Assembly: GCF_037042905.1 (NCBI RefSeq)
Contig: NC_087251.1
Span: 3,474,001 to 3,538,000 of the forward strand
Length of the DNA stretch: 64,000 bases
Direction of reading: 5' to 3'
From: Lytechinus pictus
Lineage: Eukaryota
Below the pieces are notes generated by a model. It saw only the letters and a list, made by a program, of their open reading frames with translations, was not told the origin of the DNA and did no database searches. Of the stretch, positions 1 to 64,000 are shown piece after piece. Position numbers and translations under genes: made by a program. Position 1 is the first letter of the stretch. Every line of letters begins with the position of its first letter.

Positions 1-359
1 TTTGCCGTAGATATACGGATCTGCAAGGTGATGTCAATGCATTTCATTTCCGGTTGTTAGCGATGTACGTAAAAAATACGTTTATGCACGCCTGTTTTCT
101 TGTTTCTGCTATCATTTTCATAGCGCTGCTGTGCGTTGCTTTTGATAAAGTGAACGAACAACATCGCAATGGGTAGGAGCAGCGTACAATTGATTTCCGC
201 TGTCCATCAGTGAGAGCGTGTTTTACGACCGGCTTGATGGGTGTCAGCTGCCAGCGCTCTGTTTATAAAAGGATTAGCGGCGACGGTCTTTGGGTCAAAG
301 GAGGGGATTCGTTGATTGTCCATTCGTAATAGGTCCATGTTCAGACAAGGAGGTCCTAT

Positions 360-620
360 TCGTCAAATTCATAAAAATTGAAATATTGTATAATTCAAAC
401 AATAAAAAACAAAAGAAATAGTGAGTGACATCATCAACTCTCTCATTTGGATGTTACTGGCTCGTTCATATAACTCTTTTGTTAAAAATAAGCGAAATTT
501 TGAAATGTCATAACTTTCTTATTTTACATCCGATTTTGATGAAATTTTCAGCATTGTGCTCGTCTGATTTTTCTCTATTGATTCAAATCAAAATTTTTCT
601 GAGATGGACTTGACCTTTAA
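360..620. mobile_element. Right end of a TTAA-type (Kolobok-like) MITE
   Basis: Ends ...ggacttgacct+TTAA; internal sequence similar to degenerate copies at ~17860-18700 and to 40481-41106. Confidence 0.55.
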
Positions 621-639
621 ATTTACAAGACAAAAATTA

Positions 640-1261
640 ATTGTTTACATTTTTTCAATTAAAGAATTATGCAAATAAGCATATGAAATTTGCCCTAAAT
701 TTTTTTGTATGTTTTTGCCTTTTACTCTATTTATTAAGCTATTAGAATGCCAAGTTTTGGTGAGAGTATCAATTTTCACATTTATAAGAAATATCCACCA
801 AAAATTGCAAAAATATAATTTCTTATGCATTTTTTTATTTTATTTGTATTTCTTTGTTTTTTCTAACTTTTTTTTTTTTAATTGTTTTTTCCAATGAACT
901 TTGTCGGGGACTCTTTTGCGATCATAAATAGCATAAAATAAATCCATTTGAACCAACAAAAGTAAAAAATAATCATACATTTATGATTTTTGGTTGAAAA
1001 ACACAATTTGCATTGACCTTGTACATGGAATCATGTTTTGAGCAATTTTGGGTCCGACATGCACGTACAAATCGTTGCGTAATTTCGAAACCGAGCACCA
1101 AGGCATCGCAAATTTGGTATCAAATGATGCGCAAGACTTGAAAGTAAAAAGTCAGCGAGCAGTGTAGTAAAAAAATTTGCGCGATGGCGTAGTGACAAAA
1201 TTTCTTGAGGGGGGGGGGGGGGGGGCTCAAATTGACCCCCCTCCCGTTTGATAAGGGTTAA
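640..1261. mobile_element. piggyBac-type MITE remnant
   Basis: Ends ...ataaggg+TTAA; extensive similarity to the 46637-47358 element (e.g. gcgcaagacttgaaagtaaaaagtcagcgagcag). Confidence 0.65.
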
Positions 1262-1938
1262 TATTGCATTAGGCCTTAAATGCACACTCAGACCTAACTG
1301 GGAAACAAAACAAGCATTGTATACAATACATGTTCAGAAGAGTGTGAAATACTTCATACATATTTTCTCATATCCAATGTTTTTATTCATAATTATGTTT
1401 GGGGTACGTTGGAACATGTTCCAACTAGCCCCTTCAATTTTGTTCCGACTAACCCCGGAGGCCCATTTGACATTTATAAGCTTACAGCACAAAAAAGGGA
1501 CTTCACCATGGCATATTAATAACCTCATTTTGTAGCTTGGTACAAGTGTCTATTATACCCCCAAACTGGCCAACTTGATCTATAAACTTCTCTGAGATAA
1601 TAAAACATTTCTGAAAGAGAAAAAAATTACTCAGAAGGTGAAAAAACAAAAATTCCTTTCTAACTTCACCAGGCTTGTTGCACATGTGGTGTCTGTAATA
1701 TGGTGGATGGCTGTTGATAATGGCAATAAATTAAGGGCAGTATTGCAGAAATTTATTTATAGACGTTAAAGAAAATTACAATGTTTCAACTAACCCCAGT
1801 CTCCCCTACTCTTGGAAACTTCTAATAGCAGAATGATCAATCATTGTTTGATTGATCATTAAATGATGATGATGATAATAATAATGATAAAAATCAAAGT
1901 AAACAACAAAGTGAGTGTAAACCAAGTCACAATTTAAC

Positions 1939-2064
1939 CTCTGTAAATCATTCCAAATCCTCCTTGTCCAATGGGTTTTCCAAGTTTCCATTCTTTTTTT
2001 CGTATATCTCTCAAGACCTCGCCCTCTGGAAGAGTCTCAGGAAATTTGTAAGCTCTCTTGCGAC
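1939..2064 (-). CDS. VRK1: VRK-family kinase, second coding exon (N-terminal part of kinase domain); gene continues beyond window start
   Basis: Acceptor tttctttgtgtgttcag| and donor |GTTAAA. Translation (G)RKRAYKFPETLPEGEVLRDIRKKEWKLGKPIGQGGFGMIYR has the GxGxFG loop and resembles VRK1 KKEWKVGLPIGQGGFGCIY. VRK1 versus VRK2 orthology cannot be resolved. Confidence 0.88.
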
Positions 2065-2264
2065 CTGAACACACAAAGAAAATAATGAATTCTCAAGATC
2101 TTAATTACTGCAACATCATCAATATAGTAATGAGTTAGTGTCACTGAACTCAAGATTAACATTTTGAGGATTCCCAGGTAAAAATATGCACAGTACAGTG
2201 TATATATGACAGTGATCTTGGTTGGCCATTGAAATTGATTGCAACCAGTAGCGAGAGGCTTGTG

Positions 2265-2390
2265 TAATAGTAATAATAATAGTAATTTTTATAGCGCCAT
2301 CTATCTAGAAACAAACTATTCCGAGGCCCATTGTTATTATCATTTTTATCATTACCCTGACTTTGGCGCAAGCTGCCTTTCAGCGCTCAC
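2265..2390 (-). mobile_element. SINE 3' fragment
   Basis: (TAA)n tail and attaccctg body, reverse-similar to the 3' half of the SINE at 47363-47456. Confidence 0.45.
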
Positions 2391-2699
2391 GTAGAACAGA
2401 ACTAGCTAACCATGAACAGGTCAATGAGTACTATTCCCATTGATTTCTTACTATTGGTTTTAGGAAAAAATGTTTTTTTTTTTTAACTTGAGAGTAAATT
2501 CTAGCATTTGATCACCTGACAAAATTACAATATCGAGTCTTTGAAGTCCTTAACTACAATCCAATTATCCAAGTTTGATTAAAAAAAAGAAAGCAGTCAA
2601 TTGCCAAGTTATCAAAGAATAAATGATGTTCACACTGTCTTTTAAAAACCAATGCCCATATATACAAGAAGATATACAATGTACATGATTCACTCATAC

Positions 2700-2712
2700 C
2701 TTTGGGAGGCAT
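2700..2712 (-). CDS. VRK1: VRK-family Ser/Thr kinase, first coding exon portion (MPPK+G, phase 1); exon probably spans 2700-2783 including 5' UTR
   Basis: Minus strand reads aagaaaATGCCTCCCAAAG|GTATGA, with upstream acceptor ccttttgtcttactgctatctacacag| at 2784. It joins in phase to the 1939-2064 exon. Confidence 0.75.
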
Positions 2713-3225
2713 TTTCTTGGATGTAGTAGATGAATATATCAACAGAGGTTAAACCTATGCCATGCAGGTTGTGAATGCTGATACTGTGTAGATAGCAGTA
2801 AGACAAAAGGCAACAATGGATAAAGCAAACTACCTAAATTGAATATGTCTTTAAGAATGGGAAAATTATACAAAACTAAATTCAGCCAAATGTTTGAGAC
2901 AATCTACACAAAATCATTCTTTTGAAGAATAGAACATGTATACTGGAGATTGGGGCTCTCCTATTGGGACTAACATTTGCTCCCTTTCCAATGGACCAAG
3001 TTTTTTTCCAACTGTATCTAGATCGACACAAACAGATTCCTCACTGTCCCCGGAAACAATTTTTACATAGGGGCTGCTGGGGGCTTGTTCAGGGGGATGT
3101 TGTCAGAAAAATTAACAAGCAAAAAAAAAGAAGGTTATTGTTCCAAAATCTGTCATTTTGGAGCAATGACCTCCCTTTTTTTTGCTTGTCAACCTCCGAA
3201 TAAAAGTGTGTTTTAAAGAGAAATC

Positions 3226-3853
3226 GAAGGGGTGAGCTAGCCAGGAGGCTCCTAGAGAGTAAAAATCATTCACTAACGTGTGCTTACTCTCTACAGAGCC
3301 AGGGATTGCGTCCCATTCATGTGTGTGTACCACTAAAAAAAAAATGAAATTTTCGCCGCCAAAATTTCTACCTTCCTTCTAAAAGATCTAGCCCTAAATC
3401 ATGTAATGGGATACAACTTCATTTCCGACATTTTTACGATACTGATTTCATTTTTAAACAAAAACTCATTAAAAAAACAAGAAAAAAAAAGTTTTGAGAA
3501 GACGGGGAAAAAACTTGCCGATGTTTACGTCGCCGTCTTGTTCTCTTTATCCTTCGCCAAGCTACGAGACGCACATCCTCTGATAGGCGTCTCTTAGCTT
3601 GGCGATGTAAACATCGGCAAGGTTTGTCACCATCTTAAGTATTTTTCTTGTTTTTAAAGTAAATTTCGGAAATGAAGTTGTATCAGATTTACATGATAAG
3701 GGCTAGATCTTTTAAATGGAAAGTAGAAATCTCGGGGGGGGGGGGGGGGGGGCACATGAATGGGACGCAATTCCTGGCTCTGTGGAGAGTAAGCACACGT
3801 TAGTGTATGATTTTTACTCTCTAGGAGCATCCTGGCTATCTCAACCCACTCGA
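3226..3853. mobile_element. Fully palindromic (foldback) MITE
   Basis: 3230-3325 is an inverted copy of 3752-3850; inner arms ~3360-3530 and ~3600-3730 are also inverted. Confidence 0.75.
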
Positions 3854-4075
3854 GTCAAGGGTTCATTACATGCCGCCACGCACAGAAAAATCAAGCCATT
3901 AGAAGTTGTGTGTTTTGGACGCTAGAAGTGGCATCGCAGCACGCGAGACCCACTAAGTTTAGTTAGAAATCCACTGCCAAATGCAGTTCTGTGTGCGAGG
4001 TTAGTACTAACCTCGCACTAGTGTGAGTGATCCCAACCCGGGGGGGGGGGGGGGGGGGGGGTGGTGGTTACGTAC

Positions 4076-5147
4076 CAACCAAAAAATTACTTTTTTTCTT
4101 TCCAGGGCTCTTTTTGGAGAAACTTAAAAATTTTCCAGGGCTACTTTTTCATTTTCCAGGGCTCTTTTTCCACTTTCCAGGGCTACAATTTCTGGAGCTA
4201 TTTCGCGGCTTTTTTGCGTTTGTGTGTGTGTGTGTCTGTGTGTGTGGGGGGGTGTGTGTGTGTGCCACATTGAAGGGATGCTGGTCAGCAGTGCAGGGCT
4301 GCTCTGCTGCAGGCTCTGCTTTAACAAGATGTACTGTACATGCGGTGCGTTCAACACTAGCGGGCGTGTATATTTTGCTTATTACATGACGTCATCCAGC
4401 CACTGCCGAGAGCCAATTTATGAATGAAAATATAGTAAGCATGCGCAGTGCAAGCCTTCCGTAGCCCCACACAGTATTCCACCAAAACAAGTGTGCAATA
4501 CTCTATCACCTCGTACCAAAATCGACCTAGAATTTCACTTTCCTATAATTTATATGAATTATGAAAGGTATTCTCGGAGGATCTATTTTCTCACCGATAC
4601 CGAACAGGTAAGCGAATTTCGATTACTTCTTGATTTTCGGTCAAAATCTTACGAATTAGCGTTGATATAGCATCGTGTTCGTTGGAGTCTGTAGAGTCTA
4701 TCGCAACGTGTACAAAGTCAATTGATTTCCGGGTTTCGGAGCGTCGCGTGAATATGCATGAAATTGCCGAGTCTCGATAATTTTCGATCGATACTGGAGC
4801 GATCCGATCACGAACCAAGACCATTTCCCGCGTAGACAATGTGACCGGATATCGTTATCGCTATCGATACATTCGCACGCAGTCCGAAGGAATTATTTTG
4901 GCGACCACGTAGTGATGACGTGATCTGCGCGATTGGCCAATCAGCGGTCTCCGATTCGCTGAGCCGAGACGTCTATTCGTTGTAAACAGTCTATGGACAA
5001 TTTGCCACTGTGAAATATACAGTGTTGACGGGGGCGATTATGAGTTTTGCAGTCGCCCTCGTGTGAATGTTTTTAGCCCTTTTCCGGGGCTCTTTTTGGA
5101 CTTTCGGGGGCGAATTCGCCCGCCGCCCCCGTGTAATTTTTTGGTTG
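4076..5147. mobile_element. Non-autonomous hAT-type DNA transposon
   Basis: Perfect 15-bp TIR CAACCAAAAAATTAC; 8-bp TSD TTACGTAC on both sides; subterminal ttccagggct repeats. Confidence 0.88.
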
Positions 5148-5231
5148 TTACGTACGTAACATAATAAGGGTGTCAAAAACACTAAAATAATGAAAAAAGG
5201 GTATAGAATATATATTTCAGTAGAAAAACTA

Positions 5232-5757
5232 CATGGGGATCTTGGTGGCCATTCTACTTCATGGTTGAGGGCAACAACTTGATGTCCAAAGATTTCTTTG
5301 GGTCTATCTCGATTGATGGTGGAACGAAGGACAGGAGTGCTAGTCCTGAATCCATCAAAGATGCAGGTACACTCCTCGAACCTGCCTCTCAAAATGTTGG
5401 TCCAACGACTGTGGTACGATCTCCTCGTTAATCATTTGCAATTACATTTGCCCACTTACACTCCTTTGGAAGAAAAGGGTCCAGTCAAGATTTTTGCCAG
5501 CTCAGGCATCGATGAAAGCATTTACGTGTACATCTGCATCTGCCCTTTCATCAAGTTTAAAAAAACTTGGAAAAAGTGGTATCTGCACCTGTTTTCTTCA
5601 ACATGATCATCACTTAATTTGGTCATGCATGGCACAAATAGGGTATCAATGGAAAGCTAATCTCTTTCACACCCATGCAGAATAATTCCCCAAAATTAAA
5701 TATAATTCGAATACCATCCCTCTAGAATTGGATTACCTTTTTTTCTGAAACGCACTG
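5232..5757 (-). mobile_element. Internally deleted Tc1/mariner element with transposase remnant
   Basis: Minus-strand terminus TA|CAGTGCGTTTCAGAAAAAAAGG at ~5757. Broken transposase pieces GPFFFQRSV..QMINEEIVPQ, WIQD.., EIFGHQVVALNHEVEWPPRSP (WPPRSP precedes the third catalytic residue in this superfamily). Confidence 0.75.
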
Positions 5758-6184
5758 TAGATTCTAGGTCTACTTCTTCAGGATGCTTTTCGAAACCCCA
5801 TGGACGCGCGGTCACGCATGGTATCCACACGTCAATGGAAGTGGCCCCACCCCAGGTCCCAACCCATCTTTGTTTTTACTTGACTTTGTCTTTAGAGTCT
5901 AACATTAGATCTAACTTAGAATATCTAGATCAATGTTCTGACACTTTTCTGTCATCCCCATGCCATGCATTGAGTGGAGCCAACATAGTTTAGTTTACTC
6001 CAACGATGTTGTAGGACTAAGCCTGTTCATCGATCAAAGCAGAATGTCTATTGCTGCTCTCCTTCAGACAAAATTAGATGCACGACCTGTGTTGGTAGGG
6101 AGGGGTGGCAGGGGTAGTATCATAGCTATAGACAGCAAAAAATTCCATGAAAAACACACAAAAATCGAAAATCACTCAAAATCG

Positions 6185-7060
6185 TAGGCAACCTTCTCCC
6201 AATGCTTGTCTAGTCTATTCTTAAATGCAATCACTGAACAAGCAGTAACTACATCTTCTGGGAGACTGTTCCACACATCTATCACTCTGTTAGGCCCCCA
6301 TTCCAGAGAGGAAACCTTTGAAGGACCAAAAAGACCAAAAGACCAAAAATTGGCAAGGTCTTAGCAGTCTCCAAGATCATTGAAATTTGTCATCTCTGTG
6401 GAATAGCTCAGAAAGACCCCTCAAAGAACTCTGAGAGACTGATGGATATTTCTTGTCTTACTGGTCTTGGACTTGTCCTATAGAGATCTTTCAATGGTGT
6501 TTCTGAGATCTTTTATGCAACAAGTGATCTTTCAATGATCTCTCATGAGTCTTACTACAGTAATCTCCACAAAAATCTTGAGAGACTGCCGAAAGATCAT
6601 GGAAAGACTAATAAGAACTTTGAAAGTTCATTGAAAGACCACTGAAAGACTGCTGAAAGACCATCATCAAAAGACCACTTTCCTGTAAGACCGCTGAAAG
6701 ACTGTTTTGAACCGTTTCAAAAAGTTTTGGATATCATGGAGACCACGAAGACCACTGAAATATCCATCAGGAATCGTGAAAGACCTCGGAGATCTTTGAA
6801 AGTTCGTGAAAGATCAAGGAAGTTTCATGGTCTTACAGCAGTCTTTCAGCATGTTCAGAGGTCTTGCTCTCTGTGGAATGGGAGTATGAGCAAAGAAAAA
6901 CTTACACACATCAAGAGGTGAATATCTTTTCTCTAGCTTTAAGGAATGACCACCTGTTTTATCACCATTTCTCAGACAGAAAAGCTCAGAACTTGTATCA
7001 TAGTAATCATGCAGATATTTGTACACAGTACATCGATCATGTCACCTCTTTTTCTTCTGT
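6185..7060 (-). mobile_element. CR1 LINE 3' fragment, split by a MITE
   Basis: Minus-strand TGGHSLKLEKRYSPLDVCKFFFAH (6886-6960) rejoins RVIDVWNSLPEDVVTACSVIAFKNRLDKHW (6200-6290), the typical CR1 ORF2 C-terminus. Confidence 0.8.
6295..6884. mobile_element. MITE with imperfect TIR (CCCATTCCA(C)AGAGAG..AA(G)ACC) and many AAGACC/GGTCTT subrepeats
   Basis: Inverted ends; interrupts a CR1 reading frame. Superfamily uncertain (EnSpm/CACTA-like organisation). Confidence 0.65.
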
Positions 7061-7692
7061 GAGTGTGACTGAGACTGAGTGATGGCAATTTCAGGAGGCG
7101 AAGACGTTCAGACTAGACTAGAGTCTAGGGGCCCGTCGCTCAACACCATCATAAGTCTAACTTCTTGACTAAATCGGAGATAGTGAGCTACTTGTCCGCT
7201 GACCGTTTCACTAAGCCCTCTTTGCCAAGATCGGGTACAACAACCTCACTAAATATTTATGACACCTCCGAACCTGTCATAACTTCTTTCTTAATGACGT
7301 AGTGGCATCACGTGGGTAGACTATGATATGCAAAAGTGCCTAGAAATTTGAAAATGACAATCCTACGTAATCAATCATAGAAATTGAAATTACATCACAG
7401 AACAAGTGGGATAATGCATTCAATGATAATTGCAATACAAAGAAACTTTAAAAACTGTCTGTAAAACACCACATAACGATTCATTTTGAAATAGTAAAAT
7501 AATTTAATCGATAAAGATTCTACCACATCATGCCATCCATAATTGGACTTGTATTTGTATTTTTCAGACCCCTATTAACATTTGGATAAATTCTTTCTCT
7601 AATTTATGCACAGAATTTGTCAAATTGTATGTTTCAGTATCAAAGATTTAAAAAGTTTATGTTCAACTACATTTTCATGATGTTTGGAGCGA

Positions 7693-8750
7693 GGCAGTGT
7701 AGCTCAGTCGGTTAGAGCGCCTGTTCCGGATAAGATCGTAGATCTCAACTTGCGTGGGTTCGAGTCCCGCAGCATGCCAGAAGACGTCTAATAAAACAAG
7801 TGAAGCGCCTCTGGCAGTCTCACCTGCATCGCACGATTCAATATAGCAGCAGTGCTGGTTTGAAAACTACTATACAATATTTATTCACAAAAAACACCAT
7901 TCATGTAAATGACATTTGACCTTGATAATGCGATCTAAGACTTGTCAGTAATACTTGATTACCCCTATATCCACATTTTATGAACTATATCTATAAACTT
8001 TGAAAGTTATTTACAGCAATCTAATAATTACCTCCATAATGGCCAAAGTTCAATGACCTTAAATAACCTTTGACTTTGGTCATGTGACCTAAAACTCGCA
8101 TGGGATGTTCAGTGATACTTGATTACTCTTATGTCCAAGTTCCATGAATCAGATCCATAAACTTTCAAAGTTATAATGGTAATTCAACAGATACCCCTAA
8201 CTTGGCCAAAGTTCATTGACCCTAAATGACCTTTGACCTTGGTCATGTGACTTGAAACTCAGGCAGGATGTTCAGTAATACTTGATTAACCTTATGGCTA
8301 AGTTTCATGAACTAGGTCCATATAATTTCCAAGTTATACTGTCATTTCAAAAACTTAACCTTCGGTTAAGATTTGATATTGACGCCGCCGCCGTCGGAAA
8401 AGCGGAGCCTATAGTCTCACTCTGCTTTGCAGGTGAGACAAAAACTGATGCTAGCGTTGTGTGTCAGCATGCCTCATCGCTGTGTACAGTGCGGGTGTGA
8501 ATGCAGTTGGAAAACACTCTGTCCATCAGAAAGGATGCAAATGTTGGTCCTGTGTATAGGAAAGTCACAACCTATGCACGTTAAAACCAATACACTATTC
8601 GTCAGTCAAAAAAAAAGAGTAGGTTGTTCACCCAGTGTATTGAACCTGCCAGTACCCGGTACTAGTCATACTGCAAGAATCTTCAGGATTGAAGGAGGCA
8701 GTCAGTGTTGCTTGGAGAACTTGAAGAAGAACTAATATAATTATCATCAT
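7693..8750 (+). mobile_element. tRNA-derived SINE with Deu(Nin)-like core, interrupted by a Helentron-type element
   Basis: A box TAGCTCAGTCGG, B box GGTTCGAGTCC (7757-7767); body gcacgttaaaaccaatacactattcg...aagagtagg resembles the Deu domain; (ATC/ATT) tail at ~8740. Confidence 0.7.
7796..8440 (+). mobile_element. Non-autonomous Helentron/DINE-like (HINE) element with ~125-bp internal tandem repeats
   Basis: Begins ACAAG in an A-run; subterminal IR gtctcacctgca / tgcaggtgagac; 3' hairpin gtctcac..gtgagac; tgacctttgacct repeats. Reverse-oriented relative at 44670-47890. Confidence 0.7.
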
Positions 8751-9309
8751 TTTACAAAGAAAACCGTTATGGTTTACTTTTGTAAACTATTAAAATTGGA
8801 TATGCCGGGGGTACCCATCTCAACGTCCACATGTGATTTTTTACTTTAGTAATGAAATGAATTGTTCATAATTCAATTTTCTCAGCAATTCAATGCTCCA
8901 GTCTTCATGGTGTAAGTACCGGTATTATGATGCATAATTTACCTGTGCTATTATTTTGAAAAGGTGTATTTTACAATTCATCACAGACACAGTATTTGCA
9001 ATTTTGTCATAATTTTTCTTTTTGAAAATTATGCTATTTTGTGACTAAGGCTAGATCTACGTCTCGTCTGCTCTTTTTAGCGATAGTATCGATATCAAGT
9101 CAAGGCATTCTAACGTTAGTTAGGAAGCCTTTTGTGAAACGGGTTTAGTAAGATTGGATGGAACCAACTCCGTGGTTAATTGGTTGGTGGATAATGATAT
9201 GACTAACTTGTCCAGGTGTTGAGAAACGGGCCCCAGATCTAGATCTAGGCCACTCATTATATGAACAAGGTTATGATATAATCTATTTACCTTGGAAGTA
9301 GGCATAAAG

Positions 9310-12300
9310 TTATACACAACTTATTTGCCCCTCTGTATCCAAACGTTGGTACCTAAAACTTATTTGGCGTTGAGTGGCATGGGTAGAGCATGGACAAAGA
9401 AAATTTTCATCTGGATTGTACATGTTCAGGGACCTTTTAAACACCTTTTCCAAACGTGATTTGAACATGTTGACAGTTCGACTGTTCACAACTTCATCTG
9501 GTAGATTGTTCCATTGTGTGACAACTCTCTGAGAGAATACACCTTGTCTCAGCTTTGAACAAACCCGATTCTTCAGAATTTTCAAATTGTGTCCATGTGT
9601 TCTCTTTGATCTACTATCTAGACAGTGTAAAGAATTGGTCTGCACAAAAGTCTTCAATACCAGTCACTAATTTGAAGATCTGCAACATGTCTGATCGGTG
9701 TCTACTATAGGCAAAAGAAGGCAGTTTCATGCTTTGGAGGCGTGCAGGGTAGCTGAGGTCCCTTAATGAAGCCAGAAGTTTGGTGGCTCTTCGTTGCACC
9801 TTTTCAAGCTTCTCAATATCTTTTTTGTAGATAGGATGCCATACACATGAGGAATATTCTAAGACAGGCCTTATTAGTGACTTGTACAGAAGTAGGAATC
9901 CTTCTTTATCAAAAGATGAGAAGGTGCGTCTGATCATTCCTAGTTTCCTATTTTCTGCAGCAACAACTCTTCCGACTTGCTGATTAAACTTGAGCTTATC
10001 ATCGAAAGTAACTCCCAAGTCCTTCTCCTCTGATACTGATGCAATGTCGGAAATCATACCATCTTTCTGCACTTTATAAATCCTGTCTGAACTTTTCCTA
10101 CCTAGGTGCATCACTTTACATTTTGATGTATTAAAGGGGAGTTGCCATGTTTTGGACCAATTTGAAAGACTGTCCAAGTCTTGCTGCAACATCTCACCAT
10201 CATTATTATTGTTGACAGAAGAGTAGAGTTTGGTATCATCTGCAAACATTTTAACTGTCGATGATTTACCAGATATAACCTCGGGGAGATCATTAATAAA
10301 AATAATGAAGAGAACGGGGCTGAGCACGCTCCCTTGAGGAATTCCACTGGTAACAGGTACATGATGTGAAAAGGATCCATTGACATTTACTCTCTGGCTC
10401 CTATTTGATAAATGCTTTAATCCAATTCAGAATCTTCCCTTGGATACCATAAGCATTAAGCCCGAGTTGAATCGATTTTAAAATCGGTGTTCGATCGATG
10501 TCATCGAGCGCCGGTGCAGATTTTGCAAAATCGGTGCATCGGAAAAAAAAAAAAAAAAAAAAAAAAAACGTCGGCCGGCCGATTCGTTTGGTTCACACAA
10601 TCATTAAAATAAACAGTAATGTCCAACTTGACTACTACTTACTTGATTTATATTCCCCCAAAATGAAACCGATTGTGCAATTATGATGCCTATTCTTACT
10701 CGTCTGCTTGTGCCGAGATAATTTATGCACAATGAATTCATGAATGGAAGTCATCGCCATCGATCGTGCATGCGCAGTACTGTGCTTTAATCAAACCAGA
10801 AAGTTGCCGAGACCAACATAAAATATACCTTGCACTCATGAACAATATTAATATCATGACCATAGAATATTATTTAATCGTAATATTTAACAATAATTTA
10901 TATATGATAATCATTAATATGCATTTAGAGCTTGATGTGAAACTTTGTATTTCGTTTTAATTTTCAATGACGGACATCACATGACGATCGACTTGAGTGA
11001 GTGCACTTGTCTAAAAAAAAAATTATCACGTCAGGATTGATTCTCGCACATTGTCAACATGCAGAAACTCTTTTCAAGATCGTAATATCACCATATAATA
11101 ACATTATACATGTACATGACAAAACAGAGAAAATTGCGTTTGTTATTTTTTTCCATCAATTTGAAGTTAGTTTGTGCCCAACTTTGGGCTCTGATTTCAT
11201 GAATGGAAAATGTGTCATACGTCATCGAACGCGCATGCGCATTGTGCTTCTTTTCTCGGAGACGTCTAGATGGAATAAAATAAAAATAATGCCAATATTA
11301 ATACTTCCATATGAACATAACATACTTCGCTGACATCGTTAATATTTTTAGTATGGCCATCAAATCTTATTGCCTACATGTAAATCGTAATTATTTAACA
11401 TCCAATAATAATTTAAATGAATTTAGAGCTCTATCCGAGTCATTTGTATTTATTTCGATCGCATGCTCTTGTGTCTGTGAAATAAAAATGGATTATCATA
11501 TCAGGATTAATTCTGGAACATCGTCAGAACTCATATTCTACAATCTTTCCTCACATTCGTTATATCAGCATTGAATACCAATTCAAATGACCATCCAGAG
11601 AAAATTACGTATTATAATTATTCCCATCAATTTGTAGCTCATTTTGGATCCAACTACACGATCTCAGGCAAGTTACAGTGCTCTCTGCTGGTTGCTGGCA
11701 AGCACGCCTGTCGTTTCGGGAGAGTGAGTGTACGGGGCTGCGGACGGGGCTAGGTGTGTGCGATGCGAGTCTGGACTGCAAATGTTAGTTGACCAAAAAT
11801 CATTCGGATCGACTCTGCGTGATTCATGGCTTTAATATTGTTTCATTTTAAACTTATATGTTGTCATCTGCAAATATCATTGTTGAAGATATTTTGGGAA
11901 GAATTCTGCATTGGTCCCCGGCCTTTTTTTGTGTTTTGTGATCATGGAAAATACAAACAAACTTTGCTCTGTCATCTGCTTGTGCAACGCTCACCCGGCC
12001 ATGCCAGCGCTAGCGCATGCAGTGCGTGCTTAGCGCATCGACGCGACGGCCGGAACAAAAAAAATTGACTCGATTTTCCCGCCTTTAAAATTCGATGCAT
12101 CGATGTTCGATCGAATTAAAGCTGTCGAACACCGTTTTTCAAAATAATCGATATGACTCAGGCTTAATAAGCATGCAGTTTCTTCAGCAGTCTATCATGG
12201 GGAACACTGTCGAAAGCCTTTTGGTAGTCGAGGTAAATGCAGTCCACGTTACCACCATTATCCAGAATGTTATTCCAATCTTCAATCACTTCTAGAAGTT

Positions 12301-14400
12301 GAGATGAACAAGATCTTCCTTTGCGAAAACCATGTTGGTGCTCTGACCACAGACTATTTTCATCCATATGCTGCACTATTTCTTCCCTCACCATGGTTTC
12401 CATTATTTTGCTCACCACACTTGTCAAACTAACTGGACGGTAATTTCCTGGAGCTGTCTTGTCTCCCTTCTTGTGCAATGGAACTACATCTGCTAGCTTC
12501 CACTTAGATGGAACTTTTCCTTCATCCAGAGATGCATTGAACATATTTGAGAGTATTGGGGTGACATGTTCACCGAGTTCCTTGAGTACTTTGATGTGTA
12601 CCCTATCTGGGCCTGGAGATTTGGATTGGTCCAATGATTGTAACACTTAAAGGACATTTTCAGTGTCAATGTTGATAGATGTCAAAGGTTCGGCATAACT
12701 TCTGTCAGAAATATCTGGCATGGTCATCAAATCCTCCTTCGTAAACACAGAGCTGAAAAAATTGTTCAAAAGTACTGCCTTCTCCTCATCATCAGACGTC
12801 AAAGATCCATCAGGTCTGGAAAGAAGACTGATGTCGTGCTTTATTTTGAGTTTACTTTGAACATATTTCCAGAAACTCTTGGAATTAGTCTTCAATTCTG
12901 AGATCAACTTGGACTCAAACTTCCTTTTGGCTTGACTGATAACTCTTGTAGTCTCATTTCTGATACGATTGAAAACCCATCTAGATTGAGCCGACCTTTG
13001 ACTTTGATGAACATTCCATGCCTTGTGCTTCCTCTTGATTGCAGATTTGATTTCAGAGTTCATCCATAATGGTTCTGCTTTAAATAGTAGTTGAAGATGC
13101 AGTTGACTTGGGTACAAACTCCTCGGTTAATTTGTCAATAATGTCCTTAAACAAGTTATATTTGTCTTCACATCTTGATCCTCTTTAAAGTCGAAAATCT
13201 GATGGTCCTGAACAAAGTTTCTCATCTATCATTGTATCTTCCTCTGAAATAAGCATCTAGGGTGTGACATAGCCTACATACTGAGCATTAGACAGTATGT
13301 CAAGCTGCTTTAGAATGTCATTTACAAAACCAGTATCTTGATCCTTTCTTGTAGACGAATCATCCGAATCTACTTCTGGTATCCCCTGTAGTATCACATT
13401 ATTTCGCCTCCGAGCCTTTTCTCTCTCTTCCTCCATGCAGCCTTTACAAATAGACACAACATCAGATTGCGACAGTTTCAGATCATCTGGACTATATCTC
13501 TTAGCACTGGCTGAAGCTGACATCAAACCTTGAGAGAGATCAGCTTGTACTTCACTGACCGATTCAGTCAAAATCTGGAGTTTATGGTCTAATTCATAAC
13601 AGTGATCCTGCACTGAGCTCCACTTTACACTTTCTAACTCCAGTTTTGAAATTCTGTCATTTGCTTCGCCTAAGAATTTGCTACAGTATTTTTCTTAAAC
13701 AACTTGATCGGTTTTAACGGCTTCAGTTCAATTGCTCTTGATTCGCATTGAGCACAAAACCAGTGTGCAGCTCTAACTTCTTGAAATAATCAGAAATCAG
13801 AAGATGATAATCCGCTACAATTCATGCAAAACCATCCTTCACAACGTTCACATTCTATACAGTCAGAGTTGGTATCTATGAATGGTAATTTTACTACATA
13901 CAGAAAGAGGCTGATTCACTTTGATGAGAAACGTCATTTGTTTTAGTTGAGTTTTTCCTAGTTTTGCTCTTTTCAAGTCCTGATACTGATCATGCTGATA
14001 GAGTTCCTTTCTTATTCTTTCAGATTTTGTGTCCAAACTACTGATACTAGGAACTATTGAATTATTGATCCTGTCAAAGGAGCACTCTGGGAAAGTTTCT
14101 CAGGGCTGCCACCACTGACCACTACTTCGCTGACTTCACCCTTCCTCTATCATTATCAATTTAAGTCTATCCTCCATCTCTGAGACTATATTGTAAAGCT
14201 GGTTACTATTATTAGCAACTGAATATCTCAGACAAAATTACTTAATCAGCTTCACTCCTATTAAAGTAAGGCCTGGAAATATTTTAACTGTAACAAGTTA
14301 AGCCTGTAAATGTCCCACACATCAAACTCAAGCTTCAAAGGATATGTCTCATTCTCAAAACTCGACCAAAATTAAGCTAAATGTAAAGTAATTCGCAGTA
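9310..14400 (-). mobile_element. Decayed CR1-clade LINE (ORF1 with PHD finger; ORF2 RT), internally deleted and interrupted by a hAT element
   Basis: RT motifs SPGPD, NYRPVSLTS, QHGFRKGRSC, YLDYQKAFDSVPH, GIPQGSVLSP, MFADD, EKDLGV, LEKVQRRATK. ORF1 CIECERCEGWFCMNC..HWFCAQC (PHD) and RRRNNVILQGIPE. Stops and frameshifts present; 5' boundary approximate. Confidence 0.92.
10457..12166. mobile_element. Non-autonomous hAT-type element inserted in the LINE RT
   Basis: TIR TAAGCC(C/T)GAGT; 8-bp TSD ATAAGCAT (10449-10456, 12167-12174); subterminal ATCGA repeats; removal restores KKLHAY|GIQGKILNWI. Confidence 0.9.
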
Positions 14401-14740
14401 AAATTCCACTATCACAATCTCGTAAGTAGCATCTGCATTGCCATCATGTTAGTGCATAGGTTGAAAATCTCAGGTTTGGAGAATAAATACTGAAGTAGGG
14501 TGACTTACATAGTAACATACATTATCTGAATGAGAGTTTGATCACATGTACAAAGTCTAAACTAAAGGCTCTTTGATGCCTACTCTGATTTGACCTGCAA
14601 AATCAATAATTCTTCAATCAACTTCAAATCAAGGTTTACATATAATAAGTCATAAAATACATAGGCCCCTACATGGTTTACTTTTAAAATTTAAGTTTTA
14701 ATATTTTTGTCTTACATTATTACAATGGTCGATATCTTAC

Positions 14741-15900
14741 CGGTACCGTGGCGTGGCGTTGATCGTGGCCTGGTTCAGACTTCAGGTTGTACCCTATTAT
14801 TAAGTAAAGGCTATATCACCTCGACTTATGCTCGCTCATCAAAAGAATCTAACGTTAATAATAATATGCCGCTAGCTGGTTGTTTCTGCTTTAGCCTTTA
14901 GGCCTTGATCTTTTTGTTTGCCGCGCCGCACGAGTATCGTACCGTTGTACTTCTCCAGCGCGGCTCGAAGGTAAACGTCGCCAGAGTTTCGGGGCAAATC
15001 TACGGCCGTTATCGTAAGACACTCGTACTTTCAAAAACGGCGAGCGCGCCACTTGATTTGCTGGTTCCGGGTTCAACAAAATTTTGTAAATAATGTAGGT
15101 ACCCCGGTATTATATCACAGAGTTAACTCAGCGAAAATATGGCTTAGTCTTGAAAGCTGTTGCAGTCGTTCTTACTCAAATATAATAAGTCGTAGCAGGC
15201 TTATCCACTTTGAAAAATCATGAGACCGAACAAAAGTTTCGGAAAAAGAGTCTAGACCGGGACAAATAGGTAACCGGACAAATACCGGTATCTCCATTTA
15301 TCGTAATTAACTGCGTTTGTTAACGTCGAGACTCGATCGAGAAGAGGAATTGGAAGCATTATAGAGAATAGTCTGACATGTCTAGACTTAAGTCTGGCTT
15401 AGGCAGCAGTTTTAGGCGTAGGCCTACCTGGCATTTACAGAAAATTTATGTTAAACTTTAACTAGCGTAGATAGAGGTCCCTTCATTCAATGCTAGACTT
15501 TCTAACGGCGGCGTAGCCGTAGCCGTAGGCGTAGCGAGTGCATGTCCGAGTTAGCTTCCGAACGCCAGCCTGAATTCAACTCTGCTCTGCTGCCTGGGCC
15601 TGCGCCTGCACTGGGCTGGGAGTGACACTCAGCAGCGGACACCCCAGACCGTAGACGCCGCCTGCTTCCCGAGGACCTCGGCCTTACGATCACCTGCTGC
15701 ACTGCCGATGCCCTGGCCCTGCCCCTGAATGCATGTCGTTGTTCAACTTGTTGTTGGCGCAGGTCCGGCTCATTGCTTATTTCAGGCTGTATTACTCACT
15801 GTATTGACATTGTACCGGTACCGTATTATTTGTACTGTATGTGTTCCCCGTGCGTGTGGCCGGATTGTGTCTGCCGCTGATCAACAACATTGATTAAGTA
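14741..15900. promoter_or_regulatory. Probable shared (bidirectional) promoter and first non-coding exons of VRK (-) and PPP1R37 (+)
   Basis: CpG/GC-richer unique sequence between two divergent genes. Minus-strand donor ccg|GTAAGA at 14740; candidate plus-strand donors ag|GTAACC (~15270) and aa|GTAAGC (~15898). TSS positions are inferred, not shown. Confidence 0.45.
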
Positions 15901-16788
15901 AGCCAGGGCCAAAGTTCCAACTCCAATCACTGACACAGTGACACTGCCACAAAAAAATCAGCTAAGCCTAAGCTTGACTGGCCGTGTTTCAACTTGTACT
16001 ATTGTAGATACATGTACTAGACTGCCGGAATTCTAGACTTAATAATAATATCACTTAGCACCTTTTCTAACTTAAAAACGTCACTCGTTGTCGTTACTCT
16101 GACTCTCTGTTTTAAATTACTGTTGGCGTTAGGCATGTTCATCATGTCGACAATTGATAATCTTGTTCACTGCTCTAACAAATAACGTTTATACTATAGC
16201 TCAGAATTTAATTAGATTTAGGGAATTCAGTCAGAAAATATTCGCAAGACAGGATCTGAATCTGAGCAAACTAACAAAGCTAATTTTATTTAATTACAGA
16301 AAAGGAAATCAATTTAAGAAAGCCGATTTATGGCAATTGTAAATTATAGACATGTACGTGATGCAAATAGTTAGACTAGATTGGATCTAACTTATTTTGA
16401 CGTAGGGCCCTAGTGAAGTCTTCGGAAATTTTGCTTGCTGACTCACTATTTGTACACTGTATGCTTTGACTCTGACTTCTGAGTGGCTTGCTGAATGTGA
16501 ATGAAAGAGTTTAACCCATCTGCGTCTATGTTACGGAGTACATTAGCTGGTGACACGGTACACAACAACGTCAATACTCCAACAGTCTTGACAGTTGTCT
16601 GCTGAGTCGCTGACTAAGTTTCAGACAATACCAGGTTCATGAAGTTTCAAACACCAATCAATTACAGCTGTAATTAAGGATTCATACCTCTAGAACTATG
16701 TTTGATTGAAATGAAAGGAAATACTTATTTCTAAGATATCAAGCTTTTGAACCAGTGGCCGGTTGCCTGCTGCCAAAAGACTAGTAAA

Positions 16789-17122
16789 ATGGACAGTATT
16801 GTGTCTTCTGAGGAGTTAGCAGGGGGTTCTGATGCACAGACAGTCGTACCACTTCCGTTTAAAGAAGGGAGCAGTGCAGGTAGAGTCACAAGTGAACATC
16901 CTTTATCAGAGACAGAGATGCCTCCTGCAAGAATGGATCATGCAGCAGAGACATGTGACAAGACTGTTAAAGGAGACGCTTGCCAGTCAGATAGGGAAGG
17001 TTTGCAAGATGGTACAACAGTGAGTCCAGCCCCAGGAAAAAAGGGATCAGGACGAAGAGTCCGATTTCCTGAAGGGAGTCTTGTTACAAGCGAGTATGAG
17101 CCACCTAATCCATGGATTAATG
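16789..17122 (+). CDS. PPP1R37: PPP1R37 (LRRC68)-like, coding exon 1
   Basis: ATG in aaaATGg. Contains the PP1-docking RVxF motif RRVRF (17053-17067) followed by EPPNPW (cf. RVTF...EPKDPW in PPP1R37). Donor G|GTGAGA, phase 1. Confidence 0.85.
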
Positions 17123-19312
17123 GTGAGATTTTTTCCTTTTTTTTTAGTCTTGTAACATATGTCATACATCATGTCCTTTCAGGGAATGGAAATGATTTAC
17201 AAATTTAGGTCTATTCTTTTCCTCTAAAATCAAATTTTATTTGGGTTATATTCCCCTGAGAGGTAATCTTCTTCAGTATAGTCTGCTAGTGCTATCTTCA
17301 CAGATTTTTACAGAACACACATGGCAGAGTACTTAATACAGTGGCAAAAAGAAGCTGCTGAAAACTGCTTATCTAAAAAAAGAGCCAATGGAGTAAATTA
17401 GAGAGTCAAAAGGGGCCTAAGCTTTCGATCCTAGCAGAATCTTCGTCGGAGGCAAAATGACTTAATACAGTGGTGGATGTAGCTGTTGCCAACTTATTAT
17501 CATTTGTAGACAAAAGGTTTTCCCTCCTCCCAATGGCCAGCAGAACGTTGGCTATTCCATAAAGGGCAAGCCTACCCCAACATAAAAAATAATCGAGCAT
17601 AAAGCAAATACAAATTATCAAATTCCTAAGTGAAATAAGAAAGTTATGACTGGGACTAGTTATGACGTTCTAAATTTTTGCTTATTTTCACAAACACAGT
17701 TATAAATATGCACAACTTTGATTATAATGCAAATGAGAGAGTGAGAGTCAATGGTGTTAGAACACTATTTCTTTATTTTTATTATTTAAAGATAAACATG
17801 ACAATATGGAAGTCTCACCTTTATTCTTGTATCACAATCTAAGGCAATCCCACATAAGGTCAAGTTCACCCCAGAAATTTGTTGATTTTAATAAATCAGT
17901 AGAGTAAAATCAAACCAGCATAATGCTGCAAATTTCATCAAAATCAGATGTAGAATAAAAAAGTTATGTCATTTTAAATTTTCGCTTATTTTTCACAAAA
18001 CTGTTATATGCACAACTCCATGATATGCAAATGAGAGAGTCTATGATGTCACTCACTATTTCTTTTGTCTTTATTGTTTGAATTATACAATATTTCGATT
18101 TTTACAGATTTGACAATAAGGACCAACTTGACTTTAATTCCATAAAGTGTTAAAATAATGGTAATTCCACATGTTCAGGGAGGGATTCAATTTTGTTTCA
18201 CATGACAGTGAGGAGAAAATTACAATTTTTCATATTTCATATAATAAAATACCAAAGAAATTGTGAGTGAGTGACTACATCAGTCTGCTTATTTGCATGC
18301 CGGCCTTGATGTGCATATATTACTGTTTTGTGATATTAAGCAAAAGTAACCTTATTTTGCATTCGATTTGATGAAATTTTCAGTGATACGCTTGTTGGAT
18401 TTTTCTCCTTTTATTCAGATTAACTGTTTGTTGGGGTGGACTCGTCTTTCAAATGAGGAATCAAACCTTTTTTACCATGATGTTGAGGGAAAAATTAAGA
18501 TATTTCATCTAATAATAAAAAGAAACAGTGAGTGACATCATCAGTTCCCTCATTTGCATACCGACCAGGATGTGATCATGTGCACATACAATGTTACATA
18601 TACATATACATGTATGTACAAATAACTGTCTTTTGAAAATGAGCGAAACTTAAAAATCTAATTTCTTTTTTTTGCACCAGATTTTGATGAAATTTGATTA
18701 TGGATACTGTTTCTAAGAAAGCTAGAAACTAAAATACACATATTTAGAAAATTAAACATATAGGGGAAAATACTCAAAATAGAGAAAAATTTATTGCAGC
18801 TGCGAAAAATTTATTGCAGGGGCGAAATGTATTGTACATTTGTTGCTTTTTATACTCACGCCAAATGAATTTTGAAACTTTGAAGGGTATAAAAGAATCA
18901 GCGGGCAGTCAGTCCATTGCAAATCTTGTGCATTGGACTGCTTCCTCAGTTTATATTAGATAACCAATTCTCATGAAATTTTGGCACAAAAATTGATCTT
19001 GGAGTAAAGATGTGCAAGACATATATTTTGTGTTTGTCGGAAATCATGTTGCCATGGAGCAACATACATGTATTATATGGCGAAAATTATGTAAAAATCT
19101 TGCAGTTTGAATTCCTCAGTTTTCAACCAATTCTCATGGAATCTGGTTCATACATTGGTCTGGAGGTACATGAAAAGATGTGGGGGGCATTTTTTTTGGG
19201 TGTTTGTCAGAAAGTGTGTCACCATGGTAACAGTTTTATTCGCAAAACTAAGGTAAAAATCTTGCAGTTCAAACTAGAACATCAGATTTCAGCCAATTCT
19301 CATAAAATTATG

Positions 19313-19465
19313 AGATAGATCTATAGATAGATAGATACACTGTAGATAGATCTATAGATAGATAGAGAGATAGATAGATAGATAGATAGAGATAGATAGA
19401 TACATGTCTAGATGGATGGATGGATAGATACATGTACATGTAGATAGATACATGTAGCTAGATAA
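19313..19465 (+). repeat. (GATA)n/(GATG)n microsatellite
   Basis: Direct reading of tandem tetramers. Confidence 0.9.
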
Positions 19466-20762
19466 AATTGGTTTGAGGCAAAGATGTTTAAGACATTCTG
19501 TATTTTTCAGTTTTTAGCCAGTGCTCATGAAAGTCTGTATAAATATTCAACTTGGAGTAAAAACATACAAGATTTATTTTTTATTATGTTAATCACCTTC
19601 AGTGAATTCTAGTTTGGAAGTGGAAGTGCTGAACATAACAAAATCACCATTAGAGATAGGCATTGTAACAATTACATTATATTGGATGGCTCAGAATGGA
19701 ATACCATAAATATTTCCAAGAATGTGGGAAAATATTCCACAAATTGCAGATTGGCTCTAACAAGTGGAATATTTCTGGTATTTCATGAAATAAAGCCATC
19801 CAATATCATCTATACAACCCCCCCCCCCCCCAAAAAAAAGAGGGAGAAATTTAACAAGTCATATCACTTATCACATTATGTCATCACTTTAGGATCAATT
19901 TTGGTCAGTGACATGCGACTTACATGTACATGTAGTTCATGATGACGTCATTGTGATCTATGCTGCGCATGGCATTACATTCATTGTTGTACGCGTTGTA
20001 TATTTCATGCATTCGTGCATGCGCACTAGACTGTTGAATATGGTCTCAAACTCAACGGTAAATTTTGTACAGGAGCCTATGGGATATTCGTCGGATTTAA
20101 AGTATGGCTAAAACGCTCTATATAGATAATAATTATACTGAAAAAGGTAACCCCATGTACATGTACATGTAGCATGTAGGTGTATGAATGTGTACTGTAT
20201 AATTTCATCAAGAAGTACAACCCAGCTATGTCTAATGCATTGTATTTTAATTTTTTGGGTTTCATGGTTCAAACTTCAAATACGATTTTTTAAAAATGAA
20301 TTGTGTAGAGAATGATGCATAAAAGACTGCATTCATGAGGTGCTTGATTATCCATTTCTATAAAATGTCCACCTCAGATTAATTAGCCATGTACTTGAAC
20401 CTACATGTTTTTGTGTCTCGCCCACTTATGAAAATAACCAGAAATATCGTGATTTGCGAGGGCACGCAACAGAATTGTATCGAAACTTCATTGTGAACTG
20501 ACTGGGATGGAATAACACTTGTCATAAGAGCCTTGCACGTAAACTTTAATGTTGACCTGAAAATGATCTTTGACCTTACCATGTGACCTCCGACTGCAGC
20601 ATAACATGCAGGTCGCCTAAGTCCATCTACATGTACCATCCAAGTTTGGTTGAAAAGTGACTTACAGTTGCAGAGTTAGGTGTCATAAAAGAGTCTTGCA
20701 TGTAAACTTTAACGTTGACCTGAAAATGACATTTGACCTCACCATGTGACCTCTGACTGCAG

Positions 20763-21840
20763 CAGAGAAAAAAATACTTTTTTTTTTTTGCAGGAGCCAT
20801 TTTTCTAACTGGTCACAAATTTATGGGAGCCGTTTTTCAATTTCCGAGAGCAATTTTTGAATTTGCTAGAGCCATTAAAAAAAAAATAAATCACATTTTA
20901 CACATGTTGAATCTGAAGTATTGTTTGTTGTGTTTTAACTTGCCATCCGTACTATTTCTTTAACCAACAAAAGTAAAGATTGCCATAATGCCATTTGTTT
21001 AATGTGCCATCTGTACTATTTCTTTTACTATTAAAAGTGTCTAGTCTACATCTATACTAATTATAGTACAGTCCCAATTAACAGGGAAATTGTTCCTCAT
21101 ATTCCTACCTGAACTTATGTGTTCGTCTAGCTGACAGTTTTTTACTCATGGTTCATTATTTTTTCACAGAATTGTTCAAGCAAACAATTCAGAAATCACG
21201 AAGCAACTCCGAGAAATATCCGGTGACCGATGCGATGTGCAACTCAAATGCATTCGCCTATGCAGCTACGCACATGCACGCGGTGTCTATTTCACTACAT
21301 GTATCGCTATACGTGGGCCTACACAAACAACGAGGGTAAACAAAAAAGGACCCGAGTTCGGACTGACATTGTGATTAAAATAAAAATAGCAATGCAATTC
21401 CAGGACTATGAAAATGAATATCGATATTCGAATAACGGAAAAATATCCACTGGTAATTCATCGAAACTTTTGCAAAGATTAGACAGGGTTCTTACCAACA
21501 GTAATTACTTTGGGACTAAGGATAAATGGCGTTCGAGCTAAAGCTGGTTCGCAGCAGCAGCAGCAGCGCGCCCAGTCCCGAACTGCCAATATGGCGCCGT
21601 ACATGAAGCTGACGTTAGAGTACGGCGATTGCATTATATTGCACATAGCGCAATACAACACGCGCGGTTCTTATCCACCTCTATGTACGCTGCACAAGGG
21701 AAGACAGCGGACCTACGAGCCAGTTTTTTTCAAGGAGCGATTTTTTTTCCCCTGATCGCTCTCTCTAATGGGTTTGCGAGCACGATTTCAAAGCTTACGG
21801 GAGCGATATCACTCAGCGCCCCCTTGTATTTTTTTCGCTG
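20763..21840. mobile_element. Non-autonomous hAT-type element
   Basis: TIR CAG(A/C)GAAAAAAATAC; 8-bp TSD GACTGCAG. Confidence 0.88.
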
Positions 21841-22127
21841 GACTGCAGCATAACATGCAGGTCCCCCAAGTCCATCTACCATCCAAGTTTGGTTGAAAAG
21901 TGACTTACGGTTGCGGAGTTAGGTGTCATAAGAGAGTCTTGCATGTGAACTTTAACGTTGACCTGAAAATTACCTTTGACCTTACCATGTGACCTCCGAC
22001 TGCAGCATAAGATGCAGATCCCCCAAGTCCATCTACCATTCAAGTTTGGTTGAAAAGCGACTTACGGTTGTGGAGTTACACATGTATGTGTCATAAGGTT
22101 TGTGACGGACGACATTTGGATCCCTAA

Positions 22128-22543
22128 AGGCGACCGCACACCTTACGACTGGTCTCCGACCCGATTTTAGAATAAATTGTTGTAGAATTTGATGCTAATA
22201 TTGAGACTTGGAATATCTTACTGTGTAATGTTCTAAATCATCGTACGAATACCTATGATCAAATTTGTGACTATGCTATCATCCTTCTTAGAATAAAAGC
22301 GAATTTAATATCTAGTCGTAATGACGTCATAGCAGTCGTACGATTAGCTACGATTTGAAACTAATTGGGACTTTACTCCGAAATAAGGGCTTGCAATCTT
22401 TCAAAATTGTTATAATATTATTATTTCAATTAATTTCAACCTCAAATAAAATGATATGTTCCATTCACATCTTCAGAAAATGAGCAAAATGCGATTTGTT
22501 CCAAAATCGGGTCGCAGACCAGTCGTAAGGTGTGCGGTCGCCT
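22128..22543. mobile_element. PIF/Harbinger-type MITE
   Basis: ~41-bp TIR AGGCGACCGCACACCTTACGACTGGTCT(C/G)CGACCCGATTTT; 3-bp TSD TAA. Confidence 0.88.
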
Positions 22544-24314
22544 TAAGTCTCGCATTCACCTCTGGTGGGCGAGACAAAAATGAATCATGACTACAATACA
22601 TTATACATGTACATGTAGGCCTATAATTGCCGGATTATAATACTCGAGATGAAGTTTTGGTCTTCCATGTTGCATTAAAATTACATTGTGATAATCAAAG
22701 ACCCCTTTGGCATGGGAATGGTGTGAGAGATAGCCAGAAGCATGTCTTATTATATAGTGACCAAATTTACATGTTCAAGCAGTTACCTGATACGAAGTGA
22801 CAGATCAAGTGAAGTAACCACCTTAGCCCTAATGGGTTTGACAGAGTGGATCATATATCAACCACTGTATACTTAGCTGTCAGTAACTGAGTAATATCAT
22901 CATTTGTATCCCACACCTTGAATGTTTGTTATATTTTCTATTTTTTCAAACCCAGAATTTACATGTACTCATTACAAATTTCTTCTGAAAGATAGAAAAC
23001 GGCATAGTTGTATACATATGTGTAGATGATTGCACTGCACATGGTGTACATTTGCATGTAGACTCTTATAGGGGTCATGTAGTTCATATATTTTGAAAAT
23101 GTACATTTATGGCATTATGTACACCCTGACAATGTAAATTAATAATGTATGCATTTCCCATGTACATGATGTACATGTAGGCCTACATCATGAAATGAAT
23201 AACTTTGTTTGTGATTTTGTTTTTCCTTTAAAATTCATACATGTGCATGTATGCCTCTATGGTTTCCAGTTCTAATTATGAACTTGAATATGTATAGTTC
23301 CAATTGCAGTATAAGCCTATCCTTCAATTGATTGCATTATTAGCACTGTGTATTACTGTATCCTGCCAATGTTACTTCATTTCTGCCCTACATGTATATA
23401 GGCTAATGGCCATCTAGATTAACCCCACATGCATGGACACAGGCGTGTATCATTTCTCATCACATCACAAAGAACATACATTTTAACAAAATATCAACTT
23501 TCAATTTTGTAATGAATGACAACCACCAACTTTTAAAACATTGAGATTGTGGAAGGAATGCAGTTTCAGCAACATGCATTTGGCTTATCTAGGCTTGTAG
23601 TGTAGGCTGATTCTGCATTTTAGTTCAAACAGGTGGAAAGTAATAAACATAAAGTAAAAAAAAGAATGATCATGAGGAATTAGAGACCTACTCCATCGCC
23701 AATAAGACTAAAATCAATTGCAACCCCATGTATGTACATTAGGCATTCATAACAGCTACCTATGCACATGTACCTGCATCACCACTTGTTCAACAAAGTC
23801 CTTTTTAAGTCCATAGTGCTGATTACCACATTTGTATAATTATTTTTTTAGGGCAAGAAGTTTATCTGAAATAGAAAATGGTTGTGTCCATGACTCCATG
23901 TCTACATGATGAGTCAGTTTAATTGTCTATGAATACATGTACATGTACATGTAGGTATTGGAATTGCTATTGATATTTTTTTTTTGACAAATGAAATTTT
24001 CTTTAATAAAAGAATAATAACACATACAATGGTGTTGCAATATGGAAAGGCAGCAGGCCAATGAAGAATGAACAAACTCAAGATAAACCATTATTTAAGT
24101 GGACACCATGAGTCATCCCCTCCTGAATCAAGACAAATTTCAAGGGGAGTAGCAGGTCTATCAACTACATGTGTTTGTATGTACTGCATATATATCCATA
24201 TTATGAATGTAGATCTTCAATCTTCATTATCTTTTGTGAATTTCCCTTGGGTATATTATTGTGATGGAGGATCATTATCAGAAATGATCAAAGTTGTAAT
24301 GTTTACCAGTCTTC

Positions 24315-25280
24315 TTTTATTAATATGCCCGTCCTAGAGTGTTTGACTTAACCTCGGCTCATATAATTTGGTGTGTATGATACTAGCATGGATCCCAGGA
24401 AGCCTATTGATTTTGAGGTCTAAAGGTCAAAGGTCAAGGTCACAGTGACATGTTTTCATCTTACCCTTCTGCAGTCCTTGTAAACATGATAACTTCAGTT
24501 TAATGTAACCTAGGCTCATATAATTTGTTGTGTATGATACAAGCATGTATCCCAGGAAGCCTATTGATTTTGAGGTCAAAAGGTCAAACGTCAAGGTCAC
24601 AGTGACATGTTTTCATCTTACCCTTCTGCAGTCCTTGTAAACATGAACTTCAGTACCTACATGTAGGCTCATATAATTTGTTTTGTATGATCCCAGGAAG
24701 CCTATTGATTTTGAGGTCAAAAGGTCATAGGTCAAGGTCACAGTGACATATTTTCGTCTTGCCCTTCTGCAGTCCTTGTAAATGCGATAGCTTCAGTTTA
24801 ACTTAACCTAGGCTCATACAATTTGGTATGTATGATATTAGCATGGATCCCAGGAAGCCTATTGATTTTGAGGTCAAAAGGTCAAGATCACAGTGACATG
24901 TTTTCATCTTACCTTTCTGAAGTCCTTGTTAACACAATAACTTTAGTTGAACTTAACCTAGGCTCATATAATTTGGTGTGTATGATACTAGCATGGATCC
25001 CAGGAAGCCTATTGATTTTGAGGTCAAAAGGTCAAGATCACAGTGACATGTTTTCACCTTACCCTGCTGCAGTCCTTGTTAACACAATAACTTTAGTTGA
25101 ACTTAACCTAGGCTCATATAATTTGGTGTGTATGATACTAGCATAGATCTCAACAATTCTATTGATTTTGAGGTTAGAAGGTCAAAGGTGAAGTCGCCAC
25201 CTTCCACTTGCTTGACCAATAGCTCCATTTTCCATGTTACAGGCGGGCGTATTATGTGCTGGCCATAGTGACACTCTTGT
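24315..25280 (-). mobile_element. Helentron-type element with ~5.5 tandem ~150-bp units
   Basis: Units anchored by (t)aggctcatataatttg at ~24354, 24510, 24664, 24808, 24959, 25109; subterminal IR aatatgcccgtc / ggcgggcgtatt; ends cttgt in a T-run. Confidence 0.75.
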
Positions 25281-28200
25281 TGCTTTTGTTTTGGGATTGT
25301 GGCTTCAGGAAATAATCATATTACAGTCATGTACTCATGAGGTTTTGTATTGAATGTAAATCTACCTTTATGTGTATGGTGATATACAGAGCTGCACTGC
25401 CAGAGAAATGGCTAGATGATTTTGAAAGGACTAGGTGTTATGTTTAGTATTGGGTACAGGCCTCAAATGTAAATTTTTTTATGCAGGGAACTTTCAAAGC
25501 CCTGTTTTCTTAATAGAGCTATCATATTTGCTTTTATAAATATCAATACATCTATGACATCATTGACTACAATGTACCAGGAATGCTTGGCAAAAGTAAG
25601 TGAGAAAAATCCCAGTCTCATAAAATTGGGGCTCTTTCACAGATTTAAAGGGCAAGTTCACCTGATATATTTTAAAAACAGAAAATGAAAGGAAGCATGA
25701 TTTCAGAAATTTCATTAAGATTTTCAGATGATAAGTGTTTCAGTTTTTTTATTCTGTGGCGTCACATGTGAGCAGCTCCCTTATACAATGTACAGTACAT
25801 ATACATCATTATCATCATCATATGGAAGTTAGGTATTCCTGACATAGCACTTTTGGTCGATTAGTATGTATACAGTTAAATTCGTTTTAAAAAATGAAAA
25901 AAAAAAATGATCTTACATACCTGTGCTTTTATCAGACATATCATTGGAAACTTTGCTTGTGACCTACATGTACATGTAGCTCATTTATTTGTAAGAAAAA
26001 AAAATATTGTCTTGAATTATGAAAAGGGAAATGTATAGAATTTATACTGTACATGGGGGAAGATGCTCTATCACATGTGACATCACAATCTTGAGTATTA
26101 AAACTTAATCAAAAAAATATCATGTCCATCTTATCTTTTGATGGGTTGACACCAAAGGTTCATTGTAATTTTGTATTTAATTTTTTTTAAATATAACCAT
26201 TTTGATGTCTGGGAGGTTCCTTACTATTTGAAGGATTGTACTTTCATTTTAGTATGCTTCTGCATCCCCCAGGGCTATAATGTTTCAGCCTTTTTTTTTA
26301 ATATGAAGGTGAAACTGAGCCGTACAAATTTGTCCCCAGCTGGTCTTTTGTATATAGAGCTTTTACTCTCACTTGACCTGGTGCATAGAGGGTTGTGATT
26401 AGGTGTATTGTATGTTGATGTGGAAGATTTCCCAAGGTATGTAGCTCAATTTGATGCCCCTATCAGCTTTTTTTTTAATCACTTAAAAGCTGTACAGTAT
26501 GTATGCAATCACCTGATCCCATTTACATGTATTAACATATAGCCAGCCAACCAGTCCGCTGGCACTGTACTCTATCATGATTTTTTGGAGGATTAATGGT
26601 TTGATGTACATATACTGTAGGTTCCAATACATGTAGGCTACATGTATGTACCTAGGTGACTTGCATGCCTCAATACAGTCTGGTAAAGCTATAGCACACC
26701 TGTAATTGGGGAATGATGGAACTATCTTGTTATGAAGTCCATCAGCTGTGACATCCCTGTGTTTTTTTTAATTTTGTGTGTGTAACCTTTCCATCTGAGT
26801 GACCATGTCATACTTACATACATGTATAACATAATTTTTCATTGATACATTTATATAGTGGTGATTACCGGTAAACACAATGTCAGGATGATCGAACTTT
26901 TTCTTTTGGTTCACATTTCTTTTGATTACACTGTACATGTAAAGAATATTGTTTATCATGCATGTTATTGAAAAAAAGTACATTATTTATGTGCATGTAA
27001 TGTATATATTTGCCCATTAATGAGAAACAGAAATACTATGTTTTCTGTTGTATCATGCATAGGTGTGGTATTGCCTTTTTTGCCAGTACATTTTCTGCTA
27101 AAAAGCAGGGATTTGATGGAATGTGTATAGCATTGTTGCTGATTGTTGACTCACATACTGTATGTTGATATCCCTTGCCTGTGTAGGAAGCTCATGACAT
27201 GTACAAACATGTACTGTATGTAGTATCAAGGGTCCATATTGCAGGTGAGGTTCACTGCTGTGAAGTGATTATATTAAAATGGGAAATTGTAATCTGTGCC
27301 AGTAAATGTACCATGTATACTGATTGATTATGATTGTAATTGTTCTGTACGTTATTTGATGGTTGGTTTACCTGACTGCCATTTTTAAAAACAAACTTGA
27401 ATGTATACAGATAGCCTACGCTACATTTATGTGACCTCAGGCCAGAATCATGATTTGAATCTTGATTAAAAAAACAAACATGAATCACAATACCACAGAA
27501 TCAGCATTTACACAACCTTCATTCCAATGCTGTTTCTCCTCGGATTCGGGCCAATCCAGTGCGCATCACTAGTGCGCAGTTTGACAGAGGAAGCAAGTAT
27601 AGGGCAACTTTTACGCACATGTTTCGGCTCAAGAAAAATCAACAGTTTGCTTCCAGAATTCAGTCTATTATACATCGGTCTACCTCATTTTGTACTCTAA
27701 ATGTACTTCTATTCATCTTGTCGGTTTATTGAAAATGGTGTTCGAAAGTGAATTTCAGCATAGATCCAATTTGATATGGACACTGTTAACTCAACAACAA
27801 CTGAGATCATTGTCTGTCCAGTTTAATAATATTTCATTTACTAGAACTTGAATTTGAAGACATGACCAAAAGAATGAAAAGCAGTAGACGATGCAATGAC
27901 CAACACAGAACATGAATATGACAAGAAATGCATGCATATCACACACTGAGCATAGCGCGTGCCTTGAGCTGGCAAGAATCAAACTGAAAGTAGCCCGACA
28001 CAGTGACATCATAGAATCATGATTCAAATCACGATTGCGTTTATACGACCTTTTTCCGTGTGTCATGTTTGTGATTTGAGAGGCGTTTATTTTCACTTTT
28101 GACTCAATGCAATCGTGATTTGAATCATGATCCTAATCATGATTCTAGGATAAAAAGGTGGCGCATTAATGCACCCTAATATAAATGAAATGAAGCAACC

Positions 28201-29332
28201 AACTAGACCAATGGATATACATGTAGATCCTATTTGAAAGACCTTGGAAGCATTTCTTCACTTCAGTATCAGATACTGTGACAAGCTACTGAACTCCTTG
28301 TCTCTTATTGGCTATCAACAAAATCATGAAGAAGCTCCAGGAGGTGCTTCCCTGTTCATAGTGTATTCTTTACCAAAAGACAAGAATGGATCCCAATTGT
28401 TTTCATGTAATTAATGAACCTTCATTTTGGAGTCATACATGTAGGCATTGCATTTACAAGTTGGACACCATGCTTGTACACAAAAGCATTGAAGGGTTGT
28501 TTTTCATTGCTAGGAGATGTAGGCATATGCATGTACATTAAAAAATGGTATCAAAATGCTCGGATAAAAGGGTACAGTACATACTTTTCAACCCTGGATA
28601 TATCAAAATGGTATACATGTACAATGTAGGCCTAAACCATGTCAATTTTAGAATATTTGAGGCAATATTTACAGTGGGATAAACATGAAAAAATATTTGT
28701 TTAGGGTATTCAATAAACCTCTCTGAGTAGGACTCTGAGGTAGAAGGATGATTATTTGTTTATAAGGTGTACATGTACATTAATTCCCCCCAAAACATAC
28801 AAAAAATCAGGGGAAAAAAATAAGATTCCCTTTACATGGGTTATTTTTCCTTATGTTGTGAATTCTGCAGGCGTTATTTCCTTATGTTCTAAATTACCTG
28901 GGGCCCGTAACACAAAGCTTACAATTCATCGTAGAAGATTGACTACAATGTGCAATTAATCGTGAAAATCAAGCATAAAATTAATTGCTAACCCGTGCGT
29001 TATGTGACCCTGTATGTAATTGCGAACATAAAACCTGCAAAATAAATTTTATATTTGCCTGCTTTTTGTATGTTTGGGGGTAATTGTTTGGAAAGGGACT
29101 CGTTACTTGTATTTAAATGCAATTGATATCAAGATCATTTGCAAAATATGTAGGCATATATTTTTGACCTATTATGTAGTAATAATTGTTTTTGGTAAAT
29201 ATCCTGTTTCATTTTCAATTTTCAAATTTTGTCTTTTTCTCCCTTTTTCACTTTTCTTTTTTTCCTTTTTCTACCTGCCATAATCTGTATTTCCCTCTCT
29301 CTTTGATTTTCCTCTTGAATGATTCTATACAG

Positions 29333-29430
29333 CCAAGGAAACATGCACTGATGAGCTTTGTGCCGCTTACCAAGCTGGATGTGCACAGATGAAAGTCAAA
29401 CCAAGTCAGAGTATCATTCGACAACTCCAG
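29333..29430 (+). CDS. PPP1R37: PPP1R37 coding exon 2 ((A)KETCTDELCAAYQAGCAQMKVKPSQSIIRQLQ)
   Basis: tatacag| ... CAG|GTAAAA; phase 1 to 0; matches the family segment DEVIGAYKQACQKL...LLRQLQ. Confidence 0.88.
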
Positions 29431-29453
29431 GTAAAAAAAATCATCTAACTTCT

Positions 29454-30762
29454 CAGCGAAAAAAATACACGAGGGCGGCGGGCGAATTTGCCCCGGAAAT
29501 GCCTAAAGTCGCCCTCGAAATCACCCAAAATCATGCTTTTGGGGGCGACATAAAATCTTAATGTCGCCCCCGAAATTATTGCCGAGCAATACAACTCAGC
29601 AGCCCACGAGCGCCATATGCTCGAGCTCCGCTTACCATTTAAAAATCATCAAAAATCCGCACTCAAAATCATGAACAAGCCTTGAAAATAGCGAGGAGCA
29701 CAGTTTGAAATCCCGAAGTTGGGTCTTTTTTTCTGTACCACGTTTTTCCATACACATGGTATGAAAAAAATATCAACGCAACAGTCAGGAAACGGTTGCA
29801 TGTATAGGGGTCCATTATGACTACCACCATGTGCAATTTCTAATGCACATTTTCCCCTACAGATATCACAATTCTGTGATAAAATAATTCGAATTACACA
29901 GGAAATAAATCCCAGAGTCTAGTAACCTCGCATTGGTGAGTTGTCATTCGGCTTTGCTTTTCAAAACGGCCTATTAACATCTTAAACTTACCTTATTTGT
30001 TGATTATTACTTAAAAATCATTTGTTTTATTTTTCTAGGGGATGAGGTAAATATCAGACAATAAATCATCAAACAAAGCTCCATCTATTTTACAAGGCCA
30101 CGGGAGGCTCACGAACACCCGCATTGGCGCTTGTACTAGCTAGCCAGTCTGAGCTCTGTCTCTCTGCCAGAGCTCTGGGGGACAATTCGATCAGTAAAGG
30201 CCTCAATGATGGTGATTTTCTGTTTCAGACAGAGTCTACATTTCGGGTATATTATTAAAATCTGCCAATAAAGTTTGATGATTTCTTCATTGTCATGTAT
30301 ATTTAAGTTATTAATGAGTTCATTCTCACCAAATTTAGACTCCCCCATAGAGAAATGCAATTTTCGTTGAGATCTGCGTTTTCAAAGAACTTAAGGAAAA
30401 GTTAGGGTATGTGGGCCTTTTATTATAACATGGACAAGTACAGGTTATTGTACTGGAATAGATGGAGTAGAAATTAGATATTGAATTCATGTATATCAAA
30501 ATTCAACTCACAGTCACACACACACACCCACATCCAAGATTCTAAGCATGAAAAAAATAACTTAAAAAATCATACAATATTAAACGATAAGTAATAATTC
30601 ATGAATAAGTGAACAGGTATTCCTCAAAATACAAAAAAGTAGCATTTGAAAAGAGCCCCCAAAATGCAAAAAGTAGCCCCCGAAAGGTAGAAATGGAGCC
30701 CCCGAAATTTTACAAAAAATTGAAAAAAGAGCCCCCGAAAAAAATGATTATTTTTTACACTG
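29454..30762. mobile_element. Non-autonomous hAT-type element
   Basis: Imperfect TIR CAGCGAAAAAAA / CAGTGTAAAAAA; 8-bp TSD TAACTTCT; left end similar to the right end (reverse) of 4076-5147. Confidence 0.82.
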
Positions 30763-32183
30763 TAACTTCTCCTTGTTATTACAGTCACGTAATGAGGATC
30801 ATTCATATGGAACCACCCTGTAGACGCGCAAGTACAGGCTTTATTGTTCTCACACAGGCAACCTGCAAAAATTGTTGAGACCCTCGCGATTCGCAAAAAA
30901 CTCCGTACACGAAAATAACAGCTTATACAGTGCAGTAGTGAGAACTTGTTGTTGTGAATGATTAGATTTTACCAAACTAAAAGATAGCTGTATCTTTGAA
31001 GGGTGTTGTTATAGTTATAATCCACTGTAATATAATGCTTATCACAGAACAATGTCTCAAAGCACTTTTACAGTTCAGTGCTTGTGAGCTTTATTCAAAG
31101 CCAGTATTATTTTTGTTAATGTTAAATATTAAAATTATTCATTTTCAAAGTTTTGAATTCATGGTAAGATAAAATGGAAAAAAATCATGTAACATATGTT
31201 TCATGAAAAGATGCAATCTAAATTCCCTGAGATTTACAATTAATTTACCAAAAAATAATAAACTTACATATTTTTTGTATATTTCAAAGGGGCACATAAA
31301 TGATTACTAATACTAACAAAATCTACCCTTCATTGTTGCATTTTGGTAAAGTCTGTCAACCTATAGTATATGTCATGGAGATTTTGATAACTCTATGCTT
31401 AGAAGGTATTCTGTATTAATAATATCCTGCAAATATTTGCATTACATTATGTAGGTCCACACACCCCAGAGGAGCAGTACCAATGATGATGGTATTACCC
31501 TCTCACTATGCACCTGAGAGTTTGTGGTGGAAATATTTGCATGCAAAATATATTAAAGCACTATTCATTACCAGTACTTATAAACATTGATATAAATTAC
31601 ACGTCAAGTGTTTAGTAACCATAACCTGTTTGAAATTGGATACTTAGTCGGCGATGAAATAGTTTTTCAATATTGAAGTCAAATCACCTACCATTTGTCC
31701 CACAATGAAAAGTAATATGAAAATTTGAATAAGATCCTATTGTAGTTGGGTCAAATGTTAAGAACAAACCTGTCTCAGAATATATTCAGTACACACAATA
31801 GACATTTTATTGGTGAAATGTGCCATTACAAAAAACTGTTAACCTAATTGAACTTTGTGGGGTATGTCTTATTATCTTCAGTAATTACACTGGGAATCAC
31901 ATTTTTCTTTTTTATGGGGGGGGGCAAAGAAGTACAAAAATAAGGCCATTTCTTTTTCAAATTTTCAATACAACTTTTTTTTATGCACAATTATTCAATT
32001 TTATATATAAATTAAATATTTGTTTTGAGGCCAAAAGACAAGAGAATGATCGATTGGAAACAAGGCAATATGGATGGATTGAATATCAGATTGTCCAATA
32101 CTGGTACATGTGGTAATGCTATCACAGAACACATCAAGAAGATGCAATCTTTAATCATATGCCTTTCTCCTCTCTTCCTAAAG

Positions 32184-32229
32184 ACGGTGAAGGATTTCAC
32201 AGTTCGAGCAGAAAGTCTCAATCTTCAAG
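32184..32229 (+). CDS. PPP1R37: PPP1R37 coding exon 3 (TVKDFTVRAESLNLQG)
   Basis: Pyrimidine tract + aag| ... G|GTAATT; 46 nt, phase 0 to 1; aligns with RLDCLDLKG. Confidence 0.82.
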
Positions 32230-33829
32230 GTAATTCTTTTTGCCATTCAATACATGTATCTATATTGATTGCTCATATGAAGCCATACTTTTGGGATAAC
32301 ACACTTGGTTTAGGGTCATGCATGATGCTGCATGAAGCCTTTCTTATTGCCTAAGGGTCATATTTCTAGCAAGCCAGTCTAACCAACTCTCTCTTTCATA
32401 CATTTGGTTTAGTCGATCGATATTGGATGAATAAGGTACTGTTGCTGTTTGCAATCTATTAAAAATAATATTTTGATGCAAATTAACATTTAACTTGATT
32501 GATTGATTTGTTTACTTATAACATCATGATTGTGATAAATTATGAGGACATCATACTAAACTTAACCCACCAGGACGAATACATCCCCCCCCAAAAAAAA
32601 ATAAAGCAAAATAAAATACTTCCTTGATGATCAAGATAAACAGAAGTTAGTGATCCATTTATGTCATTGATTTATTTGAACTTTATTATTCAAAACTTAG
32701 TACATATATTTCAGAAAAAAAATAAATTTGTTGCAAAATGTGCTTGAAAGTTAGAAATTTGTCCATTTATATTGAAAAGTAATTATATTGTTTCCATCAC
32801 ACTGTCAAGTTTGATGATCCTTCTCCTTTAACATGAAAAGGTACATAAAAATTAATCAGACTCGGCATCTACATAAAAAAAAACTTTATTCTGTTTGATT
32901 TTTTTGTATTTTTGTATGATTTCTAGAGCCTTGCTTTAAACATCATTTTGTCACAGATCAATTAAAACAAACTATATCAAATCAAATCAGATACAGTATG
33001 TATAGGGATGATGATGATAATGCATCTGTGTTTTCTACTAGTTCTATATCACATTCATAGAAATGTTTGGTTTTCATTTATGATTGCTTTAAGAATATAT
33101 GATAAGTGACCTTAAAACCATAATTAATCCAAAGTTTTATAATCAATGAAGTTTATATACATGTACATGAATTTAAAGCTTACTTTTCTGAGACATCTCT
33201 TTCCACAAGTTCTTTCAGGTACAAATTATATACATCTGAATGAGTTCAATTTTTATAATTAGATGAAATACCAATGTCCTTTGCTGGAAGCAATTTGGAA
33301 AATACAGTGTATAGAAGGTTTTTTTTTGTGTTGGCAAATTTGTGATTTATCTTTGAATATTCTGAGTTTGTGAAAATTATGACTCAGTTCTTTAATTTGA
33401 AATATCTAAACTTGAATTATATTCCTATGAGTATCCGTGTATAATTGAAATAAACCAAACAATGTATTAATCCAACCTGGTAATATTTAAATCATAAAAA
33501 AAATCAAATTATTTATGCTCTAGTAAATGTGTGTTTTAATCGTCAGTAAAGAGAATGCATGTTGTAAATGACATAAAGTTGAAAAGTAGGCATAGTAAAG
33601 TAACATGCACTCTTATTATTTAGTGGAAAGAGAATGCAATACCTGCTTTGATAGAATTGTGATTTCATTTCATCATGGTTTTTTATTTTAACATTTTTTA
33701 TCAGAATTGCCCTTTTAAAGATTAAAAAAATAATAGTCTTATTGAACATACTTTTTTATATCAAAAGTACTCTGTAGTTAATAAAGCGTCATATCCTCTA
33801 CATTATTGTCACAAACTTTATATTTAAAG

Positions 33830-33930
33830 GTGAAAAGCTAGATCTAAAAGCTGTGGAGACCTTAGAGGAGGTATTCAAAAGGGTTCAGTTCAACACTATA
33901 GATGTGGAAGGCACATCGATGGATGATGAG
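33830..33930 (+). CDS. PPP1R37: PPP1R37 coding exon 4 (GEKLDLKAVETLEEVFKRVQFNTIDVEGTSMDDE)
   Basis: aag| ... GAG|GTATGA; phase 1 to 0; close match to GEKLDYKTCEALEEVFKRLQF. Confidence 0.92.
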
Positions 33931-35001
33931 GTATGAATATATGGTTCTTGTGAAGAAATACAGATGAAAGTATAATTTGATGAGCTTTTGGAATGATTGA
34001 TCATCTTGGGCATTGAAGGAAAGATATCTATCCTGATAATAATTGCAGATAGCCTCTGACGTGTACAGGGGGATCAAAACAGGGATGTGGGACACAAGCT
34101 TAGTTCTCGTCTCTATTGAGATCCAGTTAAGATTTAATTCTATGTGCATATTTTAATGAAGAATAGAAAAACATTGGTAAAGAAAATCTTTAGGTTGAAG
34201 AAATATTTTTACGTGGTGGCTTAATTCTTAATCCTGGTTCATACCTTTTGAGTTTTGAGCTGTGTATCGCTGCCTGCGGAAAAAGCAATGTGCAACTTAA
34301 TGCAGCATACTATGCAACAAAATATTTGGTTGCAATCACACTTTTGCGTACGAGCTTGTCGGGGCTCATACAGAGTTGCACGCAGTAAAGCAAGGTGATG
34401 CAGGCTGAAGTGAGGTAATTCAAGGTAAATCAAGCACTTACGCTGCATTAATCCTTGTGTAAGCTACTCGCTGTCGCTCATTCTTGTGCGTCTTTGCTCA
34501 TAGAAATTTTGGTTGCATTCAGTTGTGGGTGTTTGAAAAATTTTCAAACATCCAAGCTAGGCCTCTGTGTTAGTCTGTGCATTGACATTGTATCATCTTG
34601 TTTCATTCGGTGGTATTGCATTTGACTGCATTTTTCTGCATTCAGGCAATCTGCAGCTGAATACAAGGTGTGACCGAGTCTTTAGTATCATTTTGTTTAT
34701 AAAAATATATAATATACTTTAATGTTTTCATTGATTCATCTAAGTTTTATAAAGCAATGTACCTATTTTTTCCATTTTTGAGTATTTGAATGTTGAATTC
34801 ATGTAATTATATACCGTATTTTTAAATCACATTTCTTTATCAAAAAGCATGGTAATTTTGTCTACTTGTTGCATTTCTTTTATGACAAGGTAATGTTTTT
34901 ATTCTCTTGAAAGAAATATATGATTAAGAATCTCACATGTGTAGTACATGATATCCCTTCATCTTCTTGCCTGTTTTGTCCCTTTCTCCTATATGATTAA
35001 G

Positions 35002-35121
35002 GCTACCATGGCAATGTGTGACATGATAGAGTTTTATCAGTCTACATGTAAGCTCATCTATGCAAGTAATAGATCTATTGGGTTCAGAGGTTGGCAAGCA
35101 GCCTCAAGGCTTCTTAGAAGG
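35002..35121 (+). CDS. PPP1R37: PPP1R37 coding exon 5 (ATMAMCDMIEFYQSTCKLIYASNRSIGFRGWQAASRLLRR)
   Basis: aag| ... AGG|GTAAGT; phase 0; DMIE(F/Y)Y and IGxRGWQAA family motifs. Confidence 0.92.
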
Positions 35122-36410
35122 GTAAGTAATCCTCGGTTTATTGTAAAATTATGATGAAAAATAGTAAAAAACAGTAGTGACTATTTTTCTTTCTTTATAG
35201 TTACTATATTTTTGTTTATTCTCATTTCCATAAAGAAAAATAAGGGAAATATATGTGGGTAAAGTTTGTATTTCCAAATATTTTTCAATTATATGAGGGT
35301 GAATATGGGATATTAAGAGAGATCTGGAAGCACTTCTGTGTTCATGGAACCGAAGATGGCATAGGCTATATCGAATTGAGTTGATTGTTTTTATTGTTTT
35401 CATCTTTAATTTGAGTACATTGATCAACACCATTATAATATGTCATAAATTTACTTGCCCTTGCTGCCTACTTATTTTTATTCCATATTTTAGTAATAAC
35501 TTTTTTTTTTGGAACAAACAACTTTCAAAATTTATCTTTAAGCATCGATTTGACAGAATATAGAATTTAGAAGCTCATTCAAGAAGTATGGATTTGCAAA
35601 TTGTATAAGTATCTCAAATTTGAATCCCCCAAGGCCGAGTGATGTTCTTTTTTTTTTCTCTGATTAGCAATTTTAAAACAAATTTATGTCGAAAGCCTAC
35701 TTTTATGATAAAAATGTTTTCATATAAAGCATCATTCTGCCAGTAATATTTTATTACAAATACAGAAAAATATTTTAGTCAGCATTTTGATGAATTTATG
35801 AATTTTGCATTTTTTAATCTTTGATCATTGGTGTCCAAACTGTTATCAACCTGTTATGAAATATGTAACAAGCATACAAGTGCCGCCCGATCATTTCTGT
35901 AAACAAATCCTTAAATATAAATGTTTAGTTTTCCATCTATCCATAGTGAAGATATAGATAACTATCTGTTATCATATGGTTTTATTAATGTCTTGCCGAT
36001 GCACATAATTTAGCATCCTCATTCCATTTCACCTCATGTTTATCTCACCCACTCACTTAGAGCAACTGTGTGGTAATCATTGTGGGATCTGGTTTAGAGA
36101 CACCACATGAATTTAAAAGGTTCTTTACCCCCTTTCATTATATGATTATATCACACAAAGATATTTTCTATTCTGCGAAATATTTTTCAGTACTACCGTA
36201 TGCTCCTGTCAGTATTGCAGACTGCATTTTATTGATAGTACAATAGAACAATAAACATAATCATTTCACATGAATAATTCACCATGATATCTTATTTTTT
36301 ACTGAATATATGATGAGTATTTATGTCCCTGTTGTACCATACAAACTACTGTACCCTGTGTAGCAAGTGGAAATCAAAATGAACAAAAAAAATTCAACAC
36401 CCTCACTTAA

Positions 36411-36993
36411 AGGAGAATGAAACCCTTGAAACTAGCTGAATCCATATTAAAGAGAAAAATCAAAGAAACATATTGTTGAAAGTTTGAGGAAGATTGAATG
36501 AATAATAAGAAAGTTATGAGCATTTGAATATTGAGATCACTAGTGCCATGTAGATCCTCCCATCGGCAATGCGACCAAGATCTGTGATATCACACACGTA
36601 CAACTCCCTCATTACTTTAGTACTTATTTCACTTATATTCTCACTTTTATAGAGTCTATCACAAGGTTAGGTGTTTTCTTTATGAGATGACAAGTACAGA
36701 GGTTTCACAACATTATATCATTGATGAATCGTTTGTCATATGATTAGAATGAGCAAAAAGAGATGTTTTGGGGTATATTTTCAGTGTCCGAATGGGAGAG
36801 TTGTACGTGTGTGACATCACAGATCTTGGTCGCATTGCCAATGGGAGGATCTCCATAGCATTAGTGATCTCGACATTCAAATGCTCATAACTCTTTTATT
36901 GCTAGTCCTATTTTACTCAAAGTTTTGTTGATCTTATTCTTTGATTTTTCTGCTTTCACAAAAGCTAACTTGCTCCAAGAGTTTCATTCTCCT
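36411..36993. mobile_element. Kolobok-like TTAA MITE, copy 1
   Basis: TTAA|AGGAGAATGAAAC...GTTTCATTCTCCT|TTAA; nearly identical to 61251-61847. Confidence 0.9.
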
Positions 36994-37049
36994 TTAATAT
37001 CTTCTTTGCATGTTGTCTATGATTGTCCTTTTACATGTTGTTGTTTTAG

Positions 37050-37200
37050 ACACCCTGTCTGCACACGTTTGATGCCAGAAACACCTGTTGGACAGAACAT
37101 AGTATGCCTGCAATGTCAAGGGCTATGAGAGTTGATTCTTCCATCACAGCACTGCACCTAGAGGCTTGTAACCTTTCTGGCAGACCACACTTTCTACTCA
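37050..37200 (+). CDS. PPP1R37: PPP1R37 coding exon 6 (TPCLHTFDARNT...LHLEACNLSGRPHFLL)
   Basis: ttttag| ... A|GTAAAT; phase 0 to 1; DARNT and LSGRP motifs. Confidence 0.92.
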
Positions 37201-38047
37201 GTAAATATACATACAAGTCTACTTTATATTTCACATTAAAGGGGTAAACCATCATGAGATTAAGTTGTTCTAAACATACATGATAGTATGATTATTTAAG
37301 TAAAATGGTGAAAAATTTAAAGCTTTGCTCTATTTGCCAAAACAGTGATATGCAAGAGAGTGTCCTATATATAAAAATTATATCCTAATTTTTTTTTGTA
37401 TTTCATTTCTTTTTTATTTGACATAGTCATTTTTTTTTATTGATTTACATGAATGATGTCTCCATTGTATGGAAAAAAATTAAGGGTAATTTGAAACATT
37501 TTGTAAGGAATCTATCCAAGTCTGGGAGAAGAAAATTATTATTTTTTATTTAATATTATAGACTATAAATATTACAAACATTGATTTGGCCAGAGCGATG
37601 TCGTTTTTGTAAACAGTGCAAAGTTTAGTAGCTGTATCTTTGTATTATTATTCACTTTATTTTAGATTTTATTTGATTTGTTTTTATTTGACTATTTTAA
37701 ATCACAACACTTTTCCTATTACTCTTTCATTCATGTTATAAAGATTATATTGTAATATGTCTCTTGTTTGACATTGATGGCTTGCCAATAGAAAAATTGA
37801 CACTGTAATTTGCAACAATGTATTCACCATTGTGAATGATTTACTCTTTGGTTAAAACAAGCCTGTCAAACTATTCTGTTCTTACAAACTTCTGTTATCT
37901 ATTCGCTTTGAAACTAATGACACACTTTGTTGTTGTTTATCATTGAACTCATCAATAGATTGACTAATTCATGTATTGATCAAAATGCTAATGGCTTTAT
38001 TTATTTAAGTCTATTTATATCAAATGTGTGTATATGTTTCATTTCAG

Positions 38048-38193
38048 TGTCAGCTTTACGTACAAACTCAACCCTGAGGGAGATATTCCTCGCAGACAAT
38101 CGTTTGATGCCCTCTGATGCAATCCATATTGGTGGAATGTTACGACACAACTCTGGTCTCAAACTCCTTGATCTTAGAAATAACAATATACAG
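38048..38193 (+). CDS. PPP1R37: PPP1R37 coding exon 7 (LRRs: LREIFLADNRL...LKLLDLRNNNIQ)
   Basis: atttcag| ... CAG|GTAGAG; phase 1 to 0; RNI-type LRRs. Confidence 0.92.
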
Positions 38194-38896
38194 GTAGAGG
38201 ATAACAGACCCGTGTCCTTCATAAAACTTGTTAAAGTAAATTGAATTATTCTAACTGTTGAAAGATACTTGTTGCTTTTAATTGGCTGACAGCAAATATG
38301 ATAAATATTGCAATAAGCCAGTTCAATGAAATAGAACTCTAAAGTTCTTAAACTCCACCCCCTCTCTTTCTCTCTCTGCAAGATCATGGACAGATTTTAA
38401 TACTTGATATTTAGTATTTCAACTTTAAGAAAGATGGGCTCCGTTTAAATTTCCTTCTCATTCAGCTTCATTGTTAGAAATATGTCATGATGAATATAAG
38501 AAAGTAACAGTTATTATATATTCATCATATGTGTCTACTACTGAATTTCAACTCATCATTAATTTGGTGGATTCACAGTATGGTGTGCCATCTAGCATGG
38601 TGTGCCATCCAGCATAATCGCATGCATGCAGCCACATGCACAGATGTTGAATACTTCCCATGAGGCATTACGAGTTTCAGCCTGTCCACTGCAACCGATA
38701 GATGGCACACCGTATTGTGAATCTACCAAATTGGCTTTCATCCTGGTTAATGCTTTCATGACAGAAAAGCTGGTGACATAAAAGAAGCCATTGATTAACA
38801 AATTAACTTAATAAATTCAAATCTTCATGACAACTTATAAATATGAGAGGAGCATATGGCAGTATAGGTTCTTTTACTTGTGTTCTTGATATATAG

Positions 38897-39019
38897 GATA
38901 CAGGTCTATCCCACATAAGCAATGGTCTATCAGCTCAGTCTAAGGGAGGTCTCTCAACTCTTGTTCTCTGGAATAATCACATCACTCATAATGGTGTAGC
39001 TCACCTTGGTAAAGCATTG
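38897..39019 (+). CDS. PPP1R37: PPP1R37 coding exon 8 (DTGLSHISNGLSAQSKGGLSTLVLWNNHITHNGVAHLGKAL)
   Basis: atatag| ... TTG|GTAAGA; phase 0; GLxTLVLWNN motif. Confidence 0.92.
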
Positions 39020-39337
39020 GTAAGAATTTATACTACATTTAAAACTTTTTTTTTTCATATCAAATAGGCACCTGAAGAGCCTTTCATAAAGCAGTTAGTA
39101 AATGATTTTTCTGAAAACTATTTGAAATCTTTGCATCTTATTGGCTGAGAGCAGAGAGGTAAAATCACTTGCAAGATGCTTTTTGAAATACTCCTTTGAA
39201 GTCAAGGATAAAAAAATATGAAAGTTATTGTGCTTGTGCCAATCAAATGCATTGTCTAAACTATTCTTTATATACCCCTCCAACTGGGTAGGGTTGAAAA
39301 GGACGTGATCCATATTTTAATAATCTATGTTCGGAAT

Positions 39338-39728
39338 CTTCATGCCCCCGCGGGACGAAGTCCGGAGGGGGCATTAAGTGTTGCCCCTGTCCGTCCGTCC
39401 TTCTGTCCGTCCCCCCACTTGGTTTCCATGCAATAATTCAAAAAATATTTAATGTATTTAAAAAAATGTTGTTGTGTAGGTAGATGACACCAAAATACAG
39501 GCCGAATTTGGAGTCTGCAGGTCAAAGGTCACAGCTTATTAAATATGCGAGTTGGTTTCCGCATGATAACTTATGAAATATATTTAACAGATTAAAAAAA
39601 ATTTGGGTGTGTAGGTAGATGACACCAAAATACCGGCTAATTTCGAATTCGGAGTCCGCATGTCAAAGGTCACAGCTCATTGTCTATGCGGGGCATCTGT
39701 GCCCTTTGGACACGTCTAATTTCTAGTT
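39338..39728 (-). mobile_element. Short Helentron/DINE-like element
   Basis: Hairpin atgcccc..ggggcat, (GTCC)n microsatellite, two tandem units, subterminal gcggggcat. Confidence 0.65.
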
Positions 39729-40056
39729 TTCTTTTTATCTTGTTATCTACTCACAAATGACAACAAAGTCTAATTTATTAAAATAAAATAATTACCATTA
39801 ATTTGTCAATATTTTATGTTAAAGAATTTGGTAATCACAAGTTTGTTCCTTGCTTGCTAAACAAATGTGTATTCTTTTTTATTTTTGCTTGTGAATCTTT
39901 GTATCATGTTGATTCATGGATGTTTGTATACATGTGGGTTTTTTTCCTTGATGTTGATGCACAAGTGTATTGTATTTCCATTGAATTGAATACATATCAA
40001 TCCAAATGAGTGTTGTAACACATGTCAACTGAAATTAATCCTTTTCTCTCTAACAG

Positions 40057-40198
40057 ATAAAGTCTACCAATCTTGAAACTCTGAATCTTGGTCAAAACAA
40101 CCTTGGAACCGATGGAATCCATTTCTTGAAGGATGGTCTTATGAAGAATAAAGCTTTGATGAGACTGGGTTTATATGCATGCAAGATATCTGATGAAG
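40057..40198 (+). CDS. PPP1R37: PPP1R37 coding exon 9 (IKSTNLETLNLGQNNLGTDGIHFLKDGLMKNKALMRLGLYACKISDEG)
   Basis: ctaacag| ... G|GTAATG; phase 0 to 1; LETLNLGxN LRR. Confidence 0.92.
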
Positions 40199-40480
40199 GT
40201 AATGAATATACCCAAATAGATTACATTGTCATTGATATTTAGGTATTGAATTATGTAAGTCTTTTGACTATCTTTAGTAGGAGGACTGTTAAAGTTCAAA
40301 GAAACAACTATGAATTTACCCTGCTCTTTTGCTTTAATTGAAATAAGATACACTTTCAATATTTTAATATAGGCTCATAATATTTCTTTGAGCTCTCATG
40401 ATGATTATAATAATAAGTTGTATTTTTTTTACTATTGCCTATTCTAATGGTGCACGATATATAAAACTGTACTGTATTAA

Positions 40481-41106
40481 AGGGATGGTCCAGGCTGGAG
40501 ATATTTATATCTCAATAAATATAGTACAATTCACAAAGCAAAATGCTGAAAATTTGATCAAAATCGGGTAACAAATAACGAAGTTATTGAATTTTAAAGA
40601 TTTGCATATTGAATTTTAAAGATTTGCATAATTCCGGTGAAACAGATCCAGGCATGTCATTATGAATATTCATTAGGTGGGCTGATGATGTCATATTCCC
40701 ACTTGGTCTTTTGTATTTTATTATATGAAATTAGGTTTATTCAAAATTTTTATACCAAGAACTAAAACAATTGGATTGACAACTGATCGAGTGCATTAGT
40801 TATTTATTGCTGCATCTTATTTTATCATAATGGAAACATATCATTTACACATGGATGAAAAAATGAAACATTTATGATTTCGTGTAATAACATAAGAAAA
40901 AGGAAAGTGGAGATGTGACATCATCAGCCCACCTAATGAATATTCATGACCATGTGTATATAACTTTTTTCACAAAATATTGATAAACTTTATAATTCAA
41001 TAACTTTGTTATTTGTTATCCGATTTTGATGAAATTTTCAGCATTTTTCTCTGTGAATTTTACTCTATATATTTAGATATAAATATTTTCAGCCCGGACC
41101 ATCCCT
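40481..41106. mobile_element. Kolobok-like TTAA MITE
   Basis: TTAA|AGGGATGGTCC(A/G)GGCTG...CAGCCCGGACCATCCCT|TTAA; long imperfect inverted arms. Confidence 0.88.
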
Positions 41107-41429
41107 TTAATACATCACATGGATAAGTCGTATAAATTTTTATAATATTTGGTGAGTGTTTGATAATTTCTATGTGTGTGTGTGTACATATTCTAGTTGA
41201 ACTTTATATAAAAAAGGAATCTTTATATCTCCATATTATTTTTTGAAATCATGCTATAAGTTGTTATTACCACCTTCATCACAAAATGTGTAAAATATAT
41301 CTACCTACAATGTAGCTCTCTATGCTTTACTATCAATCCAGGTTTCCCCTATTTTCCTCATTACATTGTGTTCTAATAGTAGATCATCCTTAAACACCTG
41401 GATGGTGGTTTGATTTATTCCTCATGCAG

Positions 41430-41596
41430 GTGCAGTAGCCTTGGCTGAATACCTAGCTGACAACTGTTATCTGATGAGACTTGATTTAAGAGAAAATGAC
41501 ATACGGACCGGAGGCATGATGGCGCTATCACTCTCGTTAAACGTCAATACTATTCTGCTTAGACTAGACCTTGATAAAGATGTCAAGAAAGAATCA
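41430..41596 (+). CDS. PPP1R37: PPP1R37 coding exon 10 (GAVALAEYL...RLDLRENDIRTGGMMALSLSLNVN...LLRLDLDKDVKKES)
   Basis: atgcag| ... TCA|GTAAGC; phase 1 to 0; near-identical to the family motif RLDLRENEIKTGGLMALSLALKVN. Confidence 0.93.
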
Positions 41597-41752
41597 GTAA
41601 GCTCTATTCATCTTTTGTTGTTCCGATTTGCCTCGGTTGCCACAGAGATGTGTTTCATACAATGAGATGATTTTTTTAAATAAAAACCCTGCCTTGTTCA
41701 GTTTATCTGGTTCTGATTTATAGGCAGATACTACCAATCAGAATAAGGTTAA

Positions 41753-42789
41753 AGGGGAATCCAACCCGAACAAAAACTTCTTTTTAGAGGTCTGTTGACA
41801 GGTGAAAGTTTTAGCAATATCGAACAAACATTAAGAAAGTTATGAATATTTAAAAGAGGTAAAATTGGTAATCACTATACACATGGAGACTTCAAATTGG
41901 CCGCATATGTGATGTCACAGTGATGTAAGGCAAGGACTACTCTTCAGTTCCTTGTACTCCAATACATGAAATAGCTAAAATGTTTTTTTTTTTCAAAGGT
42001 TTTACTTCAAATTATTTTTTTTTTCATGGGGACATAAAACAAGATACTACCTGTGTTATATTGAAATTACTGCCCCAAGGGAACGGGTACTTCAGCGAAA
42101 ACCACAAATCCCTGATAATTAAGCTCATGGCCTATCGGAAAGACATTAGTCAGACCTGTAGTTTTCTATGATTGTGAAACATGGAAGATCAACAAAAGTG
42201 ATGAAGAAAAGCTAGATTCGTTTTAATATCAGTGCCAAAAAGAGCACTTCAAATATTCTGGCCAAACATTGGCATGGAGGAGCTCAATGATTTCACTCAA
42301 CTTAATAAAATGAGTCAGTAAGTCAAAAGAAGATGTTGGAATTGGATAGGTCATGTCCTCAAAAAGCAAGATGAGAATCATTGTTACACTGCTCTAACAT
42401 GGAATCCAGGGGGAAAACGTAAAAGGGGTAGACTGAAAACAACAGGGAGGAGAATTGTAGAGAAGGAAAGAAATACCTACGGATGGAAGAGTTGGAATGA
42501 GGCTAGGGGTTGTGCAAGAGACCACCAAAAATGGAAAGAAAGCGTGGAGGCCTTATGTGCCAGAGGGCACGAATGAGGATAGCAGTAGTAGTACTATGGG
42601 AAAGTTGTCCTTGCCCCTTGTTTACTTACCCAGTTGCCAATTTGAAATCTACAGTCTTAGGGATTTCAATTTTAAAGCAGCGATAACTTTCTTATTGCTT
42701 GTCCGATTTCTTTCAAACTTTCACCATTCTGTTTTATTTATTTTTCCCCTTTCCAACACAACCTTTTATTACCAAGGCTGGATTCCCCT
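41753..42789. mobile_element. Kolobok-like TTAA MITE carrying an RTE insertion
   Basis: TTAA|AGGGGAATCCA...TGGATTCCCCT; reverse-oriented relative without the insertion at ~62200-62780. Confidence 0.75.
42143..42593 (+). mobile_element. 5'-truncated RTE-clade LINE
   Basis: Encodes WNWIGHVLKK..ALTWNPGGKRKRGRLKTT..WKSWNEA..ALCARGHE; (AGT)n tail; TSD ctat(c/g)ggaaag. Confidence 0.8.
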
Positions 42790-43102
42790 TAAAGTTTGGC
42801 ATGAGTAGCACAACATAGCCGTTGATTGCTGAATTTGTCTGTTTTAGCAGTTGCACAATGATCAATTGATAAATTAATCCTACAAATATTCCCCCAAAAG
42901 AAACATTGAGTTATATTACTAATATTTTTAAATCATCCATCAAGCATAAATCTGTATTAGTCTTTAATGAGCATTGATAATGTTTCTTGATTTGCTTGAA
43001 GCAAACACACAAGTTTACTATATTTTGTTCAAAATCTGTATATAAAACCCAGGAGGGATTAATTGAAGGCAATATGTTTATTCATTTTCTTTTTTATTAT
43101 AG

Positions 43103-44069
43103 CTCAAAGGGTATGAAGAACTCCAACAATCTCTCCTGTCTGAAATATGCAGTCACCTCTCACGGAATCGAACTATCCTTGAACATCATCAAAAAGAAGA
43201 GGAGGAGCGAGCAAAGAATGCCTATGCAAATCAAAAGGCACAATCAGAAAAGACAGACAATGAAATAGTTAATGCAACTTCAGATCCCAAAGTTAATGAA
43301 ATGAGTAGACAGGAAGTAGTAAGAGATACTAGGGACCCTTTGATGGGCATTGAGAGTGCTCAAGAGGCACTTGTGGTCTTAGGAAGCAGACCTAAAAGTG
43401 GGCAAAAGACCCAGAAACCAAGCAAAGATGTCAAACCACAAGAAGTAGGAGGATCAAGCATTGTGAGTGGTCTAGAACAAAACGGGGAAGTAAAAGAAAT
43501 TTTGCCATCGTCTATGCTATTAGTAACTTCAGCAATACCATTACAGAGTCATTCAGAAGGAGAATCAATATCAACTCAAGAACTTTCATCAGAAGTATCA
43601 TCATCTTCATTATCTACAGTCTCTGCTTCCAGTTTACCATCAAGTCAACCCCAAACAGCTCCTGAAGGAGAGAATCTTTTCAACTCTGATCACTCACCAT
43701 CAGTCATTCCGTTGCTTGCTCATAGCTCGAGAAGTGGAAGTATTACAAAAATTGAAATCCCCAAGGACGAATCTAAACTTCTTCACAGTGACAGCATCGA
43801 TGTCGAATCTCCAACATCTCCTACGAACTTGAAACCATTGGATATTCCCAGTGCAATCCCAGATGTCAATGAAGAACAAGTGGGGCAATCAGTAGGAGTG
43901 AAGACGGTTGTTGGGAGGGCGATCGGAGAAGCAGGAGAGGTACCGAGTCCTGATACAGAACCGTTCGGAAGAGGGGTGCCATTGAATATAGATGGAAAGA
44001 TCGGAAATAGACTAATGGCTGGAATGACTGAGAATCTATTTGTACCAGTGCAATCTGGAAAGATTAATG
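43103..44069 (+). CDS. PPP1R37: PPP1R37 coding exon 11 (LKGYEELQQSLLSEI... coiled segment plus long Ser/Pro/Glu-rich tail); reads on to a stop at 44074 if unspliced
   Basis: Acceptor tttttattatag|; in frame with ORF 43301-44074; ends G|GTTAGT. Confidence 0.8.
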
Positions 44070-45653
44070 GTTAGTATTAGAATCAGTGTACAGTCTGTAA
44101 AGCTGTATTCAATTTTGTTCTTTGTGATCCAGATATCACATTACAGTAATCCTTATTTAGTGGTCATGATAATACTGATATAGTACACATTTAAGATGCT
44201 TTCTGTTCTATAGAATGTGGAATTGAATAGAGTGACATTATAGTTTCATAGTGACTTTCATCTTTTTGATGTATGAGTGTATATGATGCATTTTTATGAA
44301 ATATTTGTGATTAGATTATTTTGTTCACTTATCTTGGAGATGGAATGTTACTATTTACCCGTCAGTATTATATAGAAAAAGGAAAAATTACAAGAAAAAA
44401 GGATAACTTTGAAAACTCTTTAACATGCTGCAGTCACCAATTGGCAGCAAATATTTTGCATCCCATAGACCTGTAATTCATTTAACGTGATAAGAGTGTA
44501 ATAACATTTAAGGTTTCTATCTTTAGTACAAAAGCACGCCATTCATGTTCATTGTTGTCACTCATTTGCATTAATTCTGAGTAATTGGTTGACCAAGTCT
44601 ACTCAACACCATGCATCAATAACTATGTTGTCTTTCAAAGTGATTAAGAAACCATGTTCAATCACTAGTTTTGCATGCATAGCAGAGCGAAACCAGAGGC
44701 AATGCATTTCCGATGGCAGCGGCATTGTCAACATTAAAATCTTAACCTAAGATTAAGTTTTTGAAATGTCATTATAACTTAAAAAGTATTTAGAACTAGT
44801 TCATGAAACTTGGACATAAAAGGTAATCAAGTATTACTGAACATCCTGCCCGAGTTTCAGGTCACATGACCAAGGTCTAAGGTCATTTAGGGTCAATGAA
44901 CTTTAGGCAATGGGGAGGGGTATTTGTTGAATTGCCATCATAACTTTGAAAGTTTATGAATCTAATTCATCAAACTTGGACAAAAGAGTAATCAAGTATA
45001 ATGAACCAGCCCGGGCAAGTTTCAGGTCACATGACCAAGGTCAAAGCTCATTTAGAGTCAATGAACTTAGATTATGTTGGGGGAATCAAAACAAAATCTT
45101 TAATGAGGTTAATTTTTGTTTCGCTTGAACGAAGTTGGGCAGAGACCTAGTAACCACTTTTCCTGTTGGTCTGTTAAAAAATGTTAAAGTTTTTGTAAAC
45201 TCTCTAATTTCTTTATTTTTGCATCAATTATGTTCATATTTTGTACATATGATCCTTGGGTAATACCACATATAACCTCATGAGAATGATGGGGTCAAAA
45301 GTCATCTATGGGTCAAAAGGTCAAATGATAAGAGGTCATGCATGTTCATCCTTTTTAAAAGTTTTTGTTCAACTTGCTCTCATTTCTTTATTTGTGCAGG
45401 AGAGACCTAGTAATCACTTTTCCTGTTGGTCTATTGGTCCATTGGTCTTTTCGAAAATATTAGTTTTTGTTCAACTTGCTCTCATTTCTTTATTTTTGGA
45501 TCAATTATGTTCATACTTGGTACATATGATCCTTGGGTAAAACCACATGTAAACCCTTGATAATGATAGGATCAAATGTCATCTAGGGGTCAAAAGGTCA
45601 AATGAGATGAGGTCATAATCCTTTTTAGCAGTTTTTGTTCAACTTGCTCTCAT

Positions 45654-46313
45654 CCCGGGGGGGTCACTCTCCACATGGCCTGCTATGCACCAGCGTCCAG
45701 AAAAAGCGTCGAAAAGGGTCCCGTTTCAGGCACTCTGGCGGCGTCGACGTCTTTGGCAAAAAGGGTTGTATTTCATCACCATTCGCTCGTAAATCGCCAA
45801 TAAGGGTAGCCTTTTCTTTCTCCCATCACGCCGTTTAGGGTTGGTTATGAAAATTACGCCATTTAGGGGTGCAAATTTGAGGAGACCCGGGAGCAGACCT
45901 AATATATATACACCATGAAAGGCGATTTGCAAAACAATCCTCCCACACGCCGGCGCGGCCAGCGCAGCACTTATGAGAGCATGGACCTACATGTATTAGG
46001 TCCATGATGAGAGTTACCCCCGTACAGTTCTAGCTAGTCTCTTACACCTGGCTCTATACTAGGCAGCATGCGTTACCCACACGGTCCACATGTATCACAT
46101 TAATCGATTTTGATGTTTACGCCACTTAAGGTATCAAATTAGGGGATTTCCCTGTTCACGCCACTTAGGGTGGCTTTTCTCATGGGTTACGCCGTTTAGG
46201 GTTGCAAATTTACATAATGTCATTACGCCGTTTAAGGTGCATTTCTGAGGTTGTCGGACACGGGTGGGTAGCAGTCCATGTGGAAAGTGACCCCCCCCCC
46301 CCCCCCCCCGTGG
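45654..46313. mobile_element. MITE with poly-G/poly-C TIR (CCCGGGGGGGTCACT.TCCACATGG)
   Basis: Inverted ends; possible 6-bp TSD tctcat/tcttat; internal acgccgtttaggg repeats. Confidence 0.65.
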
Positions 46314-46444
46314 TCTTATTTCTTTATTTCTGCATTAATTTTGATCACACTTGGTACAAATGATCCTTGTAATACCACATGTGTGATGTTGAGGAAGATG
46401 GGTTCAAAAGGTTAAGTTTTTGTTCAAATTGCTCTCATTTTCAT

Positions 46445-47456
46445 GGAGCGTTGTGGCTGAGTGGATTAGTCTTTGAAACAGAGGGTCGTGGGTTCTAATC
46501 CCAGCCATGGTGTAATTTCCTTCAGCAAGAAATTCATCCACATTGTGCTGCACTCAACCCAGGTGAGATGAATGGGTACCTGGCAGGAATCTATTCCTTG
46601 AAATGTCACTGCGCTGTAAAAGTCTGCGGGGCTTAACCCTATCTAGGCCTGGGTATTCTTGGAGTTCATATGGCCGGGGGGGGGGGGGGGGCCTCCCAGG
46701 CCCCCCCTTGAGATCTCGGTCATCAACCGCGCGATCGCGCTGAAATTTGGCACGCAGGTTGTCTGGGATATAATCTACAAAATTGTATAGTAATTTATTT
46801 CATGCGAATTGTTATTAAGTAATTATGCTAATTTATCATACTTTATCCTCTAACTCCATAAATAAAGCTCCAAATGTTCTAATTTTTGGCATAGAAACTC
46901 TTTGTGGTGTTCTTAGCAAGTTTACATGAAAAAAATAGTGATATCAGATCAATTTCTTATGTATTATATTGTTTTTTGTAATTTCTTATGTATTTCTTTG
47001 TTTTTTGGACCCTTTGTTTTTCATTGTTTTTTCAATGAAATTCGTTGGGGACTCTTCTAAGACAGCAAAACTAAAAATAATGATACATTTATGATTTTAG
47101 GTTGAAAACACAATTAAAATTGACTTTGTACACGAAATCATGTTTTTGAGCAATTTTTGGTCTGACATGCACTTACATAACGTTGCGTAATTTCAGAACC
47201 GAGTACCCGGGTGACGCAAAATTGGTCTCAAAAGTTGCGCAAGACTTGAAAGTAAAAAGTCAGCGAGCAGCGCGGTCAAAAAAATTTGCGCTGCGAAAAT
47301 ACCGCGCGACTTGTTGAGGGGGGGCCTCAGAGGCCCCCCCTCCCCGGCCTAGATAGGGTTAAGCCAGGGTAATAATATCCAAGTCCTTTGTAAGGGCATA
47401 GAAACGTTATGACATAATGTGATATGTGCTATACAAGAACGGCGCTATTATTATTT
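46445..47456 (+). mobile_element. tRNA-derived SINE split by a piggyBac-type MITE
   Basis: Degenerate A box tggctgagtgg and B box ggttctaatccc; body ctcaacccaggtg..aatgggtacc; resumes after 47362; (ATT)n tail. Confidence 0.7.
46637..47358. mobile_element. piggyBac-type MITE
   Basis: TTAA|CCCTATCTAGGCC...GGCCTAGATAGGG|TTAA. Confidence 0.9.
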
Positions 47457-48260
47457 CCTTATTTCTGCATCAGTTATGTTCACAATTGGTACAAAATGAT
47501 CCTTGGGTATCCACATGTGTGTTCTTGAGGATGTTAAGGTCAAAGGTCATCTAGGGGTCAAAAGTTTCATCAAGTATCAGTGAATATCCACATGACCAAG
47601 GCCAAAGGTCATTTAACTTCAATGAACTTTGGCCATCATAATTTGAAAGTTGATGGATATAATTCATGAAATGTGGACATAGGGGTAATCTAGTATTACT
47701 GTTAATCTTGCACAAGTCTTAGGTCACATGATCAAGGTCTAATGTCATTTAGGGTCGATAAACATAGTATTTGATCATCATGTGAATGGTGTTTTTCATG
47801 AACAGTTTTCTATAGTCATTTTCAAAGTCAGCACTGCTGCTATATTGAATTGTGAAATGCAGGTGAGACTGCCAGAGGCACTCCACTTGTTTCATTGGAT
47901 CTCACTTGTAGTACTCCTGATTAATCCTCATTCATGTATTGGGGATTCATCATACAGTTAAATATAGCTTGAATTTTTCAGTTATCACTCCTATCGCGTG
48001 CTATCTAGGAATAAGTTGTTGACCTGCAAGGAAATGTTAGGCCTCTCATAATAAATAAGATTTGATGGCACAGGTATTTTGAAATGCATGCATTGAGCAG
48101 GATTATGACAAATGTACCAGTCATATCCAGAGTTTCAAAGATTCAGTGTAAGCTAGCAGTCCCATTGTGAGATTTTGTCATTAATTGATATACTATTGCT
48201 TTTACATCAAATTTGAGTGGTATAATATTCATATATTATAATATTTCTCTTCATGTCTAG

Positions 48261-48331
48261 TTGACCCAGAACCTTCACCAGACTTGGAGAGGGATATTGA
48301 TCATATGCTTGCTGCTGCTCATGGCTTATAG
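48261..48331 (+). CDS. PPP1R37: Probable terminal coding exon 12 of PPP1R37 ((V)DPEPSPDLERDIDHMLAAAHGL*)
   Basis: Acceptor ttctcttcatgtctag|; phase-1 compatible with exon 11; acidic helix reminiscent of the vertebrate C-terminal EKELEELLLEA; donor aaag|GTAATA follows 4 nt after the stop. Confidence 0.6.
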
Positions 48332-48567
48332 AAAGGTAATATGGTACAGGGTTAATCCAGGCAATTATTAGAAAGGAGCGGAAACTCTTCTAATTTAGGC
48401 AAATGCATTGACGTGTTGTAACAATGGGATTCATAACATTCCACTTGGCTTTGAGTTTCCATTCGACACACTGTTCTTTTGTTAATGTGATTTTCAGAAG
48501 CCCAGTACCAGTTTTGATTTTATAAAATTGATGGTGAAATTTGCTATATAAATTAAAAAGCTCATGA

Positions 48568-51386
48568 TAGTAGAGCGGATTAGCCGAACAATTGTGCAAA
48601 TTATGACTAAAGCATGAAACTTTCACAAGTATTAGTATATAACGTAAGATTTATTTTAAAGATGGGAGGTAAATTTATAAATGCCATTTTCGGCCGTTGC
48701 CATGGCAACGGATTAAATTCTCCAAAATAACATGCATTCCCATGTAAATGGTAAATAAACATGATATAGATGACAAAAATGATAATTTTCAGGCTCCCAA
48801 TTGAATACATATGAAATTTAGAAATATTCAAGATCATCAAGAAAGTTCCAATTGGTCCGTTGCCATGGCAACGGCTTGTTTTTCCCCAGAAAAGTAAAAA
48901 ATTTGATTTAAAATACGTTGTAGAATATGATTTATCTTTAATTTCCCCTAACTTTACAGTGCTTATCGAAGATATTTTGGTTGCTAAATGTGTAAATTAC
49001 ATCTCAAGCCATTGCCATGGCAACCAAATAACATCTAATTTACAAAAATATCATGTTTGACAAGACAATGGACAGGTGGAAAATACAAGTGGAAGTAACT
49101 TAATCTGTATGCTTAAGATTTGACCCCCTTATTTGAACAAAAAATACAGAAAGTGTTCTGCAGGAGTTCTTTATAAAGATAAAAATTAATGTTGCCTTGG
49201 TAAAGCTTGAATTAAATTAAAAAATAAACAATTTTGCAAAGGACCCGTTGCCATGGCAACATCTTATTTCCCTCGAGAAAAGTAAAAATATTGATAAAAA
49301 TGTAAAATACATGTACAGTAAGATCATCATTCCATTTTCCCTAATTTCAAGGTACTAATCGAGATATGTTTGTGACTAAATTTTATAAATATAACATCTT
49401 AAGCCATTGCCATGGCAACCAAATAACATCTAATTTTTTTAAAAAGTGGATGATAAGGTTAAAAACAGGTGAAAGATACAATGAATATTAACTTAATGTG
49501 CATTCGTAAGGTCTGACCTACTCAATTAATTTAGGGGAAAATAATACAGTCAGTGTTCTGCATGAACTAAATTAGAATGATAAACATTGATGTTGCCTTG
49601 GTAATACTTGAATTCAACAATAAATATCAATATTCAAAATGGCCTGTTGCCATAGCAACATATCATTTAGTATCAGTTTTGATTAAAAAAGGGACTGTAG
49701 AATCTGATTTTTCTTGCATTTCCCCTAATCTTTGTGTGCTAAACATCGATATGTTTGATGCAAAATGTATAAATAACATCAGAAGCTATTGCCATGGCAA
49801 CCAGATAATATCTAATACTAAAAAATAATGATTTGGATGACAAGATTTTGGACAGGTGGAAAATACAAATACAAATAACTCAATATGCGAAAGGTTTGGC
49901 CAGTCATTTAATTTCGAACAAAAATTTCAGTGAGAGTTCTGTATGAGTTCATCAGAAAAATAAAATTATGTTGCCTTGGTAATACTTACATTTTATGATA
50001 AATATTAGTGTTTCAAATGTCCCGAAACATTGTAATCTTTGTTCAAAATTAAATGACTGGGTCAAACCTTGAGTTAATTGTTATAAATTGCATTTTCCAC
50101 CTGTCCATTATCATGTCAACCATGTTATATTTTTTTTCAAATTAGATGTTACTTGGTTGCCATGACAATGGATTTATTTGTTATTTGCATGTTAACAGCA
50201 AACATATTTATTCTTACCCTAAAGTTAAGGGAAATGAAAGAAAAATCAGATTATACAGTCCTTTTTAAAAATCAAAACTGCTACTGTTCTTGGGTAAATG
50301 ATCCGTTGCTATGGCAACAGGCCATTTGGAACATTGATATTTATCTTTAAATTCAAGTATTACCAAGGCAACGTCAATGTTTATTATTTTAATTAGTTCA
50401 TGCAGAACACTGACTGTATTATTTTCCCCTAAATTAGTTGAGTAGGTCAGACCTTACGAATGCACATTAAGTTAATATTCAATGTATCTTTCACCTGTTT
50501 TTAACCTTATCATCCACTTTAAAAAAAAATTAGATGTTATTTGGTTGCCATGGCAATGGCTTAAGATGTTATATTTATAAAATTTAGTCACAAACATATC
50601 TCGATTAGTACCTTGAAATTAGGGAAAATGGAATGATGATCATACCGTACATGTATTCTACATTTTTATCAATATTTTTACCTTTTTAGAGGGAAATAAG
50701 CTGTTGCCATGGCAACGAGCCCTTTGTAAAATTGTTCCTTTTTAAATTCAATTCAAGCATTTCCAAAGCAACATAATATTTTATCTTTATAAAGAACTCC
50801 TGGAGAACAATTTTGTATTTTTTGTTCAAACGAGGGGGTCATAACTTAAGCATACAGATTAAATCAATTCCAATTGTATTTTCCACCTATCCATTGTCTT
50901 GACAACCATGTTATTTTTGTAAATTAGATGTTATTTGGTTGCCATGGCAATGGCTTGAGATGTAATTTACACATTTAGCAACCAAAATATCTTTGTTAAG
51001 CACTGTAAAATTAGGGGAAATTAAAGATATATCATATTCTACAACTTTTTTAAATCAAAATGTTTATTTTTCTGGGGAAAAACAAGCCGTTGCCATGGCC
51101 ATCTTGATGATCTTGAATATTTCTAAATTTCATATGTATTCAATTGGGAGCCTGAAAATTATAATTTTGGTCATCTATATCATGTTTATTTACCATTTAT
51201 ATGGGAATGTATGTTGTTTTGGAGAAATTAATCCGTTGCCATGGCAACGGCCGAAAATGGCATTTATAAATTTACCTCCCATCTTTAAAATAAATCTTAT
51301 GGCATATACTAATACTTGTGAAAGTTTTATGCTTTAGTCAAAATTTGCACAATTGTTGTGATTTTTGGAGCTAATCCGCTCTACTA
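48568..51386. mobile_element. 2.8-kb palindromic non-autonomous DNA transposon, Academ-like
   Basis: Terminal TAGTAGAGCGGATTAGC / GCTAATCCGCTCTACTA; 3-bp TSD TGA; arms inverted over >1 kb and built of ~390-bp subrepeats. TAG...CTA ends with short TSDs fit Academ. Confidence 0.78.
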
Positions 51387-51703
51387 TGAATGGTTTGTTT
51401 TAGAAATAGGACACTAAACCTGTTTTTAAAATTTAGCTTTCTGCCCATCTCATAATTTGTGTACCAGAGTCAATAAAAAGAAAATTAAGACTCTTGCAGA
51501 AATTTAAAATTTGAATATGTTCGGATCGTTTGGACACATTGTAATGTCCTGTCATTTAATTCATGATTTACAATCTTGGATATAAGGTTCTTTGTTTGTG
51601 CATGTTTATTTTGTTTTGTTTTTTTATAATTTGCAGTTGAAAAGAGTATGAAACTACAAAAGTTTGCTATTGCCCATGAAAGTTGCTGAGATATGGTGTT
51701 CTA

Positions 51704-52050
51704 GTGGGTGTTTCATAAAGCTGCTTGTAAAGTTACGCACAACTTTACAAACGACTGGAACATGTTCTTATGTCCTTAATGAATGACATAGGGATGTATC
51801 ATCTAGCACAAGAAGAGGTCACCAGTGGTGCCTTAAGTCAATCGTATTTTACGAACAGCTTTATGAAACACCCACCATATTGGGTGTTTCATAAAGCTGT
51901 TCGTAAATTTACGCACAACTTTACGTACGACTGGAACATGATCTTAGGTGCTAAAGTGAGCTACATAGGGATGGTGTGGCACAAGAAAGGGTCACAGTCG
52001 TGCGTAAAGTCTTTCGTAACTTTACAAACAGCTTTATGAAACACCCACCT
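51704..52050. mobile_element. Two adjacent ~170-bp MITEs
   Basis: Each bounded by gggtgtttcataaagctg ... cagctttatgaaacaccc. Confidence 0.75.
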
Positions 52051-52221
52051 GGTTTAAGCGCATAACTTATCAGCAGTGCAGAGCATGGAATAACAGCTTT
52101 ATGAAACACCCACCTGGTTTAAGCGCATAACTTATCAGCAGTGCAGAGCATGGAATAACAGCTTTATGAAACACCCACCTGGTTTAAGCGCATAACTTAT
52201 CAGCAGTGCCGAGCATGGAAT
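52027..52221 (+). repeat. 3 x 65-bp tandem repeat
   Basis: Units start at 52027, 52092 and 52157 and are almost identical. Confidence 0.92.
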
Positions 52222-54872
52222 CTAAACTAAGGAAAACAACTTGACCCTACCCTTTTCCAACAACTCTCTGATTGATCATAATGAAAGGAACACACTATTT
52301 GGGACATATACCTCATTGTATTGCATTCCACATGATAATTGCTGTCCAATTGATCGAAAGTAAATCACATAATAAATCATGCATTTTATGAATATTGCCC
52401 GCTGCAGAATTTTTACACGTAAACAATGGGAAAACCAGGAAGAGGACAAAGTGGCTCATGTTTACAACTTGGTCTCGGATTAAAAGAGGCATGTGAAATA
52501 TGACTTTTTCCTAAAATACTGTGTAGAGTAATGATTATTATTTCATTTGTTTTAAATATTATGCAGGTGCCATCGGCCGCAGTACTTCAGGACAGGATGT
52601 GTTATAGTTGCTCAATCATGGAATTGACACCAACTTGTCTTGATAGGCTGTCTTATTAATGTAGATGCAATGGAACCAATCACATTGCCCGCTGATATGT
52701 TTCGTGTGATTTGACCAACTCATCGAACAGTTAACATTTAACAGTAACCAACTTGTTAAGAAATCTGATCAAGTCTTAAGTCGAACTCTAAGCAAGGCAT
52801 GATTAACGGTTCGGAAATCTTATCAACAAGATTTATAATGACCATAATAATTGAAATTCACTTTTTTTATCAGAACTGTTTTCATGATTATCAAATGACT
52901 TAGAGAATGTATATGTAATGTTGAGGTTTAATGATATACCTTGGTCTAATATTTTGATGAATTCAATAGATAATAAACCTCTGTCAAGGTGATAAAACCA
53001 ACTGTCTTTAGGCCTTAGGTAATCTGAATGAAGTCAACTGCCCATAGCTGAGCAAGTGATAGTATGTCTCTGAAAGGGGATCATTTGTCTTATTATATAA
53101 AGGGAGAAAAGGGAGCCTCCCTAACTGCCCCGTATGACATTAACAGCAAATATAATAATTATGATCAAATCAACCTAGGAAAGCATTGTTGAGTATTTGT
53201 TATGGCTTCCTCCCTTAACATTTGATAGTTGATAATCCATAGTGCAACACACTTTTATTTAACATGTAGTCAAATGACTGAATAGATCACTTAAACAAAG
53301 ACAGTCATTATCAAATTTGAAATTAATATGTTGAGTTTTATATTGAGTTAAAATGAGATAATTGGAAGGAAATATTCTTAATATCTTTTCTGGAGTCTCT
53401 CTTTATTTTGTAAATCTGTTTCCATTTAGCCATTCTGTAAAACCTCTGCTTTGCATCCTTCTACTTTTACAACATGTACACATTTTAATCTGACATATGA
53501 GAATCCACCGAATTGGTAATGGTGTCAGAGCTCTTCAGTAGTAATGTTTTGTGTTTTCCATATGCATGTAGAATGAAATTTATAGCTAAATTTGACATTA
53601 ATCATGCAGTCCTTTCATTGCTTACAGATGAAGTATAGCAAACTACCCAAACTGATATGTAAAGTTGTTTTTTGTTTCGTATTCTGTGAATAAGATTTGT
53701 TCTATGCTATCTGTGCTTCAGTACTAATGAGAAAACCAAAGTTTTCAAATACGTCACAGGGATAATCAAAGGGGTCATGAAAAATTCATCACTATTTCAG
53801 TTTCTTATATTATTTCCCGTTGTGATACTTCTTTGAGACCTATGGTAATTATATTCCATACATGTGTACAACATTCAATTTTAATATCTCAGTAAATATA
53901 TTTGTTAGCAATTCTTAGAAAAGAATTCCTTGTAACAGTCAGACTGCAGGTCCCAAGAAAGTGGCTTGTTTCATCCAAGTGATATTCATGACTTGAGATG
54001 TTTTGCATATTTAATGAGCTTGATGCGGACCAAAACACCTCTTTTCATTCGGTCATTGCTGCTCTAATTGTGCATCGAATTTCATGAATTTGGTACCATT
54101 GTAAAGAAGAAGAATCATTCTTTCAGGTCATGTGTTTGGATTTATTCAAAGATTTTGTAATATAGGTTAATATTTTGATCTAAAATATGCTACAAAATAA
54201 ATATTTTCACCTGACAAAAGCTGCTATTTTCACACTTTATTTTTGTTTGAGCCCAAATGATTTTTATATCATGATAAAGCTGAATATGTATGCTTTGAAA
54301 TGATATAGGTTTCAAAATAAGAATTGGTTTAATCGGGTCAAGATCACACTTTTCATTTGCCAAGTACATAAAGCAGCTTGAAAACAAGAATACTGCACTC
54401 TGATTGGTCAAAAAGACCACACAATGGCAAATTCCAACGGTTCCAGTGCCTGGGTTCGTGGGAAGGTCACACTTCCCATGTGGTAATCTCCTCAAATACC
54501 CCGCGCCTGTTGTTCTGTGAACCTTATCCAGCCAATCAGAACTCTGGATTTCATGCAAGTACAAAATTTCAGAAATCTTGTCTTGTACCTTGGTAGGAAA
54601 AGTGTGATCTTGACCCGATTAAAAGGTGCCGCATATCAAGAGTGGCATTGTGAGAAAGTACAGAAGTTCAGCTTTATGTTGATATAGATATCATTGAGGC
54701 TCAAAATAAAAAGTTTTGCACAATTTGCAAAAGAAAACAGAGGAAGAAAATTCAGTATTGAGGCACATTTTCAGGCCAGAAATTTACTTATTTAACAAAA
54801 TATTGTGTTTTCTTTTTTTATCAGCTATTTATTTTTTTAGCTCTATATTGGGGCCAATGTCTATAAAGTCTG

Positions 54873-55191
54873 TGGCCCGTATTCTGAAGTTAAGTTTAAG
54901 ATAAACTTTATTTTAAAGTTGTGGTTTAATTATGGATAGCCAATAGTGGCATAAATTTCTAACAGTAGGCCTATATTTTCACTAAATCAGCTCACTTTTC
55001 TCCCAAATCATTCTTAACTGTTTCAGAATGATAAATGAGATAGCCTTCTTCTAATTCACAAGCTAGGAAAGAGCACAGTAGACATAAGAAACATCCAATG
55101 TCAGGAAAATTTTGACATTTTTGGCTGTCCATAAATTTAGCACAGAGTTAGGCCATGGTCTAAGTAAAAACCGATTTCAGAATACGGGCCA
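54873..55191. mobile_element. MITE (Harbinger-like ends)
   Basis: TIR TGGCCCGTATTCTGAA / TTCAGAATACGGGCCA. Confidence 0.7.
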
Positions 55192-56894
55192 ATACCGGTA
55201 AGTCTTATAATCCTAAAGTGATGGCACATAAATTTGCTTTATGATAAATAAAAGTATACAAAAGATGTCTTGAAAACTATTCACTATCTCAACTAATTGC
55301 TTTTATTCATTTTATCAGAACAATAGACCATTTCTGACTTACCCCATGGAGAAGTTTGTTCAAATATTTCCTTTCTTCTATTTCTTCTAATTTCAAAGCA
55401 AAATATTATATATGCATGCTTGACATAGCAGGATGCAGATATTCAATAGCCCAAGTGAACAGAATAGCACGTCAATTGTATTTTGCCAACTGTTAAATCA
55501 AGTGGCTAATGGACGCATTGTTGCTTTTCAGTGGATCTCATGAAAAGCACAATTAATGGGAATATATAAACAATCAAGACATCAAAGATGGTGCTTATCT
55601 CAATGAATATTATACCACCATGCCATTTGAGTTCAAATGACCCTCTGATCATTATGTAGAATGGAACTATGAACTAATTAGATAAGCATGTGAATCCATT
55701 GGCGGATCATGTCATTTACCAGTCACTTGCCATTAGTAACATTTGTCGTGATCGTTGAATTGTCATTGAAATACTAGGTGCAATTATTTCAGATTGCTGA
55801 ATTTAACCTTAAACAAGGTTAATTCTTCCCCTTTTCCCATTATTTTAATAATAAACTTTGAAAGATATTGTAATTTTTGTTTGGTATCCTCAGTTTTCGT
55901 AAATGAATGGAATACTCTTTAGTGTATTATTATAGTATAGCTAGCCATTCCTTCTAATTATCTTCAATCACCTTTATGAAGTGAAGTACTTAAAATGTTG
56001 GAAGCTAATGTATATTTTCAAATCATATATTCTTGAAATTGGGGTACTTAGATTTGAGAAATACCTGTTTTATCCCTCATATGTGTAAAAGAATAATTTA
56101 TATGCTGTTTAGATATAGTGTGATATTACTGCTTGACTTTTGACATGAAATATTAAGTTACATTGAAATTTGACAATGTTATATTTATTTGATATTTTAT
56201 GTTTTACTTTGGCAGCTCTCCTCTGCAGTCAAATCTTAAGGGAAAATGCATATGGAGATCTTGTATAACAATGACATTTAGAGAGATCTGAAACTTCTTT
56301 GACATAATTGGGAAGACACAGTTTGTTATGTTATGTAAGAAGTACAAGGATGGTGAAGCCCTTTCCATTTCTGGTAAGATCTCATAAGCGACTTTGCCTA
56401 GTCTCTTGTTTTTAGCTAGCGAGTAGCAAGAAAAAGGCAAAAATAAGTTCCTTCAATTTTTCTCCTGATCAAGATGATTAATAAACAAATCAGAGATGAA
56501 AAGAGTTCCAGTTTGACATTTCAAAAAGACTTGTTATAACAAATACTTGTACACAAGTTAAAAAACAAGTTTATTATCAGCTGATTGAATTAAGCGACTG
56601 TTGTTTCAAAATTTTTATTGTAACAAGTCTTAGTATATAGGTCCCAGACCTATCATAATCCAGAAATTAATTCATGCGAGCTGTTATACTTTGAGTCCAC
56701 TGTTTGTGTAGTATTAAGCAAATAATAACCATTGGTGAAGGTGATGGGCAAACCATCACTTTCGAGGCGAGCTGGATGTAGCGAAGCGAAGCTGAGGAAA
56801 GATAGCCACATCCAGCTTGCCATCACTTGAAATCAAGAGGTGATTATAGGCTTTATATTCCACATCTGGAACCACTATAGTGAAGAAACAGATA

Positions 56895-57070
56895 CCAGTG
56901 TGTTGACTCGGTCTTACCGGGAGGTCGTGAAATCAAACCCAGGCCACGTCAGACCAAAAAGACGTTAAAAGATGCGAGTTGCTGCTACCCTGTCTAGGGC
57001 TGCACAGTGGCTGTCGGGCCCATGATCAATTGGGCAAAACAAATTTTTGAGTATTTCTGTTTCTGATTTC
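56895..57070 (+). mobile_element. Degenerate SINE relic
   Basis: B-box-like aaatcaaaccc followed by gtcagaccaaaaagacgttaaaa..gttgctgctaccctg body. Confidence 0.4.
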
Positions 57071-59073
57071 TGATAAAATGATGATTTTTGATTTTCAATT
57101 TTTCAATATTCATACGTCTCTACAAGAAGAAGTTTTATTTTAAAAAAATCATGATTTCCTTTGGAAAAAAAAAAACTATTGTGCTTGTTTTACTGCTAGC
57201 GCGTATGTATACTGCGCATGCTCATCTAGACCTTGCGACATTGTCACTGTTTGGATGGAGAATTAATGAGAATGATGGAACAAAAAATAGAATGACAACG
57301 ACCTCTTCATTTCGCGCATACTCAAACTAATTTATTATGTGTTATGACCATATTGGGTGAAAAGATCGGTGAAACACAAAAGTTCCATCACTGCGAGTGA
57401 TGATTGATGGGGAAACTACCCTTTATCACGGGAATGGCGTCTGACCAATTTTATGGCAAGGGTCTAATTTATGCGGAATACAAATTAATATAAATAAACT
57501 GGGCTCAGATGCTTAAAACAAAGCAACAATCAAGAAATCAGCACTGTGACAAATGCGTGCATTTATTATAGGACCTTCTTTTAATGATATTTGCTGAATC
57601 AAGCATGAATTGATGCATAATGAGATACGTACACTTCATAGTTTAAATCATGGTTGTAAAATCACCCTTATTGATGATGGGAACATTGAGTTAGTATGTA
57701 TGGATTTCTTATTTCTCATTGTAAATATATTATTGTTAATAATATTATTACCTGTAGGTGTGTGTATGTGAAATAGTATTCATGTGACAGTACAACTGCC
57801 TCTTAAGTAAAGATAGCTATAAAGTTCTCCACCGTGTGATGTATATTGTTTTTTCTAGCTTAAAGCTGTGTATAGTTTATTAATATATACATTGAAATTT
57901 TATGATTATCAATTATGTGGTGCATTTGAATAGTGTTATATTATGATGGCATGATATTGTAGTGCAAGCTGTTCAAAATCTGTTTCTGTACTTGCTTTTT
58001 GATAAACAGTAGCTGAAAATATTTTACTTCTATTTCAACTTGTACTGTGAGATTCCCTCAGTTTGATGCTATTTTTCATGAATCAACCAATTACTAATTG
58101 ATGTAATTTGCAAAGGGAGAAACGGTACGCTGTGACAAAACAGCTGACAATCTGTGCATCTGTTAAAGGGAAGTTTCTAATGAAGTGTTCTCTGTTTAAA
58201 ATCTTAACGTCAGTAAAGGTGAGCTGTATTATCAAATTTGTTTATTGTCAATTTAGGGAAGTAATCCACTGACCATTTTGATGAATTTACCTGTACTTCA
58301 ACTGTTTGGTTATCCTCTAGCAGGTTTAGACATTTTTAATCATTCATTTCCTTTACCTAAAGTGAAAATCCCAAAGAATATGGTATCAATGAAGCTATTT
58401 TTTATTGGTGGTGTGGGGCTTAGATCTACCTATTTTTGTTCTTCAACTTGAATTCATTTCTGTGAGTATGGATGCATTACTATGAATTTGGAGTGCTTGG
58501 TGTACACATGCATATTCATAGGAGAAATGCCACCATTGTTGTAAAATAAAGAATGACTATAACTAATAATTATAGTGAAATCAGATGTATGCAGTAATCT
58601 TTCTTTTGGTGCTCTTCACTTACAAATACATTTTCCATCAAAATTAGTATTTATGATTTCAATTATTGAAAAATTCGATTTCAGTTTGTTTATATTTTGT
58701 GTGGATAACAATATTTCCTGTGTAATTTATCTTTCCATTTTATAATGTAAGTGGTTAATGACCAATCTCTTATTAAATGTATTTTGATGTCTTTATTACT
58801 TGGCATGACATGCATTTGTTAACATCATTTTTAATTACCCATTTTGTTAATGTCATTTTCTTGCATTATATTTCTTGATTATAAACAGGCAAATAGAAGA
58901 CACATAGCTTAGATAATCAAAATTATACTGCAAACTAGTAAAGAAGTATTATGCGAGAATGCATGTCAGAATTTTACATGGATGGATATTGTTTTTATCC
59001 AAGTCATGCTGAGCTTTAATTATTTCTGTTTTTCTAGTGGAAATAATTTTGGAAATGCAAGGTTCATGTTATA

Positions 59074-60926
59074 CAAGGCTCCACATTAACTTTTTTTGGT
59101 GGTGGCCCGTTCGGGCCACCAAAACCATCAAATAATTTTTTTTGGTGGCCCGATATTAAAGTTTGGTGGCCCGAAAAATATAAAGAAACACATTAAAAAG
59201 TAATAAAACAAGCTTCTGAAATATTAATTCTGCAGCCACTACCACTAAGTTACTTTCACTTTATCATCTTGTATGTAAACCTTGTTTGCTGTTATTTTAC
59301 TTTGCTAATTGGCTTGTGGTAAAATATGAATTGTTTCTATCGTAAAAATTAAATGATTGAAAGAGAATAAATGAATTTATTGTTCGCAGGTTGTGTGGAC
59401 TTTTTTTTTATCTCCGTATAGACACACACTCATATTGGTAAAGTAAATAAATAGTGCATAGCAAACTTAGATAGATGTACAAAACAATGGTTTTTCATTT
59501 CTTCCTCTTTGAATCCTAAAACCTAGATTATGCAGGCCCCAAATCCAGTTTATTTCTGTTTTCTCTTTTGCAGCATATTATAGCAGGAGAAAATCACAGA
59601 AAAATATGCTGCAAAATTAGAACAATGCATAAAAGGGGGAAACAAATGAAAATAATTTTCAAAAAGTATATTACCAAAAGAAAACAAAAATAATAAAAGA
59701 AATAAGTGAAATAAAACAAAAGAAAGAAAATGAAGAAAGAAAAAACAAAGAACAGGGAAAAAAAAAAAAAATTTAGAGAGAAAAAAAAGAAAAGAAAGTG
59801 AAAGAAAAATGAATAAAAGAAAATTAATATAAACATGGGGAAAAGGGTAAAATTAAAAAGCCATTACGAATATTTTTTAACAGCTGTGGCAACAGTCTAT
59901 TCTGACTGGAATATAATTAAAAGCCAAGCAAATAATTTTCACTTACCTTCTGGAAATGGCACATTTCTATTTTTATATCCTTTTGTTTATATTATTTTAT
60001 TTTCAGTAGAAACATATTTTTTAATCAGGCATATTCAATGGGAAGAGGTATAAATGGTTTAACCACTGTAAAAAAATAAAAGAAAAAAAATAAGAAGAAA
60101 ACGGCAAAAGTTATATCTGGAAAAAAAGTGTGAGAAAAGTCCTTCCCTATATTTGCCAAAATGTTGGAAAAATTCACATTTCATATCAATGAAATGCCTT
60201 CCCAAAGTATTTACTTTCTCAAGAGTGGTTTAAGAAGTCATATTTATAAACAAGAAAGAAAGAAACTGCCTGTTTATTTTTGGCTAGAAAAGACACAGCT
60301 TCGAAAGAAACCAAGTATCAACATACATACAAATGCACACGTGGGACTGTGATGTACTTGCCTATGTGTTTTTATGTGTATTAATTCATTTGGAAATCGG
60401 TCTTTTGTAGTCAAAAGAGAGGTCATAATTCCTCTTCTTAATGCTTGCAAATAATCAGGGTACACCAAATTTTTGTAATATAGACTGTAGAATGTCATTT
60501 CATTGGTGTAAAATGTGACTTTGACTCAGATTTTCAAAGTTCTGTGGAAGATTTCTTAGCAGCCACTTTTTTTATCGCAGCTCCATCTAGAGCACAACTG
60601 TATGCAGTGGCTTCATGCAAAGCTCACGCCAGCCGGCTGGCTGGATAATAGCTACTGTATGCTATAGCTGTAGGCCTAATATGCAAACTTTGTGTGTGTG
60701 TATTTGTGTGTAGATCAACAAAAAGGGCGCATGACGAACTGGGTTGCAATTTGAACTGTAGAAAGTTGATAAATGCGTGCAAAATCGGGGGAAAAATTGC
60801 GCTACTTCGAAAATTATTGGTTGCCCGATTCGGGCCACCAAAACTTAACATTTTATCAATAATGGTTGCCCGAGGTGAATTTCTGGTGGCCCTGGGCCAC
60901 CGGGCCACCGCTAATGTCGAGCCTTG
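59074..60926. mobile_element. Non-autonomous TIR element with apparent 7-bp TSD
   Basis: TIR CAAGGCTC(C/G)ACATTA; flanks TGTTATA on both sides; subterminal GGTGGCCCG/CGGGCCACC repeats; A-rich core. Confidence 0.8.
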
Positions 60927-61011
60927 TGTTATATCTACAATGCTTCATGTTCTTTTACTTCTAAGAACATTCTGTAAACCGAGAAAACAGTGTTATCTCA
61001 CCTTAGGGCTC

Positions 61012-62112
61012 AACTTCCATTGAAGAGTGGACACCATCCACACAAAAAAACATGAAAAAGGGGTGTTTTTCAGGGGTAGGTATGGAATGCTAATAGTATA
61101 AAAATGCCAAAAATGAGAAAAATCCCCCTAAATTATGACTCCTTACGTGATACGTGAATAGGGTAGGTAATCTGCACAGACTGTTGGGCCTACTGTAGCA
61201 AGACACTTTATGCCATCTCGATTAAAAGCCCCCCAAAAGTTAAAATTTAAAGGAGAATGAAACCCTTGAAACCAGCTGAATCCATATCAAAGAGAAAAAT
61301 CAAAGAAACATATTGTTGAAAGTTTGAGGAAGATTGAATGAATAATAAGAAAGTTATGAGCATTTGAATATTGAGATCACTAATGCCATGTAGATCCCCT
61401 CATTGGCAATGCGATCAAGATCTGTGATGTCACACACGTACAACTCCCTCATTACTTTAGTACTTATTTCACTTATATTCTCACTTTTACAGAGTCTATC
61501 ACAAGGTGAGGTGTTCTCTTTATGAGAGAGTACAGAGGTTTCACAAGTACAGAGGTTTCACAACATTATATCATTGATGAATCGTTTGTCATATGATTAG
61601 AATGAGCAAAAAGAGATGTTTTGGGGTATATTTTCAGTGTCCAAAAGGGGAGAGTTGTTCATCTGTGACATCATCGATCTTGGTCGCATTGCCAATGGGA
61701 GGATCTCCATAGCATTAGTGATCTCGACATTCAAATGCTCATAACTCTTCTATTGCTAGTCCTATTTTACTCAAACTTTTGTTGATCTTATTCTTTGATT
61801 TTTCTGCTTTCACAAAAGCTAACTTGCTCCAAGAGTTTCATTCTCCTTTAAAATGGAATCCCTAACCCCACATCTCAATCCTAAACCTTTTCAAATCCCC
61901 ATCAATATATAGGCATACACAGCGCATAGCGCTTGTGTAAAATTGGGAATATGCTGGTTTATGTCCAAATAAGTAATGAAACCCCTGGTGTGCAAATATA
62001 GGACATCGGCACACAATCCTTGTTTAGGGTGCCCAAGTGGCCTAATCCTGGGTTAGGGTGCTTTTTTCACTAAGATGATTCTCAAGGATGCTGTCCACTC
62101 TTCAATTGAAGT
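61012..62112. mobile_element. Older MITE enclosing Kolobok-like copy 2
   Basis: Inverted ends ttccattgaagagtggacaccatcc / ggatgctgtccactcttcaattgaa. Confidence 0.55.
61251..61847. mobile_element. Kolobok-like TTAA MITE, copy 2
   Basis: TTAA-flanked; near-identical to 36411-36993 apart from a short internal duplication (agtacagaggtttcaca). Confidence 0.9.
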
Positions 62113-62199
62113 ACCTCCATCCCGAAGCTTGTTGTATCAAAGATCCCTGGGTCCATCAGGAACTGTAATGTTAATAAAGGCAGAATATAGATTATTTTA

Positions 62200-62780
62200 A
62201 GGCAAATCCAACCTTTGTCATAAAATGTGTTGGAAAAGAGAAAAATAAGAAAAACAGAATTGTGAAAGTTTGAAAGAAGTCGCATAAGCAATAAGAAAGT
62301 TGTGGCTGCTTTAAAATTGAGATCCCTAAGAATATGTAAATTTCAAATTGGCAACTGGGTAAGTAAATTATGACAAGGGACAAGGACAATTTTCCCATTG
62401 GACATTTATGATTATCATGATTTTTTCTTTCTTCAAGTACATATTCTCTTGTGGCAGTAATCAAAATATAACCCAGGTAGCGTATTTTATATCCTCATGA
62501 AAGATAAATACAATTTGAAGTTAAACTTATGAAAAAAAGAAGGCTTTTTAGCCATTTTATATATTCTAGTTAGTGGAAGAGTAGCCTCCTTGCCTTACAT
62601 CAATATGACATCACAAATGTGGCCAATTTGAAGTCTTCATAGGTATAGTGATTACCGGTTTTTACAACTTTTAAAATTCATATCTTATTTGTCCGATACT
62701 CAAACTTTCACACATCAACTTGTCTGATTTTTTTCTTTTTCCTCTAAAAACAACTTTTTATTTGGGTTGGACTCCACTTT
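62200..62780. mobile_element. Kolobok-like MITE, reverse relative of 41753-42789 without the RTE
   Basis: Shared segments (ttggcaactgggtaagtaaa..acaagg(g)acaaggacaa) in reverse; TTAA at both ends. Confidence 0.65.
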
Positions 62781-64000
62781 AAGTGTGAATGATTTGTATT
62801 TAAAAAGCAAATGTGTGTTTATACGTTCCCGCTTTTCTAAAAGTGAAAAAGTAGTGTTGGTCCTTTCTGGAGATGGTAAGCAACTCTATTTTGTATTCAA
62901 AACCTACTGGTTCAATGTTATTTACTTAAGAATGTAAATACGGTTAATGTATTTTGTTTTATTTCAATTGTAATAGATTTCTGAAATATTGCAGGTACTT
63001 TATGACATGGTTTTGACTTGAATGAAGAATATTAAAAGAACATATTTTTCAGGATTTCAAACAAGATTTTATTGCTTGAATGATTGTAGAAACAACAATA
63101 CACTTTTATATTTGAATGCCTACCAAGTATGGTAATAATTGCTGTATTGCATCTGTTATTGAGCTTTTCCAGCTGCCATTGTATTTCATGCATAGGCTAA
63201 GAAAATACCATACGTTGCTATATCTCTTCGTAATTAATGTTTCTCTATAGAAGTGAAATGTTGTAGCATTTGAGCATATATGTTTATAATAAAGCTTGTT
63301 TGATTCATGTCTAAAAATGGAAAATAGTCTTCGGTTAAAGTTATAGAATACTCATATAGGTTATCTTGAAATTCTTTTTCCTTGATACTGAATGTTAAGA
63401 TATTGACATTTATTATTTGTAATGATTGAAATATTGATTGTGGGGTGGGGAATTGGAATATAATTGCTTTTATTTTGAGGTCACTTATACTCAGTGTGAT
63501 GTTTCATCTCAATTAGTGATGCTATATTTTTCTGATATATTTGAGTTTTGATTAGGCAGAAATTGGCGAATGTAATGTAAAATGTAGCGCTCAGTGAAGA
63601 TATTTATTTTCCATCATGTAGCAATTAAACTCAGGATTTCATTAGGTGTATATGTTGCAATAATAATATGAATTAAACGAATGTCTGGAAAATGCAGATT
63701 CCATGTGTATTGGACATGTTATTGTTGAGTCTTGTGTGATATTTCATTTTTTAGGAGAGCATGGAGATGTTAAATGAGTTGATCAAGTAATGAACTGTAT
63801 GATGTGAGGTGTGATCTGTTTTGTGTGCAAGTACTGAGTTTTACATGTGGCTTCATCCTGGTGTTGCTGTACAATCATTCACATTTCAATTATCATAAAT
63901 CCTGATGACTATATGCTGCAACCAGTCTGCTAATGTGTGAAGATACTGTTTTATTATAATTATACATATCATGTCTCATGACGAAAACCTCCATTTGAGA

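Follow-up and report, generated by a model that had tools for sequence, protein, structure and literature searches.

Clustered TACATGTA words in the first coding intron of PPP1R37 as probable Tc1/mariner excision footprints

In the window, i.e., the whole stretch of 64,000 nucleotides analysed here, the word TACATGTA was counted 40 times, while 2.57 copies were expected under a null model with the scars collapsed (P = 2e-33). The copies are probably accumulated excision footprints of Tc1/mariner elements with CA...TG ends, whose hot TAs were hit again (probability about 0.65). This reading, already proposed in an earlier note on the same DNA, is carried by a gain of six bases at 20628, by added letters that are not templated by the flanks, by a flank bias, by the remnant of a possible donor class and by the precedent of Tc1; on the negative side, none of the window's listed inverted-repeat pairs turned out to be a filled allele.

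Distribution of TACATGTA around PPP1R37

The earlier note had estimated roughly 30 copies against about two predicted from composition; the enrichment stands, while the number was an undercount. The comparison with a Markov background, which it had proposed, gave enrichment within the window under both models used: between 16,000 and 33,200 an order-2 model predicts 1.66 copies, where 34 of the 40 are found, and for the window an order-4 model still expects only 7.4. The last copy lies at 50,655 with zero beyond, in accordance with the claims that most sites fall within 16-33 kb and almost none after 51 kb. The 34 copies lie on 1,387 TAs, so that about 2.5% of the TAs are affected, and the spacing of the sites is irregular. 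A large flux is needed for such a load, which speaks against the footprint reading.

The host gene is PPP1R37 with 12 coding exons, whose best named match is Lytechinus pictus (100% over the queried exon). PPP1R37 is a housekeeping gene, and the scar-rich intron is its first long intron. The first coding intron holds 31 of the 40 copies, intron 2 none, intron 3 two and introns 4-11 together one (first coding intron versus introns 4-11, p = 5e-7), which bears out the concentration in the 5' introns described before. With one gene to go by, the surplus in intron 1 is due either to insertions favouring the 5' part of a germline-expressed gene or to a hot patch of local extent. One further copy lies in an inferred 5'-UTR intron, for which a GT donor near 15898 and an AG acceptor near 16735 were read in the sequence, and the TACATGTA at 35043, within the coding sequence of exon 5 (Ser-Thr-Cys-Lys), is a chance match. 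High-copy repeats contain one scar block on 115 TAs compared with 15 on 403, a depletion which is not significant (p = 0.21). According to the earlier note the scars might record germline-accessible chromatin; the CpG island (14.5-16.0 kb) has no TACATGTA, and the peak sits 2.5-13 kb downstream of it, much of it in CpG-depleted DNA.

Table 1. Features of the window, in positions of the whole stretch
Feature	Position	Strand	Basis or remark
Dense TACATGTA field	18607..28777	.	31 copies/24 blocks, first coding intron of PPP1R37, ~3 per kb
Single TACATGTA in inferred 5'-UTR intron	16009..16016	.	intron from sequence only
Two intron 3 sites, 32251 and 33158	32251..33165	.	word count
(TACATG)2TA stack at end of AGAT array; further single site at 19449	19429..19442	.	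sequence
(TACATG)2TA stack	19921..19934	.	sequence
(TACATG)2TA stack	20158..20171	.	sequence
(TACATG)2TA stack, then TAGGCCTA on same TA	22604..22623	.	sequence
(TACATG)3TA stack	23934..23953	.	sequence
(TACATG)2TA stack	25965..25978	.	sequence
Compound site TACATGTA-TA-TAGGCTA	23389..23405	.	sequence
Clean control, +6 bases at TA versus siblings 21871 and 22028	20628..20635	.	alignment
Weaker control in 150-base tandem unit	24658..24665	.	MAFFT alignment
~45 extra TACA/TGTA-rich bases including site 18607, one repeat copy	18565..18620	.	missing from five siblings
Broken Tc1/mariner-superfamily (DD41D-type) element	5220..5759	-	TA-CAGTGCG... terminus at 5759; transposase homologs
PPP1R37 coding span	16789..48331	+	12 exons, approximate; exact borders read from sequence
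PPP1R37 exons 1-4	16789-17123, 29332-29431, 32186-32230, 33830-33931	+	about
PPP1R37 exons 5-8	35005-35122, 37050-37199, 38047-38193, 38897-39022	+	about
PPP1R37 exons 9-12	40058-40200, 41429-41599, 43103-44068, 48260-48331	+	about
CpG-rich stretch, inferred promoter	14500..16000	.	0 TACATGTA, 3 TACCGGTA, 1 TAGGCCTA

Length gain at TA, stacks and flanking letters

A net gain at TA with TA duplicated on both sides, the mark of a footprint, was found cleanly at 20628 and more loosely at five older sites. At 20628 the alignment leaves a clean six-base gap against both sibling units, and the insertion recognised there by the earlier note is thereby confirmed. Its second control, 24658, held only in part: the site is present, while MAFFT gives a net -2 in the stretch, with substitutions, and a gain of six results only if an adjacent deletion of 8 bases is assumed. 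Extra length in the copy bearing TACATGTA was likewise seen at 11107 (+6), 11375, 18607 (+45) and 19065 (+8), as well as in the mirrored pair 49308/50648 (+5, counted as one event), all in old and ambiguous alignments. When more repeat copies were sought as a guide to polarity, neither viral nor metagenome contigs gave a match; the triple stack, searched in viral contigs, gave three loci, which are uninformative.

An origin by substitution, e.g., by CpG decay of TACACGTA, TACGTGTA or TACGCGTA in a methylated gene body, or an ancestral TACATGTA with deletions in the siblings, is hardly credible. The densest part of the field (23-27 kb) is very poor in CpG (o/e 0.07-0.25), and the region contains no TACGTA, so that decay probably does feed TACATA/TATGTA. 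Substitution yields no gain of six bases, however, and two of the three siblings at 20628 lack them; the later PPP1R37 introns are likewise CpG-poor, yet carry one site. CpG decay was rejected as the origin of TACATGTA, since the window contains no more than two precursor words, neither of them in the CpG island.

Four runs were aligned on 22500-29000, and the resulting lists, dominated by high-copy repeats, cover 12 indels out of 307, 40 substitutions out of 552 and 15 joints out of 454; none of these 12 indels lies at a TACATGTA site, and the lengths given below come from distances. At 22960, run X3 shows six other letters instead of a six-base gap. Runs X1-X9 contain only 0.05-0.10 of the words, and two of them were aligned; their non-repeat pieces are about 2-6% different, and because of this divergence their source, organism A, is taken to be a related species. 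The stack at 22604..22623 shows no net length change in a contig of organism A and is therefore probably common to that species. A contig of organism A is 15 bases shorter somewhere within 23293-23412, which is the length expected from a plain TA at 23389..23405, and the aligned part of an organism A contig ends exactly at the first TA of the 23934 stack. A contig of run X10, which may be the source sample, equals 28027-28969 with 0 substitutions and 0 gaps and spans four sites; at these, where a check was possible, TACATGTA is not an assembly artefact.

Exactly six stacks of TACATGTA occur, five of two units and one (23934) of three, and they are the six which the earlier note had listed. Doubling was found in 6 of the 27 TACATGTA blocks and in 1 of 103 other TA-N4-TA words (p = 3e-4), an excess that supports an element re-hitting its own scars. 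Replication slippage of the hexamer is a rival to this step only, with the single sites still being footprints, and it is a doubtful one. Slippage is possible for a unit with a two-base terminal repeat, and a palindrome may slip more readily, but the other words, which share the terminal repeat, do not double at a similar rate. Nor can slippage make mixed stacks, and a different scar-like word adjoins 7 of the 27 blocks against 67 of 1,360 plain TAs, a contrast made optimistic by a word list chosen post hoc. The longest array has three units, so that the idea of a seeded hexamer microsatellite is only a forecast.

The added letters are constant and independent of the flanks, as in a footprint: CA or TG is adjacent in 6 of the 27 blocks, compared with 20% of plain TAs. 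Simple hairpin or template-switch repair is thus ruled out, and local template switching was rejected as the origin on these background values. In the flanks, T at +3, which fits the Tc1 consensus, occurs in 28 of 54 half-sites versus 34% (p = 0.006), and the score of the 27 blocks against CAYATATRTG, the target consensus of Tc1 as given in PMC9635669, which may not be that of DD41D elements, is 3.41 versus 2.78 (p = 0.008). This score bias holds in the 15 half-sites that are free of a neighbouring TA (p = 0.004). The strongest bias lies at +1, where A is low (4/54 vs. 30%) and G high (18/54 vs. 15%); it is not part of the Tc1 consensus and does not reach significance in the 15 clean half-sites. 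For C. elegans, Tc1 is described as slightly under-represented in active chromatin (PMC9635669).

Candidate donors and alternative origins

The element remnant at 5220-5759 consists of frameshifted transposase pieces, ends at WPPRSP, short of the third acidic residue, and has one end only. Its identity rests on homologs: in 95 of the 112 homologous transposases scored (120 examined), 41 residues lie between the second and the third acidic residue. A Pfam search with three frames of the remnant returned 0 families, and one with P0036 only two weak, unrelated matches. The terminus could be matched to an end of the DD41D-type element in L004, from TA-CAG inward; the opposite end is missing from the window and truncated in L004. 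The DD41D group of the remnant is presumably the Visitor/rosa family of the Tc1/mariner superfamily. Judged by its sequence, the remnant represents a candidate donor class rather than a proven donor; the inner letters of the scars are those with which a TA-targeting element of this genome terminates, namely at the 5759 end, which establishes presence and not causation. The CA...TG family anticipated by the earlier note would be represented by a broken remnant, and the window's listed inverted-repeat pairs include no filled TA-CA...TG-TA element, compared with 27 scar blocks. An element with CAG...CTG ends at 29454-30762 was rejected as donor, as its 8-base target duplication (TAACTTCT) makes it hAT-like and not TA-specific; one of the four TACACTGTA words belongs to its end.

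Other footprint-like words are enriched as well, with observed/expected values of 6/0.28 for TACCGGTA, 8/0.92 for TAGATCTA and 6/0.44 for TAGGCCTA; a TA-flanked element with ends of these three types was not found in the window. Forms with longer overhangs show a mild enrichment: the 3+2 form, TACAGTGTA/TACACTGTA, occurs three times versus 0.3 after one element end was dropped, and the +5 form TAC(A/T)GTA ten times versus 4-4.7 expected, of which some may be element ends. TACATA/TATGTA was rejected as a +4 footprint, because its 30 copies are not above the regional null (24-27) and are open to CpG decay of TACGTA.

A TA-directed insertion that leaves no lasting transposon would give the same +6 with no heritable filled allele, maybe also TACCGGTA, TAGGCCTA and TAGATCTA. 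Its cause could be a transposase, possibly a domesticated one, whose integration is aborted or at once reversed, or else a TA break mended with a fixed small palindrome. We consider this unlikely, although it would suit the lack of filled alleles among the listed pairs, the uniform product, the high flux and the enrichment of 4 of the 16 TA-XY-X'Y'-TA words, for only one of which a donor class was seen. What weighs against it is that letters untemplated by the flanks leave no room for simple hairpin or template-switch repair, and that the same letters form the ends of a family found in the window. A host enzyme that attaches an invariant CATG is not known to us.

It is very unlikely that TACATGTA is a binding site for a transcription factor (in animals of Irx type) which is kept by selection and clusters in a first intron with regulatory function. 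The clustering in the first intron would fit, and TACATGTA is described as the top promoter motif of Phytophthora (PMC3520976), to which PsMyb37 is reported to bind (PMC11134190); in PMC3520976, a footprint origin is rejected with reference to the Irx preference. Here, however, the sites appear as length gains within single repeat copies (20628, 18607), the CpG island is free of them, their spacing is irregular and one site differs in run X3. Binding could, moreover, come after the origin and would leave the latter unexplained.

The accumulation of excision footprints, which we prefer, would proceed as follows. A TA-targeting element inserts and duplicates TA, as is established for the superfamily, and its excision would leave two-base CA overhangs on both flanks, as is established for Tc1. 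End joining that keeps both overhangs would produce TA-CA-TG-TA, a +6 product documented for Tc1 and matched by the gain at 20628. Long filled alleles would be lost by selection or re-excised, while the near-neutral six-base scar would drift up. As each scar offers two TAs with a CATG half-site, it could be hit again and yield (TACATG)nTA and mixed stacks, the excess of which is observed; re-hitting is proposed because the CATG half-site fits three of the four positions of the Tc1 target half-site.

Wider reading and comparison with known systems

Since excision normally leaves no readable record, the activity of cut-and-paste elements has to be estimated from those copies that survive. If the words are footprints, scars exceed filled sites in the window by 27 blocks to none, and germline excision rate, target preference and end-joining fidelity would be measurable from population genomes. 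Models of non-coding evolution would gain a mutational signature from them; they would also explain how first introns come to be seeded with palindromic factor sites and hexamer repeats, and call for caution in motif-finding studies, where the top "binding site" can be a scar.

A broader reading is possible, though tentative. The TA-directed +6 insertion would be a major, lineage-wide and self-feeding mutational signature of sea urchins with several flavours (CATG, CCGG, GGCC, GATC), which in the 5' introns of germline-expressed genes would reach a rate per TA of about one fifth of the per-base substitution rate. Each flavour would stand for one family of elements, and the scars would chart former transposition and germline chromatin in places now free of elements. 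The words read as factor sites in Phytophthora would have begun as scars and been taken up by factors afterwards. In the literature, no report of such TACATGTA accumulation in an animal was found; what is known is TACATGTA as a germline footprint of Tc1.

Among known systems, the DD41D (Visitor/rosa) elements are close in the spacing of the relatives (95/112) and in the TA-CAG terminus of the 5220-5759 remnant, whereas the remnant itself is frameshifted, ends before the third residue and has a single end. The Sleeping Beauty footprints TACAGTA/TACTGTA likewise carry letters of the element ends between duplicated TAs, but they are +5 with three letters of one end, while the form found here is +6 with two from each (as described in PMC6943129 and PMC3878927). 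In Phytophthora, the palindromes TACATGTA (motif-1, M93, AM-20) and TACCGGTA (M94) are jointly over-represented, with thousands of copies; as reported, they are promoter factor sites with a Myb binder, in contrast to the intronic words with a length gain at TA described here (PMC3520976, PMC3597505, PMC11134190). The closest likeness is to Tc1 of C. elegans, where the same TA-CA-TG-TA product arises from two-base non-complementary overhangs (PMC4490562). According to its supplementary file 4, TACATGTA makes up 24 of 103 germline reversion alleles of unc-22(st192); the values are 10 of 36 in lig-4 and 3 of 39 in polq-1, with frame-restoring alleles only being scored (PMC4490562). The 103 footprints are of 26 kinds, and compared with this varied spectrum the uniform product seen here counts against the footprint reading. 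There, TACATGTA is one of 26 products of one known insertion (PMC4490562); here, one form dominates and is stacked, and a prior insertion is presumed.

Distribution of TACATGTA around PPP1R37

The eight-letter word TACATGTA, a putative 6-base excision scar at TA, occurs 40 times in the window where composition predicts 2.57 copies, and the excess of about 30 over 2 claimed in the earlier note was thereby borne out; among octamers only poly-A, poly-T and poly-G words are commoner. The proposed concentration at 16-33 kb likewise held, with 34 copies in 16,000-33,200 versus 1.66 expected (order-2 model), as did the near-absence past 51 kb (no copy in the window beyond 50,655). The 34 regional copies form 27 blocks (21 single, five double, one triple), and the double and triple stacks lie exactly at the positions listed previously. 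The TACATGTA field in the window is a real feature. A contig of sequencing run X10, maybe the source sample, is identical to the window across 28027-28969 including four sites. A second X10 contig (22591-24383, 1.8 kb, eight sites) has no substitutions and 24 gap letters, net +22; the difference there consists of indels only.

By exon search the gene is PPP1R37 (best named match Lytechinus pictus, 100%), whose 12 coding exons were mapped with two full-length homologs from 16789 to 48331. Its first coding intron (12.2 kb, 1,013 TAs) harbors 31 copies in 24 blocks versus one copy in introns 4-11 (1,045 TAs; Fisher p=5e-7). Intron 2, where 1.3 of 2.75 kb is one inserted element, contains none, and the copy at 35043 is a chance match inside coding sequence. 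The inferred promoter, a CpG-rich stretch spanning 14.5-16.0 kb, is free of TACATGTA; 13 copies lie at 23-27 kb with CpG o/e of 0.07-0.25, and later introns are likewise CpG-poor. The empty CpG-rich stretch and the CpG-poor later introns argue that the field is neither the promoter itself nor simply the methylated body.

Coordinates and counts of palindromic words, longer repeat copies and neighboring repeats
Feature	Position	Description
TACATGTA	window-wide	observed/expected 40/2.6
TACCGGTA	window-wide	observed/expected 6/0.28
TAGATCTA	window-wide	observed/expected 8/0.92; two coding or exon-edge, two in AGAT array
TAGGCCTA	15419, 22616, 23178, 28627, 54966, 60671	observed/expected 6/0.44
Longer TACATGTA copy	11107	+6 vs sibling
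Longer TACATGTA copy	11375	repeat sibling comparison
Longer TACATGTA copy	18607	about +45, TACA/TGTA-rich letters, vs five siblings
Longer TACATGTA copy	19065	+8 vs sibling
Longer TACATGTA copy	49308/50648	+5, mirror copies, one event
Broken LINE	9310-13694, minus strand	reverse-transcriptase pieces (Pfam RVT_1)
TTAA-flanked element	about 10461-12166	splits the LINE; contains two TACATGTA
TTAA-flanked hairpin elements	36407-37000, 61247-61854	about 600 bases, 94% identical; presumably Kolobok-like by features; similar one at 40473-41114
LINE-like piece	42322-42576, intron 10	short, like LINE ORF 3' end by eye; no Pfam family
Fold-back element	48567-51387	2.8 kb, arms about 86% alike, about 390-base subunits; two TACATGTA, mirror copies of each other
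Tandem repeat	52027-52221	65-base unit, three near-identical copies; small hairpin repeat adjoining

Insertion character and age of the sites

Two repeat units had been proposed as evidence that the words are insertions. In the unit at 20628 the six bases face a clean gap in each of its two siblings; that at 24658 falls 2 bases short of the four sibling units, and a gain of six is retained only together with an adjoining 8-base deletion. At five further sites with sibling repeats in the window the TACATGTA-bearing copy is longer in every case, in alignments which are old and permit other gap placements.

Contigs of runs X3 and X4, taken to derive from a related species (organism A), give indirect signs through alignment distances. 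Over 22577-22645 the X4 contig has the same net length as the window, so the stack at 22604 seems common to organism A. Within 23293-23412 X4 is somewhere 15 bases shorter, the size expected if plain TA replaced the compound site at 23389. For two sites, 23934 (X4) and 28436 (X3), the aligned part of the contig ends precisely on the site's first TA. One joint in X4 carries TACATGTA in a different copy of the 150-base family. At 22960 X3 has six substitutions and no gap, which counts against insertion there. The 12 listed of 307 run-versus-window indels all lie in repeats.

The region has 37 words one mismatch away from TACATGTA, versus 18-24 under a regional null or 13.5 from the rest of the window, a surplus from which we infer that decayed scars exist and that accumulation was long. 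The region holds 34 hits per 1,387 TAs; at steady state, this would put the insertion rate per TA at about 0.2 (8 x 0.025) times the rate of substitution per base. For a route that needs both insertion and excision such a rate is high, and it would be feasible if long alleles were purged and scars neutral.

Source of the added letters and target preference

Flank templating fits 6 of the 27 blocks versus a 20% background, and the inner letters are invariant from site to site. Both results point to a source outside the locus. CpG precursors of TACATGTA show no enrichment in the window. Flank composition comprised 32 tests, of which only the two at +1 passed Bonferroni correction (A in 4/54 half-sites vs 30%, G in 18/54 vs 15%); T at +3 was present in 28/54 vs 34%. 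Scored on CAYATATRTG, given as the Tc1 target consensus in passages of PMC9635669, blocks reach 3.41 vs 2.78 (p=0.008). For the 15 half-sites without TA nearby the consensus effect remains (p=0.004) and the +1 bias is no longer significant.

The suggested re-hitting of scars gained support, as stacks make up 6/27 blocks vs 1/103 other TA-N4-TA words (p=3e-4) and exceed the number from independent hits (p=0.002). A simple reason may be that the scar's CATG half-site resembles the consensus, fitting three of four positions, and would thereby attract renewed hits. Seven of 27 blocks adjoin a different scar-like word, from a list picked after the fact. In a viral-collection contig of 27% GC (L003), a degenerate TACATG-rich array near 2940-3080 offers a model of longer unit expansion.

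Window-wide, four of the 16 TA-XY-X'Y'-TA words are enriched. G precedes TAGGCCTA in 6/6 cases, and CATG or AATG in three. Three TACCGGTA copies (14738, 15283, 15813) lie inside the CpG island, two running on as TACCGGTACCGT; this word in the island and TACATGTA downstream seem to occupy different zones. The further enriched words reflect either more than one element family or a broader TA-directed process, and the latter is the main rival explanation; no TA-flanked donor for TACCGGTA, TAGATCTA or TAGGCCTA was seen in the window. We consider a putative Tc1/mariner footprint origin of TACATGTA the best reading, with a probability of roughly 0.65; under it the sites would once have been occupied by an element. 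The clustering may record germline-accessible chromatin, as the earlier note proposed, or local hopping.

Candidate donors and known footprints

Frameshifted transposase pieces with WPPRSP as last motif lie at 5220-5759 (minus strand). One piece matched the transposase relative P0036, which itself matched 1,138 longer relatives; among the 120 listed, DD41D spacing is present in 95 of 112 scorable ones, and alignments of the listed relatives cover 5168-5591 in two reading frames, the best with E = 1e-20. At one of 25 metagenome loci (L004) the terminus aligns with the window from the TA/CAG junction inward, and the outer flanks differ. These alignments show that a TA-flanked, CA-starting family of the Tc1/mariner superfamily has been present in this genome; it is a candidate donor class. 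For the postulated CA...TG family the window offers this candidate remnant with a TA/CAG end; a filled TA/CA...TG/TA element was not found among the inverted-repeat pairs listed for the window.

As a second donor, 29454-30762 was rejected: it is hAT-like and non-autonomous, with an 8-base target duplication and CAG...CTG ends. It takes up half of intron 2, and a related stretch lies at 5029-5142. At 30780-30822, 39 bases between two TAs begin with CAG and end with CACCCTG, possibly a tiny remnant, whose terminus presumably resembles one end of a rosa/maT element.

This window adds a steep intron gradient with a CpG island devoid of sites, and also slippage and templating controls, a flank score and the donor-class remnant. 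By title, whole-word literature matches for TACATGTA concern oomycetes or a fungus only, and a search covering few subscription papers and the supplements of PMC4490562 only turned up no animal genome described as carrying a comparable field. Excerpts of PMC3520976, PMC3597505 and PMC11134190 describe TACATGTA and TACCGGTA as abundant motifs of Phytophthora promoters; a Tc1 footprint was weighed and then dismissed there, with Irx preference cited instead (PMC3520976), and TACATGTA is bound by a Myb protein (PMC11134190). Tc1/mariner excision, according to passages of PMC3878927 and PMC6943129, yields 2-3 base overhangs and leaves element-end letters between the TAs. Among frame-restoring Tc1 excision alleles from the C. 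elegans germline, portions of PMC4490562 list TACATGTA in 24/103 and precise TA in 25/103, with 26 kinds altogether. The TACATGTA scar is real Tc1 biology; whereas it is one of many footprints in C. elegans, it is more dominant in the window.
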